Assembly (NCBI GenBank): GCA_030429365.1
Contig: JAUIEW010000001.1
Coordinates: 1,864-65,863 of the forward strand
Direction: 5' to 3'
DNA: 64,000 nucleotides
Source: Phycisphaerae bacterium
Lineage (GTDB): Bacteria > Planctomycetota > Phycisphaerae > UBA1845
Under the pieces are notes generated by a model. That model saw only the letters and a program-made list of their open reading frames with translations. It was not told the DNA's origin and searched no databases. Shown piece after piece: positions 1 to 64,000 of this stretch; the stretch's first letter is position 1, and each line of letters begins with the position of its first letter. A program made the position numbers and the translations under genes.

Positions 1-22
1 CATTTTTTGGAGATGACAGGTA

Positions 23-3000
23 ATGAGGAAAACCGGATTAGGAAGATTCAATTGTGTGACAGGGATGGCCCTGGCAGTTGGATTGGCGATTGCCGCACCC
101 TCACGCGGGGCGTTGGTAATCAACGAATTCGATGCCAACCAAACGAGCATTGACACAACCGAATTCGTTGAACTGACCAATGACGGGGTCGCCACGATTG
201 ATTTCGCAGCGACCCCTCACTCTTTGGTGCTTTTCAACGGCAACGGTGATGTCTCTTACACCGTGGTTTCGATTAACTCGGGTACGCTCGCTCCGGGCGA
301 ATACCTGTTGATTGGAAACAATGATGTGGTTCCGGCACCGGATATTCTTCTCTGCGGAACCGCTGGCTGCAGCAATACACTGCAGAACGGTGAAGATGGA
401 ATTGCCGTATACACGGGCATCTTCCCTGGTGGAGCGGCGACGACGACTAATCTGGTTGACGCAGTCGTTTACACCGATGCGGGAAGCGGTGGCGGAGACG
501 GCGCATCGCTGGCGACCGCACTGGGTCTCGATCCCGGCGATCTGGTTGACGGCGGCGAGTTCGGAAATGCTCTGACCACCGGTGTTTCGCGACTCCCGGA
601 CGGAACAGGACCGTTCACCCCCGGTTCGGCTTTGACGCCAGGTGCCGCCAACGGCGCTGCACCACCGGCCGCGGTTGGCAAGCTGACGATTACGGAAACG
701 GCGACCCAGTCCGATCCGATCAATCTTTGCGGTCAGTTCGGTGATGGCAATTACGAGTTTACGGTCACCACCCTGCCCACCGACGGAACCCTGACCGATG
801 GCGGCGCTCCGTTTGGCGTGCCGCACGTTGTCACTGGCGTCCTCCGCTACAACCCGGACACCGGCCCCAACTTCAGCGGTGTCGATTCGTTTGAATTCAC
901 CGTGACTGACGAATTCGGTGCAGGACTCACCTCGGACCCGGCAACCCACGAAGTGGCCGTTCAGACTGTTGGCAGCGTCTTTATCTCTGAAGTCATGCAC
1001 TCGCCATCGGGCAACGACAACGCCTTCGAGTGGATTGAGATTTACAACGCTTCAGGCTCGCCTGTTTCGCTCGGAAGCATCGATGCGACGAACAACGATG
1101 GCTTCAACAAGCCGACCACCGACAACCTGCTCGGCATGTCGATTGCCGCGAATTCGGTGGCATTCATCGCACCAGATGCGACGACCATCGGCATCGATAA
1201 TGAAGAACTTCGATGCGACTGGAACTTCAATGACCTGGACGTGCTTCACGTTCCGCTTTCGCAGTTTGAACCAACGTTTGCAACCGCCGGTTCCACTTGT
1301 GATACCGCTGCCGGTTCGCGTATCTTCATCTTTGACGCATCCGGCGCACTTCTCGATGCGATCGATCTCGGTCGTGCGAACAGTGCAGCCCCGACTTGTC
1401 AGGGTCAAAGTTATGCTTTGAACCCGGCCGTCTTCCCGTTCTTCCCGATCGTTCCCGATTCAAGCTTGAATGACAGTGACGTGGCTTGGGGATGCGTCGG
1501 ACCGCTCGCCATCACCGGTGGTTTGCAGAACGGTGACTCTTCAGCTGATACGGCCAACCCCGGATACATCGTGGGGCACACCTATCCGCCATCACCCTAC
1601 GTGTTTGAGCCGGCATGCTTTGGTGCTTGCTGCCTCTCAGACGGAAGTTGCATGGACGGTTTGACCGAATCGGAATGTCTTGTTGACAATTGCGGCATCA
1701 GCTTCAGCCAGGGCGACCTCTGTGGTGCGGTTTCCTGTAGCCCAGTTGCAACCAACAAGTGCTGTCTGCCGATCGGAACCTGTGCAGACTTGACCGAGTG
1801 CGAATGTCTCCAGGCCAACGGCGATTTCGATGGCGGCGACACCTGCTCCGGTACGCCGGGTGAATGTCCGGTCGAAGTTTCACTGGTCATCAACGAACTC
1901 GAATACAACACGCCCGGTAGCGATACCGAGGATGCCCTCGAGTTCATCGAGTTGTATTCACCAGTCGGTGGCGGCCAGTCGACTGCCGGTTGGAAGCTTG
2001 AGTTCTACAACGGTAACGACACCACCGGAACGAACCTCTACAACACGATCGATCTTTCGACGATCGCCAGTGGTGTGATTCCGGCTGACGGCTACCTCGT
2101 CGCAGGTGACGCCAATGTGGCCAACGTCGACATCATCAAGGACGGCGCCTTCCAGAATGGCGGCGGACGCGGTGATGGTGTTGTGTTGTCGTTCAACGGA
2201 TTCGTCGTCGAAGCCATGTCGTATGGCCAGGACACCGGTACAACCGGCTTCGTGGCTGTTGGTGGTGATGCTGATGGCACTTTCATGGCGGACATCGGTG
2301 TTGCGGATACTTCAGGCACAAGCCTCCAGAAGATTCCGGACGCAGGCGCTTGGACGGAAACCCTCAACAACACACCCGGCGAAACGAACTTCGACGCCGG
2401 CGACTTCGGTGCTTGTTGCGACGGTGAATCCTGTGCGCTGGCCACCGAAGATGACTGCCTGCTGGCCGGCTTCGTTTACGAAGGTGACGGCACCAACTGT
2501 GACTTCAACCCATGCGTCCCGCGTGGTGCTTGCTGCAATCCAGATGGAACCTGCACCGACAATGTCGAGCAGGGCATTTGTGAAGTGAATCTTGGTGGTG
2601 TCTGGAATGGTGATGACACCGTCTGCAACGACTATGACGCATTTGCCGCATGCCACGACGGTCCGGGTGCTGCACTCGGATTTGGTTGTGAAGCATACGA
2701 TCTCGATGGTGCGTCGCCTGCCGACGTTGACATGGCTGACTTTGCATTGTTCCAGCTCAACAGCTGCTCACCGGCTCCGACCGGGGCTTGCTGTCCGCCG
2801 AATGGCGTTTGCGTTGAGATCAATCAGTTCGACTGTGAAGCCGATGGCGGTATCTACCGCGGTGATGGCGTCTTGTGTGCTGGTTTGACCCCGGCATGCG
2901 ACGTACCGACCCCGGGCGATGTCCTCATCAACGAGATTTGGGCCGACGATCCCGGTCAGGACGATGTTGAATTCATCGAACTGTTCGGTTCACCGGGTAC

Positions 3001-4363
3001 CAACCTCAACGGTCGCAGCTTGATCGTGATCGATGGTGATACGGCTGGCGATACGACTGCCTTCCAGTATCGTCGCGTGACCATGCGTATCGACTTCACC
3101 GCATCCGACGCCCTCAACGGCAACGGGTTCTTCCTGATCGGAACCGGTGCTGGCATTGGTGTGGTTGACGTGAACCTCGACGCAGTCGGTGGTGACAATG
3201 ATACGTTCGCTGATGAACTGCAGAATGGTTCACAGACCTACGCTCTCGTTCCGACGGCAGACATCGCGTACTGCACGACGAACGGTGCACCCGACGCCAG
3301 TTGCAACGGCGATGGCCCGCAGTTGACCGCAGCATCAGAAGCCGCGTTGACAGCCAACGCTTATGACGCCGTCGCGACGCTCGATGCAACCGTCGGCGAT
3401 CATCGCTATCTCGTCGGTGCGGCGCCGCTGGTTCAGGATGGTGGATTCGCGATCGATCACGCCCACCGTATCCCGAACGGCGTCGATACCAATGACGCAA
3501 GTGACTGGGAAGCCCAGTTCGGTTTCGAACTGAATGCTCCGGAAGACCCGTCCACGCCGAACACGGCGAACTCGTCGCAGAGCTTGATCCCAGGATCATG
3601 CTGCCAGGGTGCGGGCGATGCGGAGTGCATCGTGGTGACTGAAGCCGAGTGCATCAACACCAACGGTACCTTCAATGGTCCGGGCACCGATTGCGGATTG
3701 TTGCCTGAAGACAATCCTTGCAACTGCGGTAACATCGGATCCAAGCCGGAAGTTGAGTTCCCCGAGCAGTTGCCGGTGTGTGTGGTTGATGTCGTCCTTG
3801 CCAGCGATGTGGATGCGGCATCCGACTCATCGAACCGCGAAATCTTCATTCAGGACATCGTCGGTACGAACGGTCTGACGGTTTACGGATCGAACGAGGA
3901 CATCGATGCGATTCTCGCGGTGGCTGCTGTTGGTGACCAACTCGAGATCCGCGCGACCCTGCAGGATTACTTCGATTCGCAGGAACTCGTTGCTCCGTTC
4001 CAGGTGACGGTCATCGACAACGTCGGCGCCCCGACGCCGTTCCCGAAACAGATCACCGATCTGAACCAGGGAATCATCATTGGAGAGAACGACGACATCA
4101 TCAACACGCTCGTCGTCCTCAAGAATGTGACCATCACTGGTGGCGGAACCGCCAACTGGTTCTCCGGAAACACGACCGTCAACGGTGTTGGCCCGCTTGC
4201 GGGTGAGACCTTCGGCGCGGTCCGGTTGTCAGGCGAGAACACGCTGGTCGGTACGCCGATCCCAGCCGGTCCGGTTGACATCGTCGGTGTGATCACCACG
4301 TTCTCGGGTACGTTCAACCTCAAACCGAGGACGCCTGCGGACATCACGCCGCACGTGCCGTAA
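23..4363 (+). CDS. Giant secreted adhesin-like protein: 4 lamin-tail-domain (LTD) modules, 6 six-Cys GxCC modules, a cadherin/Ig-like segment and a dockerin-like DLDG..DxxDF motif
   Basis: 1446-aa ORF with GGAG upstream of ATG 23. Signal-like N-terminus MRKTGLGRFNCVTGMALAVGLAIAAPSRG. Four LTD signatures: LVINEFDAN..EFVELTN, VFISEVMH..FEWIEIYN, LVINELEYN..LEFIELYS, VLINEIWAD..VEFIELFG. A DSFEFTVTD Ig/cadherin-like motif. Strong terminator follows. Confidence 0.85.
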   Translation: MRKTGLGRFNCVTGMALAVGLAIAAPSRGALVINEFDANQTSIDTTEFVELTNDGVATIDFAATPHSLVLFNGNGDVSYTVVSINSGTLAPGEYLLIGNNDVVPAPDILLCGTAGCSNTLQNGEDGIAVYTGIFPGGAATTTNLVDAVVYTDAGSGGGDGASLATALGLDPGDLVDGGEFGNALTTGVSRLPDGTGPFTPGSALTPGAANGAAPPAAVGKLTITETATQSDPINLCGQFGDGNYEFTVTTLPTDGTLTDGGAPFGVPHVVTGVLRYNPDTGPNFSGVDSFEFTVTDEFGAGLTSDPATHEVAVQTVGSVFISEVMHSPSGNDNAFEWIEIYNASGSPVSLGSIDATNNDGFNKPTTDNLLGMSIAANSVAFIAPDATTIGIDNEELRCDWNFNDLDVLHVPLSQFEPTFATAGSTCDTAAGSRIFIFDASGALLDAIDLGRANSAAPTCQGQSYALNPAVFPFFPIVPDSSLNDSDVAWGCVGPLAITGGLQNGDSSADTANPGYIVGHTYPPSPYVFEPACFGACCLSDGSCMDGLTESECLVDNCGISFSQGDLCGAVSCSPVATNKCCLPIGTCADLTECECLQANGDFDGGDTCSGTPGECPVEVSLVINELEYNTPGSDTEDALEFIELYSPVGGGQSTAGWKLEFYNGNDTTGTNLYNTIDLSTIASGVIPADGYLVAGDANVANVDIIKDGAFQNGGGRGDGVVLSFNGFVVEAMSYGQDTGTTGFVAVGGDADGTFMADIGVADTSGTSLQKIPDAGAWTETLNNTPGETNFDAGDFGACCDGESCALATEDDCLLAGFVYEGDGTNCDFNPCVPRGACCNPDGTCTDNVEQGICEVNLGGVWNGDDTVCNDYDAFAACHDGPGAALGFGCEAYDLDGASPADVDMADFALFQLNSCSPAPTGACCPPNGVCVEINQFDCEADGGIYRGDGVLCAGLTPACDVPTPGDVLINEIWADDPGQDDVEFIELFGSPGTNLNGRSLIVIDGDTAGDTTAFQYRRVTMRIDFTASDALNGNGFFLIGTGAGIGVVDVNLDAVGGDNDTFADELQNGSQTYALVPTADIAYCTTNGAPDASCNGDGPQLTAASEAALTANAYDAVATLDATVGDHRYLVGAAPLVQDGGFAIDHAHRIPNGVDTNDASDWEAQFGFELNAPEDPSTPNTANSSQSLIPGSCCQGAGDAECIVVTEAECINTNGTFNGPGTDCGLLPEDNPCNCGNIGSKPEVEFPEQLPVCVVDVVLASDVDAASDSSNREIFIQDIVGTNGLTVYGSNEDIDAILAVAAVGDQLEIRATLQDYFDSQELVAPFQVTVIDNVGAPTPFPKQITDLNQGIIIGENDDIINTLVVLKNVTITGGGTANWFSGNTTVNGVGPLAGETFGAVRLSGENTLVGTPIPAGPVDIVGVITTFSGTFNLKPRTPADITPHVP

Positions 4364-4390
4364 ACCGACGTAACGTTTGGTAGCAATTCG

Positions 4391-4428
4391 GCCCGCCTCG
4401 AAGTTCAACTTCGGGGCGGGCTTTTTTT
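4391..4428 (+). terminator. Rho-independent terminator after the LTD gene
   Basis: 13-bp GC-rich stem gcccgcctcgaag / cttcggggcgggc (one G-U), 5-nt loop, followed by ttttttt. Confidence 0.8.
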
Positions 4429-4476
4429 GTGTTGGGGGGCAACGGGGTTCGGCAAGGTCCAGTTGCTTTCCCCTGG

Positions 4477-4545
4477 ATTCCCGCTTTCGCGGGAATGACG
4501 ACTGGGCGTGGGAATGTCGATTGGGCTCGGAAATGACGGCGCTGT
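4477..4545. repeat. REP-like hairpin plus half-sites of the GGGAATGACGGCGC family
   Basis: attcccgc-tttc-gcgggaat hairpin, then gggaatgtcga and ggaaatgacggcgct. The same core occurs in the perfect inverted repeat at 51461-51510. Confidence 0.6.
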
Positions 4546-4574
4546 TGCGTTGCGACGTCTAAACTTAAGTCGTC

Positions 4575-5234
4575 TTAGGAGTTGTTGTCTTGGGGCATTG
4601 CCTTGGCGTAAGGCGTTTCGGCGAAGGGACGGGCGAATCGCTCTTCGCCCAGCACGATCACCAAAACCGTTTTGAGCAGGATCTTTGCATCCAGCCAGAA
4701 GTTGACGTGTTGGACGTAGTAGACGTCGTACTTGATGCGTTCTTCCCAGCTTCGAGAGGCTGGGCTGTTGACCTGCGCGAGACCCGTCGCGCCGGGACGG
4801 ACAAGCAGACGGCGACGTTCGAAATCGTTGTATTTGTCGGTTTGTTCGGGGATGGTCGGGCGCGGTCCGATCAATGACATCTCACCCGAAAGGACGCAGA
4901 AGAGTTGCGGCAGTTCGTCGATTTTGAATCGGCGGATGAAGCGGCCTACGGGCGTGATACCGGGATGCGACAGCAGCACAACTTCTTTGGTATCGTGTTT
5001 GTGTTCGGTGCGCATGCTGCGAAACTTTGCGGGGTAGAATCGTCTTCCGCGCAGTCCGGTGCGTTCCTGGCGAAAAAGCAAAGGGCCGCGGCTTGTGAGC
5101 TTGACGGCGCAAACGGTCAGCAGCATGACCGGCGACAGAAGCAAAATGAGAATCGCGCTGACGATCACATCGAAAAGGCGTTTGCCGAATCGAAGCCAGA
5201 GCGATTTTGAGATGTGCGGGTTTGCCTCGTGCAT
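4575..5234 (-). CDS. Polyprenyl-phosphate sugar phosphotransferase (bacterial sugar transferase, WbaP/EpsB C-terminal type)
   Basis: 219 aa. N-terminal TM segment, then LLFRQERTGLRGRRFYPAKFRSM ... DELPQLFCVLSGEMSLIGPRP, typical of the initiating sugar transferase family. Confidence 0.85.
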   Translation of the reverse strand: MHEANPHISKSLWLRFGKRLFDVIVSAILILLLSPVMLLTVCAVKLTSRGPLLFRQERTGLRGRRFYPAKFRSMRTEHKHDTKEVVLLSHPGITPVGRFIRRFKIDELPQLFCVLSGEMSLIGPRPTIPEQTDKYNDFERRRLLVRPGATGLAQVNSPASRSWEERIKYDVYYVQHVNFWLDAKILLKTVLVIVLGEERFARPFAETPYAKAMPQDNNS

Positions 5235-5418
5235 GAATCGATTGCTGCCTCAACCTGTGGACGCGGGTTGCCGGCCTTTTGCATCGCCAGCCCACGACCG
5301 AATCCGTCCGCGTCACGGGCGTATATCAACTGACTTGGCCCGGTGTTGCAACTCCATATACGATGTTGGGCAACTTCGGATACGATGACATCGCGCCGCT
5401 GTGCGCGGGAGACGCAGC

Positions 5419-6516
5419 ATGACCTCACCACATTTTACGACCCAAATGCAGGACAACATGCGGACTTTGCTGGCCGAAATGGTCAAGCTTGAAGCATCCG
5501 ACCTGCATCTGGTCCCCGGATATCGGCCGATATTTCGACTTCATGGCCGGCTGATCCCCACGACGTGGGACATCGTCACGCCCGAAGACTCGATCCAAAT
5601 GATCGCCTCCGTCGTCCCGGAAGCCAAGGTCAAGCGATTCGACGAAGCCGCCAATCTGGATTTTTCGGTCAGCATTCCGTCCGATGAGCCTGACGAGCAG
5701 TATCGCTTCCGCGCGAATGCCTTTCGCGCCGACGGAAACGTTTGCGGCTGCTTTCGATTCATTCCCAAACGCGTGCCCACGTTTGAGTGGATGGGTTTCC
5801 CGCAACACATCGCGCGAAGCATCGTCGAACTCACCAACGGACTCGTGATCGTCACGGGCGTGACCGGTTCGGGAAAGTCGACGACGCTGGCCGCGATGGT
5901 CAACATGTTCAACGAATGCGGCGGATACCGAATCATCACGGCTGAAGACCCGATTGAATATCGCTACGAGCGAACCGATCACACGATCATCACGCAGCGC
6001 GAAGTCGGCGTCGATTGCAGTTCGTTTTACGACGGACTCAAGTATGGTTTGCGCCAGGACCCCGATGTGATTCTCGTCGGCGAAATTCGCGATCGCGACA
6101 CAGCCCGCATGGCTCTGTCGGCGGCAGAGACCGGGCATTTGATTTTGACGACGATGCACACGAAAGACGCCAAGGGGGCGGTCAGTCGATTCGTCGATCT
6201 GTTTCCGCATTCCGCGCAGGACGACATTCGCGTGCAGCTTTCGTACAACCTGCGCTTCGTCATCGCCCAGCATCTGCTGCCCGATGTCGACCCCACGCGT
6301 CGTCGCGCCCTCGCCCTCGAAACCATGATCGTCAACAACCCGGTCCGCGCCGGCATTCGCCTCGGCAAACTCGAGGCGATCGAATCGGCGATTCAAACCG
6401 GACGTGCCGACGGCATGATCCGACTCGACGACAGCCTACACGGACTCGTATCGACAGGCCGCATCTCAGCAGAAACCGCCCGCCGCTTCGCGAAACATCC
6501 GGAAGCGTTTGTGTGA
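5419..6516 (+). CDS. pilT: Type IV pilus retraction ATPase, PilT family
   Basis: ASDLHL motif, Walker A GVTGSGKSTT, ILVGEIRD (Walker B region), His box GHLILTTMHT. The ORF opens at GTG 5401; ATG 5419 is preferred. Confidence 0.85.
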   Translation: MTSPHFTTQMQDNMRTLLAEMVKLEASDLHLVPGYRPIFRLHGRLIPTTWDIVTPEDSIQMIASVVPEAKVKRFDEAANLDFSVSIPSDEPDEQYRFRANAFRADGNVCGCFRFIPKRVPTFEWMGFPQHIARSIVELTNGLVIVTGVTGSGKSTTLAAMVNMFNECGGYRIITAEDPIEYRYERTDHTIITQREVGVDCSSFYDGLKYGLRQDPDVILVGEIRDRDTARMALSAAETGHLILTTMHTKDAKGAVSRFVDLFPHSAQDDIRVQLSYNLRFVIAQHLLPDVDPTRRRALALETMIVNNPVRAGIRLGKLEAIESAIQTGRADGMIRLDDSLHGLVSTGRISAETARRFAKHPEAFV

Positions 6517-6607
6517 TGAGCCGACCAGTTGATTGTCGGTGCAAGTGTGCCACTGGCAGCTAGCCTGCCAGTGTTTGATGGATGCATGACTGTCGAATTC
6601 AAATCGC

Positions 6608-7399
6608 CTAAAACGGAAACGCGTCGTCGATTTCGCTGCCGGAAAGCTCCGCGAGGAACTGCCCGATGCGGTTGGCGAGCAGGTCGATGGCTTTTCGACC
6701 TTTCTCTGCCGACGCGGCATGGGGGTTGCCCGCACCGGTGTTGGTGGTGAGCCCTTGCCATGGTCGGGTGATCGATACCCAGCCGCTGTTGACAGCATCG
6801 AAGCGCGTGGGGCGGGTTGCGCCATCGTCGGCTGTCAATGATCCATCCGGATTCTTGGCGACCAATTCGGGATAGCACGCCAGCATGATCGACGTTTCCA
6901 TTTCGCCGGCATGGTCATCCTTCGCGTCGAAAACCTCCGAGTAAACATGACCCAGCGCCCGAAACCAATCGCATAGAAAAATACGGACGCCCGTCTGCCC
7001 AAAGAGTTCGCGCATCAAGGGTTTCAATTCATTCCCGCCGTGACTGTTGAGCAGTAGGAGTTTGCGGACTCCGCACGCCTCGAGCGCGTTGACCAAGGCG
7101 GTGATGACGGCATGCAACGTCGATGGGTTGATGTTCATCGACAGCGGCAGACCGCGCTGATTGCTCGTCGTTCCGTAGGGAATCGTCGGAAGCAAAACGA
7201 CCCGCGCGCCTTTGTCATGGGCTGCGCGGCAGATGGCGTCACCGATCGCGTCGCCTTCGAGCGTGTCGGTGCCAAAGGGCAGATGAAGGTTGTGCGGTTC
7301 AGTGCAGCCGAGCGGCAGGACTGCCACTTCGAACCGTTGGTCTTTGACGTATGCGTAGTTAAGGTGGGCGAGTTTCCATGGATGTTGGGGACTTGGCAT
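6608..7399 (-). CDS. Creatininase-family amidohydrolase
   Basis: 263 aa. LPLGCTEPHNLHLPFGTD ... LLLNSHGGN ... HAGEMETS matches the creatininase family metal-binding pattern. Confidence 0.75.
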   Translation of the reverse strand: MPSPQHPWKLAHLNYAYVKDQRFEVAVLPLGCTEPHNLHLPFGTDTLEGDAIGDAICRAAHDKGARVVLLPTIPYGTTSNQRGLPLSMNINPSTLHAVITALVNALEACGVRKLLLLNSHGGNELKPLMRELFGQTGVRIFLCDWFRALGHVYSEVFDAKDDHAGEMETSIMLACYPELVAKNPDGSLTADDGATRPTRFDAVNSGWVSITRPWQGLTTNTGAGNPHAASAEKGRKAIDLLANRIGQFLAELSGSEIDDAFPF

Positions 7400-7488
7400 G
7401 CGAAGTTCACTTGAAGAGGCTCAGTCAAAATGTGTTTCGATGTTTTGAAGACTCCTTTGTCAGGAGAGCGATACGAGTTGGCCTGGAA

Positions 7489-7713
7489 TCAGAAGCTGAT
7501 TATCGCTGACTCAATCAATCCCCATATGACACCCAGATTCTTCTTCGTGAAATTCCAAAACTCTGTGGAGAATGAGCGCTCCGGGTTCCCCCACGTTTTG
7601 TACAAAATAACCGGCGCCGCGCACAAATTGACGATAACGCAAATTGCGATCACCGGTACCAGAACCATAAGGACGATAAAGGCGATGAACAATGTGCCCA
7701 GCATCTCAGCCAT
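7489..7713 (-). CDS. Small membrane protein (hypothetical)
   Basis: ATG 7713 preceded by GAGG. Hydrophobic segment LGTLFIAFIVLMVLVPVIAICVIVNL. Lies in an AT-richer stretch. The plus-strand ORF 7430-7846 overlaps it and looks non-coding. Confidence 0.4.
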   Translation of the reverse strand: MAEMLGTLFIAFIVLMVLVPVIAICVIVNLCAAPVILYKTWGNPERSFSTEFWNFTKKNLGVIWGLIESAIISF

Positions 7714-7899
7714 GTCGCGTCCTCGCCTCGGCAGTCCGATCTTCCAGTTAAGCGCCCCAATGAGTCTGACTTGGAAGGCTTTGTTCAGCCTTGAATTCAG
7801 GGCCCAAGTGAATTCTAACACAATGCCCCGTCATAAGCCGATATAAAATGAGTTGTTTCATATGCTTGTCGGTCAACCGTTTGCGTTCGGGGTTCATAA

Positions 7900-8838
7900 A
7901 TGCCTAGCCGATTAGTTGAGCCTGTCATCACTGTCGTCTTCCGCGACGGGTTGGGCGAGGTCCACGATTTGGTGGCTGGTCATCGCGATGAGCTTAAGCC
8001 CGGCTGGTCGAAGATGCTTGACGATCGCCCATCATCACCGAGCGACGCAGAGGTCGCCAGCGAAATGGCGGGCGTATCGAGTCGTCTGAAGTTGGCAACG
8101 CGGATGTTGGCTGCGTTTGGCGGTCGAATCGATGTCGATGATGCGCTCGTTGTCGGTTGCGGGGATGCTGTCGAGCCGATGTTCGTCGCGTCAGCCGGTG
8201 CGCGGTCGGTTGTTGGAACGGATCTGGCGCTTACAGGTGACAGCGAACGACTGTGCAGAATTGGTGAACGCTTCCTTGCACAAAACGGTCAGAGTATTCC
8301 GAAGCCCCGCGTTGTCGAGATGCGCGCAGACAACATCGCCTGCTCAAACTTGCCCGATCAATCGTTCGACCTCGTGTGCAGTTGGCGTACGCTCGAACAC
8401 ATTGGCGATCCAAGGGCGGCATTTGCAGAAATGTTTCGCGTGCTGCGGCCCGGTGGATACGCGTATCACGAATACAATCCATTCTTCGCGATCGATGGCG
8501 GCCACTCGCTGGTGACGCTCGATATTCCGTGGGGGCACGTGCGATTCGACCGAAGCGACATTGGGCGGTATTTGCAGCAGTTTCGTCCGAACGAAACCGA
8601 ACGGGCGCTTCGCTATTACGACAACTGCCTGAATCGGATGACGATCGCCGATCTCGACGGGTTCGCCACGTCAGCCGGTTTCGAAGTTCTCGCCGTTATT
8701 CCCCGCACCCGCACAGAAGACTTGATAAGAGTCGACGCCAAACTGCTAAACACCGCCCAGCAGAATTATCCAGGCACCACGCTCAACGATCTCATCAGCC
8801 GGATCGTACGCGTTGTCATGCGCCGACCGAACGAATAG
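7900..8838 (+). CDS. Class I SAM-dependent methyltransferase
   Basis: 312 aa. VVGCGDAVEP (motif I-like) and LRPGGYAYHEYNPFF (post-motif II/III region). Confidence 0.6.
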   Translation: MPSRLVEPVITVVFRDGLGEVHDLVAGHRDELKPGWSKMLDDRPSSPSDAEVASEMAGVSSRLKLATRMLAAFGGRIDVDDALVVGCGDAVEPMFVASAGARSVVGTDLALTGDSERLCRIGERFLAQNGQSIPKPRVVEMRADNIACSNLPDQSFDLVCSWRTLEHIGDPRAAFAEMFRVLRPGGYAYHEYNPFFAIDGGHSLVTLDIPWGHVRFDRSDIGRYLQQFRPNETERALRYYDNCLNRMTIADLDGFATSAGFEVLAVIPRTRTEDLIRVDAKLLNTAQQNYPGTTLNDLISRIVRVVMRRPNE

Positions 8839-8861
8839 TCGTCGAACATCGGGAAACGCGT

Positions 8862-9524
8862 TCACCGGTTCCATTGCAGCACTTCGTTGATTGGCTTCTT
8901 TTCGATCTTTGGGACTTGGCAGTTGGCGGCAGGGTAGCCCACGGGGATCAGCAGGAACGGTTTTTCGCTTTCCGGGCGGTGAAGAATGTCGCGCAGGAAT
9001 TTCATGGGACTTGGCGTGTGGGTGAGCGTGGCCAATCCGGCTAAGTGACACGCGGTCAGGAACATACCGGCGGCGAGTCCGACGGATTCAACCGGGTAGT
9101 AGTTGGGTTGCTTCTGCCCATCGACCATGATCCAGTTTTCCTGGAAGATCACGACGAGCCACGGCGCGATTTCGAGAAACGGTTTGTTTTCGTCGGTTCC
9201 CAACGGTTCCAATGCGGAGAGCCATGCGGGCGGCATTCGGTTGGTGTAGCTTTCGCGTTCTTCTTTTTCTGCCGCGATGCGAATTTCTTTCTTGATTGCA
9301 GGATCATCGACCGCGACGAAGTGCCACGGCTGACGGTTCGCGCCGCTGGGTGCAGAGTGGGCGACGGCAATCAGTGATTCGATCAATTCCCTCGACACCG
9401 GTTTGTCGGAGAATTCGCGACAGCTTCGCCGCGTTTGCATTTTCGCGAGCAGCGCCTGGGTGTCCTGAAGCATGTCGGCGGGCTCGCGCGGTTCGATCGA
9501 ATAGGGAATCGGCACATAGGTCAT
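8862..9524 (-). CDS. Nitroreductase-superfamily flavoprotein, iodotyrosine-deiodinase-like subgroup
   Basis: RRSCREFSDKPVSRELIESLIAVAHSAPSGANRQPWHFVAV ... EKEERESYTNRMPPAWLSALEPLGTDENKPFLEIAPWLVVIF parallels IYD-type dehalogenases. Confidence 0.7.
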   Translation of the reverse strand: MTYVPIPYSIEPREPADMLQDTQALLAKMQTRRSCREFSDKPVSRELIESLIAVAHSAPSGANRQPWHFVAVDDPAIKKEIRIAAEKEERESYTNRMPPAWLSALEPLGTDENKPFLEIAPWLVVIFQENWIMVDGQKQPNYYPVESVGLAAGMFLTACHLAGLATLTHTPSPMKFLRDILHRPESEKPFLLIPVGYPAANCQVPKIEKKPINEVLQWNR

Positions 9525-9536
9525 GGGATTTCTCGG

Positions 9537-10070
9537 TTAATCGACGACGACCCAAGCGCCGGCTGGCGTTCGTTCGAGGATCATGCTGGGCCAACGTTTC
9601 TTGGTCAGTTCGCTGGTCGAACCGTCGATCTTAAGGACGATGCGTTCGCTCCAATCGACGCCCAGGTGCGGCAGGTTCAGCTCGAAGCGGCGGACGTTTT
9701 CCGTTTCGATCACGACTTTTTCGGCATCGAGCGTGCTGCCCTCGACCCACGCGCGCTGGGCGGGGTCGGCCCGCTCTTCGATCGACGCCCAACCATTTTG
9801 CAAGCCCGGTTGACTTGGCGGCTGAAAATCCAGCGGCGGCGGGGGAGGCAACTCCTCATTCTTTGCTGCTGCATCCTCAACCAGTCCCGATGACGTCACC
9901 GAGTCTGCAGGCCCGTTGGTCGATACGTCAGCCACTTCTGGCGATCCGTTGGAAGTGACAGATGGTGACACTTCAGGCGTCGGACTCGCGACGACGGCAG
10001 ACCCAGCTTCTCGACATGACATCATCGAAGCAACGAGGACGACCAACAGGATGACGTGTTGCTTGGTCAT
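9537..10070 (-). CDS. Secreted or lipoprotein-like hypothetical protein
   Basis: Start reassigned to ATG 10070 (MTKQHVILLVVLVASMMSC...). It has a Pro/Ser-rich linker and then a globular C-terminus. The 171-codon upstream extension of ORF 9537-10583 is Arg/Gly-rich junk overlapping the next gene. Confidence 0.6.
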   Translation of the reverse strand: MTKQHVILLVVLVASMMSCREAGSAVVASPTPEVSPSVTSNGSPEVADVSTNGPADSVTSSGLVEDAAAKNEELPPPPPLDFQPPSQPGLQNGWASIEERADPAQRAWVEGSTLDAEKVVIETENVRRFELNLPHLGVDWSERIVLKIDGSTSELTKKRWPSMILERTPAGAWVVVD

Positions 10071-10072
10071 GC

Positions 10073-10594
10073 TTATCTTGGCCAATCTGAAGATGGAAGC
10101 GGCTTGCCGGTGATGGCTTGGTAGCAGCGGGCGAAACCGTTTGACGTTGGAAACTGAAGGAGGATCACCATTGCGCCGATTGCGGCTGCGATCAGCAGTA
10201 ATTTTTGTCCGGTGATCATCGACGAGACGATTCCCAAAAGCGCGACGCCTTCGGCCATCGCGGCTCCGATAAGCGTCACCGTGAAGTACGCCTGGATCGA
10301 AGTCGATTTTGCAAAGTCGGAATCGTTGCCATCGACCCGTGAACGCCCTTTCGAGAGAATGGCCATCCGTATGACAAAGTATCCCACGATACCGCTTACT
10401 CCCATCGCGGCGGTGACGATCGTCATCATTTTTTCCAGCGACGCATCCGACTTGATGGGGGCGACCTGCGCCATCGCTGCGAACGCCGCGACCCCCAAAG
10501 CCATCAACCCCACGATGATCCGAAGTGCCCGTATCCTTTCGCCAACTTCCGTGTTGCTGGTTTCGTTGTCCATGAGCGCCCAACTCCGATTCAT
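10073..10594 (-). CDS. Integral membrane protein (about 4 TM), hypothetical
   Basis: Hydrophobic segments IIVGLMALGVAAFAAM, IVTAAMGVSGIVGYFVI, FTVTLIGAAMAEGVALLGIV, LLLIAAAIGAMVILL. Start uncertain (10594 or 10573). Ends 3 nt before the downstream gene start. Confidence 0.55.
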   Translation of the reverse strand: MNRSWALMDNETSNTEVGERIRALRIIVGLMALGVAAFAAMAQVAPIKSDASLEKMMTIVTAAMGVSGIVGYFVIRMAILSKGRSRVDGNDSDFAKSTSIQAYFTVTLIGAAMAEGVALLGIVSSMITGQKLLLIAAAIGAMVILLQFPTSNGFARCYQAITGKPLPSSDWPR

Positions 10595-10920
10595 AAGGTG
10601 CTGCGATTCGGTTATTCGGCGGGTTTGAAACTGCCCGTTGCCGACACGTTCGAGAACAGCCAACATCGCATCAACCGATGCACCCGTAGTGTAGGCCAGC
10701 GCCATTCGCACGCAATCGTCTGGCAGTGTCCCTCGTGCCCGCCGACGCAGGCATTTGCAGGCACCAACGCGGGCATTTGCAGGGCTCCCTGCCATCTTGT
10801 ACCGTAGCGGGTGATGTCCCGTTGCACCGACTTTGCACCGGATTTCATGCCATTTTGACGAATTTACTCGATCATACTTTGGAGACGCCGGGGCAGGTCA
10901 GCCGCGGTGAACAGATCGCA

Positions 10921-12285
10921 ATGAGCAGCACACTTACGCCCCAGCAAATCGTAGAGAGCCTCGATCGCTTCATCGTCGGACAGGATGACGCCAAACGCGC
11001 CGTCGCGGTGGCCATCCGCAACCGATGGCGACGCCAGCAGTTGCCCGAAAAGCTGCGCGAAGAGATTGGCCCCAAGAACATCATCCTCATCGGACCCACC
11101 GGCGTCGGTAAAACCGAAATCGCCAGACGGTTGGCTGGCTTGGTCAATGCACCCTGGGTCAAGGTCGAAGCCACCAAGTACACCGAGGTCGGATATCATG
11201 GCCGCGACGTCGAAAGCATGATTCGCGACTTGGTTGAAAACGCCATCCACATGGTGCAAGTTGAGCAGACCGAAGTCGTTCGCACCGAAGCCGAACGCCT
11301 CACCGAAGAGCAACTGCTTGATGCGCTGATGCCCGGAGCGAGTGACATTCTCGGCGATGTCGAAACGTCAGACGAAGTGGGCGACAGGCGCCATCGCAGT
11401 CGTGAGAAACTGCGGGCGCAACTGCGCGACGGCAAGCTCGACGATCGCAACGTCGATCTGACCGTTGAACAGAAGATGATGCCCATCGGCATGATGGCCA
11501 CCATGGGCGGTGATCAACTTGAGTCGGAAATGCAGGGCATTATGGAACGCATCATGCCCTCAAAATCGACGACGCGTCGCCTTCCGATTCGCGACGCGCG
11601 CAACATTGTTTTCGAGCAGCAGTGCGAAAAGCTTATTGATAAGGACAAACTCGTCGAATTGGCACTGCGCAGGACGGAATCAAACGGGATCGTGTTCATT
11701 GACGAGATCGACAAAGTCGGTAGCGCGGGGTATGGCCCCGATGTGTCGCGCATGGGTGTGCAGCGCGACTTGCTGCCGATCGTTGAGGGCTGCACGGTCA
11801 GCACGCGTCACGGCCAGGTTAAGACGGATCACATTCTGTTCATTGCAGCCGGCGCGTTTCACATGACCAGCCCGAACGATCTGCTCCCCGAAATGCAGGG
11901 TCGCTTTCCGATCCGCGTTGAATTGAAGGATCTCAATCGCGACGATTTTGTTCGCATTTTGACGGAACCGGAATCGGCGTTGATCAAACAGCAGGTGGCG
12001 CTGATGAGCACGGAGGGGGTGACGATTTCGTTTACCGAGGACGCCATCGCCGAGATGGCCGACATCGCCATCCGGATGAACGGTGGAGGGCAGAATATCG
12101 GCGCCCGCCGCCTCCACACGATTTGCGAGCGGTTGATGGAAGAACTGTCGTTCGAGGCCCCCGATCGCTCAGGTGATACAATCGCGATTGACGCCCAGTA
12201 CGTCCGCGAGCGGCTGGAGGCCATCGTCCGCAACGCGGAATTGGGTCGATTTGGATTTCACAGCCTCAAAGACGGGGCGGAGTGA
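10921..12285 (+). CDS. hslU: ATP-dependent protease ATPase subunit HslU
   Basis: MSSTLTPQQIVESLDRFIVGQDDAKRAVAVAIRNRWRRQQL and PKNIILIGPTGVGKTEIARRLA, with full-length collinearity to HslU. The conserved N-terminus sets the start at ATG 10921. Confidence 0.95.
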   Translation: MSSTLTPQQIVESLDRFIVGQDDAKRAVAVAIRNRWRRQQLPEKLREEIGPKNIILIGPTGVGKTEIARRLAGLVNAPWVKVEATKYTEVGYHGRDVESMIRDLVENAIHMVQVEQTEVVRTEAERLTEEQLLDALMPGASDILGDVETSDEVGDRRHRSREKLRAQLRDGKLDDRNVDLTVEQKMMPIGMMATMGGDQLESEMQGIMERIMPSKSTTRRLPIRDARNIVFEQQCEKLIDKDKLVELALRRTESNGIVFIDEIDKVGSAGYGPDVSRMGVQRDLLPIVEGCTVSTRHGQVKTDHILFIAAGAFHMTSPNDLLPEMQGRFPIRVELKDLNRDDFVRILTEPESALIKQQVALMSTEGVTISFTEDAIAEMADIAIRMNGGGQNIGARRLHTICERLMEELSFEAPDRSGDTIAIDAQYVRERLEAIVRNAELGRFGFHSLKDGAE

Positions 12286-12540
12286 CCGGATTGGGGCGAA
12301 CCGACCCGAACGATTCGAATGCATTCGAGATAGCTGTGCTGTTGTAACTTTATGCTGTATAATGATTTGTGTTCCTGCGTCCTTGTTTGGGCGGGTGGTG
12401 TGGTAAATCTGTTCTTGATGGGGTATAACCGCCTTTCCGATTGAATCGTAGGCTTGGTTTTCCAGATTTTGGCAAACCGGCTGATTGGATCCCGTGCTGA
12501 TCTGCGAGATGGGCACTTACTTTGAAGGAAGAACGACAAA

Positions 12541-12724
12541 CGTGATTAAGGTCAAGCCACGCGGTAACGAGTCAGTTCAGCAATTGCTCCGACGTTTCAA
12601 GCGCCTTTGCCAGCGCGAAGGTCTGACGCGCGACATCAAGCGCACCAGCTACTACGAAAAGCCGTCTGAGCGCAAGCGCCGCCAATCACGCAAGTCCGCA
12701 CGTCGCGCACCAGGCACCACCTAA
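12541..12724 (+). CDS. rpsU: 30S ribosomal protein S21
   Basis: VIKVKPRGNESVQQLLRRFKRLCQREGLTRDIKRTSYYEKPSERKRR. GAAGGAAG lies 9 nt upstream of GTG 12541, and a terminator follows. Confidence 0.85.
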
Positions 12725-12760
12725 GCGCAGCGTTCGGCACTTCGATAAGCAGACAGACAC

Positions 12761-12794
12761 ACGGACGATCCATTGAGATCGTTCGTGTTTTTTT
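12761..12794 (+). terminator. Rho-independent terminator after rpsU
   Basis: acggacgatc / gatcgttcgt stem (one G-U), 6-nt loop, then gttttttt. Confidence 0.75.
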
Positions 12795-12873
12795 GCGCGC
12801 ACATTCTTCACGTCAATGCGAAGCGCACATCGACCGTCGCTTATTCTTAGCAGGGTTTCCGTGATGGCAGGAA

Positions 12874-13227
12874 TTACTTCTGGTCGAGTTGGATACTGGC
12901 CAAGCCGATCGACACGTCGTCGAAGAAGGTAAATACCTTATCCAAGCCGGTCACCAGAAACAGGCCCCACACGTGTGTGTTGACGGCGCAGAGGCGCAAC
13001 TGCCTTCCACTTGAGATTTGAATCTTGCGCAAGCGCAGCAGCTTGGCGATGTTCGACGAGTTGAGGTAGTTGACGCCGGTGAAGTTGAGCACAACGTCCA
13101 ATTGATTGTTGGCTTGCACCTGTTCGATAACGGCGCCCAGGTCATCGCTGAATCCGGGGTCATCGTTCAATTCGGCAAGCAGGACTGTTTCAGACCAATT
13201 CTCAACGGACATTGTTGAATTCTCCAC
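12874..13227 (-). CDS. STAS-domain protein (anti-sigma-factor antagonist-like)
   Basis: 117 aa. VVLNFTGVNYLNSSNIAKLLRLRK ... LRLCAVNTHVWGLFLVTGLDKVF fits the SpoIIAA/STAS pattern. Confidence 0.7.
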   Translation of the reverse strand: MENSTMSVENWSETVLLAELNDDPGFSDDLGAVIEQVQANNQLDVVLNFTGVNYLNSSNIAKLLRLRKIQISSGRQLRLCAVNTHVWGLFLVTGLDKVFTFFDDVSIGLASIQLDQK

Positions 13228-13390
13228 AGACGTCGTTCATGGCGGCCCGACATTCAATCGTGTTTCAGTGGGCCCATTGGACAGGCGACACGCGGACTGA
13301 ACACCCGATGACACTATCGCCGGCGCGGGGCGATGTCAACGCAAACGCGCATCGTTACGGGCTGGTTTCAGCGTATTCGCCGCAACCACG

Positions 13391-14347
13391 CTATCGGGAT
13401 CGCACCAACAAGGATTTGTCGATTTTCTCTTTTTGGACGGCTGGGGCGATGTCAGCCAGAAAACGCATGGCATCCGTGTAGTAGCCCGCGGTCGGCGTCA
13501 GATCCTCGATGCGGCTCTCGAAAAAGGCGTTGACAGCACCCATGTAGAGTTCACGCAGATACTTGCTGAAGACGCTGGCAAGCGCGATGGGCAGGTGCGA
13601 CGATTCTCCTTTGGTCGTGAAGTCGATCGACCACGATCGATCGCCTTCGCCGAGGGTGTAAGCGCTGCACGTGGGGGTTTCAGAATTCACGCGCAGCGGT
13701 TGGCCTTCAAAGAACGTCATCAGCGCTTCGCGGTACTTCGCCCGTCCGCCCTGGCGGTCTACATGGACGATCATCGAAGTTCCCATGCGCGATTGAATCC
13801 GCTGGATAAGTCGCAGCCCGGCTTGGAGCAGGAGGGTGGCTTTGTTGCGGGTAATCTTGATGCGCCGGTTGAAATCGCCCTCGGTGACGACTTCGCAAAA
13901 GATGCCACGGATTGACACTTGTTGAGCGGTCATGCATCGCTTGACAGCATTGGCCCGCGTGGCGATGTCGGCACTGGAGGTCGTGGTTGGAATGGCGCAA
14001 TCGTAGTCGGCGTACCAGGGATGCTGCGACAATTGCTCGAGTTTCTCGGGAGCCAGGATGCGCGCGAGATCGCGAAGCGTTTTCGGCGATCGCCCGGCAG
14101 CTTTGAGCATCACGAGGGCGGTGCGTTCCAGCGTTTCAATTCCCTTCTTGCGTTTGAACAGGACCTTGCTGTCTGCGATGGGCAGCCGGGTCTCGTGCCG
14201 CGACGGTTCGTTGCAGATGCCATCAGCGAGCATCGACCACAGATTGCGATCGGCGCACTCGTCGGGGACCTCGAAAGCGGTGGCGGACACCACCAGCGGT
14301 CCCAACAGCGGGCCGTAACCGGCTTCATCTATCCCAACGACAATCAT
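13391..14347 (-). CDS. RNase HII-like protein with large internal expansion
   Basis: From ATG 14347: MIVVGIDEAGYGPLLGPLVV (RNase HII DEAG motif), IADSKVLF (DSK motif), and C-terminal HLPIALASVFSKYLRELYM (AAASI-AK-R-like helix). At 318 aa it is longer than canonical RNase HII. Confidence 0.55.
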   Translation of the reverse strand: MIVVGIDEAGYGPLLGPLVVSATAFEVPDECADRNLWSMLADGICNEPSRHETRLPIADSKVLFKRKKGIETLERTALVMLKAAGRSPKTLRDLARILAPEKLEQLSQHPWYADYDCAIPTTTSSADIATRANAVKRCMTAQQVSIRGIFCEVVTEGDFNRRIKITRNKATLLLQAGLRLIQRIQSRMGTSMIVHVDRQGGRAKYREALMTFFEGQPLRVNSETPTCSAYTLGEGDRSWSIDFTTKGESSHLPIALASVFSKYLRELYMGAVNAFFESRIEDLTPTAGYYTDAMRFLADIAPAVQKEKIDKSLLVRSR

Positions 14348-14813
14348 GGTCTCACCCTTGGAAACCGCAGAATCTGCGTGAATCGGGCCGCCATTGTACG
14401 GCGCGGCGCAGGCGACGCGAACCACGGTTTTGTGCGTGATGCGTGTAACAGCAGTGTGTTTTTTTGAGTGGGGCGTTTGCCGACAGGCAGCAGAATCCGT
14501 GGAAGTTGGCTAACCCACTGCAATGGTTTCACTTACGCTGAATTGTTCAATTATTCACGGCGTGGGGCCGATTGACTTTGGGAAGTGTGAATCTAGACTG
14601 ACCGAAGGAGTGCTCAGGGCACCCTAACCTCTCTGCTTGATCGGTTGTCTAATGCAGTGGGGCGTATCGGCGCGATACGCATTGGGGTCTTGGGGAATCC
14701 AATCGATTTTCAGAACACATGAATCAATCGCAAGAGACCCCGGACAAGGCAGCCGGAGTGGACTTGCAGGAAAGCATTCAAGCAGCATCCCAATCAAAAG
14801 GAGAAGTATCTCG

Positions 14814-15536
14814 ATGAAAACATTTGCGGCAAAACTCGGAGCGATGGTGTTGGTGGCGGCGATTGCCCAGCCGGTGCTGGCTGGCGGTGGCGTCAAAGCG
14901 ACGGCTAAGTTCGATGGCGAGCGGCCGCGCAGGACCGTTCTCAAGATGGACGCCGATCAGTACTGCGCGACGGCCAACAAGAAAGCGGATGGGTCGCCGA
15001 AGAAAGTGGGCAGCGAAGAAGCAATCGTCAGCAAGAGCGGCATGATCAAGAACGTCATCGTCTACGTGAAGGATGGCCTCGGTGACGCGGAATTTGAAGT
15101 ACCCACCGAAAAAGCCGAACTCGATCAGAAGGGTTGCATGTATCACCCACATGTTCAGGCTGTGCAGGCCAAGCAGCCGATCATCGTCAAGAACAGCGAT
15201 GCCACATTGCACAACATCCACAGCTTTGCCCAGAAGCAGAAGGCATTTAACTTCGCTCAGCCCAAGCAGGGCGATGAGAAGGAAGTCAGCTTTGCCCGTC
15301 CCGAAATTGTCAAGGTGAAGTGCGACGTGCACCCGTGGATGAGCGCTTACGTGGGTGTCTTTGATCACCCGTTCCACGCCGTGACCGAAAAGGACGGCAC
15401 TTGCGAGCTGTCTGACCTGCCGGCTGGCGAATACACGCTTGCCGCCTGGCACGAAACGTTTGGCGAAGTTGAGCAGAAGGTCACGGTCGCCGACGGTGCA
15501 GCGGCTGAGGTCGAATTCGTCTTCAAGGAAAAGTAG
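14814..15536 (+). CDS. Secreted cupredoxin-like protein with C-terminal carboxypeptidase-regulatory-like beta domain
   Basis: AAAGGAGA lies upstream of ATG 14814. Signal peptide MKTFAAKLGAMVLVAAIAQPVLAG. Candidate type-1 Cu ligands HNIH ... C-D-V-H-P-W-M (C-x2-H-x2-M). C-terminus DGTCELSDLPAGEYTLAAWHE. Confidence 0.7.
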   Translation: MKTFAAKLGAMVLVAAIAQPVLAGGGVKATAKFDGERPRRTVLKMDADQYCATANKKADGSPKKVGSEEAIVSKSGMIKNVIVYVKDGLGDAEFEVPTEKAELDQKGCMYHPHVQAVQAKQPIIVKNSDATLHNIHSFAQKQKAFNFAQPKQGDEKEVSFARPEIVKVKCDVHPWMSAYVGVFDHPFHAVTEKDGTCELSDLPAGEYTLAAWHETFGEVEQKVTVADGAAAEVEFVFKEK

Positions 15537-15590
15537 GCGGATGCTGACACTGCGGTCCCGCCGCGGTGCATGGACTTATCAAGCCAAACC

Positions 15591-15628
15591 AAGCCCCCGG
15601 CGCGAAAGTGCCGGGGGCTTTCTTGTTT
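15591..15628 (+). terminator. Rho-independent terminator after the cupredoxin gene
   Basis: aagcccccggc / gccgggggctt perfect 11-bp stem, 8-nt loop, then tcttgttt. Confidence 0.75.
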
Positions 15629-16015
15629 CGAATCGCCCCCACAGGCGTAAGAAACCGGGCATTTGGGGTTGGTTGAAGGCAAACTGAATTGGATTGACGA
15701 TTATTTCATCAAACCATAAACTCTCAGCCCTGACGGATTAGGGATTTACAACTGCGAGTGCACGCGGCGTGAATATTCTTCACCCGCCGATTTCAAGGTT
15801 TCGCCCCTCGGTGGCGTGTTAGTAACCACGGGGCATCTTGAATCTGGTCCGGTTGATCGTCTGGGTGGCTGACGGTCAATCTGTTGACCACCCGTTCGGG
15901 GTCAAATTCGGCGGGTTTTCTGATCTTTGAATTCCAGTGCAGGTATCGCTTGGAGCGGTGGCAAGCGTCGTCTTGAACCGCAGATTCCAATGGTGCAACC
16001 AAGGTACAACGACAT

Positions 16016-17005
16016 ATGATTGCGTCTTCATTCTGGCTTCCCCCGGACATCTCGGCCCACGGTTCGCAAATCGATATCATCATCAAGTATTTGCACTGGT
16101 TCATGGCGGTGTTGTTCGTCGCGTGGGGCTCGTATTTCCTGTATTGCCTCGTTCGTTTCCGGGCAGGCGCAAATCCAAAAGCAACTTATCGCGACGCGAA
16201 GGCCAAGCCGTCGAAGATGGCTGAAGTCGTGGTCATCATCATTGAGGCCATCCTGCTCGTCGGATTTTCGATTCCGGTGTGGGCGTATTACCGCTCCGAA
16301 CCGCCGGGAAATGACGCCAATCCGCTAACCGTCCGCGTGGTCGCCCAGCAGTTCGCGTGGAACATTCACTATCCCGGACCAGACGGGAAGTTTGGCAAGT
16401 CGAAGCCCGAATTGGTGGATGAAGCGATCAATCCGATTGGGCTGGTCGACGCATCCGAAGACCCCAACGCCGCAGACGACTATGTCAGCGTGAATATCTT
16501 CCACGCTCCGAAGGACCGCGATATCCTCGTGCGGCTCTCTTCAAAGGACGTGATCCACTCGTTCGCTGTTCCGCTCCTTCGCGTCAAACAGGACGCCGTT
16601 CCCGGAATGGAAATCCCGATCTGGTTTAAAGCCGAAAAAACCAACGCCGAAGCCCAGGAAATGATGAAACGGGCGTTTGCGTTGCCCGCATCACCCGAGG
16701 GTGAAGAGGCGGAAACCTTCGTGAAGGAAAACCGCCTGCGGGTGACGATGGCTGACTACGGCTCGGTGCGTAAGGGATCTACGCTGAACGCGGAACATCT
16801 CAAGACGCTCAGCGCCGCGGGCATCACTTCGGTTGAGTTGGCCCCTGGTTTCCCGGTCAATATTCAGTGTGCCCAGCTTTGTGGTTTGGGTCACTACCGC
16901 ATGAAGGGGCAGATGAAAATCTACGAACCCGACGAGTTCGAAGAATGGTATGCGTCCGCGGGTGAAGAGGAAGTCTTTGACGAAGATGAATTCGATGACG
17001 AATAA
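16016..17005 (+). CDS. ctaC: Cytochrome c oxidase subunit II (CuA subunit) without a fused cytochrome c domain
   Basis: Two N-terminal TM helices, DVIHSFAVPLLRVKQDAVPG, and CuA motif C-A-Q-L-C-G-L-G-H-Y-R-M. Acidic C-terminal tail. Confidence 0.9.
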   Translation: MIASSFWLPPDISAHGSQIDIIIKYLHWFMAVLFVAWGSYFLYCLVRFRAGANPKATYRDAKAKPSKMAEVVVIIIEAILLVGFSIPVWAYYRSEPPGNDANPLTVRVVAQQFAWNIHYPGPDGKFGKSKPELVDEAINPIGLVDASEDPNAADDYVSVNIFHAPKDRDILVRLSSKDVIHSFAVPLLRVKQDAVPGMEIPIWFKAEKTNAEAQEMMKRAFALPASPEGEEAETFVKENRLRVTMADYGSVRKGSTLNAEHLKTLSAAGITSVELAPGFPVNIQCAQLCGLGHYRMKGQMKIYEPDEFEEWYASAGEEEVFDEDEFDDE

Positions 17006-17077
17006 GACATCGGTTGCGCACGCTTAGTCGTCAGCGGTACAACGTCTTCTTTGGTCTAGTAATGGATTGACCCGAAT

Positions 17078-18844
17078 ATGAGTTCTGATCATCACGCCCA
17101 CAACCCGGGTTTCATCAGCAAGTATGTGTTCTCCTTGGACCACAAGGTCATCGGCGTGCAGTACACCGTTACATCGCTGATCTTTTTGTTCTTCGGTTTC
17201 TCGTTGATGATGATCATGCGGTGGCAGCTTGCTTATCCAGGCGAGTCCATCCCGCTGGTTGGCGGTTGGCTTGGTAAGTACTTGGTTGACAACAACGGCG
17301 TGTTGCTTCCCGAAGGGTACAACGCCCTGGGGGCGATGCACGGCACGATCATGGTGTTCCTTGGTGTGGTGCCGTTGGCGGTCGGCGGGTTCGGCAACTA
17401 TGTGATGCCGCTGCAGATCGGCGCGCCCGACATGGCGTTCCCCAAACTCAACATGGCCAGCTACTGGGTCTACTTCCTTGGCGGCGTGACGATGCTGGCT
17501 GGTTTCTTTGTGCCGGGTGGAGCCGCCAACTCCGGTTGGACGTCTTATCCACCGCTGGCTGACATCGCCAACACGGTCGGAACGCACCCGTTCTGGAACG
17601 GCCAAACGGTCTGGTTGCTGGGCATGGTGCTACTGATCACGTCGTCGCTGCTGGGTAGCGTCAACTTCATCGTGACGATCATGCACCTTCGGGTGAAGGG
17701 CCTGACGATGTTCCGCCTGCCATTTTTCGTATGGGCGCAGTTCGTCACCAGCTTCCTGCTTCTGCTCGCGTTCCCGCCGCTTGAAGCAGCTGGCGTGTTG
17801 CAGTTGATGGACCGTGCATTCCACACGAGTTTCTTCATGCCTGAAGGCCTGGTGGTCAGTGGCGTGGTTCAGGATCAGTTTGCCGGTGGTGGAAGCCCGC
17901 TGCTCTGGCAACACCTGTTCTGGTTCCTCGCCCACCCGGAAGTTTACGTGTTGATCCTGCCAGCGATCGGCATTGTGGGTGAGATTATCGCCAACAACAC
18001 CCGTCGTCCGCTGTGGGGTTACAAGACGCTGGTGTACTCGGTCATCTTCCTCGGGTTCATGTCGTTCGTGGTTTGGGCGCACCACATGTTCCTGACCGGT
18101 ATGGGAACGGCGATGAGTACGTTCTTCCAGACCACGACGATGATCATTTCGATTCCGTCGGTCGTGATCCTTACGGCATTGCTGCTGAGTCTATGGCAGG
18201 GTTCGATTCGCTTCACCGTACCGATGCTGTTCGCCCTGTCGTTCCTGCCGATGTTTGCGATCGGTGGTTTGACCGGTTTGCCGCTTGGGCTTTCGGCATC
18301 GGATATTCAGTTGCACGATACGTATTACGTCATCGGTCACTTCCACTACGTGGTGGCGCCGGGGACGATCATGGCCCTTCTTGGCGGAATCTATTTCTGG
18401 TACCCGAAAGTCACCGGCCGCAAGATGAGCACCTTCCTAGGGCACCTGCACTTCTGGCCAAGCTTCGTGTTCATGAACACCGTGTTCTTCCCGATGTTCA
18501 TGGTCGGGTTGGCTGGCATCTCGCGTCGTCTGTGGGATCAGACCGAATACGTACAGGGCATCGATGTTCAGGGCTGGGTGCGGATGTCGTCTTGGGGTGC
18601 GTGGGCCCTCGGACTGGCTCAGATTCCTTTTATCATCAACTTCTTCTACAGCGCGTTCGCTGGCAAGAAGGTCAATGAGAATCCGTGGAAGGCGACGACG
18701 CTCGAATGGGCGGCTCCCTCGCCTCCGCCGCATGGCAACTTCGCCGAAGTGCCGGTGGCGTATCGCGGACCGTACGAGTACAGCGTGCCGGATGCGAAGG
18801 AAGACTTCCACCCGCAGCACGTTCCGGATTCGCAGTTGGTCTAG
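17078..18844 (+). CDS. ctaD: Cytochrome c oxidase subunit I
   Basis: 588 aa. Heme-copper oxidase subunit I motifs (GAPDMAFPKLN, WFLAHPEVYVLILP, VWAHHMF, HDTYYVIGHFHYV). Confidence 0.95.
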   Translation: MSSDHHAHNPGFISKYVFSLDHKVIGVQYTVTSLIFLFFGFSLMMIMRWQLAYPGESIPLVGGWLGKYLVDNNGVLLPEGYNALGAMHGTIMVFLGVVPLAVGGFGNYVMPLQIGAPDMAFPKLNMASYWVYFLGGVTMLAGFFVPGGAANSGWTSYPPLADIANTVGTHPFWNGQTVWLLGMVLLITSSLLGSVNFIVTIMHLRVKGLTMFRLPFFVWAQFVTSFLLLLAFPPLEAAGVLQLMDRAFHTSFFMPEGLVVSGVVQDQFAGGGSPLLWQHLFWFLAHPEVYVLILPAIGIVGEIIANNTRRPLWGYKTLVYSVIFLGFMSFVVWAHHMFLTGMGTAMSTFFQTTTMIISIPSVVILTALLLSLWQGSIRFTVPMLFALSFLPMFAIGGLTGLPLGLSASDIQLHDTYYVIGHFHYVVAPGTIMALLGGIYFWYPKVTGRKMSTFLGHLHFWPSFVFMNTVFFPMFMVGLAGISRRLWDQTEYVQGIDVQGWVRMSSWGAWALGLAQIPFIINFFYSAFAGKKVNENPWKATTLEWAAPSPPPHGNFAEVPVAYRGPYEYSVPDAKEDFHPQHVPDSQLV

Positions 18845-18881
18845 ATATACAGTCGGTCTAGATACACAGTCGGTCTGGGGG
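18836..18881. repeat. 17-bp tandem direct repeat (about 2.7 copies) spanning the ctaD stop codon
   Basis: ttggtctagatataca / gtcggtctagatacaca / gtcggtctggggg. Each full unit contains the palindrome tctaga. Confidence 0.8.
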
Positions 18882-18956
18882 TTAAGGCGGCTGACGGGTT
18901 GTTGAGTGGCCGTATTTGAGATGTATTTCGATAGAGTCTTTTGGAGACGTTGATCC

Positions 18957-19559
18957 GTGTCGAGTGAACTTCTTCCCCATACGCTGGAAGCGCATCCAGT
19001 GACCGGGATGTACAATGGCAAGTTCGGCGTGTGGTTGTTTCTCGCGTCCGAAGTGATGCTTTTCGGTGCGTTGTTCAGTGCGTACATTCTGCTGCGAACG
19101 CATGGTGACTTTCCGTCGCACAAAGAGACGCTGCTCGATTATCGATTTGGGGCCCTCAATACGTTCCTGCTGATCACGTCCAGTGTGACGATGGTGATGG
19201 CCTGGGCGTCGTTCAAGTTGAACGATCCGGGCAAGGGGAAGATGTACTTGTGGATCACGGTGATCCTCTCCTGTGCGTTCCTCTTCATCAAGATCAAGTT
19301 TGAGTATCTCCACAAGATCCACGAGGGAATCACCCCCAGCTACAGCACGTTCTACGGCATCTACTATTGCATGACGGGACTGCACGGGCTGCACATTCTG
19401 GGTGGTGTGGTCGTGATGCTTTACTTCCTCACGGTCGGTGCAGGGTTGTGGAACAAAAATCCGCATCAGTTCACCAACCGAATCGAATGCACAGGCTTGT
19501 ACTGGCACTTTGTCGACTTGGTCTGGATCTTTTTGTTCCCCGTGTTTTATTTGCTGTAA
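18957..19559 (+). CDS. ctaE: Cytochrome c oxidase subunit III
   Basis: 200 aa, GTG start with GGAG upstream. FGVWLFLASEVMLFGALF ... GLHGLHILGG ... GLYWHFVDLVWIFLFPVFYL. Confidence 0.9.
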   Translation: MSSELLPHTLEAHPVTGMYNGKFGVWLFLASEVMLFGALFSAYILLRTHGDFPSHKETLLDYRFGALNTFLLITSSVTMVMAWASFKLNDPGKGKMYLWITVILSCAFLFIKIKFEYLHKIHEGITPSYSTFYGIYYCMTGLHGLHILGGVVVMLYFLTVGAGLWNKNPHQFTNRIECTGLYWHFVDLVWIFLFPVFYLL

Positions 19560-19619
19560 GGATGTGGTGTTGTCGTCGATGAGACGATCAAGCACGATTG
19601 CGATAATGGAGCGAAGTTG

Positions 19620-19934
19620 ATGGCCGCCAGCGCTGAAGAAGTCAGGAAGAGCATTAAGAGCTACATGTTGGTTTTTGGGGCGCTCGCCGTCCTGACCGTC
19701 ATCACGGTCGCCGCTTCGTGGCTGAAAGTGTCGGTCGCGTTGGGCATCTTCATCGCCCTGGTGATTGCGTCGGTCAAGGGCTCGTTGGTGGCGTCGGTTT
19801 TCATGCACTTGACCGGTGAGAAAGCCACCCTGTACTGGGTCCTGATCATTTCAGCGTTTTTCTTCATCCTGCTGATTCTGATCCCGGTCATTCAAAATTC
19901 AGAGACAGCGCACCTGATCGATCAGGTGACTTAA
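19620..19934 (+). CDS. Cytochrome c oxidase subunit IV family protein (prokaryotic)
   Basis: About 104 aa with three hydrophobic segments. KSYMLVFGALAVLTVITV and KGSLVASVFMHL are typical of bacterial CoxD/CtaF-like subunits. GGAG lies 8 nt upstream of ATG 19620. Confidence 0.75.
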   Translation: MAASAEEVRKSIKSYMLVFGALAVLTVITVAASWLKVSVALGIFIALVIASVKGSLVASVFMHLTGEKATLYWVLIISAFFFILLILIPVIQNSETAHLIDQVT

Positions 19935-20033
19935 TAACCGGGCAGAGAAATCGACCTAAAACGCACGATTTGACCTTGATTTCATCGCCCAACGTTGGCC
20001 GAGACGCCGCTTGTGGGCTACAATTAAAGCACT

Positions 20034-20237
20034 ATGTCACTCCGTACGTTTCACATTATTTTCGTCCTGGTCTCGACGCTGTTAACCCTGTGCGTCGGCA
20101 TCTGGTCGCTGGTCCAATATCGCAGCGAACACACCAATGCGATGTTGATCATGACCGGTGCCAGCTTGGCGTGCATGTGCGGCTTGTTGGTGTATGGCCG
20201 CTGGTTTCTGCGTAAACTTAAGGACTCGCCGCTTTGA
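20034..20237 (+). CDS. Small two-TM membrane protein in the oxidase cluster
   Basis: 67 aa. IIFVLVSTLLTLCVGIWSLV and LIMTGASLACMCGLLVYG. Its stop overlaps the next start (TGATG). Confidence 0.5.
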   Translation: MSLRTFHIIFVLVSTLLTLCVGIWSLVQYRSEHTNAMLIMTGASLACMCGLLVYGRWFLRKLKDSPL

Positions 20238-20548
20238 TGCGTGACGCAGCGATTTTACGATCGAAGCGTCCACGCATGGGTTGGCTCCTAAGCCGGCTTG
20301 TGCCGGTTTGGGCAGCGTTCATGCTCTGCGACCCAGCGTTCGCGTGTGCGGTCTGCTTCGGCGATCCCGATTCCGACCTCGCGAAGGGGGCGGTGGCGGC
20401 GGTTGTGCTGTTGGGTTGCGTGATTTTCTGCGTCCTGCTGGGGATTGCCGGCACCGCAGTCCACTGGTCGCGAAAGGCCCGCCAACTGCAATTGCCCGAA
20501 AACGAGTTGGCCCATCCACCGGAGTTGGATGCTGACAACGCCGACTGA
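20237..20548 (+). CDS. Small membrane protein with CAVCFGDPDS motif
   Basis: Signal or anchor segment, then C-A-V-C-F-G-D-P-D, followed by TM AVVLLGCVIFCVLLGIAG. Start may be 20237 or 20276. Confidence 0.5.
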   Translation: MRDAAILRSKRPRMGWLLSRLVPVWAAFMLCDPAFACAVCFGDPDSDLAKGAVAAVVLLGCVIFCVLLGIAGTAVHWSRKARQLQLPENELAHPPELDADNAD

Positions 20549-20670
20549 CGGTCTTGGGGTAAGTCCCGTTTCGAGCACCCCATAAACTCCACTAGCGCGC
20601 CTTGTCGGTTCGCGGCTCACCTGTTCTAATCCACCCATCATCGACTTAGTCAACTGTTGAAAACCTGCCC

Positions 20671-21789
20671 GTGAACGAATCTCTGACATATCGACCCTGG
20701 CTGTTTTGGCTAACCGTGATTGTGGCCCTCATGTGCCTGCTGATGATTACTGCTGGCGGGATGGTCACGAGCATGGATGCGGGCGATTCGGTCCCAGATT
20801 GGCCGCTCTCGTACGGCTCGCTGATGCCCCCGATGGTCGGCAACGTCTTCTGGGAACACGGTCATCGGCTCATCGGGATGGCCCTCGGGCTGGCGACAAT
20901 TGTGTTGGCCGTCACCTTCGCCCGCACCGAACCGCGCAAGTGGGTGCGGAAGCTCGGTTACATCGCACTGGTGGCGGTTTGTGTGCAGGGGCTGCTCGGC
21001 GGGTTTCGGGTCAAACTTATTTCGAGTCCCTGGGTGCAGGAAAAGATCTTCACCAATCCGACTGGTGCCGATGTCGAAAACTTCCGCGTCTTCGTGGCGA
21101 TGGTGCATACGACCTTGGCCCAGTGCGTGTTGTGTTTGTTTGCGGTTATCGCGTTGGTCATGTCGCGTCATTGGCTATATGCGACGATCGGTAACTTCTG
21201 CCGGGCGTGTGGTTACGACCTTCGCGGGGCAGCCGACGGCTCTGACGATAGCGGATTGCGCTGTCCCGAATGCGGGTTGGATAACACGCTGAGCCTGCCG
21301 CAAAAAATCGCCGCGAAGGTGCCAAGACTTGCATTGATCACGGCGATCACCGTCTTGATTCAATTGCTGTTGGGGGCGCTGCGTCGCCACACCGATGGGA
21401 CGATCATCTACCATGCGATCGGCGCGTTCGTCGTCGCGGTTCACATCATCGCTTTGTCGCGCAAAATCCTGGTCCACTGTGCTCAATGCTTTGTGATGGC
21501 TCGATTGGCTGTCCTGTTGTTGGCCGCGTTGGGTATCCAATTGGGCTTGGGTCTGGGCTCATGGCTCTTGACCAGCGCCGCGATTGCGGCAAACCGTCCC
21601 CCGCAGATTGCGGGTAGGACCGAATGGGCGAGTGCGTTGATCAGCGCCCACGTTGCGATTGGTGCGATCATCCTTGCGGCCTGCGTGCTCCTGGTTGTTG
21701 AAGGAAAGCGGGTTGTGCGTGATCTAAACGGCGATTCATCCCAACCGGTTGGCGCGATTCCGGATCAGGGAGGGGTGGTGACCGCATGA
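20671..21789 (+). CDS. ctaA: Heme A synthase (COX15/CtaA family) with inserted zinc-ribbon motif
   Basis: ITAGGMVTSMDAGDSVPDWPLSYG ... WEHGHRLIGM and second-half His motifs (HAIGAFVVAVH, SAHVAIGA). GTG start. Stop overlaps the ctaB start. Confidence 0.85.
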   Translation: MNESLTYRPWLFWLTVIVALMCLLMITAGGMVTSMDAGDSVPDWPLSYGSLMPPMVGNVFWEHGHRLIGMALGLATIVLAVTFARTEPRKWVRKLGYIALVAVCVQGLLGGFRVKLISSPWVQEKIFTNPTGADVENFRVFVAMVHTTLAQCVLCLFAVIALVMSRHWLYATIGNFCRACGYDLRGAADGSDDSGLRCPECGLDNTLSLPQKIAAKVPRLALITAITVLIQLLLGALRRHTDGTIIYHAIGAFVVAVHIIALSRKILVHCAQCFVMARLAVLLLAALGIQLGLGLGSWLLTSAAIAANRPPQIAGRTEWASALISAHVAIGAIILAACVLLVVEGKRVVRDLNGDSSQPVGAIPDQGGVVTA

Positions 21790-22688
21790 ATTCGCACGCC
21801 ATTGAAATCAGCGCACCGGCGCGATCGTGGACATCGTATCTCGAACTGACCAAGCCGCGACTCAGTTCACTGGTATTGTTCACTGCGCTGGTTGGTTTTG
21901 TCGCCGGTACAAACGGACCGATCGACGTGTCCGTATTGCTGCATTTGCTAATCGGCACGACCTTGGTTGCAGGCGGCGCCAACGCCCTCAATCAGGTTGT
22001 CGAGCGCGACTTCGATGCCCAGATGCAGCGAACGCGAAGTCGGCCACTGCCTTCCGGGCGATTGAGTCCGGTCGAAGCGCTGCGTTTTGCGGCGATCATT
22101 TCGATGGTCGGGTTGTTTGAACTGCTGGTCGGCGTGAATCTGATTGCCGCATTCTTCGGCGCGCTGGCACTCGGTTTATATGTCTTTGTCTACACGCCGC
22201 TCAAACGCATCACGATTCACAACACGTTAGTTGGCGCGGTCGTGGGAGCGATCCCTCCGATGATGGGTTGGGTGGCTGCCCGCGGTGAAGTGGGCGTGGG
22301 CGGTTGGTTGCTGGTTGCGATTCTGTTTGTGTGGCAGCTTCCGCACTTCTTTTCGATCGCTTGGATTTATCGCGACGACTATCAAAGCGGCGGATTTCGC
22401 ATGCTCAGCGTCGCCGATGGGACGGGTTTAATGACCCGTATCCAGATCGGACTGCTGGCGATGCTCTTGATTCCCGTGAGTTTAATGCCGTCTGTCTGGG
22501 GATTGACGGGCCGACTTTATTTCAACGCGGCGTTTGTCATTGGAATTGCGTATCTCGGCTTTTGCCTGTGGCGCAGGCCATCAGTCGACTACCAAAACAA
22601 CGGGTATTCTGCCGCCCGGCGGGCGTTTCTTGCATCCGTTGTGTACCTGCCAACGTTGTTGACTCTCTACATGGTCGATAAGCTTTGA
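21786..22688 (+). CDS. ctaB: Protoheme IX farnesyltransferase (heme O synthase)
   Basis: UbiA-family motifs GGANALNQVVERDFDAQMQRTRSRPLPSG and multiple TM helices. ATGA overlap with ctaA. Confidence 0.9.
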   Translation: MNSHAIEISAPARSWTSYLELTKPRLSSLVLFTALVGFVAGTNGPIDVSVLLHLLIGTTLVAGGANALNQVVERDFDAQMQRTRSRPLPSGRLSPVEALRFAAIISMVGLFELLVGVNLIAAFFGALALGLYVFVYTPLKRITIHNTLVGAVVGAIPPMMGWVAARGEVGVGGWLLVAILFVWQLPHFFSIAWIYRDDYQSGGFRMLSVADGTGLMTRIQIGLLAMLLIPVSLMPSVWGLTGRLYFNAAFVIGIAYLGFCLWRRPSVDYQNNGYSAARRAFLASVVYLPTLLTLYMVDKL

Positions 22689-22741
22689 CCGCTTGACGCG
22701 GAGTGTATTGCTCCCGCGATTGACCATGGAGCGCTGTGCGC

Positions 22742-23677
22742 ATGAGCGAATGGGCCATCGAAGTTTCAGACCTGACGAAGTCCTTCAATGATCGACGGGC
22801 GCTCGATCGGGTCGCGCTTCAAGTCGAATCGGAACACATCGCAGCACTGCTTGGTCCCAACGGCGGCGGAAAGACCACCCTCTTTCGAATTCTCGCCACG
22901 CTGCTTCAGCCGGATTCCGGCAGCGCCCGGATCTGCGGATTCGATCCGGTCACCGCGCCTGATCGCGTGCGCCGGGTGGTGGGCGTCGTTTTTCAATCGC
23001 CGAGCCTCGACAAGAAGCTGACCGCCGCAGAAAACCTTCGCCACCACGGTCATCTGTTTGGCATGCGCGGGCGGAGCCTGGAGCGGCGCATCGGGGTGAT
23101 GCTCGAACGCTTCGACATCGACGACCGAGCCAACGATCAGGTTGAAACCCTTTCCGGTGGACTTGCCCGTCGAGTCGAAATCGCGAAAGGAATGCTGCCC
23201 GGTCCGAAAGTCCTCCTACTCGATGAGCCGAGTACGGGCCTCGATCCGGTCGCGCGGCTGGACTTGTGGCATCAACTCGACGAAGTGCGCAATACCGAAG
23301 ACGTAGCCGTGTTGATGACGACCCACATTCTCGATGAAGCCGAGCGCTGTGATCGCGTGACGATTCTCGATGCCGGTTGTGTCGTGGCGGCTGGCACCCC
23401 TGCTTCGTTGAAGGGGCAGGTTGGCGGTGAAGTCATCCGCATCGATTCAGATCAACCGCAGGCGATCGTCGAGCGCATCGGTCAGGAGATGAACCTGACG
23501 GCTGACGTTGTGGGCCGAACCGTTCGCATCGAATCGCCGGAAGGTGCGGGGCTGATACCAAAGCTGGCTGAGCTTCTCAACGATCACGTGCAGACGATCA
23601 CTCTGGGGCATCCAACACTGGAGGATGTCTTTATTCACCAGACGGGGCGTAGTTTCAATCGGGAGCGCGAGGAATGA
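22742..23677 (+). CDS. ABC transporter ATP-binding protein
   Basis: Walker A GPNGGGKTT, signature LSGGLARRVE, Walker B LLLDEPSTGLD. Confidence 0.9.
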   Translation: MSEWAIEVSDLTKSFNDRRALDRVALQVESEHIAALLGPNGGGKTTLFRILATLLQPDSGSARICGFDPVTAPDRVRRVVGVVFQSPSLDKKLTAAENLRHHGHLFGMRGRSLERRIGVMLERFDIDDRANDQVETLSGGLARRVEIAKGMLPGPKVLLLDEPSTGLDPVARLDLWHQLDEVRNTEDVAVLMTTHILDEAERCDRVTILDAGCVVAAGTPASLKGQVGGEVIRIDSDQPQAIVERIGQEMNLTADVVGRTVRIESPEGAGLIPKLAELLNDHVQTITLGHPTLEDVFIHQTGRSFNREREE

Positions 23678-24489
23678 GTGGGGCGACTGCGGTACAACGG
23701 GCGCCGGTCTCGCTGGCGGTCTACTCGATGTGGCGGCGCGAATTGACGCGCTTCTGGCGGCAGAAAAGTCGCCTGTTCGGCGCGGTGGCCACCCCACTCT
23801 TGTTCTGGCTTGTCCTGGGCGCAGGATTCGGCGGATCGTTCAGCCATTCCGCTTCGGCGACGGATACGGATTACCTGGAGTACTTTTTTCCGGGAACGGT
23901 GGTGTTAGCCGTTCTCTTCACGGCGATCTATTCGACCATTTCGGTGATCGAGGATCGGCAGGAAGGGTTTTTGCAGGGCGTGATGGTCGCCCCGGTGTCA
24001 CGTGGTGGCATTGTTGCTGGCAAGATGCTCGGCGCGACGACGCTGGCGATGGCGCAGGGTTTCTTGATGTTGCTGATCGCGCCGCTGATTGGGATACCGT
24101 GTACGCTGGTGTCGTTTGCCTATGCGCTGCTGGCGCTATTTGCCGTCGCGTTTGGCCTTTCCGGGCTGGGGTTGATGATCGCCTGGATGATGGAATCGAC
24201 GTCTGGTTTCCATGCGATCATGAACTTGCTGTTGATGCCGATGTGGCTGCTGTCCGGCGCGGTCTTCCCGCTGAGTGACGCCCACTCGCTGATCAAGGTT
24301 TTGATGTATGCCAATCCGCTGACCTATGGGGTCAGTGCGTTTCGTGCCGGTTTGTACCACAGTGCTGAGGCTGCACCTGCCCCCGCAGCGCCGCTGACCG
24401 CGTGCATTTTGGTGACAGCCGCCTTCGCAACACTGATGGTGATGGGTTCAATCCGACTGGCCAACCGTCCCAGTCGCAATGGTCGATGA
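23674..24489 (+). CDS. ABC-2 type transporter permease
   Basis: 271 aa, about 6 TM, ABC-2 exporter-like. ATGA overlap with the ATPase gene. Confidence 0.8.
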   Translation: MSGATAVQRAPVSLAVYSMWRRELTRFWRQKSRLFGAVATPLLFWLVLGAGFGGSFSHSASATDTDYLEYFFPGTVVLAVLFTAIYSTISVIEDRQEGFLQGVMVAPVSRGGIVAGKMLGATTLAMAQGFLMLLIAPLIGIPCTLVSFAYALLALFAVAFGLSGLGLMIAWMMESTSGFHAIMNLLLMPMWLLSGAVFPLSDAHSLIKVLMYANPLTYGVSAFRAGLYHSAEAAPAPAAPLTACILVTAAFATLMVMGSIRLANRPSRNGR

Positions 24490-25202
24490 TGACAAGTCAC
24501 GTGGAATCAGAATCTCCTACCAATTCAAGCGTAGCTGAGTGCGGCGCGACGCCCGCGAAGGGGTTGTCGCCGCAGTACGCCTTCTGGTGGGGTTTGATAT
24601 TGCTCTTGATCGGCGCGCTTTTGGGGGCTGGTTTGATGCGGGCGTTTCAGCCGACGCGCACGGTCGTGCCCAAGCGAACGGGACCGCTGCCGGTGTATGG
24701 CAGTGTTTCAGATTTCACCTTGACCGAGCGGGCGGGCGACGAGGTTTCGCGCGACGATTTGATGGGGCGTGTGTGGATCGCGGACTTTTTCTTCACGTCG
24801 TGCGCGGGCATCTGCCCGATCATGAGTAGCGCGATGGAAGGCATTCAGACACGGCTTGCCGATGTTGACGGCGTGACGCTGGTGTCGATCAGCGTCGATC
24901 CCGAGCGCGACACGCCCGAGCGCCTGCGTCAATACGCCAAACACTACCATGCCGATGATGCCGGCTGGTGGTTCTTGACCGGCGACAAGCGCGTCATCTA
25001 CCAGTTGTCGCAGGACAGTTTTCGCCTCAGCGTCGAAGAGACCCCGCCAGACAAACGAAGCGCGGAGGTCGAAGACGTGCTCCACAGCAGCAAGTTCGTG
25101 TTGCTCGACCAGCAATCGCGCATCCGCGGATACTATGACGGCGACGACAAGGACGACCTCGAACTGCTCATCGCCGACGTGAAGGATCTTCTCAAAGAAT
25201 AG
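24486..25202 (+). CDS. SCO1/SenC family copper chaperone (thioredoxin fold)
   Basis: TM anchor, then WIADFFFTSCAGICPIM (CxxxC) and downstream SVDPERDTPE..L..Y. Start ATG 24486 overlaps the permease stop. Confidence 0.85.
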   Translation: MMTSHVESESPTNSSVAECGATPAKGLSPQYAFWWGLILLLIGALLGAGLMRAFQPTRTVVPKRTGPLPVYGSVSDFTLTERAGDEVSRDDLMGRVWIADFFFTSCAGICPIMSSAMEGIQTRLADVDGVTLVSISVDPERDTPERLRQYAKHYHADDAGWWFLTGDKRVIYQLSQDSFRLSVEETPPDKRSAEVEDVLHSSKFVLLDQQSRIRGYYDGDDKDDLELLIADVKDLLKE

Positions 25203-25240
25203 CTGCCATTCGATTCCCTTCGACGATTCCAGGATTACCC

Positions 25241-25660
25241 ATGCAGGTTACAGACTTACCCCATCTGAATGTCACACTTAATGCGCTGTCTGCGATTCTG
25301 CTGTCGGCTGGTTTCTGGGCGATCAAGACGCGGCGGATTCCTGTCCACAAGGCCTGCATGATCGCGGCGATGGCGGTAGCCGGCGCGTTTCTCGTCAGCT
25401 ATGTGATCTACCACACCGCGATCGGTGGCGGTAAGAAATACACGGGCGAGGGCATCTGGCGAACCGTTTACTTTGCGATCCTGATTCCGCACGTGGTGTT
25501 AGCTGCCGTCAACTTGCCGATGGTGATCGTGACGGCCAAGCGCGCATTCAAAGGCGATTTCGAAAGGCACAAGAAGATCGCCCGCATCACCTTCCCGCTG
25601 TGGATGTTCGTATCGGTGTCCGGTGTGGTGGTTTATCTGATGCTGTACATTTGGATGTAG
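25241..25660 (+). CDS. DUF420 membrane protein (oxidase-cluster associated)
   Basis: 139 aa, 4 TM. LNALSAILLSAGFWAIKTRRIPVHKACMIAA...FLVSYVIYH is typical of DUF420. Confidence 0.75.
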   Translation: MQVTDLPHLNVTLNALSAILLSAGFWAIKTRRIPVHKACMIAAMAVAGAFLVSYVIYHTAIGGGKKYTGEGIWRTVYFAILIPHVVLAAVNLPMVIVTAKRAFKGDFERHKKIARITFPLWMFVSVSGVVVYLMLYIWM

Positions 25661-25680
25661 TTGGAACTCGCCTGATGTTC

Positions 25681-26178
25681 TTATGGGGCGCAGTTGAGAT
25701 CGGCGCAGTCCGCGTCGGGTCGAAATTCGCCGCCCAACGCATCGCACTCGTTTTTCGATCGAATCGCGCAATCGGAATTGGCCGCAACGCAGCAGGTGGC
25801 CGTCACAATATCGCCGCAACTCGCGGCCACACAATCCAACCCTGCATCAAAGTAACCGTCCATCGCCTCGCATTCGACGCGGCTTAGGGGTTCGCAGGTT
25901 TCGCCATCGGTCAAACAGCAGCTGCCTTCTTCGCTGCAATCGATTTCGTCGCAGGTTGAATCGGCGCCGGCGAAATTGATGCCCGCATCGGGGCAGTCGG
26001 CCATCGCCACAATCTGACAGTCGTCAACACCAAGACAACAGGCTCCGGTATCCTGCGAGCCGTCGCCATCGGGGTCGTCATCACCACCCGGCGCGGATGG
26101 CTCACACGCCAGTTGAGTCACGATGATCAAGGACAAGATACAAGTCGCTGCGATGAAGCGCCGAGGGCTCTTGGTCAT
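25681..26178 (-). CDS. Secreted or lipoprotein Cys-rich protein made of three six-Cys GxCC modules
   Basis: AAGGAG upstream. Signal or lipobox-like MTKSPRRFIAATCILSLIIVTQLAC. Modules GACCLGVDDC.., GSCCLTDGETC.., ATCCVAANSDC.. match those in the 23-4363 protein. Confidence 0.7.
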   Translation of the reverse strand: MTKSPRRFIAATCILSLIIVTQLACEPSAPGGDDDPDGDGSQDTGACCLGVDDCQIVAMADCPDAGINFAGADSTCDEIDCSEEGSCCLTDGETCEPLSRVECEAMDGYFDAGLDCVAASCGDIVTATCCVAANSDCAIRSKNECDALGGEFRPDADCADLNCAP

Positions 26179-26195
26179 CTGTCACTCCTTTGGAT

Positions 26196-26654
26196 TCAGT
26201 TGTCGCGTGTTAATCCTGCCGCGCAGAGGACGCGGCGCAGGCCCACCACATCGTGTTCCGCAAATGCGCCGATGTCAAAGCTATCGAGGTCCAGGACCGC
26301 CCAGGGCTGATTATCCTCGCCAAACAGCGGTAGAACCACCTCGCTCTGGTCGCGCGGATCGCACGCGACATAGGATTCGCCAAGGTCGCGCACGTCATGA
26401 ACGACGAGGGGTTGGCCCGACAGGAACACCTGCCCGCACGCGCCATGCAGACCGATCGGTGAGCACGCCGGTTTGTTGCGCGATGGACCTAGGATGAGTT
26501 GGTCCGCGCCATCCGGCAGATAGAAACCGACCCACGACACGCCCGTCGGAGAAAGCCGGTCCCACAAGACGTCAGCCACCCGGCGCATGCGCTCTTCGAT
26601 CGTCCCGTCGTCTTCCAGCGATGCCGCGATCGATTCGTAGTCCCGATCTACCAA
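26196..26654 (-). CDS. GAF-domain protein, free methionine-(R)-sulfoxide reductase-like (YebR/fRMsr type)
   Basis: VSWVGFYLPDGADQLILGPSRNKPACSPIGLHGACGQ ... VACDPRDQSEVVLPLF ... AVLDLDS is collinear with YebR-type GAF proteins. A TTG start near 26654 is inferred from the expected N-terminal length. Confidence 0.7.
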   Translation of the reverse strand: MVDRDYESIAASLEDDGTIEERMRRVADVLWDRLSPTGVSWVGFYLPDGADQLILGPSRNKPACSPIGLHGACGQVFLSGQPLVVHDVRDLGESYVACDPRDQSEVVLPLFGEDNQPWAVLDLDSFDIGAFAEHDVVGLRRVLCAAGLTRDN

Positions 26655-27145
26655 AGTTTGAAACCCTTCTTCTCTTTTTCCTTCGGCGGGTCGTCTTTCT
26701 TGACGCGGTACATTTCGAAGTTGCCTTCGTCTTTGCGTGACTTGTACGTGGCGAAGAATTTGTTGCTGCCGGCTTTTCCTTTGTAGGTGTACACGCCGCC
26801 CGCAAACAACCCAAGATCTTCCGAGCCTTCGAAGGTCCACATCCCACGCAGGTTTACCGCGTACAGGGTCGTGGTGTGGTCAAACCGAAACATGCCGCCA
26901 AACTTGGATCGGAAGGCGGCTCGGTATGCGCCGCCATCGAGGTCGGTGACCAGGCATTTCAACTCGCCGCTGTGTCCGTCGGCTTCACTGGTCCACGTGC
27001 CCATCCATCGGCCCGCCATCCCCGATTCCGGGAAATCCTGCTGACCGGCTTCTTTCCAGTTCTTGTCAAAGCGACTACACCCGCTCGCCAGCGTCAACGA
27101 CACGCATGCGATCAGGCAACTTATCCATCGTGTTTGTTGTCTCAT
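26648..27145 (-). CDS. Lipoprotein, hypothetical (beta-rich)
   Basis: MRQQTRWISCLIACVSLTLASGC lipobox. Lys-rich C-terminus. Alternative GTG start at 27163. Confidence 0.6.
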   Translation of the reverse strand: MRQQTRWISCLIACVSLTLASGCSRFDKNWKEAGQQDFPESGMAGRWMGTWTSEADGHSGELKCLVTDLDGGAYRAAFRSKFGGMFRFDHTTTLYAVNLRGMWTFEGSEDLGLFAGGVYTYKGKAGSNKFFATYKSRKDEGNFEMYRVKKDDPPKEKEKKGFKLW

Positions 27146-27156
27146 GTTGGCAGATA

Positions 27157-27534
27157 CTAACACCGACCCGCCGACATTTCCGCAATCATTTTTGCGACGC
27201 CCGATTCTGCAGCATCACGGCACACAGCAGAGTTGACCAGCCGCTTCAGGCGCCCCGGATCGAACTCGCGTTCACGTGTTTGCATCTGCGTCAGTTCGTC
27301 CAGCACCTTGCGAAACTCCGATCGGGCGCAGAGTCCTGCCGTCAGGGTCACGGCCAGGCGATTGCGTCCATCCGGTTCGCGAAAGATCGACAGCGACCGC
27401 GGGGCGATGTGATGGCGGGCGAGCGCCTCGAAACACCGCTGCGGAAAGTCCTCTGACGCTTCGACGGAAAACTGCGCGCGGAATCCGCCAGCATCATCGT
27501 CGATTACCGGTTCATCGTGCGGGATCGCGCTCAT
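27157..27534 (-). CDS. Hypothetical small protein (possible ACT-like fold)
   Basis: 125 aa. Its ATG overlaps the upstream gene's stop (ATGA). No recognisable motif. Confidence 0.5.
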   Translation of the reverse strand: MSAIPHDEPVIDDDAGGFRAQFSVEASEDFPQRCFEALARHHIAPRSLSIFREPDGRNRLAVTLTAGLCARSEFRKVLDELTQMQTREREFDPGRLKRLVNSAVCRDAAESGVAKMIAEMSAGRC

Positions 27535-28724
27535 ACCAGCACCTCCTCGGTTTCCCGGTTCTGCTCCTCAACAGTATTCGCCGCATCGAGGGCAGCCACC
27601 AGGTCGACCAGCAGGTCTTCGACATCCTCCAACCCGACCGACAACCGGATAAGCCCGTCGCCCAGACCGTTCTTGCGACGCACTTCAGGCTCGACGGCTG
27701 CGTGCGTCATCGTGGGCGGATGGCACCAGAGCGAACAGACGCCGCCGAGGCTCTCAGCCAGGGTCCAGATGCCGGCATTCGCTGCAAACTTTTTGACCGC
27801 GTCCAACCCGCCGCGCAGGTCAAACGAAACGATACCGCCGAAGTCGGTCATCTGGCTGGTCGCGACCGAGTGCTGTGGATGGTTGGCGAGCCCCGGAAAG
27901 TACACGTGCTCGACGCTGGGGTGGGCGGTCAGCGTTTCGGCGATTCGTCGGGCGCTTTCGCAATGTCGTTTCATGCGGAGTTCGAGCGTCTTGATGCCGC
28001 GCTGGATTAGGAAGCAGTCCTGCGGGCCCGGGACGGCTCCGACGGTGTTTTGGAAAAAGCGAAGCTTCTCGTAGAGGTCGTCTGAATTCGTCACCACCGC
28101 GCCGCCCAACACGTCGCTGTGCCCGTTGAGGTATTTCGTCGTGGAGTGGACGACGATGTCGGCGCCGAGTTTCAGCGGGTTTTGCAGGTACGGGGTGGCG
28201 AAGGTGTTGTCGACCACGCAGAGTGCGCCCGCACGTTTGGCCACCGATGCGCCGGCTCGTATGTCGGTGATGCGCAGCAGCGGGTTCGACGGCGTCTCCA
28301 GCCAGACGATGCGCGTGTTGGGGCGGATCGCTTCGGTGATGTTCGCCGCCTCGGTTGCATCGACGAACGTAAATTCGATGCCCAGCTTGGCGTAGAGCTT
28401 CGTGAAGATTCGGTAAGCGCCACCGTACAAATCATTGCACGCAATCACGTGGTCGCCGGCTGACAGAAGATTCAAAACGTTGTTGATCGCGGACATGCCG
28501 CTGGAGAAACACAGTGCGTGGGCTGCGTTTTCAAGCGAAGCGATGTTGCGTTCGAGGGCGTCGCGTGAGGGGTTTCGGGTGCGGCTATAGCAGTACGTTG
28601 GAGTCCCACCGACCTCGTGCTGTCCGTAAGTGGAGGTTTGGTAGATCGGCGGGACGATTGCGCCGCTTGTTTGATCGTGTTCCTGTCCGGCGTGAATGGC
28701 TCGGGTGCTGAATCCAGTGGCCAT
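27531..28724 (-). CDS. PLP-dependent Cys/Met-metabolism enzyme (cystathionine gamma-synthase / gamma-lyase / beta-lyase family)
   Basis: 397 aa. VVHSTTKYLNGHSDVLGG (PLP lysine motif) and full-length collinearity with the MetB/MetC family. Exact specificity is not assignable by eye. Confidence 0.9.
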   Translation of the reverse strand: MATGFSTRAIHAGQEHDQTSGAIVPPIYQTSTYGQHEVGGTPTYCYSRTRNPSRDALERNIASLENAAHALCFSSGMSAINNVLNLLSAGDHVIACNDLYGGAYRIFTKLYAKLGIEFTFVDATEAANITEAIRPNTRIVWLETPSNPLLRITDIRAGASVAKRAGALCVVDNTFATPYLQNPLKLGADIVVHSTTKYLNGHSDVLGGAVVTNSDDLYEKLRFFQNTVGAVPGPQDCFLIQRGIKTLELRMKRHCESARRIAETLTAHPSVEHVYFPGLANHPQHSVATSQMTDFGGIVSFDLRGGLDAVKKFAANAGIWTLAESLGGVCSLWCHPPTMTHAAVEPEVRRKNGLGDGLIRLSVGLEDVEDLLVDLVAALDAANTVEEQNRETEEVLV

Positions 28725-29246
28725 GATGGCTTATCTCCGTGCTTTGGTATTTCGCTTCAATTCGATTTTCGTAACGGTCTTGGTCGCGGTTCGAGCGGAA
28801 GAGCCCAAGCACGGGGGGTGACGATTGTGGCGAGGTTCAGTCTTGCAGCGGTGGTGATTGCAAGGTCAGCCGATCTGGAAAATAGACGCTCAGCGCCGGC
28901 TGACTTACTTTCTGCTTAATTGGATTGCTGAATGGAATTCAAGCAATTACACACCGCGAAACCCGGCACAAAGGTCGAAGACCCCCGTACTCGGGCTGGG
29001 CATGATCATGCTCAGGTGGGCCTCATCCGAGGGGATGATGGCCAATAGGGTTGTTTCAATGCTGCGTTTCATGTTGTCTAATCTTTACAATTACAGATTC
29101 GGCAAGTCAAGCCCGACTTCGCAATGATTATCCCAACCGAGCGGTCAAAAAGCCTGCATATGCAGTGTCAAACGACACCGGCAGCGCCAATATCGGCATC
29201 AGAATCGACGCCGACTTGACCGCGCCGGTTTGGTTATGCACGCAAA

Positions 29247-29963
29247 TTAATTTTCTTCGTCCTCGTCGATTTCGCCCCAGTCGACGCCGCGCTCCTTGTA
29301 GTCGTGGGTCATCTCAGCCGGCATGAATTTGCCATATGGCGATGCGTGTCCGTCGGCGAAGAGGACGTTGTTCTTGGCTTTGTTGTGGGTCAAGTGGTCC
29401 CAGTCGAGTCCAAGCTGGGTGGCGTCGTCCATGTCGGCATCGTTGATATTGAGGGCGATGTTGCTCCCAAACGGCGGTGCGAAAAAGTCCTTGTTGGTGC
29501 AGTCGCCTGAGAAAACGAACTCGGATGGATAGCGGATCAGCGAGCGACGTGTGTTCTGCAATTCCTGCCGCGTCCACACCGCGTATGCCGATTCAAAATA
29601 GCTGACCTCGACATCGTCGGGGTAGGCCGGACAGCGCAGCACATCGATCGCGGGGAGCGATCCGTCGTCGCGCAGCAGTTCCGTCCATGCCGGTCCTTCT
29701 TCATCGCCATCGGTGCCATCCTTGTCGGTGCCGTAGTAGCCCCAGATATGCCACTTCGACCAGGTCGGCGTCCAGTCGGATTCCACGTCGGCGTACATCG
29801 CTTTGGCGAGGCCGATCTGCTTAAGGTTCGACGCGCAAAGGACTTGCTTCGCCTGCCCGCGGGCCCGTCGCAAACTCGGGAGGAGAATCGCGACCAACAG
29901 CGCGATAATTGAGATCACCACCAACAATTCGACCAACGTAAATGCGCGCCGCGTCCTTCTCAT
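29247..29963 (-). CDS. Prepilin-type N-terminal cleavage/methylation protein with DUF1559-like H-X9-DG C-terminus
   Basis: [25 protein letters not shown] and C-terminal [26 protein letters not shown]. Confidence 0.85.
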
Positions 29964-30137
29964 CGTCCTTCTCCGATCGCTGAGTGATTGATATCAGAAT
30001 GCAATCTGAAGCATACAACATGTTTTTGCGGGATGCCGAGACATGTGCTTCCAACAGACTAATTCGGACATTTCGGCTTCGTACGTGCAGTCAAAAATGT
30101 TTTAGTGCGCAAATGCATGCGCGCGCACATATGCAAT

Positions 30138-30202
30138 GTAGGGTGGGCCGTGCCCACCATGTCGTTGTGCAATCAAACGGCGGTGGGCACGGCCCACCCT
30201 AC
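30138..30202. repeat. 65-nt GTAG-headed REP doublet (palindromic)
   Basis: gtagggtgggccgtgcccacc ... ggtgggcacggcccaccctac. Each half is itself a GTAG plus 7-bp hairpin (ggtgggc/gcccacc). A second copy lies at 58713-58776. Confidence 0.85.
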
Positions 30203-30242
30203 AAGTTTCGACACGTTGTTGGTGCGATGTTTTCAGAAGAAT

Positions 30243-31112
30243 TCAGTGCGCGCTTAACATGTCGCTGTGCAGCGCTTGCCACTGATCGAGCGAGATCTGT
30301 TCGGCGCGCATGGATGTGTCAAAATGCGCACCGACGATTTCGCGGGCGTCGTCGGGCAGCGACGCGATGTTCGAGCGCAAGGTCTTGCGGCGATGCGCAA
30401 ACGCGGTGCGGACGATCGTGAGAAAAGACTTCAGCGCGTCGGGCGATTGGGTGATTGCGGATCTGACGTCGAGACAAAGCATCGAAGAATCGATTTTGGG
30501 TGGCGGCCAAAATACCGACGGCGGCAACTTGGCGATGATCTGTACGTCGCACGCGATCTGCAGCGCGATCGACAGCGGTCCAAAATCCTTTGAACCCGCG
30601 TCCGCGACGATGCGGTCGGCTACCTCCTTTTGAATCGTAAAGACCATCCGCTCTGCCGACGGTTGGAGCGTGAGCAGGTTGATAAGCAGCGGTGACGCGA
30701 TGCTGTACGGCAGGTTGGCGACGAGGAGAAAACGCGTCAGGTTCTTGTGGCTGCGAAGCCGCTCGACGACGGTGGGGGCGATGTCGTGTTTGCGCTCGAG
30801 AATGTCGGTGTGGATGATCTCAACGTTGGGAGCGGCTTTGAATCGCTCATTCAGCAGGCGGGCGAGCCCCGCGTCCGCTTCTGCGACGACGACCTGGCCT
30901 GCCCGGGCGGCGAGTTGGTCGGTCAAACCGCCCGTACCACCGCCGACTTCGAGCACGAGCGTCCCCGGGCTGAGGTCAGCGGCCTCTACGAGTCGTTCCA
31001 TGAGGTGGCGATCGATCAGGAAATTTTGCCCAAGTCGACGATTGGGAGCCAACCCGTGCTGGCTCAGAGTCTGCTGGATGGTGCTTTGGGTTTGAAAGGG
31101 TACAGATTCCAT
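30243..31112 (-). CDS. rsmA: 16S rRNA (adenine1518/1519-N6)-dimethyltransferase
   Basis: LGQNFLIDRHLMERLVEAADL..VLEVGGGTGGLTDQLA ... LVANLPYSIASPLL. Start reassigned to ATG 31112; the upstream extension to 31379 has no homology pattern. Confidence 0.9.
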   Translation of the reverse strand: MESVPFQTQSTIQQTLSQHGLAPNRRLGQNFLIDRHLMERLVEAADLSPGTLVLEVGGGTGGLTDQLAARAGQVVVAEADAGLARLLNERFKAAPNVEIIHTDILERKHDIAPTVVERLRSHKNLTRFLLVANLPYSIASPLLINLLTLQPSAERMVFTIQKEVADRIVADAGSKDFGPLSIALQIACDVQIIAKLPPSVFWPPPKIDSSMLCLDVRSAITQSPDALKSFLTIVRTAFAHRRKTLRSNIASLPDDAREIVGAHFDTSMRAEQISLDQWQALHSDMLSAH

Positions 31113-31237
31113 GGGCGGTCGCGTCTTGATCGTTTGGCTACCTGTGTCGTCATCAACCACTATAATGGGAATTCGCGTTCGGGTCGCGACCGGTTGGTTG
31201 ATTCTGCTGCATTTGGACAAAAGGAGTACGACGCTCG

Positions 31238-31726
31238 ATGAATTCCTACGAAGTGTTGCGCCGGGCGGCAGAGCCCATCGGTGTGAAGGCGCTGGCCGCA
31301 AAGCTGCGGTTGTCACCGGCGATGGTTTACAAGTGGTGCCAGGAGTCGGGCAAGGACGACCCCGATGCCAGCGGGGCACGAAACCCGCTGGACCGCATCG
31401 CCGAGGTCTATCGCGCCACCGAATCGGTCGACGTGATCAATTGGCTCTGCCATGAGGCCAACGGGTTCTTCGTGAGCAACCCGTCACCGCTCAACGACGA
31501 CATCGACACCGAACTGCTCCGCAATACGCAGCAACTCGTCACCGAGTTCAGCAAGCTGCTCGCCACCGTGACCAAGTCGATCGAAGACGATGGCATGATC
31601 GAACCGGCAGAAGCCAACCAGATTCGCCAGGCGTGGGAGACGTTGAAACTGACGGCCGAGAGTTTTGTGGTTGGGTGTGAACGCGGGGCTTATTTTTCGG
31701 TGGATGGAGAAAAGCGTGGCTCCTGA
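31238..31726 (+). CDS. Helix-turn-helix protein (phage CII/YdaS-like HTH), hypothetical
   Basis: AAGGAG RBS. VKALAAKLRLSPAMVYKWCQ HTH-like segment. Function unknown. Confidence 0.55.
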   Translation: MNSYEVLRRAAEPIGVKALAAKLRLSPAMVYKWCQESGKDDPDASGARNPLDRIAEVYRATESVDVINWLCHEANGFFVSNPSPLNDDIDTELLRNTQQLVTEFSKLLATVTKSIEDDGMIEPAEANQIRQAWETLKLTAESFVVGCERGAYFSVDGEKRGS

Positions 31727-32015
31727 AGAATTGAAAGGTGACGCGAAGAATGAATGGAAGCTTGTCACTCGGTATCCTGTTTCGGAATACAAGTGCGGAC
31801 TGCGGTCGGGCGATAAGATTCGTTTGATTCGTGATTTGGATATCAGGGATCCAGACGGAAAGGTAGTCAACACGTACCCAGAGGGCGAAGTCTGGGATGT
31901 CATCCACGGCACAGACGAAGATCCTCCCGTGATCTGGCTGGCTCATCCTGATGGAGAGCGGCACACGTGGGACGACAGTGATGTAATCTTTGAGCAGTTC
32001 GCCAAGGTGGAATGA
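31704..32015 (+). CDS. Small acidic hypothetical protein
   Basis: ORF 31665-32015 (TTG). ATG 31704 is preferred. Lower-GC composition and no recognised motif. Confidence 0.4.
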   Translation: MEKSVAPEELKGDAKNEWKLVTRYPVSEYKCGLRSGDKIRLIRDLDIRDPDGKVVNTYPEGEVWDVIHGTDEDPPVIWLAHPDGERHTWDDSDVIFEQFAKVE

Positions 32016-32060
32016 CGCATCGGCGTTCGAACCGACCATGTCCTCATTCACGAGGTTCTG

Positions 32061-32288
32061 ATGCAGCCGAATACGACAATTGAACTTGATCCAGATGAAG
32101 CGCTCGTCTTTTTTGATTGGATCCATAGGTTCAACAACAGCGACGACATCGAGTTCGAAGATCAGGCTGAACAGCGCGTGCTTTGGGACATTGAAGCAAT
32201 CCTAGAGAAGTCTCTTGCAGCAGTCATGAACCCCGAATATGCACGGAAACTTGCGGAGGCACGTTCCAAAGTCAGGGACCGAGAGTAA
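32061..32288 (+). CDS. Small acidic hypothetical protein
   Basis: 75 aa. GAGG lies 5 nt upstream of the ATG. LDPDEALVFFDWIHRF...AEQRVLWDIEAILE. Confidence 0.45.
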   Translation: MQPNTTIELDPDEALVFFDWIHRFNNSDDIEFEDQAEQRVLWDIEAILEKSLAAVMNPEYARKLAEARSKVRDRE

Positions 32289-32308
32289 AAAGGCTCGCGG
32301 TTTTGGTG

Positions 32309-32340
32309 CGGGTACCCCATCCTTCAGGGTGGGGGACTGA
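32309..32340 (+). repeat. Solo arm of the GGGTGCCCC...GGGGGACTGA hairpin family
   Basis: gcgggtaccccatccttcagggtgggggactga, 19 nt upstream of the thrC ATG. Confidence 0.8.
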
Positions 32341-32359
32341 CAGTTAAAGGAAGTCCCAG

Positions 32360-33619
32360 ATGAGTTCATCGTCTATGTCGGCGCAGTTTGTTTCTTATGT
32401 TCGCCAGTTGCGGTGCGTGAATTGCGGCGCGGTCTACCTTCCGGAAAAAGTGTCATATACCTGTCCCTCGTGCGGGCCCGACGTTGGCATTCTTGATGTC
32501 GAGTACGACATGGATGCCGTCGCCCGCGATTTGGCGATTTCCGACTTGCTCGATGGGCCGCAGAATCACTGGCGGTATGGGCCTTTGCTTCCGGTGACGG
32601 CCCACCACATTGGCGCGCATTGGCCGATCGGTTGGACGCCGATGGTCGACGCGCCGCTGCTCGCGAAACTCTGCGGTGTGAAACGACTTCGCCTCAAGGA
32701 TGATTCCCGCAATGCTTCGGGTTCGTTCAAGGATCGGGCGTCGAGCATCGGCGTGGTGCGGGCGGCAGAATCCGGCGCGAAGGCGATCGCATGCGCTTCG
32801 ACGGGCAACGCAGCCGTCAGTCTTGCGGCGTGTTCGGCGATGGCGTCGATGCCGGCATACATTTTCGTGTCGCAGCGCATCCCCGAAGGCAAGTTGGCCC
32901 AACTGCTTATCTATGGTGCGACGGTTTTTCGCGTCAATGGCAGCTATGACGATGCGTACAAACTCTGTGCGTCGGCGTGTGAAGCGTTTGGCTGGTACAA
33001 CCGCAACTGTGCATACAACCCGTACCTCGTCGAAGGCAAGAAGACCGGCGGGCTGGAGATCGCCGAGCAATGCATGACCGATCCGCCTGACTGGGTGGCG
33101 ATGAGCGTGGGGGACGGCTGCTCGATCGCTGGGGTGGCCAAGGGTTTGAAGCAGATGGCCGAGTTGGAGTTAATCGACTGGTCGACGCGGTTGCTGGGGG
33201 TGCAGGCGGCTGGCGTGGCGCCGATTCAGGCGATCTTTGAAACCGGTGAAATGGGCAACGCGTCGGGCGATACGTTCGCCGACAGCATCAACTGCCCGGT
33301 GCCGCGTAATATCAAGAAAGCCGTGTCAGCCGTCCGCGATTCCGAGGGGGCGTACAACTCGGTGACGGACGATGAAATCCGCTGGGCGATGCGCGAGGTG
33401 GGTCGACTTGCGGGCATCTTCGCAGAACCGGCCGCAGCCGCAGCCGTCGCCGGAGTGGCCAAAGCCGCGCGGGATGGCGTCATCGATTCGAAGGCGTCGG
33501 TTGTCGCGTACATCAGCGGCAACGGTTTGAAAGACACCCCCGCTGCCATCAGCGCAGCCGGCGCACCCATCGACATCGCGCCCAACCTCGACGAAGTCAA
33601 ATGCGCCGTGAGCGCCTAA
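32360..33619 (+). CDS. thrC: Threonine synthase with N-terminal zinc ribbon
   Basis: CVNCGAVYLPEKVSYTCPSCG, PLP motif NASGSFKDRASS, and full-length ThrC collinearity. AAAGGAAG RBS. Confidence 0.9.
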   Translation: MSSSSMSAQFVSYVRQLRCVNCGAVYLPEKVSYTCPSCGPDVGILDVEYDMDAVARDLAISDLLDGPQNHWRYGPLLPVTAHHIGAHWPIGWTPMVDAPLLAKLCGVKRLRLKDDSRNASGSFKDRASSIGVVRAAESGAKAIACASTGNAAVSLAACSAMASMPAYIFVSQRIPEGKLAQLLIYGATVFRVNGSYDDAYKLCASACEAFGWYNRNCAYNPYLVEGKKTGGLEIAEQCMTDPPDWVAMSVGDGCSIAGVAKGLKQMAELELIDWSTRLLGVQAAGVAPIQAIFETGEMGNASGDTFADSINCPVPRNIKKAVSAVRDSEGAYNSVTDDEIRWAMREVGRLAGIFAEPAAAAAVAGVAKAARDGVIDSKASVVAYISGNGLKDTPAAISAAGAPIDIAPNLDEVKCAVSA

Positions 33620-33640
33620 GTGTGTACAAGTCACATAGAC

Positions 33641-33802
33641 CGGGTGCCCCATCCTTGAGCGCAGCGGAAGGGTGGGGGACTGACCGAGTTCTCAGAGATT
33701 ATCAATTCACGAGTTTTGAAGATTGCTCGAGTGTGTGTGGGGGGTTGGACTGCTTGATTTTTGTTTACATCAGTCCCCCACCCTGGAAGGGCGGGGCACC
33801 CG
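33641..33802. repeat. Inverted hairpin doublet element (BIME/MITE-like), copy A
   Basis: Left arm cgggtgccccatccttgagcgcagcggaagggtgggggactga. AT-richer 85-nt core. Right arm tcagtcccccaccctggaagggcggggcacccg. Sits between convergent thrC and the epimerase gene. Confidence 0.85.
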
Positions 33803-33815
33803 CGCATGATTAATT

Positions 33816-34763
33816 TCAATCTAGATTGCGGAACCACTTTACGAAGTTGGTTAGGCCTTCGTCGATGTGGGTTGATGGGTTGTAGCCCAGTTCTTTCTTG
33901 GCCAGGGTTACATCGGCGAAGGTTCGATCGACGTCGCCGGGTTGGGTTGGCAGGCGGTTGATGACGGCTTGCTTGCCGAGCGCTTTTTCGATAGCGGCGA
34001 TTAACTCGTCGAGTCGGATGGGTTGCGATTCGCCGAGGTTGTAAATCCGGTAGCCGTCGCATCGCTCGATCGAGCGGACGACACCATCGATGATGTCATC
34101 GATGTACGTGTAGTCGCGGCTGGTGCTGCCATCGCCGAATACCGGGATGGGCTCGCCCTCTTCGATGAGCTTGGTGAACTTGTGGATCGCCAGGTCGGGA
34201 CGCTGACGGGGTCCGTACACGGTGAAGAATCGCAGGCAGGTGACGCTCATATCGAACAGGTGGGCGTACGTGTGGGCGATCAGTTCCGTCGCTTTTTTGC
34301 TGGCTGCGTAGGGCGAAATGGGAAAATCGACGTTGTCGCTTTCGGCGAACGGGATCTTCTTGTTGTTGCCATACACGCTGGAACTGCTGGCGAGAATGAA
34401 CTTGGGGCACTTGGCGTTGCGGGCTGCGTCGAGCATCACGGTCGTACCGCCAACGTTGACATCCTGACAACGCTGCGGTTCGACGATCGACGGGCGAACA
34501 CCTGCACGGGCGGCTAAATGCACCACGGTTTCAACGTCACCCGCAAACAACTTCGCGACAGCATCGGCATCGCGAATGTCGCCTTCATGCATCGCAAACG
34601 AATCGTGGTCGAGGCATTGCGCGAGGTTTTTGCGTTTGATCGCCGGGTCGTAGAAGTCGTCGAAGTTGTCGAACCCGATGACCGTGCGGTTCTGTTCGAG
34701 TAAGCGTTCACACAAATGCGAGCCGATGAAGCCAGCCGCTCCGGTGACGATGATGGCGCCCAT
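33816..34763 (-). CDS. NAD-dependent nucleotide-sugar epimerase (UDP-glucuronate 4-epimerase-like)
   Basis: IIVTGAAGFIGSHLCERLL..VIGFDNFDDFYDPAIKRKNL, and YAASK catalytic motif. Confidence 0.8.
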   Translation of the reverse strand: MGAIIVTGAAGFIGSHLCERLLEQNRTVIGFDNFDDFYDPAIKRKNLAQCLDHDSFAMHEGDIRDADAVAKLFAGDVETVVHLAARAGVRPSIVEPQRCQDVNVGGTTVMLDAARNAKCPKFILASSSSVYGNNKKIPFAESDNVDFPISPYAASKKATELIAHTYAHLFDMSVTCLRFFTVYGPRQRPDLAIHKFTKLIEEGEPIPVFGDGSTSRDYTYIDDIIDGVVRSIERCDGYRIYNLGESQPIRLDELIAAIEKALGKQAVINRLPTQPGDVDRTFADVTLAKKELGYNPSTHIDEGLTNFVKWFRNLD

Positions 34764-34771
34764 GCTATTTC

Positions 34772-36085
34772 CTAAATCGTTACTTTGGGCCGGCCTATGC
34801 AGTGGTATTCAAACCCTTGCTTGGCCAGGCTGTGGCGGTTGTAGAGGTTGCGGCCATCAAAGATGACCGGTGACAGCAGGCGCTCCTTGATCATGTTGAA
34901 GTCGGGCGTGCGGAACTCCTGCCAGTCGGTGAAGATCACCAGTGCATCGGCATCGTGTAGGGTTTCGTAGCCGTCATCAACGTATTCGATGATGTCGCCC
35001 AACTCGGCGCGGGTGGTTTCGATCGCTTCCGGATCAAACGCGCTGACTTTGATTCCGTTCTCGACGAATAGTCGAATGCAATCGAGGGCCGGCGATTCGC
35101 GAACGTCATCGGTCCGGGCTTTGAACGCAAGCCCCCAGACCGCAAGCTTGGTGGTTTTGGTGCGATCACCGAAGTAGCGCAGGATGCCTTCGGCAAAGCG
35201 CATCCGCTGACGGTGGTTGACGTCGTGAACCGCTTCCACGATCGACATGGGATAGTCGCTTTCCTGCCCCATGGCGATGATGGCTTGAACGTCTTTCGGA
35301 AAACACGATCCGCCGTATCCAACGCCGGCGAACAGAAATGCCGGACCGATACGGGTGTCCGTTCCAACGCCGCGGCGCACGAGTTCAACGTCGGCTCCCA
35401 CGCGATCGCACAATCCGCTCATTTCGTTCATAAAGGAAATCTTGGTGGCGAGCAGGGCGTTGGAGGCGTACTTGGTCATTTCCGCGCTGGCAGGATCCAT
35501 CACCAGGATGCGGTCGGCTGTCCGCATGAAGGGGTTGTAGATTTCCTTCATGATCTCCACGACTGCGGGATTGTCGGCACCGATGACCACGCGGTCGGGC
35601 TTCATGAAGTCTTCGATCGCCGCGCCTTCTTTCATGAATTCGGGATTGCTGACATAGTCGAATTTGTGCTCGGTGTTTTGGGTGATGCGCTCGGAGACCA
35701 ACTTGTTTGTGCCTACAGGAACGGTGCTTTTCATCACAACGATGCGATAGCCATCCATGGTGCGGGCGATGGTTTCGGCCACGTTCATGATCGCGGACAG
35801 GTCAGCCGATCCGTCTTCTGCCGGCGGTGTGCCGACCGCGAGAAAGATCACCACCGAGTTTGCGACGGCGTATTCGAGGTCGGTCGTGAAGCTGAGGCGA
35901 TTGCCTTTGACGTTGCGTTGAACGATTTCCGCGAGACCCGGTTCATAGATCGGGATGTCGCCATTTTTAAGGGCTTCGATTTTGGATTCGACTTTGTCGA
36001 CGCAGATGACGTGATTGCCGCCGTCGGCAAGGCATGTGCCCGCGACCAATCCAACGTATCCAGTACCCACCACTGCGATTTTCAT
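34772..36085 (-). CDS. ugd: UDP-glucose 6-dehydrogenase
   Basis: MKIAVVGTGYVGLV ... GGSCFPKDV catalytic Cys motif. 437 aa. Confidence 0.9.
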   Translation of the reverse strand: MKIAVVGTGYVGLVAGTCLADGGNHVICVDKVESKIEALKNGDIPIYEPGLAEIVQRNVKGNRLSFTTDLEYAVANSVVIFLAVGTPPAEDGSADLSAIMNVAETIARTMDGYRIVVMKSTVPVGTNKLVSERITQNTEHKFDYVSNPEFMKEGAAIEDFMKPDRVVIGADNPAVVEIMKEIYNPFMRTADRILVMDPASAEMTKYASNALLATKISFMNEMSGLCDRVGADVELVRRGVGTDTRIGPAFLFAGVGYGGSCFPKDVQAIIAMGQESDYPMSIVEAVHDVNHRQRMRFAEGILRYFGDRTKTTKLAVWGLAFKARTDDVRESPALDCIRLFVENGIKVSAFDPEAIETTRAELGDIIEYVDDGYETLHDADALVIFTDWQEFRTPDFNMIKERLLSPVIFDGRNLYNRHSLAKQGFEYHCIGRPKVTI

Positions 36086-36723
36086 GAGAGTTGGTTCCGA
36101 TTTTGTGGAGACACGCCGCTGTGTGTGGCGACGTTTCTTTTCGATTCGATCATGGTTTCCGGCTTGTCGATGGCTTCGAGCAACGGCGCGCTGACCTCAG
36201 CCAACACCGATTGGCCAAGGATGTCTACGTTGACCGCCAACCGCAATTTGCCGAGTTGTTTGACAACTTGACCCTCGACGCCTTCAAGCGGTCCACCGAT
36301 GACACGCACCCACTCGCCCACGCGAATGCCGTTGTGTTGTTCGAACTCGGTATCCGTACCGATGACGCGGTGCACGCTGCGCAGCTGGGTGACGAACTGT
36401 TTCTGAGCCGCGACGAACAGCATGTTGGCGACACGGTTGGTCGACAGCGCCCGATACCGTTGTGTTTCGGTCGCATTGAGAAAAACATAACCGGCGAACA
36501 CCGGTACGGTTGAATACGACTTGCGCCCCGTTCGGCGGCTTTGCGTTATTTTCTGTTTGAGCGGCAGGTAGTTGAAAATGTCCAACTGCTGCAATTCGCG
36601 GGCGAGGATTTTTTCATTGCGCGAGCGCGTGTGCGCAACCCACCACGTTCCTTCGAGCCCATCGGGAATCGCCACCTCGGGATCGGGCGAGATTGTCTCC
36701 ATTTCCAGATGAGTCAAGGGCAT
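36082..36723 (-). CDS. NusG-family transcription antiterminator paralog (RfaH/UpxY-like)
   Basis: NGN-like WWVAHTRSRNEKILARELQQLDIFNYLPL..VFAGYVFL and KOW-like VGEWVRVIGGPLEGVEGQVV. 4-nt overlap with the ugd start. Confidence 0.8.
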   Translation of the reverse strand: MPLTHLEMETISPDPEVAIPDGLEGTWWVAHTRSRNEKILARELQQLDIFNYLPLKQKITQSRRTGRKSYSTVPVFAGYVFLNATETQRYRALSTNRVANMLFVAAQKQFVTQLRSVHRVIGTDTEFEQHNGIRVGEWVRVIGGPLEGVEGQVVKQLGKLRLAVNVDILGQSVLAEVSAPLLEAIDKPETMIESKRNVATHSGVSPQNRNQLS

Positions 36724-36729
36724 CGCAGA

Positions 36730-37683
36730 CTATTGATCCTTTGTTTGGCCATCCAGAATCTGGCGGAAGAATGCCACGGTCTTGGAGAGCCCTTCTTCGA
36801 GATTGACAGTCGGTTGCCAACCAAGCCGCTGGCGGGCTCGATCGGTCACGGCGCATCGCCTCACGGGGTCGTCCGGCGGCAGCGGTTTGTGCACGATTTC
36901 GAGATCGCGTCCGATGACTTTCCCGAGTGTTTGAACGAGATTCAGCATGGTGGTTTCGTGCGGGCTGCCGACGTTGACTGGTTCGTGGGCGTCGTCGCCT
37001 TCGTAATTCATCAGCCTGACCATGCCATCGATCAAGTCGCTGACGAAGAGGAAGCTGCGCGTCTGCGAGCCGTCACCATAAACGGTGAGCGGTTTGCCCT
37101 GAAGCGCCTGCACGACGAAGTTTGAAACCACGCGACCATCACCGACCGCCATCCTTGGTCCGTAGGTGTTGAAGATGCGGATGATGCGGATGTCGACATT
37201 GTTTTGATGGTGGTAATCCATCATCAGCGTTTCGGCGATGCGCTTGCCTTCATCGTAACAGCTGCGCAGTCCAATCGGATTGACGTTGCCCCAGTATTCT
37301 TCGGGTTGGGGATGGACGGCTGGGTCGCCGTAAACTTCGCTCGTCGACGCTTGAAGGATTCGCGCGTGCACGCGCTTGGACATGCCGAGCATGTTGAGCG
37401 CTCCCATCACCGAAGTCTTTACCGTTTTCACCGGATTGTGTTGGTAGTGAATTGGCGATGCCGGACACGCGAGGTTGAAGATCCAATCGACTTCAAGCAG
37501 GATCGGGTTCACCACGTCGTGGCGAATGATTTCAAAATCGGGTCGGCCGCTGAGATGGGCGAGGTTCTTTTTTGCACCCGTGTAAAAGTTATCCAATGCG
37601 ATGACATCGTGTCCGTCGGCCAGCAACCGATCGCACAGATGACTTCCCAGAAAACCGGCTCCTCCGGTGACGAGTACGCGCAC
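36730..37683 (-). CDS. UDP-glucuronate decarboxylase (UDP-xylose synthase)
   Basis: [44 protein letters not shown] ... YDEGKR. High collinearity with UXS. Confidence 0.85.
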
Positions 37684-37685
37684 GT

Positions 37686-38810
37686 TTAGGACCTCCCTGT
37701 CGCCTCAGCCGGTATCGCTTCGGATTGATGCTGCACAATGCAACCGGCCACTCGCCTTACATCGGCATCGTCGAGCATTGGATGCACCGGAAGCGAGAGA
37801 ATCCGCTTTGCCGTCGCCTCGCTGACGGGGAAATCACCTTCACTGTATTCCAAGTACTGAAAACAGGGCTGTAAATGCAGGGGGATCGGGTAGTAGATGC
37901 CCGAACCGATCGACGCGTCGGTGAGGTGCTGACGCAGGCCATCACGGTCGTCGGCGAGGATCGAATACTGGTGGTAACACGACTGGTTGTGTTCGGCGAT
38001 TTTGGGCGTCTGGATCGACGGGACGTTCGCGAGCAACTCGTCGTATTGTTTGGCGATGGCCCTGCGCCTGCCGTTGAACGATTCCAGGTGCGGCAGCTTC
38101 GCCGAAAGGATCGCGGCTTGCATGGTGTTGAGTCGAAAGTTGCCGCCGATGAACTGGTGATGGTACTGATCGGTTTGGCCGTGATTGCGCAACTGTCGCA
38201 CCCTTTCAGCCAATGCGTCGTCGTTGGTCGTGACCAAGCCGCCTTCACCAAAACCGCCGAGGTTCTTGGTTGGGTAGAACGAGAAGCACGCGGCATCGCC
38301 CAGCGCGCCGGCATATCGATTCTTGTATGTGGCGTCCACCGCTTGCGCGGCGTCTTCGATGACTCTCAAACCGGCGCTTGCGGCGATGTCATTGATTGCG
38401 TCCATGTCGGCGCACTGTCCGAACAGATGGACCGGAATGATGGCTTTGGTTCTGGGGGTGATCGCGGCTTGGATCTTTGCCGGATCGATGTTGAACGTGT
38501 CGGGATCGATGTCGACGAAAACCGGTTTTGCGCCGGTGCGGTGAACGCAGCCAGCCGTCGCGAAAAACGTAAACGGCGTCGTGATGACTTCGTCTCCCGC
38601 GGCGATCTCGCAAGCCATCAATGCGACGAGGATCGCATCGGTTCCACTCCCGATGGCGATCGCGTGTTTGGCGCCGGTTCGTTTGGCGAGTTCTTCTTCG
38701 AGCACACCAACGTGCGACCCGCCAACAAAGTGTTGCGATTCGAGGACTTCGTCGATGGCGGTTCTGACGCCGTCTTCAACGAGCGAAAACTCCGATTTGA
38801 GATCGAGCAT
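37686..38810 (-). CDS. DegT/DnrJ/EryC1/StrS family sugar aminotransferase
   Basis: From ATG 38810: [31 protein letters not shown] ... [10 protein letters not shown] (PLP lysine). The upstream extension to 38990 is rejected. Confidence 0.85.
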
Positions 38811-39058
38811 CGTGATGGGTTTCAAGCGTATTCTCCGACCGCTGGTGTCGCGCCGACATGTCATTCCCGATGAATCAGCCGTCACGACAATTTCCGCATC
38901 CGGTGCGTTGGACGAAGGTGACGTGACGCGGGCGGCATTATAGAAATGCGCTGTCGCCGCGGCAACCAAGCCGGCGCTGTGATCTCGCAATCGAGGTCAT
39001 CAACGATACAAATCGGGACTCGAACGGCACGTCAAACGCACCTTTCGCGATGTCAGCC

Positions 39059-41308
39059 CTACGCCTGATCTTCGTCGTCTTCGCGTTTGTCGTCGTTGGC
39101 CGGTAGGGCACGCTGCGAGCCGTCTTCCTCTTCGTACTGGTACTCGTAGAACGTTCGCAGTTGCTCGCGGAAGTAGCCACCACGCTGTGCCTGTGCTCCG
39201 TTGAGTACGGCTCCAAAGACGTGGGCGTTGGCGTGTCGCAGCATGGTGCAGGCACGCTGGGCGACGCCGCGCGAATTTTCCTTTGCCCTGAACACGATGA
39301 TTGTGCCATCCACCTGCGATGCCAGTGCGATAGCGTCGCTGGCGAGCAGGACCGGTGGCGAGTCGAAGATGACATGGTCGTATTGTTTTGACGCTTCCGC
39401 GACGAATTCGCGGCAGAGATCGCTGCCGAGCAGTTCGGCTGGATTTGGCGGAATCGGTCCGCTGCCAATGACGTCGAGGTTGGCCATGTCGGTATGGTGC
39501 ACGCAGTCTTTGAGCGTGGCTTCACCGATCAGGATGTTGGTCATCCCGCGGGCGTTGACGTTCTTGAAGATGCGATGCATCCGCGGGCGCCGGAAGTTCG
39601 TGTCGACCAGGAGCACGCGCTTGCCGCTGACCGCAAGCGATGTTGCCAGGTTGGAAGCGACGGTCGTTCGTCCGTCTTCCGGTCGCGGGCTCGTGATCAG
39701 GATCGAGCGAATGCGGTCAGCCGGGGCGCTGAACTGGAGATTGCCGCGCACCGTTCTAAATGCTTCTGTAACCATCGAGTGGGGCGCGTCGCGGACGGCT
39801 GTCTCGACGTGTTCGATTTCAACTTCTTCGTCGTCCACATCCGGAATGGAACCCAACATGGCGATGCTGAGGTGGCGCACGATGTCTTGCGGAGTTCTGA
39901 CCGACGTGTCAATGAGTTCGAGGCCAATCGCCAGTCCGACAGCCCCGCCGAGTCCGAGAATGACGAGTCCGGGCAACAACAGCAGTGACGGGAAACTTCG
40001 TTCCAAGGGTGGTGATGCCTGGACGACTTGGAACACGCGGATTGCGGCGCGCTCGCGGACGATACGCTCGATTTCTCGAATGTACTCGTCGATGCGGTTT
40101 TGAATTTCAATGAGCAGGTCGCGTTCATTCAAAAGCGCGACGTATTCGGAAATCTTGCGGTCTAGGTCGGCTTGCTCAGCTTCAACTTCCTGCAGTTTTT
40201 CCTGAGCGGCCAGCAAACTGTTTGTCGCATTCAGATATGCGGTTTCGGCCTGTTCGGACTTATATTCCAGCGTTTCGCGGAGCTTGTTGGACCGGATTTT
40301 CTCCAGCTGCGTGCGGACTTCGACGAGGCGATTCTTCATCGTCTTGTATTCGCGATGATTGACGCCGAACTGCCGCTCTTTCAGGCCAAGCTCTTGTTCA
40401 AGCAAGAATACCTGGTTGTCGTATTGCAGGACTCGAGGGTCGTTTTCGACAATGAGCCGGTCTTCGGGCGTGATAGGCATGCCCGCGGGGTCGCTGTAAA
40501 TGTCCCGCAGACTCTTCATCTCCTTGACCTGCAACTCGTAGAATTGCACGGTCTTCTGGGCTTCGCTGAGTTTCTCGCGCAACGGTCCCTGGCCCAGCCG
40601 ATCCTGTTGTTGGAAGGCCTCGCCGGCTGGGATCGTGGATACGAATTCACTGATTTGCTGATTCTTCTTGACGAGTTGATCTTTGTAACCGGCTTGTTCG
40701 CGCTTGTAGTCCGTCAGTTCCTGGCGGTAGACACTTGAGGCGCGTTCTTTGATTTCTTCCAGGTATGTCTTGACGACCGTGTTGACGATGATGGCTGGGT
40801 CGGACGATGCTGCGGTGGAGATAGAAACCTGAATGTAGTTGGAGTCCCGGATGGGGCTGGCACTGAGATCCTCCTCCAATTCCAGCAGGTGTTCGTCTGA
40901 GTCAAGGCTCTTGTACCACTTGGTGTTTCGTACTTCCGGATCTTTGAGCGCTTTTCGCAAGACAGGAAATGACTTGATGTACAGTGCCTGGCTTTGCACG
41001 AATCGCGTAAATGATTCGTCGGCCATCGCATCCGGAGTCACCGCCATTTCGCGTTTGGGCGCATCACTAATGCATTCGACAAGCGATTGGGCGCTGTATT
41101 TGGGGAACTTGAAGTACATCAAGAAAAACAGCCCAACGCCCATGCCGCTAAAGAGCACTGACAGGATGATAATGGTCACCAACCTTTGGCGCAACATGCC
41201 CAGAATGTCGGCTGGCGTAATGCTCTTTGAAGCAGCCTGCGGCGTGTGCGCAGTGACCGGGCCTGGAAGCGGTATCTGTTCTTGAATTGTTGTCGGTAGC
41301 GTGGTCAT
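39059..41308 (-). CDS. Polysaccharide co-polymerase / BY-kinase-like protein (Wzc/GumC type) with atypical P-loop
   Basis: N-terminal TM, Wzz-like coiled-coil periplasmic region, second TM, then cytoplasmic P-loop domain ILITSPRPEDGRTTVASNLA..VLLVDTNFRRP..VIFDSPP. Tyr-rich tail YFREQLRTFYEYQYEEE. Confidence 0.85.
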   Translation of the reverse strand: MTTLPTTIQEQIPLPGPVTAHTPQAASKSITPADILGMLRQRLVTIIILSVLFSGMGVGLFFLMYFKFPKYSAQSLVECISDAPKREMAVTPDAMADESFTRFVQSQALYIKSFPVLRKALKDPEVRNTKWYKSLDSDEHLLELEEDLSASPIRDSNYIQVSISTAASSDPAIIVNTVVKTYLEEIKERASSVYRQELTDYKREQAGYKDQLVKKNQQISEFVSTIPAGEAFQQQDRLGQGPLREKLSEAQKTVQFYELQVKEMKSLRDIYSDPAGMPITPEDRLIVENDPRVLQYDNQVFLLEQELGLKERQFGVNHREYKTMKNRLVEVRTQLEKIRSNKLRETLEYKSEQAETAYLNATNSLLAAQEKLQEVEAEQADLDRKISEYVALLNERDLLIEIQNRIDEYIREIERIVRERAAIRVFQVVQASPPLERSFPSLLLLPGLVILGLGGAVGLAIGLELIDTSVRTPQDIVRHLSIAMLGSIPDVDDEEVEIEHVETAVRDAPHSMVTEAFRTVRGNLQFSAPADRIRSILITSPRPEDGRTTVASNLATSLAVSGKRVLLVDTNFRRPRMHRIFKNVNARGMTNILIGEATLKDCVHHTDMANLDVIGSGPIPPNPAELLGSDLCREFVAEASKQYDHVIFDSPPVLLASDAIALASQVDGTIIVFRAKENSRGVAQRACTMLRHANAHVFGAVLNGAQAQRGGYFREQLRTFYEYQYEEEDGSQRALPANDDKREDDEDQA

Positions 41309-41365
41309 GGTGATTGCTCTGATACTGTCTCTGGCGCAATGTCTGCGTTCATGCGCTTTCGGTTT

Positions 41366-42292
41366 CTATTCCGCCTCTGGTTCCTCTTCGACATCCACGA
41401 CGAGGTTGGATAGGACGTATCCAACCAGGGCAAACAAGCCGAGTGCGATCGGCAACATTGCCAATCCAAGTAATCCATGGGCAGTGCCCTGAGCCAGGTC
41501 TTCGCGTCCGTAAACGTGGACGACGCCTGTCACAAGGACACGAATCATGTTGCAAAACACAGCGATGGGGACGCAGCAGATGATCATGATGACGCGCTGC
41601 CACAATGGTCGATCGCCCAAATACGCCATCGCCACGCCCAAGCTGCAGAATGCCATCATCAAGCGCATCCCGCTGCATGCCTCTTCGACGTTAAGCGAAC
41701 CACGTTCGACTGTGGCCCGCTCGTATTCGATAACAACGCCCTGCACGCTCGTGTAAACTCCGGGCAGCAGTCCCAACACCCAACCCGAAACCTGCGATGC
41801 GAATTCCCGCAATGGGAGCGTGAGATTGAAGTAAAGCGATCGCGGCAGTGGCATCGCAAACACGAGATAGCAGATCGGAAACCACGCGACGCGGAATATC
41901 TGGTTGCCCCAGATCAAGAGCACCAATCCCAGCATGCACGGGATCATCGCGAACAACCGTGGATAGTCATAACTCCACGCGCGGGCGCCATAGTTGAGGC
42001 ACATGCCTGCGATGATCAGCAACGTGCCCAGGTAGTTTGGCTTAATGACCGCAGTCTTGAGCTGGTCTCGGTGGATGGCCAGAAAATAAAGGCTGAAGAC
42101 CGGCACCAGCCACCCGTGTGACCAGTTCCCGTCCGTCTTCCACTTGGAGACCATGCCATCAATGGGGGAATGAAAAACAAAACCGATGATCGCACCGAGT
42201 ATCAGGCATTGCAGCGCAACGATCCACAGAGCCGAACCCGAGGATGAACCATCCCGGTTGATCGAAAGACTCGGTGAAGCGTCACTCATCAT
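41366..42292 (-). CDS. Exosortase family protein (EpsH-like)
   Basis: Multi-TM protein with EEACSGMRLMM (catalytic Cys motif) and FCNMIRVLVTGVVHVYG (conserved Arg/His region). Start set at ATG 42292, clear of the upstream gene. Confidence 0.8.
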   Translation of the reverse strand: MMSDASPSLSINRDGSSSGSALWIVALQCLILGAIIGFVFHSPIDGMVSKWKTDGNWSHGWLVPVFSLYFLAIHRDQLKTAVIKPNYLGTLLIIAGMCLNYGARAWSYDYPRLFAMIPCMLGLVLLIWGNQIFRVAWFPICYLVFAMPLPRSLYFNLTLPLREFASQVSGWVLGLLPGVYTSVQGVVIEYERATVERGSLNVEEACSGMRLMMAFCSLGVAMAYLGDRPLWQRVIMIICCVPIAVFCNMIRVLVTGVVHVYGREDLAQGTAHGLLGLAMLPIALGLFALVGYVLSNLVVDVEEEPEAE

Positions 42293-42344
42293 CTCATCCA
42301 CCAATCGAGTTGGCGGTCTCCCAGGCCGTTGGTTCTGGTTGCGT

Positions 42345-43934
42345 CTATCTGAAGAGATTCGGGAACCGGCTGCCGAATCCGCTCGCTTGCGTGACCGCCG
42401 GGTTTGGCTGGCCAGCGAAACTGTCAATGTCGGCAAAGTTACGGTCGTAAACGAATCCAAACCCGTAGGTCAGGCGGAACGCGTTTCGGATCACGGCGAG
42501 GAACGAAGCTGCAGGATGTGTACCGACCAAAATGAGGTCGTTGTTCTTCAGCAGCAAATCCTGTTCCTTGCCTGCAAAGATCGCGTCGAGATTGACCTGA
42601 TGCATTTCTTCACGATCACCGTACCGGCGATAGACCGTGCAGCGGTTCGGCCAAGCCAGCGGCGACAGGTTGCCAGCCGACGCAATGGCGGTCTTGAGCG
42701 TGATTCGGCGACCCGTCAATGAATAGGCGCCGGGACGCGACACCTGACCCATCATATAATATTCACCAACCTCGCCAGCGAGGATGCGAATCTTGTCACC
42801 ACCACGGACGATCACGTTTTGTCGTGGATCACCGTTGCGAAGTGCTTCCGCGTCGATGCGAATCACTCTGCCAATGGCGTCATCGCCGGCCAACCGCTCC
42901 CAGTCGATCGCAGGTTCTGCCTCGTCCTCGGCAGGCATCTGGGGCGCATCGTCCTGATTGTCTTCGATGGTGTTGTACGGCGTCGAACCAGTGGCGGATG
43001 TGTTGGTTGGTGCGTCAGCTTCGACCCATTCACCTTCAGCCGTAAATACCCATCGCGACTGAGTCGATGCGCTACCGGGTGCTTGTTGTTCGAGTGATGA
43101 ACTGTTGGCGGGATTTCGCGTTCCCGCGGCGGCTTCGAGCAGTTCCTCGTGCTGTTGCTGCGATGTGGATGCGCCCCCGGGACCGCCCGTCACGCCATCT
43201 GACATCGTGAATGTCGATTGGTGGCGTCGCGTATTCGCACGAGCCAGTTTCTTGTTCGATTGAGTCCGGCCGCGTACTTGCAGTCTGTCTGATGCCTCCT
43301 GTGCAGCGGTGCTTGGTGGATTTCGGATAATGTAAACTTCGGTGGCGGTCTCTGGAAATCCGCCGGCAATGTTGAGCGCTTCGAGCAAGCTCGTGTTGGG
43401 TCTTGGAACCGGGTAAACGTTGGGGCCTGGCGTTGCACCGAAGAGGACGAAAGTCAGGTTGCGTCGAACCAAAGGTTCAACGATGACGACCGGATCATCA
43501 ACGATGACCTGCCGCTGCCTGAGTTGCGTCTTGATCTCTTCGGTAATCTCAGTGCGGGTCATTCCACTGACCCGAATTTGACCGAGCACTGGAAGAATGA
43601 TTGTGCCAATGTCGTCAATGGTTGCCTGAAGACCTGTTTCGGTATTGCTGGCCAGCAATTCAAAAATACGAACGCTCAAGGAGTCGCCGGGTCCATACTT
43701 GTACTCTTCATATAGCGGGACAAGGTCCTCGGGGGTCGGGTCCGTCGCCCCAGGGATTCCTGACGGCGTGTCCTGAATGCTCAGTGACGTACGAATATCC
43801 AACGTGGCCTCGCGCCGAAAATTGCCCACTTGCGTTGGATCGAGCCAGCTATTGAAAATGCTGTTGCAGCCGACCTGCGTCAGCAGAATGCCGAATAAGG
43901 CCATCCAAACAGCACATTTATTCCATTTTCGCAT
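42345..43934 (-). CDS. Polysaccharide export protein (Wza-like: Poly_export + SLBB domains) with low-complexity insert
   Basis: Lipobox-like LLTQVGC. YKYGPGDSLSVRIFEL...GTIILPVLGQIRVSGMTRTEITEEI. SLBB-like GEYYMMGQVSRPGAYSL. Start is 43934 or 43967. Confidence 0.85.
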   Translation of the reverse strand: MRKWNKCAVWMALFGILLTQVGCNSIFNSWLDPTQVGNFRREATLDIRTSLSIQDTPSGIPGATDPTPEDLVPLYEEYKYGPGDSLSVRIFELLASNTETGLQATIDDIGTIILPVLGQIRVSGMTRTEITEEIKTQLRQRQVIVDDPVVIVEPLVRRNLTFVLFGATPGPNVYPVPRPNTSLLEALNIAGGFPETATEVYIIRNPPSTAAQEASDRLQVRGRTQSNKKLARANTRRHQSTFTMSDGVTGGPGGASTSQQQHEELLEAAAGTRNPANSSSLEQQAPGSASTQSRWVFTAEGEWVEADAPTNTSATGSTPYNTIEDNQDDAPQMPAEDEAEPAIDWERLAGDDAIGRVIRIDAEALRNGDPRQNVIVRGGDKIRILAGEVGEYYMMGQVSRPGAYSLTGRRITLKTAIASAGNLSPLAWPNRCTVYRRYGDREEMHQVNLDAIFAGKEQDLLLKNNDLILVGTHPAASFLAVIRNAFRLTYGFGFVYDRNFADIDSFAGQPNPAVTQASGFGSRFPNLFR

Positions 43935-44599
43935 CGTCTTGGCTTCCGGACGCCTGATTGCGTTCATTTTGGTCCAATTCAGTTGGCCAGACACCGCGCC
44001 GCCCCGCGCCGCGCAGTTGGAAATGAGGTGTCTTGAGCATAACCTCATTGAAATAAATGCTTTACGGGAATAGCCGCCGCCCGTCAAGCGAGATCAAGAT
44101 GCACGTAGACCATCTCCTGAGTGCACAGGCCCGGTTATTATCGGCATTCGTAACCTGTCTAGTTTAGGGCGCTTAGGACAATTGAGGCACCTTCAAAGCC
44201 CCCAATATCGCGGATATTCTCGCCTATGCATAGTTCGTTTGAGGGTTAGAACTTGTTCGGCGTGAAATCACAAGCTGGCCAGATTTCATCACCCAGTGGA
44301 AAATCGGTCGCACAGCGCCTCATTTTGATCTGCCACGATTCGAACAGAATGGCGTCTGGTTGCAAGGTCGGCACGGAGGATGAAGAGGGGGGATGAAGAG
44401 AATGCTCGAACGTCTTGAGGGCTTCCATCTGCCACGTGTCTTTAGAGGATCGCGACTGGTCGGAGGTTGGATTTCAACTCGGTGATTGACCGCCCACACC
44501 GGCGGGCTACACTCGGATTCTTGGTTGATCGCCACTTTGTCGCGACGCAAAGCGGCTGACGGGGCGATCCTGTACTTTGATCATCAAACGGAGGTCTTC

Positions 44600-44777
44600 G
44601 ATGAGACGGTTTATCTCGTCCCGCAGTCTACCAATGCTCGCCCTTTCGGTGATGGCGATTTCGGTTCTTTCGGGTTGCACGACCAACAATGCATCCGTCT
44701 CATTCCTTGATTTCGTCAATACGATTCTCTTGGGAATCACGGCGGCTGGCGGTTTGGTCTTGATCAACAACGTGTAG
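44600..44777 (+). CDS. Candidate small lipoprotein with C-terminal hydrophobic anchor
   Basis: GGAGG lies 6 nt upstream of ATG 44600. MRRFISSRSLPMLALSVMAISVLSGC lipobox, with C-terminal ILLGITAAGGLVLI. It competes with antisense ORF 44507-45058, which shares third-codon positions. Confidence 0.4.
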
Positions 44778-45048
44778 TCGGCTTGGCAGATTTGCCGCAC
44801 TTTTTGAATCTCGAGCCGGCGTTGCACCACCAGTTCATCCTGTGCAGCACGGCTTTGTCGGACCCATGCACCGCTGAAGGTGTCGATTGACGCGTTCAGC
44901 GGTGCATTTATACTCGGAATCAACGTCAGCGTTGCCGCCAGGCGAATTTCCAATCCACCACGGTCATTCAGTGGTGCGGTCAAGGGATGGCTGACTCCGT
45001 ATGTTTGAAACTTGCTCATCGAATTTGGCAGCAGTGACGGAGAATGCC

Positions 45049-47307
45049 ATGGCATCATTCGGTCAACCTCACAGGCAGATCATGTTTGGGCGGATCCCAT
45101 TTGGTCAGGTCTTGGCGGTGGTTCTGGTTTGTGTGGCATCGCTCGCGGTGCCGGGTTCAGTTGCGTTGGGTGAAGACGGTGATAATCAATCTGAGAAACT
45201 CGCGCAGCTTTACAGCGACTTTCTTCACTACGCCCGAATCGGCAAGTTTGCCGAAGCCGAAGCCAACGCAAGCAAGCTTCTTTCAGAAGAGAACATTGAC
45301 CCCGTTCAATTGATGCGTCTTGCCGATGCAGACACCGAAAGCATTCCGACATTGCTGACGTTAATCCGTCACACGTCGATGCGCGACACGGCGCAGAGAA
45401 TTCTTGATTTGATTCGCGAAGGTGAGTTCCGCGAACGGCAGGATGAATCGCGCATCATCAACAACATCGACAGCCTCTCCGGCACACCGCAGATGGAATA
45501 CAACGCGATCTCGCGGTTGCGTGAATCCGGCGAATACGCCGTTCCCGAAATGATTGCAGCGCTCAAGGACGTTTCGAAGGAGACATCCTGGCCACGCGTC
45601 ATTCGCGCTCTTCCGAAAATCGGTCGAGATGCCGTTGGCCCGCTGGTGATGGCGCTCGGTGACAGCGATTCAAACGTCCGCCGCAGTGTCGCATGGGCGC
45701 TCGGTGAGCTGGGCTATCCACAAGCGACACCATACCTGCTCAAGATCATGGATGCGTCGGATACGCTTCCAGAAACCCGTCAGAACATTGTCGAAGCGCT
45801 GCAGAAGATCGAACGCACGTCAGATCGCGCTCAGTTGGTCAATCTCGCCGATGCATTCGTTCGACTCGCCAACGATTACTACAACGAAGAAGGTTCCGTC
45901 AAAGCCGACCCGCGCGTTCCGCTCGCGAATGTCTGGTATCTCGACGAAGGAACCCTCGTGTCGAAGAAAGTCCCGACCGAAATCTTTGGTTCGGTGATGG
46001 CCATGCGCACCTGCGAAGAAGCCTTGATGGTCGATCCAGGTAATCAACTGGCGATTTCGCTCTGGTTGGCTGCGAATATCCGTCGCGAAGCCCGCTTGGG
46101 CATGGACGTCGAAAGCGCCGAAGCCGATGCCGGCAGCGATGCCGACCCGACCCGCGGTGACGACTTCCCCCGAAGCCTGTATTTCTCGCAGGCGGCAGGT
46201 CCGATGTATTGCCATCTCGTTCTTGGTCGCGCGGTTGCGGACAACGACAAAAGCGTTGCCCTCGGCGCGATCGCAGCGCTCGATGTGGTGGCTGGCTCGA
46301 CTTCGCTAATCGGTACCGAAGATTACAAGCAGCCGCTCGTGCAGTCGCTGCGTTTCCCGGATGCCGAAGTTCGCATCAAAGCGGCCATCGCGCTGGCCCG
46401 CGCTTTGCCGAAGTCGCCGTTCGCCGGTTCCGATCTGGTCGGACCGACGTTGGCTGAAGCGCTTCGTCTTGGCGGCACCACGCAGATCGCTTTGGTCGAT
46501 GCCGATTCAAGCAATCTCAATCGCTTGGCGGGTGAGTTTCGAAGTGGTGGGGCAGATGCAGCCGCCGAATCGAACCTTGCCGCTTCGCTTGATCGCGCCC
46601 GTCGCGATTTTCAATTCATCGCCGGAATCGTTTTGTCCACGAACATGACGTCGCCGAAACTCTCCGAGGCGGTCGACATGATTCGCCGCGAGTATCGTTT
46701 CGCCCGCACGCCGATCGTCATTCTCTCGCACCCCAATGAAGAGTATCGTGCGAAGGAAGCATCGGTCGGCCGCGACATGGTGGAGACGATTGAATCCAAC
46801 GCCGGTTCGCCTGAGATCCTTAAGAAGATCGAAGACATGCTTGCTGAAAACGGATCGGCGATGGGTGGTCCTCAAGATGCCTCGCTCGCATTGCGGGCAG
46901 CCGAAGCGCTTCGGTTGGTGGCGATTGACGGTCGAACGGTGATTGACATTCGTCCGGCGATTCCGGCATTGGTTGGGGCGCTTGCGGAGGAAGATGAATC
47001 GCTCCGCATTCGCGCGGCACAGGTGCTGGCGCTGACGTCATCGGCGAATGGACAAAAGGCGATCTGCGAAACAGCGCTTGACGCCGAGAGTTCACCGTCG
47101 GTCCGAATCGCAATGTTCAACGCATTGGCAGAAGCCGCCAAGCATCAGGGGAATGATCTTGACTCCGAGCAGATTCAGCGGCTCGTAAAGCAGGCGGCGG
47201 ACAATTCTGATCTTGCCCTGAGGACGGCTGCCAGCCAAGCACTAGGGGCGCTGAACCTCGCCGTGAGTGAAGCCAGCGAAATCATCCGCAATCAGCACAA
47301 GGGCTAA
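45049..47307 (+). CDS. Secreted HEAT/PBS-lyase-repeat protein
   Basis: GGAG lies 6 nt upstream of ATG 45049. Signal-like VLAVVLVCVASLAVPGSVALG. Repeated ..VR..AA.ALG.. HEAT-like units (e.g. GDSDSNVRRSVAWALGELGYPQATPYL). Confidence 0.75.
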   Translation: MASFGQPHRQIMFGRIPFGQVLAVVLVCVASLAVPGSVALGEDGDNQSEKLAQLYSDFLHYARIGKFAEAEANASKLLSEENIDPVQLMRLADADTESIPTLLTLIRHTSMRDTAQRILDLIREGEFRERQDESRIINNIDSLSGTPQMEYNAISRLRESGEYAVPEMIAALKDVSKETSWPRVIRALPKIGRDAVGPLVMALGDSDSNVRRSVAWALGELGYPQATPYLLKIMDASDTLPETRQNIVEALQKIERTSDRAQLVNLADAFVRLANDYYNEEGSVKADPRVPLANVWYLDEGTLVSKKVPTEIFGSVMAMRTCEEALMVDPGNQLAISLWLAANIRREARLGMDVESAEADAGSDADPTRGDDFPRSLYFSQAAGPMYCHLVLGRAVADNDKSVALGAIAALDVVAGSTSLIGTEDYKQPLVQSLRFPDAEVRIKAAIALARALPKSPFAGSDLVGPTLAEALRLGGTTQIALVDADSSNLNRLAGEFRSGGADAAAESNLAASLDRARRDFQFIAGIVLSTNMTSPKLSEAVDMIRREYRFARTPIVILSHPNEEYRAKEASVGRDMVETIESNAGSPEILKKIEDMLAENGSAMGGPQDASLALRAAEALRLVAIDGRTVIDIRPAIPALVGALAEEDESLRIRAAQVLALTSSANGQKAICETALDAESSPSVRIAMFNALAEAAKHQGNDLDSEQIQRLVKQAADNSDLALRTAASQALGALNLAVSEASEIIRNQHKG

Positions 47308-47338
47308 GAAACCCCGAATTTCAAAGACGACACGAGCG

Positions 47339-47486
47339 CGGGTGCCCCATCCTTCCAGGATGGGGGACTGATGAGCGCTCGAGGTCTCTCGATTCTCAAT
47401 GATCGTGTGTGTCGATACCAGTTCTGTGGTTATCGCGCATTTGTCAGTCCCCCACCCTTCCGCTGCGCTCAAGGGCGGGGCACCCG
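47339..47486. repeat. Inverted hairpin doublet element, copy B
   Basis: Left arm gcgggtgccccatccttccaggatgggggactga. Right arm tcagtcccccacccttccgctgcgctcaagggcggggcacccg. Lies between the HEAT gene stop and the leuS start. Confidence 0.85.
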
Positions 47487-47630
47487 GTATCCGGTGGTTC
47501 TACGCATGCTGGCATCGCTGGTGTTGTTGTGAATCATTTCCGCGTCAGATAAACTCCTCCACTCCATTTATAAACGCGATCGCGAGGGCACTTGCTCGGC
47601 GGCGCGAGACCCTGGCAATTGCGGTGTATC

Positions 47631-50501
47631 ATGCAAAAAACTTCAGAGCAGGCGGTGGCTGGTTACGATCCAGCCGCCATCGAACCCAAGTGGCAGGCCT
47701 ATTGGGAGGAGCACAAGACCTACCGTCAGCCCAACCCCGGCGACGAAGGCTTCGATGCGTCCAAGCCTAAGCGCTACATCCTCGACATGTTTCCCTATCC
47801 GAGTGGAGCCGGGCTTCACGTGGGACATCCGCTTGGTTACTGCGCGACGGACATCTACGCCCGCTACAGTCGCATGCAAGGTTACAACGTGCTGCACCCG
47901 ATGGGCTACGACGCGTTCGGTCTGCCGGCAGAACAGTACGCGATCGAAACGGGCGTGCATCCGGCGATCACCACCGAAAAGAACATCGCCAACATGCGGC
48001 GTCAACTCAAGATGTTCGGTTTCAGCTACGACTGGGACCGCGAACTCGCGACGTGCACACCCGACTACTACAAGTGGACGCAGTGGATCTTCCTGCGCCT
48101 CTTCGACAGTTGGTTCGACGCGACTTGCGAATGGACCGATCCGACGGGCCGTGCGACGGTTGGCCGGGCGCGACACATTTCTGAATTGATCGAAGCGCTT
48201 GATCAAGGTGAACTCGATATCGATGAGAGCGGGGCGATCGACCACGGCCCGCAGGGTGATTCAACGCGCTGGTCGTCGCTCGATGCCGATGCGCGCAAGC
48301 GGGCGGTCGATCAATGCCGGCTGGCGTTCGTCGACGAAGTTCCGGTCAACTGGTGTCCGGCGCTGGGAACCGTGCTCGCCAACGAAGAAGTGACCAACGA
48401 AGGGCGCAGCGATCGCGGAAATCATCCGGTCTTTCGGCGTCCGCTGCGTCAATGGATGCTGCGCATCACCGCATACGCCGAACGCTTGATCAGCGATCTG
48501 GAACTCGTGGATTGGCCCGAACCGATCAAGCTCATGCAGCGTAATTGGATCGGACGAAGCACGGGTGCTGAAGTTGATTTCCCCATCGCGTCGGGTGGGG
48601 CTGACGCGCCCGCGATTGGCGACTTCGCGCAGTGGCAAGCCGCCCGCGCGACTTCGGGTTTCGGTAAGTCGGCTGACGATTCGGTGATTCGCGTTTATAC
48701 GACGCGGCCCGACACGCTTTTCGGTGCGACGTACATGGTGCTCGCGCCCGAGCATGCCCTCGTCGAACGCATCACCACGCCGGAGCAAAAGGGTGCGGTC
48801 GAGGCGTACGTGAAGTCCGCGGTGAATAAGAGCGATCTCGACCGGACGGCTGACACAAAAACGAAAAGCGGCGTGTTTACCGGTGCATACGCCTACAACC
48901 CGGTCAATGGAAAGCAGATTCCGATCTGGGTCGCGGACTATGTGCTGATGGGTTACGGCACCGGAGCGATCATGGCCGTCCCGGGTCAGGACCAGCGCGA
49001 CTGGGATTTTGCGACGAAGTTTGAACTGCCGATCATTCGCACGGTTGAACCGCCAGACGACTTCGATGGCGAAGCGTACATCGGCGAGGGTCCGGCGATC
49101 AACAGCGGCATGCTCGACGGATTGGAAATCGCACCGGCCAAGCAGAAGATTATCGAGTACCTCGAATCAACGGGGCAGGGTCGCGGCGCGGTCAATTACA
49201 AACTGCGCGACTGGATTTTCACGCGGCAGCGCTATTGGGGCGAACCGTTTCCGATTCTGCATGGTCCCGATGGCGAGATGGTCGCGATCGCGGATGATGA
49301 ATTGCCCGTCGAATTGCCGGAAGTCGAAGAATACAAACCGACCATTTCGCACGATGAGGATCATCTGCCCGAGCCGCCGCTGAGTCGCGCGACGGAGTGG
49401 AAGACGGTCGATCGCGATGGCGTCGAGTACCTGCGCGATTTGAACACGATGCCGCAGTGGGCGGGTTCGTGCTGGTATTACCTGCGCTTCCTCGATCCGC
49501 AGAACGCGAGTCGATTCTGTAGTCGCGAAGCCGAAGATTACTGGATGCCGGTTGATACGTACGTCGGTGGCGCCGAACACGCGGTGCTGCATCTTCTTTA
49601 TGCCAGGTTCTGGCACAAACTGCTGTTCGACTTCGGTGAAGTGAAGACAGCCGAACCCTTTCAGAATCTGATCAACCAGGGAATGATCCAGGCGTTTGCG
49701 TATGAAGATTCGCGCGGTGTGAATGTAATCCTCGACGATGTCGAAGAGTGTGACGGCGCGTATTATCGCAAAGGTGGCGGCGAGCAGCTGACGCAGATCG
49801 TCACCAAGATGAGCAAAGCTCGTCGCAACGTTGTCAATCCCGACGACATCATCGAGCAGTTCGGAGCCGACGCGTTTCGTTGTTACGAAATGTTCATGGG
49901 CCCGCTCGAAGCGTCGAAACCGTGGAACACACGCGACGTTCCCGGCGTGTATAAACTGCTCAACCGCATCTGGCGTTTGTATGTCGACCAGGATACTGGC
50001 GCGTTGTCTCCGCAGATGACGGCTGAGCCTGCCGACGAGCAAACGCTGCGTACGCTGCACAAAACGATCAAGAAGGTTGGCGAGGATATCGACTCTTTCA
50101 AGTACAACACTGCCATCGGGCAACTGTTCGAGTTCGTCAACTTCATGACGCCGTTGGAGACTCGGCCACGCGAAGTGCTGGAAAAATTCGTACTGGTGAT
50201 TGCGCCATTCACACCGCACATCGCCGAGGAACTGTGGTCGCGTCTGGGGTTTGAAGGCAGCGTGTCGAAAGTCAGTTGGCCGGTCTACGACGAAGCGCTG
50301 GCCAAGGATGACACGGTCGAGATCGCGGTGCAGTTGATGGGCAAAGTCAAAACGCGCATCCAGTTGCCAGCCGACGCGGATGGAAAAGCGCTGGAGGAAC
50401 TGGCGCTGGCTGAGCCTGCGGTGCAAGCGCTGATCGAAGGCAAGACCGTGCGGAAAGTCATCGCCATCAAAGGACGTCTGGTCAACATCGTCGCCAACTG
50501 A
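47631..50501 (+). CDS. leuS: Leucine--tRNA ligase
   Basis: FPYPSGAGLHVGHPLGY (HIGH), KMSKARRN (KMSKS), and full-length collinearity. ATG 47631 gives the conserved N-terminus. Confidence 0.95.
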   Translation: MQKTSEQAVAGYDPAAIEPKWQAYWEEHKTYRQPNPGDEGFDASKPKRYILDMFPYPSGAGLHVGHPLGYCATDIYARYSRMQGYNVLHPMGYDAFGLPAEQYAIETGVHPAITTEKNIANMRRQLKMFGFSYDWDRELATCTPDYYKWTQWIFLRLFDSWFDATCEWTDPTGRATVGRARHISELIEALDQGELDIDESGAIDHGPQGDSTRWSSLDADARKRAVDQCRLAFVDEVPVNWCPALGTVLANEEVTNEGRSDRGNHPVFRRPLRQWMLRITAYAERLISDLELVDWPEPIKLMQRNWIGRSTGAEVDFPIASGGADAPAIGDFAQWQAARATSGFGKSADDSVIRVYTTRPDTLFGATYMVLAPEHALVERITTPEQKGAVEAYVKSAVNKSDLDRTADTKTKSGVFTGAYAYNPVNGKQIPIWVADYVLMGYGTGAIMAVPGQDQRDWDFATKFELPIIRTVEPPDDFDGEAYIGEGPAINSGMLDGLEIAPAKQKIIEYLESTGQGRGAVNYKLRDWIFTRQRYWGEPFPILHGPDGEMVAIADDELPVELPEVEEYKPTISHDEDHLPEPPLSRATEWKTVDRDGVEYLRDLNTMPQWAGSCWYYLRFLDPQNASRFCSREAEDYWMPVDTYVGGAEHAVLHLLYARFWHKLLFDFGEVKTAEPFQNLINQGMIQAFAYEDSRGVNVILDDVEECDGAYYRKGGGEQLTQIVTKMSKARRNVVNPDDIIEQFGADAFRCYEMFMGPLEASKPWNTRDVPGVYKLLNRIWRLYVDQDTGALSPQMTAEPADEQTLRTLHKTIKKVGEDIDSFKYNTAIGQLFEFVNFMTPLETRPREVLEKFVLVIAPFTPHIAEELWSRLGFEGSVSKVSWPVYDEALAKDDTVEIAVQLMGKVKTRIQLPADADGKALEELALAEPAVQALIEGKTVRKVIAIKGRLVNIVAN

Positions 50502-50521
50502 TCAACGCGGATCAAAAACAT

Positions 50522-51091
50522 ATGAGTCAGGAACTCGAAATCAAGATCAAGGTGGATTCGCACGATCCGGTCCGCGAAACGCTTCAGCAGAGTGGCGGCG
50601 AATTTCAATGCTGCGTTTTGGAAGTCAATCGATTGTTCGATGACATGAAAGGCGACCTGCGCAAGCGCGGGGTAGCGTTGCGCATCCGGGGGCGCAAGTC
50701 GATCAAGGGTCCCGAACAATACGCCTGCCTGACGTACAAGGGGCCGGCACACGGCGGCTACTACAAGTCGCGAGAAGAGCACGAGGTCAACGTTTCGGAC
50801 GAGGCGTCGCTGCTATTGATCCTCAGGAACCTTGGGTACCGTGAGACGTTCCTGTTTGAAAAGCGCCGCGAGACCTGGAAACTCGGCGAAGCGACGGTGG
50901 AACTGGACGAAGTGCCGGATCTGGGAACGTTCGTCGAAGTGGAAGCAGCCAGTCGCGATGAGATCGATGCGATCTGTAGCCAACTGGGTCTGGATCGAAG
51001 TGCCGCCGTCGAGGAAACCTACGCGGGCCTGCTCGCTGCCAATGCGGTCGACAAGACCTTTTCACGCATGGAAGTCCGCTTCAAACCTTAG
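50522..51091 (+). CDS. CYTH-domain protein (class IV adenylate cyclase / triphosphatase-like)
   Basis: ELEIKIKV ... ALRIRG ... LTYKGP ... REEHEVNV ... VELDEVPDLGTFVEVE fits the CyaB/CYTH pattern. Confidence 0.75.
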   Translation: MSQELEIKIKVDSHDPVRETLQQSGGEFQCCVLEVNRLFDDMKGDLRKRGVALRIRGRKSIKGPEQYACLTYKGPAHGGYYKSREEHEVNVSDEASLLLILRNLGYRETFLFEKRRETWKLGEATVELDEVPDLGTFVEVEAASRDEIDAICSQLGLDRSAAVEETYAGLLAANAVDKTFSRMEVRFKP

Positions 51092-51460
51092 CTGGTGTTC
51101 CTAAATTCACAGGCAGATGTGACGTTTTCAGCGATTCTAAGTGTTTTATTTTACGGCACTTGACAGAAATCGCCCATCACCCCACATTACGCGGATCGGG
51201 CACGGTTCTGGGGTGCAATCCCCACATTCCGCGTATCCGAATTGAATCAAAACTCCCGACGTCGCAGAGCACCATGCGTCGTTCGATCCATAGGTGATTT
51301 CGATGATGAATCGTGCGGGTCTGACTGTCTTATTGATCGTTTCCTGTGTCGCGTGTCTGGCACTCGTTGCCCGGGCGGTTGGGCCCACGCGCGTGACCGA
51401 TTCGACGCCTCTCGTTGCGCAGCAAAACAACTAGAACATTCCTAATCCAGTCGTAGCCAC

Positions 51461-51510
51461 AGCGCCGTCATTCCCGCGCGGCGGCGATCGGGCGCGGGAA
51501 TGACGGCGCT
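51461..51510. terminator. Perfect 19-bp inverted repeat between convergent transcription units (possible bidirectional terminator / REP)
   Basis: agcgccgtcattcccgcgc - 12-nt loop - gcgcgggaatgacggcgct. No T-tract. Shares its core with 4477-4545. Confidence 0.5.
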
Positions 51511-51527
51511 TATGAATCTATGGCGCT

Positions 51528-52538
51528 CTAGTGGTTCCACAGGTACATGAACGGCGCCTTGGCGGCCATTTCGTTTGCACCCAGATCGACATTCAGCAGA
51601 GTGACACGGCCTGTCACCGGATCTCGGTCCTCGCGGGCGTAGTAGTTGGCCGCTTGCAAGTGGGGGCGGCGATACGAAATGACTTTGGCCTTCTTCACGC
51701 CGGCTTTCTCTTTAGCAAGTTCGATGGCGTCGCGGACGGAACCGATGCGGTCGATCAATTTGTGCTCGAGCGCCTGGCTTGCGGTATACACGCGGCCGTC
51801 TGCGAGCGTTAGAACTTCTTCGCGCGACAGTTCAGGGCGACCTTCGGCAACGACGTCGACGAATTGGCCATAGAGTTCGTTGATGATGTTTTGAAATATT
51901 TCGCGCTGTTGCGGTTCGAGTTTTTCAAACGGTGACCCCGCCGCCTTCTGATCGCCCGACTTGATCGTGTTGGCCTTGACGCCGATCATCTCCATCGTCT
52001 TGGTGACTTCCATCGTCTGCATGACCACGCCGATGCTGCCGGTCACCGTCGACTTGCAGGCCATGATTTCGTCGGCTGCACAGGCGATGTAGTAACCTCC
52101 GCTGGCCGCAACATCCATCATCATCGCGACGACGGGTTTACCTCTGGCCCGCAGGCGTTTGATTTCGTAGTGCATCAACTCGCTGGCCGTGACGGTTCCA
52201 CCGGGCGAATTGATGCGCAGGACCACGCCTTTGACGGCGCTGTCGCGGCGTGCGGCATCGAGTTGTTCGGTCAGTTTCGCGACCGGGTGTTCACCGTTGG
52301 TGAGAAGTCCGCTCTTGCGGGCGTTGGTCATCACGCCATCCATTTCGATGATCGCGATCTTGCCGTCGGCAAATGCCGATTCGCTGAAGAGGACGCGTTC
52401 CTTGAGTTCCGGCTGGGAACTGACCGGGGTGACGAGGAAACTGTCGGGAAGGCAGCCGACAGTCGTCAGCAGCATCAGGCCCAACATGGCGATGGTTGAT
52501 TTTTGTAAGTACGTTCTAGTCAATCGTGTGAAGCGCAT
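51528..52538 (-). CDS. sppA: Signal peptide peptidase SppA (S49 family, 36K type)
   Basis: VVLRINSPGGTVTASE ... AASGGYYIACAADEI ... TGSIGV ... SGDQK. N-terminal TM or lipobox. Confidence 0.85.
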   Translation of the reverse strand: MRFTRLTRTYLQKSTIAMLGLMLLTTVGCLPDSFLVTPVSSQPELKERVLFSESAFADGKIAIIEMDGVMTNARKSGLLTNGEHPVAKLTEQLDAARRDSAVKGVVLRINSPGGTVTASELMHYEIKRLRARGKPVVAMMMDVAASGGYYIACAADEIMACKSTVTGSIGVVMQTMEVTKTMEMIGVKANTIKSGDQKAAGSPFEKLEPQQREIFQNIINELYGQFVDVVAEGRPELSREEVLTLADGRVYTASQALEHKLIDRIGSVRDAIELAKEKAGVKKAKVISYRRPHLQAANYYAREDRDPVTGRVTLLNVDLGANEMAAKAPFMYLWNH

Positions 52539-52680
52539 ATGATCCCCCGGCTGTTATGATCTTGCGGGCGTCGCGAGTTTCGGCGCGACGCATCGACTGA
52601 ACATGGTAGATAAACCCCGGTCGGTTGCAAAGAATTTACCTTGCGCCGGCAGGTGGGCGGATGGTTGGAGATGCAAACAC

Positions 52681-53055
52681 ATGCAGATGACGCGTGAGGA
52701 GTTTGAAGAATGCGTGGACGATGCACTGGATCAAATTCCCGCGTCTTTTGCGCCGCACATGACGAACGTGTTGATCGAGGTCGCGGACATGCCCAACGCG
52801 AGTCAGTGCAAGTCGGTGGGCATCAGCAACCCCCGAAACCTGCTCGGGTTGTACAGCGGCGTGCCCATGACGAGCCGCAGCGTCGAGCACAGCGGACGAA
52901 TGCCCGATCGGATCTTTATCTACCAAGCCAACATCCAGCGAATCTGCAAAACGCGCGAGGCGCTGGTTGAGCAGATTCGCAAGACGGTGTTGCACGAAGT
53001 TGGGCATCACTTTGGCTTGTCGGAGGAGGATCTCGAAGAATTGGGATACGGTTAG
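52681..53055 (+). CDS. Zincin-like metallopeptidase family protein (small, HExxH)
   Basis: C-terminal VLHEVGHHFGLSEEDLEELG is typical of the small putative Zn-peptidase family. Start set at ATG 52681. Confidence 0.65.
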   Translation: MQMTREEFEECVDDALDQIPASFAPHMTNVLIEVADMPNASQCKSVGISNPRNLLGLYSGVPMTSRSVEHSGRMPDRIFIYQANIQRICKTREALVEQIRKTVLHEVGHHFGLSEEDLEELGYG

Positions 53056-53107
53056 CGCGAGGGGCAGATAGTGCACGAGAGTTGTGCCACTGCTCTGTGA
53101 GCAGTGC

Positions 53108-53252
53108 CGGGTGCCCCGCCCTTTCAGGGTGGGGGACTGACATTCACTCGTGGAATCAAGAATTGGTTTTGATATTAGTGCATGTGTTGAAAGGGATATC
53201 CTAAAGACTTTGACGTTCATCAGTCCCCCAGCCTGGAAGGCTGGGGCACCCG
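53108..53252. repeat. Inverted hairpin doublet element, copy C
   Basis: Left arm ccgggtgccccgccctttcagggtgggggactga. Right arm tcagtcccccagcctggaaggctggggcacccg. Lies between convergent genes. Confidence 0.85.
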
Positions 53253-53277
53253 CGCGCATGAAGTTGTGGTCATCCCC

Positions 53278-55122
53278 TTACTGTCCGCTTTGCTTGCGGA
53301 TGATTTGATCGAAGCTTCGGACCATCGAGCGATACCACGAATACACCACCACCGAATGAAGCGCCACGAAGACCGCCGTTCCGATGATGGCATTGATGCG
53401 GATGGCTCCGAGTTTGCTGACGTATTGAGCCGGGCTTTCGAGCATCGGCACAGGGTCGATCAACCCGAGGATCATCGTAAATGGCGTCGCCGGCGCGAGC
53501 GCCGATCCTAGGGCACCCGAATTCTCGACAATCGCCCTCCAGAAGGAATAAATGGCTGCATTGGCCACGAGCAAAACGGCCACCGCGAGCAACACCGCTT
53601 TGACGGTTTTCTTTTGCTTCAACGAAAAATGAAGCCCGAGCATGCACGCATAGGCGCTAAAGACGATCAGCGACGCGCCGACTTCGATGAATGTTTCGAT
53701 TGGAACGGCGCGTTCCGTTGGTTTTCGAACGAGATCGACGACCGCGAATACCAGCAAACTGATGATGGGCACGAGAATCAGCGGGATCACCGAACTCACC
53801 AATCCGCGAAGCTTGCCCCAGATAAGGTAGCGGCTGCTGATGGGCGTGGTCAGGGTGATGTCGAGCGTCTTGGTTTCCTTGTCCTTCGTGAGCGATGAGG
53901 CGGCCGTGTTGACGGCGATGAGCAGGACGATGGCGAACTCGATTGCAACGAGATTGGCCACCCAATGCCTTGTGACGCCAGCCGTGTAGACTGAACTCTG
54001 CTTGAGATACAGATACATCAATACGGCGAACCCGATGAAACCGCCGGCCATCACCCCATATCGCCCGATGCCGCGGCTCATTGCCGACGCGCGGGTGACA
54101 GCTTCTCGCCAGGCGATGGGATTGCCCCAGACTTGGTGTGGTTTGCGTGTGCGGTCGCCAGTTTTTCCGCGGCGGAAGAGGTCGGCCAACCGCGACCCGA
54201 TGCTGCTTTCGCCTTCCTTGGCGCCGCGTCGCACGAACAGCATGCTGAGTACGATCAAGCCAATGCTCAAGAGCAACGTCATCGCGATGTACATCATCTG
54301 CGGATAAGCCGCGAGGTATTGCTTTACGATGCCGTATTCGGCGACGGCTGCGATGTCCGGCGCGGCGACCCGATTGAGCGTGACATCGAGCGCCATGAAG
54401 GGATGGAACGCAGCCAGCCAACTGAGTTGTTCGCCAGTGACGGGATTGATCGGCGCTTCGGCGATTCGGAACTGCGTCGCATAGGTTCCGATCGCGTAAA
54501 CAGCCGCCAGGTACAACGCGATCGCAAAGAAAAATGAGAAGATCGTTCGTCTTGTGCCGACACGAATCATGCTGATGGCGATAGCCAGCGAGCCCGTGAG
54601 GACCGCCGTCGAGCCGGCGATCGAGAAACTCATCACAATCTGATCGGTCGTCACCCCGCCATAGATCATCGTTGAAAAGAAAATCGGCAGGCCTGCAAGC
54701 AATAGCACAATCACGAAATACAACCGGCTTAGCAGCGAACCGATGACGATCTGCGCGTTGGACAGCGGCGTTGACAGCAGAATGTTGAACGTTTGCGAGT
54801 CGCGTTCCTGCGTGATTGCGCCGGCTGTGAACACGGGCGCAAGAAAGCACATCAATGCCAATTGGGTGATGGACGCCACCATGAACGTGACCGAAGCGCC
54901 TTTGGCCAGGTCAGCCAGCGATGCCGAACCGGATGAACTGCGGGTCAGCAGCATGACCATGACGACGGCAAACAGAACGGCCAAATATCCAAACCGAAGC
55001 CACAGATGCCGACTTCGCCGCGACATCGCATACACCACCCGCACGAGGATCGGGTTGGCTGGTAGGAGGTACCAGAACCATGCAAGCAGTCGTGATGAAA
55101 GTGGCGAAGCGGACTCGGACAT
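53278..55122 (-). CDS. ABC-2-type transporter permease, large (about 12 TM)
   Basis: 614-aa polytopic hydrophobic protein directly downstream of an ABC ATPase. Confidence 0.7.
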   Translation of the reverse strand: MSESASPLSSRLLAWFWYLLPANPILVRVVYAMSRRSRHLWLRFGYLAVLFAVVMVMLLTRSSSGSASLADLAKGASVTFMVASITQLALMCFLAPVFTAGAITQERDSQTFNILLSTPLSNAQIVIGSLLSRLYFVIVLLLAGLPIFFSTMIYGGVTTDQIVMSFSIAGSTAVLTGSLAIAISMIRVGTRRTIFSFFFAIALYLAAVYAIGTYATQFRIAEAPINPVTGEQLSWLAAFHPFMALDVTLNRVAAPDIAAVAEYGIVKQYLAAYPQMMYIAMTLLLSIGLIVLSMLFVRRGAKEGESSIGSRLADLFRRGKTGDRTRKPHQVWGNPIAWREAVTRASAMSRGIGRYGVMAGGFIGFAVLMYLYLKQSSVYTAGVTRHWVANLVAIEFAIVLLIAVNTAASSLTKDKETKTLDITLTTPISSRYLIWGKLRGLVSSVIPLILVPIISLLVFAVVDLVRKPTERAVPIETFIEVGASLIVFSAYACMLGLHFSLKQKKTVKAVLLAVAVLLVANAAIYSFWRAIVENSGALGSALAPATPFTMILGLIDPVPMLESPAQYVSKLGAIRINAIIGTAVFVALHSVVVYSWYRSMVRSFDQIIRKQSGQ

Positions 55123-55155
55123 TGAAACCTTTGGAGCTGAAGGAAATCCCGTGGT

Positions 55156-56085
<930 letters not shown>

Positions 56086-56158
56086 GAATTCGTTGTCCTT
56101 ACATAATCAGTCGCAGGCGGTGGTCGTTGTTGAATCCCGGCGTCACCTTACCTCGCGT

Positions 56159-58555
56159 CTATTGCGCGTCCACTGGAACGACCATTCGATACACCGTCCA
56201 GGCCTGGCTGGGCTTGACCGGCTCGTATGCGTCTGAACCAACTCTCGTCGCCAAACGAATCGGGCCGGGGTCTCTGCTGAAACCAATGAATATCGCGGAT
56301 CGACTCGACAGCAAATGACTCATGTCAAGCTGGCGGCATCGGTTGCGCGAAAACAGCGGGTAACCGACGATGGGCGATTTCCGGAAACTCAGCGGGTCGA
56401 TCTCAGACACCAAGGTCGACAGCAGCACCGCGTTTTCATATTGGTTCAGGTCAAAGCGTCGATTTTCAGAATCGATGCCAAGGCCGTCGTTTTGTGCGGC
56501 TGTCGCGCGACGGCGACCCCACTGCGTTTGAGTCTTACGGAAGCTACGACTCTCCCGTTTTTTTTGCGAGAGCAATGTGCCAATATCGTTTTCATAGATT
56601 CGAGAGAATAGATCCAATCGCTCTCCCTCAGCCAACCGCCCCAAGGGGATCGCACGCAGTTCTTCGATTTCACCGCGTTGCTGAACCAGGTTGAAGAATT
56701 TTCCCGGCTCATAGAGATCGCGCGGTGCGAAGATCAGATAACACTTCTCCAGATCAACGCCCAGGTTGTTTTCGATCCAACTGCCCTCGGCGATGATTCT
56801 CTCGGAATCGAAAGAACCCGATTCGTCGTCTTCAGGCATCTCGCGTTCCGTCGAACTGATGGATGAAACGATGGACCCGGAAAGCGAACCCTTCCAACGA
56901 CCTTCAAACTGCTTGAGCGTCGCCCGCAAGAGCACGTCCTGAATCTCCGCGGTCGCCGGCCGAATGCGGTAGCGGGCTGGATCAGTAAACGCTGAGTTTT
57001 CCAGCCCCATACGCGAACTGCTAAGCATCGGATGAAGGACGCACGCGGACGGTCCGGGTTCGTCACTGAGTAGCGGGTCTTGCGGGAGCCAAACGTCGAG
57101 GACGTTCTTGGTGCTGGATGTCAACCCGAAGTACGCAGTTCCATGCGCCTGCACGGAGTTGGAAGTGCCATCGACGATGGTGAGTTGGTGCAAGGTTCGG
57201 CCAATCCCGTGAACGCTCTGCACGCCGATGATACTCAAGAGGCTTGCAATCCCACCGACGATCGCCAGCGCCGTCCAACTGTGTTTGAGCATCTTGCGCG
57301 ATTGCAGCAGACGCCACGCTCCAAACGTCGCCACCAAGACGTAAAGCATGCAGAAGAGGATCGCGACGGCCAACCTGGCGCCGCTGATGCCATGGAACCC
57401 GACGACGCCGTCGATATCGGGAAAGAGGTCGAGGTACGTCGAACCGATTTCGCTGCTGATCGGATTGCGGCGCAGTTCGAGGACGCGCCGGAAGAATTCG
57501 GTCGGGCGGATGGTCGAATCGCCAAGCAAGTCTTGAATGGTTGCGGCGAGATACACGATGTTGCCACGTTCGACGCGCCGCTTCGCCAGGATGACGCCGT
57601 CGATCGAATCCTCAATGAGCATGTTCGTCACCGATGGATCGGCGATGGGCTCGCACTTGGTGATGGTAAAAGCGCGGGGGTAGTTGTCGTCGGTGTTGCC
57701 CAACTTCATCAATTCCGACCGAACTTTCGGCAGGTGCGATGTGGTCAGGTTTTTGCCCAGTCGAGCGGGAAGCAGCGGGCCGATGTGGGTGGATTGAGCG
57801 AGCGTGCTTGACGTTCGGGCGGCGGCCAACACGAGTGTGCCGCCATGTTTGACCCATTCGACGAGGGCTTGCTCCTGTTGTTCGGTGATGGTCGTGGTGT
57901 CGGCATCGTCCCAGACAACGCAGTCGATGGGGTCCAGCCCGAACCACTTGTTGGGCAGGCCTGCCGGTGAAAGGTGCGCGATCTGAATCAGTCGATCGAA
58001 CATGTCGATGTTGTCGGATTCGCGCAGTTCGCGGATGCGCCCCATCGCGCGCTCGGATACATCGAGCACGAGGTACTGATTGTCATCGACGAATTCGGGT
58101 TCGACGGGGGGTTCCATCGCCGAGACCAGCGACGGTCCAGAAATCACTTTGACGAGCTTGCCGGGATCGTCTTCGTCTTCGGTGGCGAACAGTTCGACGT
58201 AGAAATTCTGCGCCTTGCCCGTTGGTCGGCTGGCGATTGTGTACATCCAGTATCGCTGCTGTTCTCCGCCGTCGGCGAAAAGATGCACCGCGACACTATC
58301 GACATACACGTCGCCATCGCGATCATACTGCCGCAGGCGCAGTTCGCCGTCGAAGGAAGATTGGCCTTGCAAACGCAGATCGACGAGCACCGGTGTCCAT
58401 GCGCCGTGGCGGACAGCCGACCCGCTTTCGCTGGCGATGGGATAGCCAACGCGCAGAATGTCACCGACGATCTCGGCGGAAACGGTGCCCGGGAAAAGCA
58501 CCATGGCCGACACAATCAGCAGTAGAGAACAGGGATTTCGACGCGCCAGTTGCAT
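56159..58555 (-). CDS. Large secreted/membrane protein (799 aa), possible auxiliary component of the adjacent ABC system
   Basis: Start reassigned to ATG 58555 (MQLARRNPCSLLLIVSAMVLFPGTVSA signal). Mid-protein TM pair (LAVAILFCMLYVLVATFGAW, ALAIVGGIASLLSIIGV). The upstream extension runs through the REP palindrome. Confidence 0.65.
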   Translation of the reverse strand: MQLARRNPCSLLLIVSAMVLFPGTVSAEIVGDILRVGYPIASESGSAVRHGAWTPVLVDLRLQGQSSFDGELRLRQYDRDGDVYVDSVAVHLFADGGEQQRYWMYTIASRPTGKAQNFYVELFATEDEDDPGKLVKVISGPSLVSAMEPPVEPEFVDDNQYLVLDVSERAMGRIRELRESDNIDMFDRLIQIAHLSPAGLPNKWFGLDPIDCVVWDDADTTTITEQQEQALVEWVKHGGTLVLAAARTSSTLAQSTHIGPLLPARLGKNLTTSHLPKVRSELMKLGNTDDNYPRAFTITKCEPIADPSVTNMLIEDSIDGVILAKRRVERGNIVYLAATIQDLLGDSTIRPTEFFRRVLELRRNPISSEIGSTYLDLFPDIDGVVGFHGISGARLAVAILFCMLYVLVATFGAWRLLQSRKMLKHSWTALAIVGGIASLLSIIGVQSVHGIGRTLHQLTIVDGTSNSVQAHGTAYFGLTSSTKNVLDVWLPQDPLLSDEPGPSACVLHPMLSSSRMGLENSAFTDPARYRIRPATAEIQDVLLRATLKQFEGRWKGSLSGSIVSSISSTEREMPEDDESGSFDSERIIAEGSWIENNLGVDLEKCYLIFAPRDLYEPGKFFNLVQQRGEIEELRAIPLGRLAEGERLDLFSRIYENDIGTLLSQKKRESRSFRKTQTQWGRRRATAAQNDGLGIDSENRRFDLNQYENAVLLSTLVSEIDPLSFRKSPIVGYPLFSRNRCRQLDMSHLLSSRSAIFIGFSRDPGPIRLATRVGSDAYEPVKPSQAWTVYRMVVPVDAQ

Positions 58556-58712
58556 TGATTGTACCAAGACGACTCCAGTGCCCGAAGGTACTACCCATCT
58601 GGAATGTAGATGTCGCAGAATTCTATCCCGGCTGAACGGTCCAAACAACCGGGGCACATGCCAGTTGACCGTTGTGGACAAGTTTGCACCACTACAAAAT
58701 CCGCCGAAGATT

Positions 58713-58776
58713 GTAGGGTGGGCCGTGCCCACCACGTCGTTCGCATTCAAACGGCGGTGGGCACGGCCCACCCTAC
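58713..58776. repeat. 64-nt GTAG-headed REP doublet (second copy)
   Basis: gtagggtgggccgtgcccaccacgtcgttcgcattcaaacggcggtgggcacggcccaccctac. Same orientation and near-identical loop as 30138-30202. Confidence 0.85.
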
Positions 58777-58888
58777 TTTGAATGTCGAAGCGTGTCGTGT
58801 TGGATGACGTCGACTTTGGATATACGCGCACGCTGCAAACCGCTCGCGCTGACTTATCTAGGCTCAAACATATTCAAGAGGTTCCCGT

Positions 58889-59821
58889 ATGTCGCGATCG
58901 TTAATCTTGCTGGCTGGCTACATGCTCATCGGTGGATTGACGCCGGTGTTTGGCAAGTGGGCGGTGGCTGAGATTCCCTGGGGAATGCTGGCGTGGTTTC
59001 GTTTTGGAATCGCGGGGAGCCTCCTTGCGCTGACGCTTCGACTGCGCGGGCGATCGCTGCCGGTGACGCGGTCGAATCTCAAATCATTTCTGGGCGTTGC
59101 GATTCTTTGCGTGCCCTTGAATCAGTTGAGTTTTCTGATCGGTCTGAAGTTTGCGAACGCGAGTCATGCGGGCATTTTTTATGCGATGAATCCGGTGCTG
59201 GTTTTCTGCGGCGGTGTGCTGCTGGGTCAAACGGTGTTTCGACTGGAATTGTTCTGGGCGTCGATGCTGTCGTTTGGCGGGGCTGCGCTGGTGACGCTTT
59301 CGACCGGAGAGGGGGGTGGCTGGTCCATCGATCCGAAAATGCTCACGGGCGACTTGCTGCTGTTGATGGCGATCGTGACGTGGTCGACGTTCAGCCTGTT
59401 GAGCAAACCGCTGATCGCAAAACACGGTGCGCTGGCGACGCTGGCGTCGGTGTTTCTGCTGGGCACGCTGATGCAGACGCCGTTTGCCGTCTGGGATTTT
59501 GTGCACCACGTTGGGGCGATGTCGCTCACAAGCCGCGGGGTTCTTGGGTTTGGCTATCTCACGCTGATCACCAGTTACGTAAACTACATGCTTTGGTACG
59601 TCGTCATCGATCGCCACGAATTGACCAAAACCAGCGTATTGGTCAACGCGAATTTTCTCATCACCATCTTCTTCGGATGGCTGTTTCAAGGCGATCAGGT
59701 CAATGCCCTGTTCGTCATCGGCGGTGCGTGTACACTGTTGGGCATCGTGCTGGTGATTCGGGATCGATTGATCTCCCGCAATCAGTCAGTCAATCACGAT
59801 CGAAACGTCGAACGTGCGTAA
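58889..59821 (+). CDS. DMT-superfamily transporter (EamA-like, 10 TM)
   Basis: 310 aa with two EamA-like halves of hydrophobic helices. Confidence 0.75.
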   Translation: MSRSLILLAGYMLIGGLTPVFGKWAVAEIPWGMLAWFRFGIAGSLLALTLRLRGRSLPVTRSNLKSFLGVAILCVPLNQLSFLIGLKFANASHAGIFYAMNPVLVFCGGVLLGQTVFRLELFWASMLSFGGAALVTLSTGEGGGWSIDPKMLTGDLLLLMAIVTWSTFSLLSKPLIAKHGALATLASVFLLGTLMQTPFAVWDFVHHVGAMSLTSRGVLGFGYLTLITSYVNYMLWYVVIDRHELTKTSVLVNANFLITIFFGWLFQGDQVNALFVIGGACTLLGIVLVIRDRLISRNQSVNHDRNVERA

Positions 59822-59835
59822 TTTGTTTTTCGAGA

Positions 59836-60246
59836 ATGCCAATGTCGTCAGGTCCAAACAAAACACCCAAACCGCCGCGCAACGAACCCGACATCCGCGT
59901 CGTCATGATGCCGCGCGACACCAACGGTGAAGGCACCATCTTCGGCGGTGTGATCCTCAGTTACATCGACCAAGCCGCCTACGTCGAAGCGCGTCGCCAG
60001 GCGGCGTATCGATACGTCACCGTGTCGATGAAGGAAGTCGTCTTCAAAGAACCGGTGCACGTGGGCGATGTCCTCAGCCTCTACGGACAGACCACGCGGA
60101 TCGGTCGCACGTCGATGACCATCAGCGTGAAGGTGATGGCCGAGCGGTTCGCCAATCATCCGGAAATCGCCCAGGTCACCGAAGCCGAGGTGGTGATGGT
60201 GGCGATCGGCGACGACCGCAAACCGCGGGAAATCGAGATCGACTGA
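59836..60246 (+). CDS. Acyl-CoA thioesterase (hotdog fold, YciA-like)
   Basis: VMMPRDTNGEGTIFGGVILSYIDQAAYVEA ... GRTSMTISVKV. This is the in-frame tail of the spurious long ORF 58993-60246. Confidence 0.8.
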   Translation: MPMSSGPNKTPKPPRNEPDIRVVMMPRDTNGEGTIFGGVILSYIDQAAYVEARRQAAYRYVTVSMKEVVFKEPVHVGDVLSLYGQTTRIGRTSMTISVKVMAERFANHPEIAQVTEAEVVMVAIGDDRKPREIEID

Positions 60247-60422
60247 CCGGCCGGCGTGTTGGCCATTCGCCCGTCTTCGCACCGCCAACCCGGTTGCGGC
60301 CAAGGCGGTTGTGGCGCTCCTGCGGGCGGGCGGCGATATTGTTCTTGAGAAGTAAGGTCGGGCCTGAAACAATAAGGGGTCTGTACGCGAAAACCGGTTA
60401 ATTCGGTGAAGGCAATTATTTG

Positions 60423-61019
60423 ATGAGTGGTTTCGATTCAACCCGGGCAACGCTGCTGCTGCGACTCCGCGATCGGACGGACAAGCTGAGCTGGCAGGAA
60501 TTTCACGAGCGCTATGGCGAGCTGCTGCTGCGGTATGCGCGCCGGCGTGGTGCGAAAGCTGAAGACGCCGAAGACATCGTGCAGGAAGTCGAGATGAGCC
60601 TGCTGTCGGCGCTCGATGGGTTTGAATACGACGCCAGCAAAGGGCGATTCCGCGCGTACCTGCGGACAGCCGTCGTTCGGGCGATGGGCCGCAAAGCCAA
60701 GAAGGACGAACGCCAGGGCGAGAACATGGACCCGGTCGCGTTCGACTATTTGGCGGCTGTCAAAGACAGCAACAACGATGAGAAGTGGGAGCAGGAATGG
60801 CGGATGCATCGCCTTCGCTGGGCCCTTCGGGAAATTGCCCCCGAATTTGAACCCCAAACGCTGGAAGCCTTCAAGCTCCACGTCTTAGGCGGCAAAACCG
60901 TAGACGAAACCGCGGAAGCCCTAGACCTGAGCAAAGCCAGCGTCTACCAAGCCAAATCCAGAGTGCTAAAAAGAGTCAAATCCCGCCTCGATGAAGTCGA
61001 TCCGGATGAGGATATGTGA
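60423..61019 (+). CDS. ECF-type RNA polymerase sigma factor
   Basis: Region 2-like WQEFHERYGELLLRYARRRG..DAEDIVQEV and region 4 HTH DETAEALDLSKASVYQAKSRVLKRV. Confidence 0.8.
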   Translation: MSGFDSTRATLLLRLRDRTDKLSWQEFHERYGELLLRYARRRGAKAEDAEDIVQEVEMSLLSALDGFEYDASKGRFRAYLRTAVVRAMGRKAKKDERQGENMDPVAFDYLAAVKDSNNDEKWEQEWRMHRLRWALREIAPEFEPQTLEAFKLHVLGGKTVDETAEALDLSKASVYQAKSRVLKRVKSRLDEVDPDEDM

Positions 61020-61081
61020 CCGGCGTTAAGCTCTTGCGCACCCTCCTAACGGTTTCCCGAAGGTTTCGCGTTCTGTATCTG

Positions 61082-62257
61082 TCAAACAGGACGTTCATCA
61101 TCGGTCCCGCTCTCGGCCACATCGCTGATCCCGACTCGCCTTGAAAGTTCGCGCAGGTCGCTCACGATCAGTCGCATCGGATCCAAGAGCGGCAATCGCT
61201 TGAAGTCATCTGCGACGGACCCAAGCACGTTTCTCGCATCTTCATCGCGGTTCTCTGAGATCAGTACGGCCGCCTCGCACCGCGCCCGGTTGCAGGGATC
61301 GTTCACAGAGTCTTGAACGCCATCCCAGCATCTTCGCGCGACGGCCGGATCATCGCGATGAAAACCTGAGAAAAATGCCAACTCCGTCTGAATGTCCATC
61401 ATCCACGAGACGTTTTCTTTTCGGCCGCCAACTTCTTGGAGCCGGTGCATGTACTGATCCGCCTCTTCGATTTCGTCGGCACTCAGCGCTGCATAGTAAG
61501 CGTAATGCAGTCCAACGATTTCGACTGAAGACGGCGTGGACGGGTCCGTGATCAATCGGCGGAGTTTCTCATCGAAAGCGTCGAACCTGGTCCCATTGGC
61601 GGCCGAATAGGCGACGGCCATGACTGCGGTGCAGGCGAGGGACGCTTCATTTTCATGAGCGAGAATCTTGAGATATTCCCCATCGGCGCCCTTGATGAGG
61701 GGCAGGGTATTCAGCAAGTTGATGACGAATCCAAGGATAGCGCTTGATCTGACGGCCGAGACAATGGCCGCATCCGCCGGATAAACTGAGCCAAGATAGA
61801 ACCAGCCAACCAGTGCGACTGTGGATCCCAGGAATCCGAAGAATGGCCCCCCAGCGTATTGCAGAAACAAGCGTTTTCGCAGCTTGGGAATGTCGGCGTA
61901 GTGAATCGGACCGCTTGGTGTGCCGCCGCCCTGGCCGAATTCAAAGCAGGGGCTGAGGCTCCATATCTTCCCGCATCGCATGATTTGGAGGGGAAACACG
62001 GCGATGGTCAGAAAGCGGAACCCAACCGCGAAGCCGGCAACCACATGGCCGACCTCATGGATGAACATCTGGCTGACCACGCCAAACGCGATGACCCGCC
62101 AATCGAATCCGTTGACCTTGCTGAGCGGAGACTGGATGAGCAGCGAGTAGGCTGGGTAAAGCCAAAGAAGACCGGCCGCGAACACCGCAATGATCAACAC
62201 GCCGATGCGCCCCGTGGCGGCGACTGTTTGGGTTTTTCTCTTGCGGTCAATCTTCAT
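61082..62257 (-). CDS. Site-2-protease-like (M50) membrane metalloprotease with C-terminal helical (TPR-like) domain
   Basis: HEVGH inside a TM helix (MFIHEVGHVVAGF) and second S2P motif NLLNTLPLIKGADG. The C-terminal ~190 aa are soluble and helical. Confidence 0.7.
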   Translation of the reverse strand: MKIDRKRKTQTVAATGRIGVLIIAVFAAGLLWLYPAYSLLIQSPLSKVNGFDWRVIAFGVVSQMFIHEVGHVVAGFAVGFRFLTIAVFPLQIMRCGKIWSLSPCFEFGQGGGTPSGPIHYADIPKLRKRLFLQYAGGPFFGFLGSTVALVGWFYLGSVYPADAAIVSAVRSSAILGFVINLLNTLPLIKGADGEYLKILAHENEASLACTAVMAVAYSAANGTRFDAFDEKLRRLITDPSTPSSVEIVGLHYAYYAALSADEIEEADQYMHRLQEVGGRKENVSWMMDIQTELAFFSGFHRDDPAVARRCWDGVQDSVNDPCNRARCEAAVLISENRDEDARNVLGSVADDFKRLPLLDPMRLIVSDLRELSRRVGISDVAESGTDDERPV

Positions 62258-62459
62258 AAATATCGTACCGGTGCAGCATTATTCATCGATACTGGTCCAA
62301 ACCAATTATGTAACCACTGAACTCACTCAGAGTTGAATTGCAGCCGACGGAAAGGGTGCATTTGCGAGACGCTGATAATGAACTTCCACGCCGGAGTCAA
62401 ATTCCGTCGCGACGAAGTCGATGCGGATGAAGGTGCATGGAACGGGTTTTTCAATTGCC

Positions 62460-62855
62460 TCACGACACGGGACGCACGTCGGCCTCGCGATACCAATATC
62501 GCCAAATCATGCTGGCAAGCAGTCCCCCAAGGACGTAATGAAAAACGTCCATGTGATCCGCGATCGCCGGGTGGGCAACGTCTGTTTGTAGCGGCAGCAG
62601 GATTTCGAAGACGATTGATAAAACGACAATCAGGATGAGTATCTCGTGCGCTAGCGGTACCTCATCGTGGTGCCGCATGCGGAGTTTTCGTTGGGCGAAT
62701 AGCATGATCGGGATGACGAATGGAATGCATATCAAATCGTTCACATGATCGTGGACGAAGCCATCTTCCCATAACCGCTTCAGGATGAATCGATTGATGA
62801 CATAGGTGAAAGCGCAGAGCAGAAACAAAGGGTCGCGCAGGTACTTGAATCTCAT
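62460..62855 (-). CDS. Small polytopic membrane protein, hypothetical
   Basis: 131 aa, 4 hydrophobic segments, lower-GC codon usage. Starts 3 nt after the upstream gene's stop. Confidence 0.5.
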   Translation of the reverse strand: MRFKYLRDPLFLLCAFTYVINRFILKRLWEDGFVHDHVNDLICIPFVIPIMLFAQRKLRMRHHDEVPLAHEILILIVVLSIVFEILLPLQTDVAHPAIADHMDVFHYVLGGLLASMIWRYWYREADVRPVS

Positions 62856-62858
62856 GAC

Positions 62859-63512
62859 TTAGTGACCCTGGGGTGCGTGAAGGAAGACCAATGGAGCGGC
62901 TACGAGCAATGAGAATATAAGAGTGACGATCAGATTCGACAGGACGGTCTCGCGTACTCCTCTATCGTGCTGCTTCTTTGATTCGGTGTAGTACATGCCC
63001 ATTGCGAGCAGTGCGGAGGCAATGCACGCTCCAAGCATGCCCTTGGTGTTTAAGTTAAACGCAAATTGCCAAAATGTCGGGCCGCAATTCTGCCAATTGT
63101 TGTTCACGAACTTTCTTGTATTGTCCATGCAAAGATCGTTGTCCATCCCTCGGCCGCCGCTCGCGCCATCCCTGCCGAGCGAGCAGACAATAAAACCTTC
63201 GTCGGTCTGCGTGTACGTAACCGGATTCTTCCAGTGGTCAATTACATTGCCGTCTTGGTCGACCTTGAGATTCGTGCCGTCAAGAGCCGCAAGCTCGCTT
63301 AACGTGGCGGGTAGCTTGCCTGTGTCCTCGCGATACGTTTCGATGCTCGCGACGACCCGTTGAAGCGTGCTATGCATTGCCATTCGGTACGACGCCACGT
63401 AAGGTGAAGTTCCCATCCCCCGCCAAGCGGCTATGTAGGCCACGACGAATACGCAAAGCCCCAAGAGCAACGTGATGACGATCCGTTTCGCCGTTTCGCT
63501 TGTTTCCTGCAA
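62859..63512 (-). CDS. Membrane protein carrying a T2SS GspG-like periplasmic domain but no prepilin leader
   Basis: TTG start with AGGAG 8 nt upstream. TM1, then GKLPATLSELAAL...DHWKNPVTYTQTDEGFIVCSLGRDGASGG (GspG C-domain-like), then two C-terminal TM segments. Confidence 0.55.
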   Translation of the reverse strand: MQETSETAKRIVITLLLGLCVFVVAYIAAWRGMGTSPYVASYRMAMHSTLQRVVASIETYREDTGKLPATLSELAALDGTNLKVDQDGNVIDHWKNPVTYTQTDEGFIVCSLGRDGASGGRGMDNDLCMDNTRKFVNNNWQNCGPTFWQFAFNLNTKGMLGACIASALLAMGMYYTESKKQHDRGVRETVLSNLIVTLIFSLLVAAPLVFLHAPQGH

Positions 63513-64000
63513 CAGTCAAACTCCTGGCGATCAGTCAAGAAATGTCTTGAAGCGGTGAGCAGGCTACCCTGTACTGATTTGGCGTGCTCCGTAAAACCAA
63601 TACGTTAGGGGCACTGCCAAATCGCAATGGCATCGTTCAAGATTGCGCGCAATCCCGACTGGGCAGGGGCCGGGTACAGGTATGAATCCGCCCGGCATTC
63701 CACAACAGACTGTGGGCGGCGGATTCCGAGAAAAACCGTCTCAGCGCTCGTACAAACGGCATCTCACACCCCTTGTCAAAACGCCCAGCTTGCTTGGCTA
63801 TACCATCTTGGACCGTCTTTCTTTTGGCGGTGCGTTTCGGGGTGAAAGGGGGTTCTCCCCTGTTTGACTGGTCGGAATAGGTGCACGGTTCTGGAGATTC
63901 TGATCCCTTGGCGGGTGGGGATTGGGCGTTTTTGGGGCTTTGCAGGGTCTTGGTGGGGTGCGGGTATGCACATGCGGGGATCGTCTGGCATTAGAATAGA

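Follow-up and report, generated by a model that had tools for sequence, protein, structure and literature searches.

A REPIN consists of two REPs that stand in inverted orientation around a spacer, and RAYTs are HUH/Y1 endonucleases that act on single-strand DNA. REPIN-RAYT systems attract interest as replicators that persist in bacterial genomes for long periods and are inherited vertically; to our knowledge, they have been studied almost exclusively in Proteobacteria. Part of the basis for the mechanism of Escherichia coli TnpA_REP reportedly lies in work by Ton-Hoang from 2012. Described systems comprise the REPIN-RAYT systems of Pseudomonas fluorescens SBW25 and other Proteobacteria (Bertels & Rainey 2011, PMC3116915; Bertels et al. 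2017, PMC5581495) and the REPs and BIMEs of E. coli with TnpA_REP (PDB 4ER8; Messing et al. 2012, PMC3479197). In the GTAG superfamily (Di Nocera et al. 2013, PMC3733652), which corresponds to the GT[AG]G guide of Quentin et al. 2018 (PMC6006769), an unpaired tetranucleotide lies directly 5' of the stem, and two REP families of this type with their RAYTs, GTAG-20 and GTAG-21, were reported in Rhodopirellula baltica, a member of the same phylum as the DNA studied here (Di Nocera et al. 2013, PMC3733652). The CGTC superfamily has a CGTC tag, A/T at the first two stem pairs and a CCA tail, and is without a transposase (Di Nocera et al. 2013, PMC3733652). TIRtrons, or TIRYTs, are RAYT-like genes with long inverted repeats that share GGGGWSAS (Di Nocera et al. 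2013, PMC3733652) and form subclass 2.1 of Quentin et al. 2018 (PMC6006769).

In a 64 kb stretch of DNA (hereafter the window, by which the whole stretch analysed is meant), we characterised a family of hairpin arms that occur in doublets and singly in intergenic gaps. Because RAYT genes flanked by arms of this same family are present in related genomes, we consider it very probable that the arms are REPs and the doublets REPINs, that is, non-autonomous elements which would depend on a RAYT encoded a single time elsewhere in the genome.

Seven arms are present in the window, forming three inverted doublets (REPINs A, B and C) and one solo arm, all of them intergenic (Table 1). A sequence-only reading of this DNA had already described three full copies and a solo arm at these positions, with arms facing each other across an AT-richer core, with every copy in an intergenic gap (two of them between convergent genes), with a long-loop arm nearly identical between the left side of REPIN A and, inverted, the right side of REPIN B, and with no RAYT gene in the window. 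Our analysis bears this description out: the sequences read as described, all spacers fall below the GC content of the window (0.572), the two long-loop arms are 96% complementary over 46 nt, and neither tblastn nor a family HMM run against the six-frame translation (no match at E<=10) revealed a RAYT-like ORF in the window. REPIN A lies between convergent genes for a PALP enzyme and an epimerase, and REPIN C between convergent genes for a zincin-like peptidase and an ABC-2 permease; REPIN B, between a HEAT-repeat gene and leuS, and the solo arm, between a 75-aa ORF and the PALP gene, separate genes of the same strand. The solo arm starts 20 nt past the stop of the 75-aa ORF, its end lying 19 nt short of the start codon (ATG) of the PALP-family gene. 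The polarity of the doublets is fixed, in that every one combines an arm of the form CCGGGTG...GACTGAC with one of the form GCGCGGGTG...GACTGAT. The short blocks that had been said to be shared by the cores hold only in part: the cores resemble one another only weakly (z about 2, with a maximum of 4.2), but a slight likeness, in the form of faint common blocks beside the arms, appears when the doublets are oriented by polarity. Together with the fixed polarity, these blocks suggest that the doublet is the ancestral unit. The three doublets fold better than their shuffles (z = -3.0, -5.2 and -6.8).

Table 1. Arms and spacers of the hairpin repeat family in the window; orthologs are those in locus L068 of Phycisphaerae bacterium AMR_MDS_0959.
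Feature	Position	Strand	Description	Score (bits)	Identity to L068 ortholog
Solo REP arm	32309..32340	+	GCGGGTACCCC ATCC TTCA GGGT GGGGGACTGA	46.1	
REPIN A left arm, long-loop type	33641..33683	+	10-bp stem, loop GAGCGCAGCGG	42.4	
REPIN A spacer	33684..33769	.	86 nt, GC 0.43; weakly like other spacers		
REPIN A right arm, short type	33770..33802	-		52.2	
REPIN B left arm, short type	47339..47371	+	perfect stem CCCCATCCT/AGGATGGGG	51.2	97%
REPIN B spacer	47372..47443	.	72 nt, GC 0.50		65%
REPIN B right arm, long-loop type	47444..47486	-		43.5	98%
REPIN C left arm, short type	53108..53140	+		53.1	94%
REPIN C spacer	53141..53219	.	79 nt, GC 0.37		60%
REPIN C right arm, short type	53220..53252	-	compensated stem CCCCAGCC/GGCTGGGG	52.7	91%

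The hairpin arms of the window measure 31-42 nt and have the consensus 5'-GGGTG / CCCC-stem-loop-GGGG / GAC(T)GA-3', laid out as 5'-(C)GGGTG-CCCCnnCC...loop...GGnnGGGG-GACTGA-3'. The motif GGGTRCCCCNNCC has 8 matches in the window compared to 1.8 expected, a count attained in none of 100 shuffles, and all 7 exact window matches of GGGGGACTGA lie inside arms. A covariance model (R1), trained on 65 distinct arms taken from other genomes and the present one, retrieved exactly the 7 arms from the window at 42-53 bits, the next best hit scoring 13.6 bits. Over 65 distinct short arms, 95.7% of the cells in the 9-bp stem are paired, where shuffles give 82.1%, and the stem shows 76 double-sided changes against 22.6, both values being unattained in 500 shuffles and far above those of slid controls, although the arms share descent and are not independent samples, so that these shuffle figures, like the binomial ones, overstate the significance. 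The hairpin signal nevertheless recurs across many lineages despite this kinship. The four outer stem pairs are invariably C-G, and compensatory changes occur at the five inner ones, as pairs 5-9 vary between AT, GC and GT or between CG, GC, TA, TG and so on; the arms are in this respect short palindromes of the REP kind (stem-loops of about 20-45 nt). Wobbles in the stems are strongly asymmetric, with 89 G.T/T.G against 14 A.C/C.A, which identifies 5'-GGGTG...GACTGA-3' as the folding strand. The best-kept parts of the arm are its unpaired flanks, GGGTG and GAC(T/G)GA, the 5' GGGTG being found in >92% of 151 unique arms (92-99% per position), and conservation does not extend farther out.

Scanning species-representative genomes for GGGTGCCCC-N(10-30)-GGGGGACTGA returned at least 112 loci, where about 90 random matches in 596 Gb are estimated to arise by chance. 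The arm consensus is indeed that of a dispersed family, as arms with stems of at least 9 bp are present in 27 or more species-level genomes of Planctomycetota, most of which bear the label Phycisphaerae; the labels include Phycisphaerae, Phycisphaerales, Planctomycetota, Planctomycetales and Planctomycetaceae as well as one 'Alphaproteobacteria' bin and one 'bacterium'. Several relatives have at least 10-17 arms each in the retrieved loci, among the matches listed. Matches in other phyla (Acidovorax, Gemmatimonadales, Firmicutes and others) are singletons among the matches listed, where they mostly show just the 4-bp stem that the pattern imposes and never a stem of more than 8 bp; singletons with such short stems are consistent with chance, and we rejected them as true members. 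Viral contigs yielded 2 matches in 2.9 million, so that the family is not carried by phages. It can safely be said that the family appears widespread in Phycisphaerae and perhaps beyond, with class labels taken as recorded. As a separate observation, L031 and L106 (JANQQE010000014.1; MAG 'Alphaproteobacteria bacterium IP29b_bin.190') are 78-86% identical to the window over several kb and carry the same REPs, and their Alphaproteobacteria label is probably wrong.

The inverted pair is the main arrangement of the arms, not only at 3 of the 4 sites in the window but also across the retrieved loci, where 32 of 42 adjacent arm pairs are of the (+)/(-) type with tags facing outward and spacers of 7-110 nt. 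Gene context was derived from crude gene calls (longest ORFs with the leftmost start), by which 64 of 139 elements fell inside ORFs; the ORF-internal cases that were inspected reflect over-extended start codons or antisense ORFs, and for this reason we relied on the gap-located subset and on a stricter count of arms deep within frames. By these calls, the 67 gap-located elements divide into 26 in convergent, 36 in tandem and 5 in divergent gaps, even though 27% of gap bases belong to divergent gaps, and deep positions within open frames of at least 300 codons account for no more than 17 of 191 arms. The family is thus extragenic, as at all 4 sites in the window, and located mostly downstream of genes.

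A Y1 transposase gene whose ends match the arms, which the sequence-only reading had named as one of the things to look for, was found in relatives: at 12 of 12 related loci that encode an HUH/Y1 protein of 191-193 aa, the gene is flanked by arms of the family, with inverted arms on both sides at 11 of them and two arms, both downstream, at L121. One such ORF, of 191 aa, is found in L049 (Phycisphaerae bacterium OFTM112), with a (+) arm at 4188-4218 on one side and a (-) arm at 4836-4866 on the other. Its product scores 31.7 bits against Pfam Y1_Tnp (cut-off 23), and the NCBIfam model NF047646, 'REP-associated tyrosine transposase', gives 89.6 bits for L049 and 98.8 bits for L122, the only two proteins scored (cut-off 80), while the IS200 model stays below its own cut-off for the scored RAYTs. 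The sole PDB match of the L049 protein is E. coli TnpA_REP 4ER8 (E = 2.9e-5), and the alignment runs through PEH.H and Y.(4)NPV..G.V...W.(W/F)S. Across 7 homologues, PEH[VIF]H (the HUH histidines), Y.H.NP (with the catalytic tyrosine) and W.WSS show no variation.

Two of these loci, L006 and L032, were found by tblastn in the fetched loci and are arm-flanked, and nine more (L114, L117, L118, L120, L121, L122, L124, L125 and L126) were picked by protein similarity alone, at 47-69% identity, and have arms within about 20-130 bp of the gene. The arms next to these genes differ by subtype. The L122 RAYT is flanked by the long-loop arm variant of the window, GAGCGCAGCG; those of L117, L118 and L120 cluster and have GACGGA long-loop arms in common; those of L006 and L032 have CCCCACC(C/G)C-TT arms in common; and next to RAYTs of 47-49% identity the arms retain GTG-CCCCATCC...GGGGTGGGG and differ in their 3' tails. 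Across these loci, RAYT clades and arm subtypes change together. Since the RAYT gene in relatives stands between arms with their tags outward, the doublets of the window look like this unit with 72-86 nt where the gene would be, and a cognate RAYT would, on the evidence of the relatives, be present in the window's own organism.

By analogy with E. coli TnpA_REP and the Pseudomonas REPINs, the RAYT would bind the hairpin on the single strand 5'-GGGTG...GACTGA-3' and would read its unpaired tag, a proposal that the strand-specific asymmetry of the wobbles fits. It would then, by the same analogy, cleave and rejoin single-strand DNA via its tyrosine, now and then copying or excising a doublet. 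The elements settle downstream of genes.

By blastn against the fetched loci, the window is ~90-94% identical to DAORAL010000033.1 of Phycisphaerae bacterium AMR_MDS_0959 (loci L066 and L068), about 80% identical to L031 and about 72% identical to L038. REPINs B and C occupy orthologous sites in L068, with 135 of 142 arm positions (95%) and 105 of 169 spacer positions (62%) identical between both genomes. REPIN A is present also in L031, where its right arm is decaying, and the site of REPIN A in the closer relative L066 holds a different hairpin doublet, indicating turnover. At the solo-arm site, L066 and L031 have an extra (-) arm 24 nt upstream, which in the window was lost alongside an insertion of ~580 bp; a solo arm is also kept between OFTM112 and AMR_MDS_0959, the flanks of which are only about 80% identical. 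Empty sites in relatives, which the sequence-only reading had proposed to look for, did not turn up in clean form: the 200-nt flanks of 155 elements were blasted against all loci, and L038 was compared with window positions 25660-26248 by hand, and among these loci no clean presence/absence pair was found, the candidate sites differing by extra genes or other repeats. The fixation of REPINs B and C at orthologous sites, with spacers that are only ~62% identical, points to window copies that are old and possibly no longer moving. As the arms are conserved without conservation of the spacers, something still constrains them, and this constraint may be recognition by the RAYT, a host function at the RNA or DNA level, or both.

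Other repeats and insertions were observed next to these elements. The ~580-bp segment is specific to the window (31717-32298), contains ORFs at 31704-32015 (103 aa) and 32061-32288 (75 aa), lies just 3' of a phage-CII/YmfL-like regulator gene (31238-31726) and replaces the (-) REP arm and a short linker of L066 and L031; the 75-aa ORF has no Pfam or NCBIfam match and the 103-aa ORF no NCBIfam match. L031 contains, at about 4020-4940, ~900 bp extra between the PALP gene and REPIN A that are absent from both the window and L066, which adds to the evidence that gaps with REPs are hot spots of gene gain and loss. A third, small hairpin repeat, GTGCCACTGCTC(TGTG/ACAG)AGCAGTGGCAC, lies beside REPIN C (53084-53103); this 20-nt copy is bounded by a GTGCC direct repeat and is absent at the orthologous site of L068, which in turn has copies to the right of REPINs B and C that are missing from the window, and a doublet of the same repeat occupies the REPIN A site in L066 (4920-5183). 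Its clean presence/absence polymorphism suggests that it may be a currently mobile element landing beside REP arms. Inside that different doublet of L066 lies a copy (5006-5039) of another short hairpin repeat, CCCCTGGATTCCCGC-NNNN-GCGGGAATGACG, with 94% identity to the window copy at 4467-4500, which is located in the convergent gap 4364-4574 and preceded by a textbook terminator, GGCCCGCC...GGGGCGGGCTTTTTTT, at about 4391-4428. The window also holds a second REPIN family with the canonical GTAG tag, in which GTAGGGTGGGCCGTGCCCACC and its inverted copy stand at 30138-30202 and 58713-58776 around conserved spacers of 23 and 22 nt, respectively; this amounts to 4 arms in the window where 0 are expected, and similar copies exist in L031, L037 and L038. 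Finally, L113 (Logan contig SRR24442552_47478), which encodes the PALP protein of the window exactly, ends 63 nt past the gene, at REPIN A, and many RAYT homologues lie on contigs of about 1 kb; short-read assemblies break at these repeats.

Other explanations for the hairpins have to be weighed against the REPIN reading. One is that the doublets are fossil or domesticated REPs, immobile in this genome, with arms that serve the host as RNA 3'-end or stability hairpins or as protein sites and with a RAYT link that is historical. Such a state would agree with the lack of a RAYT in the window, with the persistence seen for REPINs B and C in a ~90% identical relative, where they stand at orthologous sites and arms are far better kept than spacers, for a solo arm between more distant genomes and for REPIN A in an about 80% identical relative, and with the preference for convergent and tandem gaps, 3' of genes; the strand-specific G.T wobbles, moreover, indicate a folded single strand that could be RNA. 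A role in transcripts fits less well with the make-up of the elements, as each doublet has one arm per orientation, which favours no single transcript direction. The arms are followed by GACTGA and not by a T-tract, and none of 24 terminator-like calls in 33500-53400 lies on an arm, so that an intrinsic terminator was rejected; a known RNA family was likewise ruled out, since Rfam at gathering thresholds has no match to the arms or anywhere in the window, the region around REPIN A giving one sub-threshold chance match. RAYTs with intact catalytic residues are, besides, still flanked by identical arms in many relatives. We therefore regard wholly fossil REPs as rather unlikely, bearing in mind that such a state is compatible with the REPIN explanation and does not exclude it.

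The arms could also be independent regulatory or architectural sites, for instance bound by a nucleoid or supercoiling protein, a role suggested for BIMEs, that arose by convergence or selection. The strong conservation of the unpaired GGGTG and GACTGA across many genomes and at orthologous sites would suit such a protein, but the free, compensated variation of the inner stem fits a shape recognised on a single strand and not a duplex sequence, the wobble asymmetry is specific to one strand and the arms are tied to RAYT genes at all 12 loci, which makes this explanation highly improbable. Still less probability, close to none, is left for classical MITEs, i.e. deletion derivatives of an IS with a DDE transposase whose terminal inverted repeats would be the arms. 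In outline the doublets do look like this, with inverted arms of 33-43 nt at both ends and an AT-richer core of 72-86 nt between them; against this origin, solo arms are common, every arm is itself a co-varying hairpin, and the gene between the arms in relatives encodes a Y1 HUH transposase and not a DDE enzyme. REPINs A, B and C also lack flanking direct repeats, the outside bases being ACATAGAC / CGCATGAT for A, ACACGAGCG / GTATCCGG for B and AGCAGTGC / CGCGCATG for C, and without a target-site duplication, and with a Y1 HUH enzyme as partner, a DDE-type MITE is unsupported and was rejected. Where the sequence-only reading had left the choice between BIME-like paired REPs and a non-autonomous MITE, the paired-REP, non-autonomous part thus stands, now with a link to RAYTs, and both the DDE-type MITE and a strict enterobacterial BIME fall away.

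If the hairpins are REPINs, the intergenic hairpin repeats of the window require no further special explanation in annotation, and the family would account for assembly breaks at such sites in Phycisphaerae organisms. It would extend the REPIN-RAYT system to the Phycisphaerae, members of an under-studied phylum, with a different unpaired tag, and it offers a natural series of co-varying RAYTs and arms, from 47% to 100% RAYT identity, from which one could learn how RAYTs read their guides. A more far-reaching possibility, which we put forward tentatively and with some doubt, is that of an ancient, vertically inherited REPIN-RAYT lineage across the whole of the Phycisphaerae and possibly more Planctomycetota, with a non-canonical guide (5' GGGTG plus 3' GAC(T/G)GA) and with arms under purifying selection in place; if true, this would mean a distinct subclass of RAYT specificity and a role of the hairpins at the level of the host, beyond transposon debris.

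The family, which the sequence-only reading did not recognise, was not found in the literature searched either: searches for the motif strings returned only unrelated papers on primers and human sequences, no paper combining Phycisphaerae with REPs was retrieved, Planctomycetes are unmentioned in Nunvar 2010, and the motif is absent from the text of Di Nocera 2013 and its supplementary text files. The arms fall outside the GTAG superfamily and the GT[AG]G guide, as the position of the unpaired tetranucleotide is taken by GGGTG, which faces outward in the doublets and is of another sequence; they are, in the same way, a different sequence family from GTAG-20 and GTAG-21 of R. baltica, without the GTAG tag. 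Nor do they belong to the CGTC superfamily, for their reverse strand reads TC(A/C)GTC-CCCC, with four G-C pairs first and no CCA, and they are associated with a RAYT. With TIRtrons/TIRYTs they have in common that a RAYT-like gene stands between inverted repeats of 30-45 nt which lack a GTAG tag, and that these repeats are moderately abundant, dispersed and often dimeric. The G-rich inner end of our arms, GGGGGAC(T/G)GA, resembles the TIRYT motif GGGGWSAS, although only 7 of 8 positions match (GGGGACTG or GGGGACGG); in contrast to TIRYT repeats, the present arms are clearly self-complementary hairpins, and the RAYTs described here have 191-193 aa and Y[IML]H.NP, compared to a median of about 238 aa in subclass 2.1. 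With the REPs and BIMEs of E. coli, the family shares inverted REP pairs that are often 3' of genes and a RAYT remotely like 4ER8, but the repeats themselves show no similarity in sequence. What defines a BIME is its enterobacterial Y and Z REP types together with fixed linker motifs; the present family has none of these, so that the two have only the paired-REP architecture in common. From the REPINs of Proteobacteria, the Phycisphaerae family differs by its planctomycetal host, by the tag GGGTG in place of GT[AG]G, by the conserved 3' tail GAC(T/G)GA, by the CCCC/GGGG base of the stem and by long (72-86 nt), poorly conserved spacers, and its mobility would be assumed by analogy. It agrees with them in having inverted REP hairpins around a spacer, doublets that outnumber other arrangements, an extragenic location, a RAYT gene flanked by the same REPs and long persistence at orthologous sites, and it is a new REP/REPIN family of a well-known kind.
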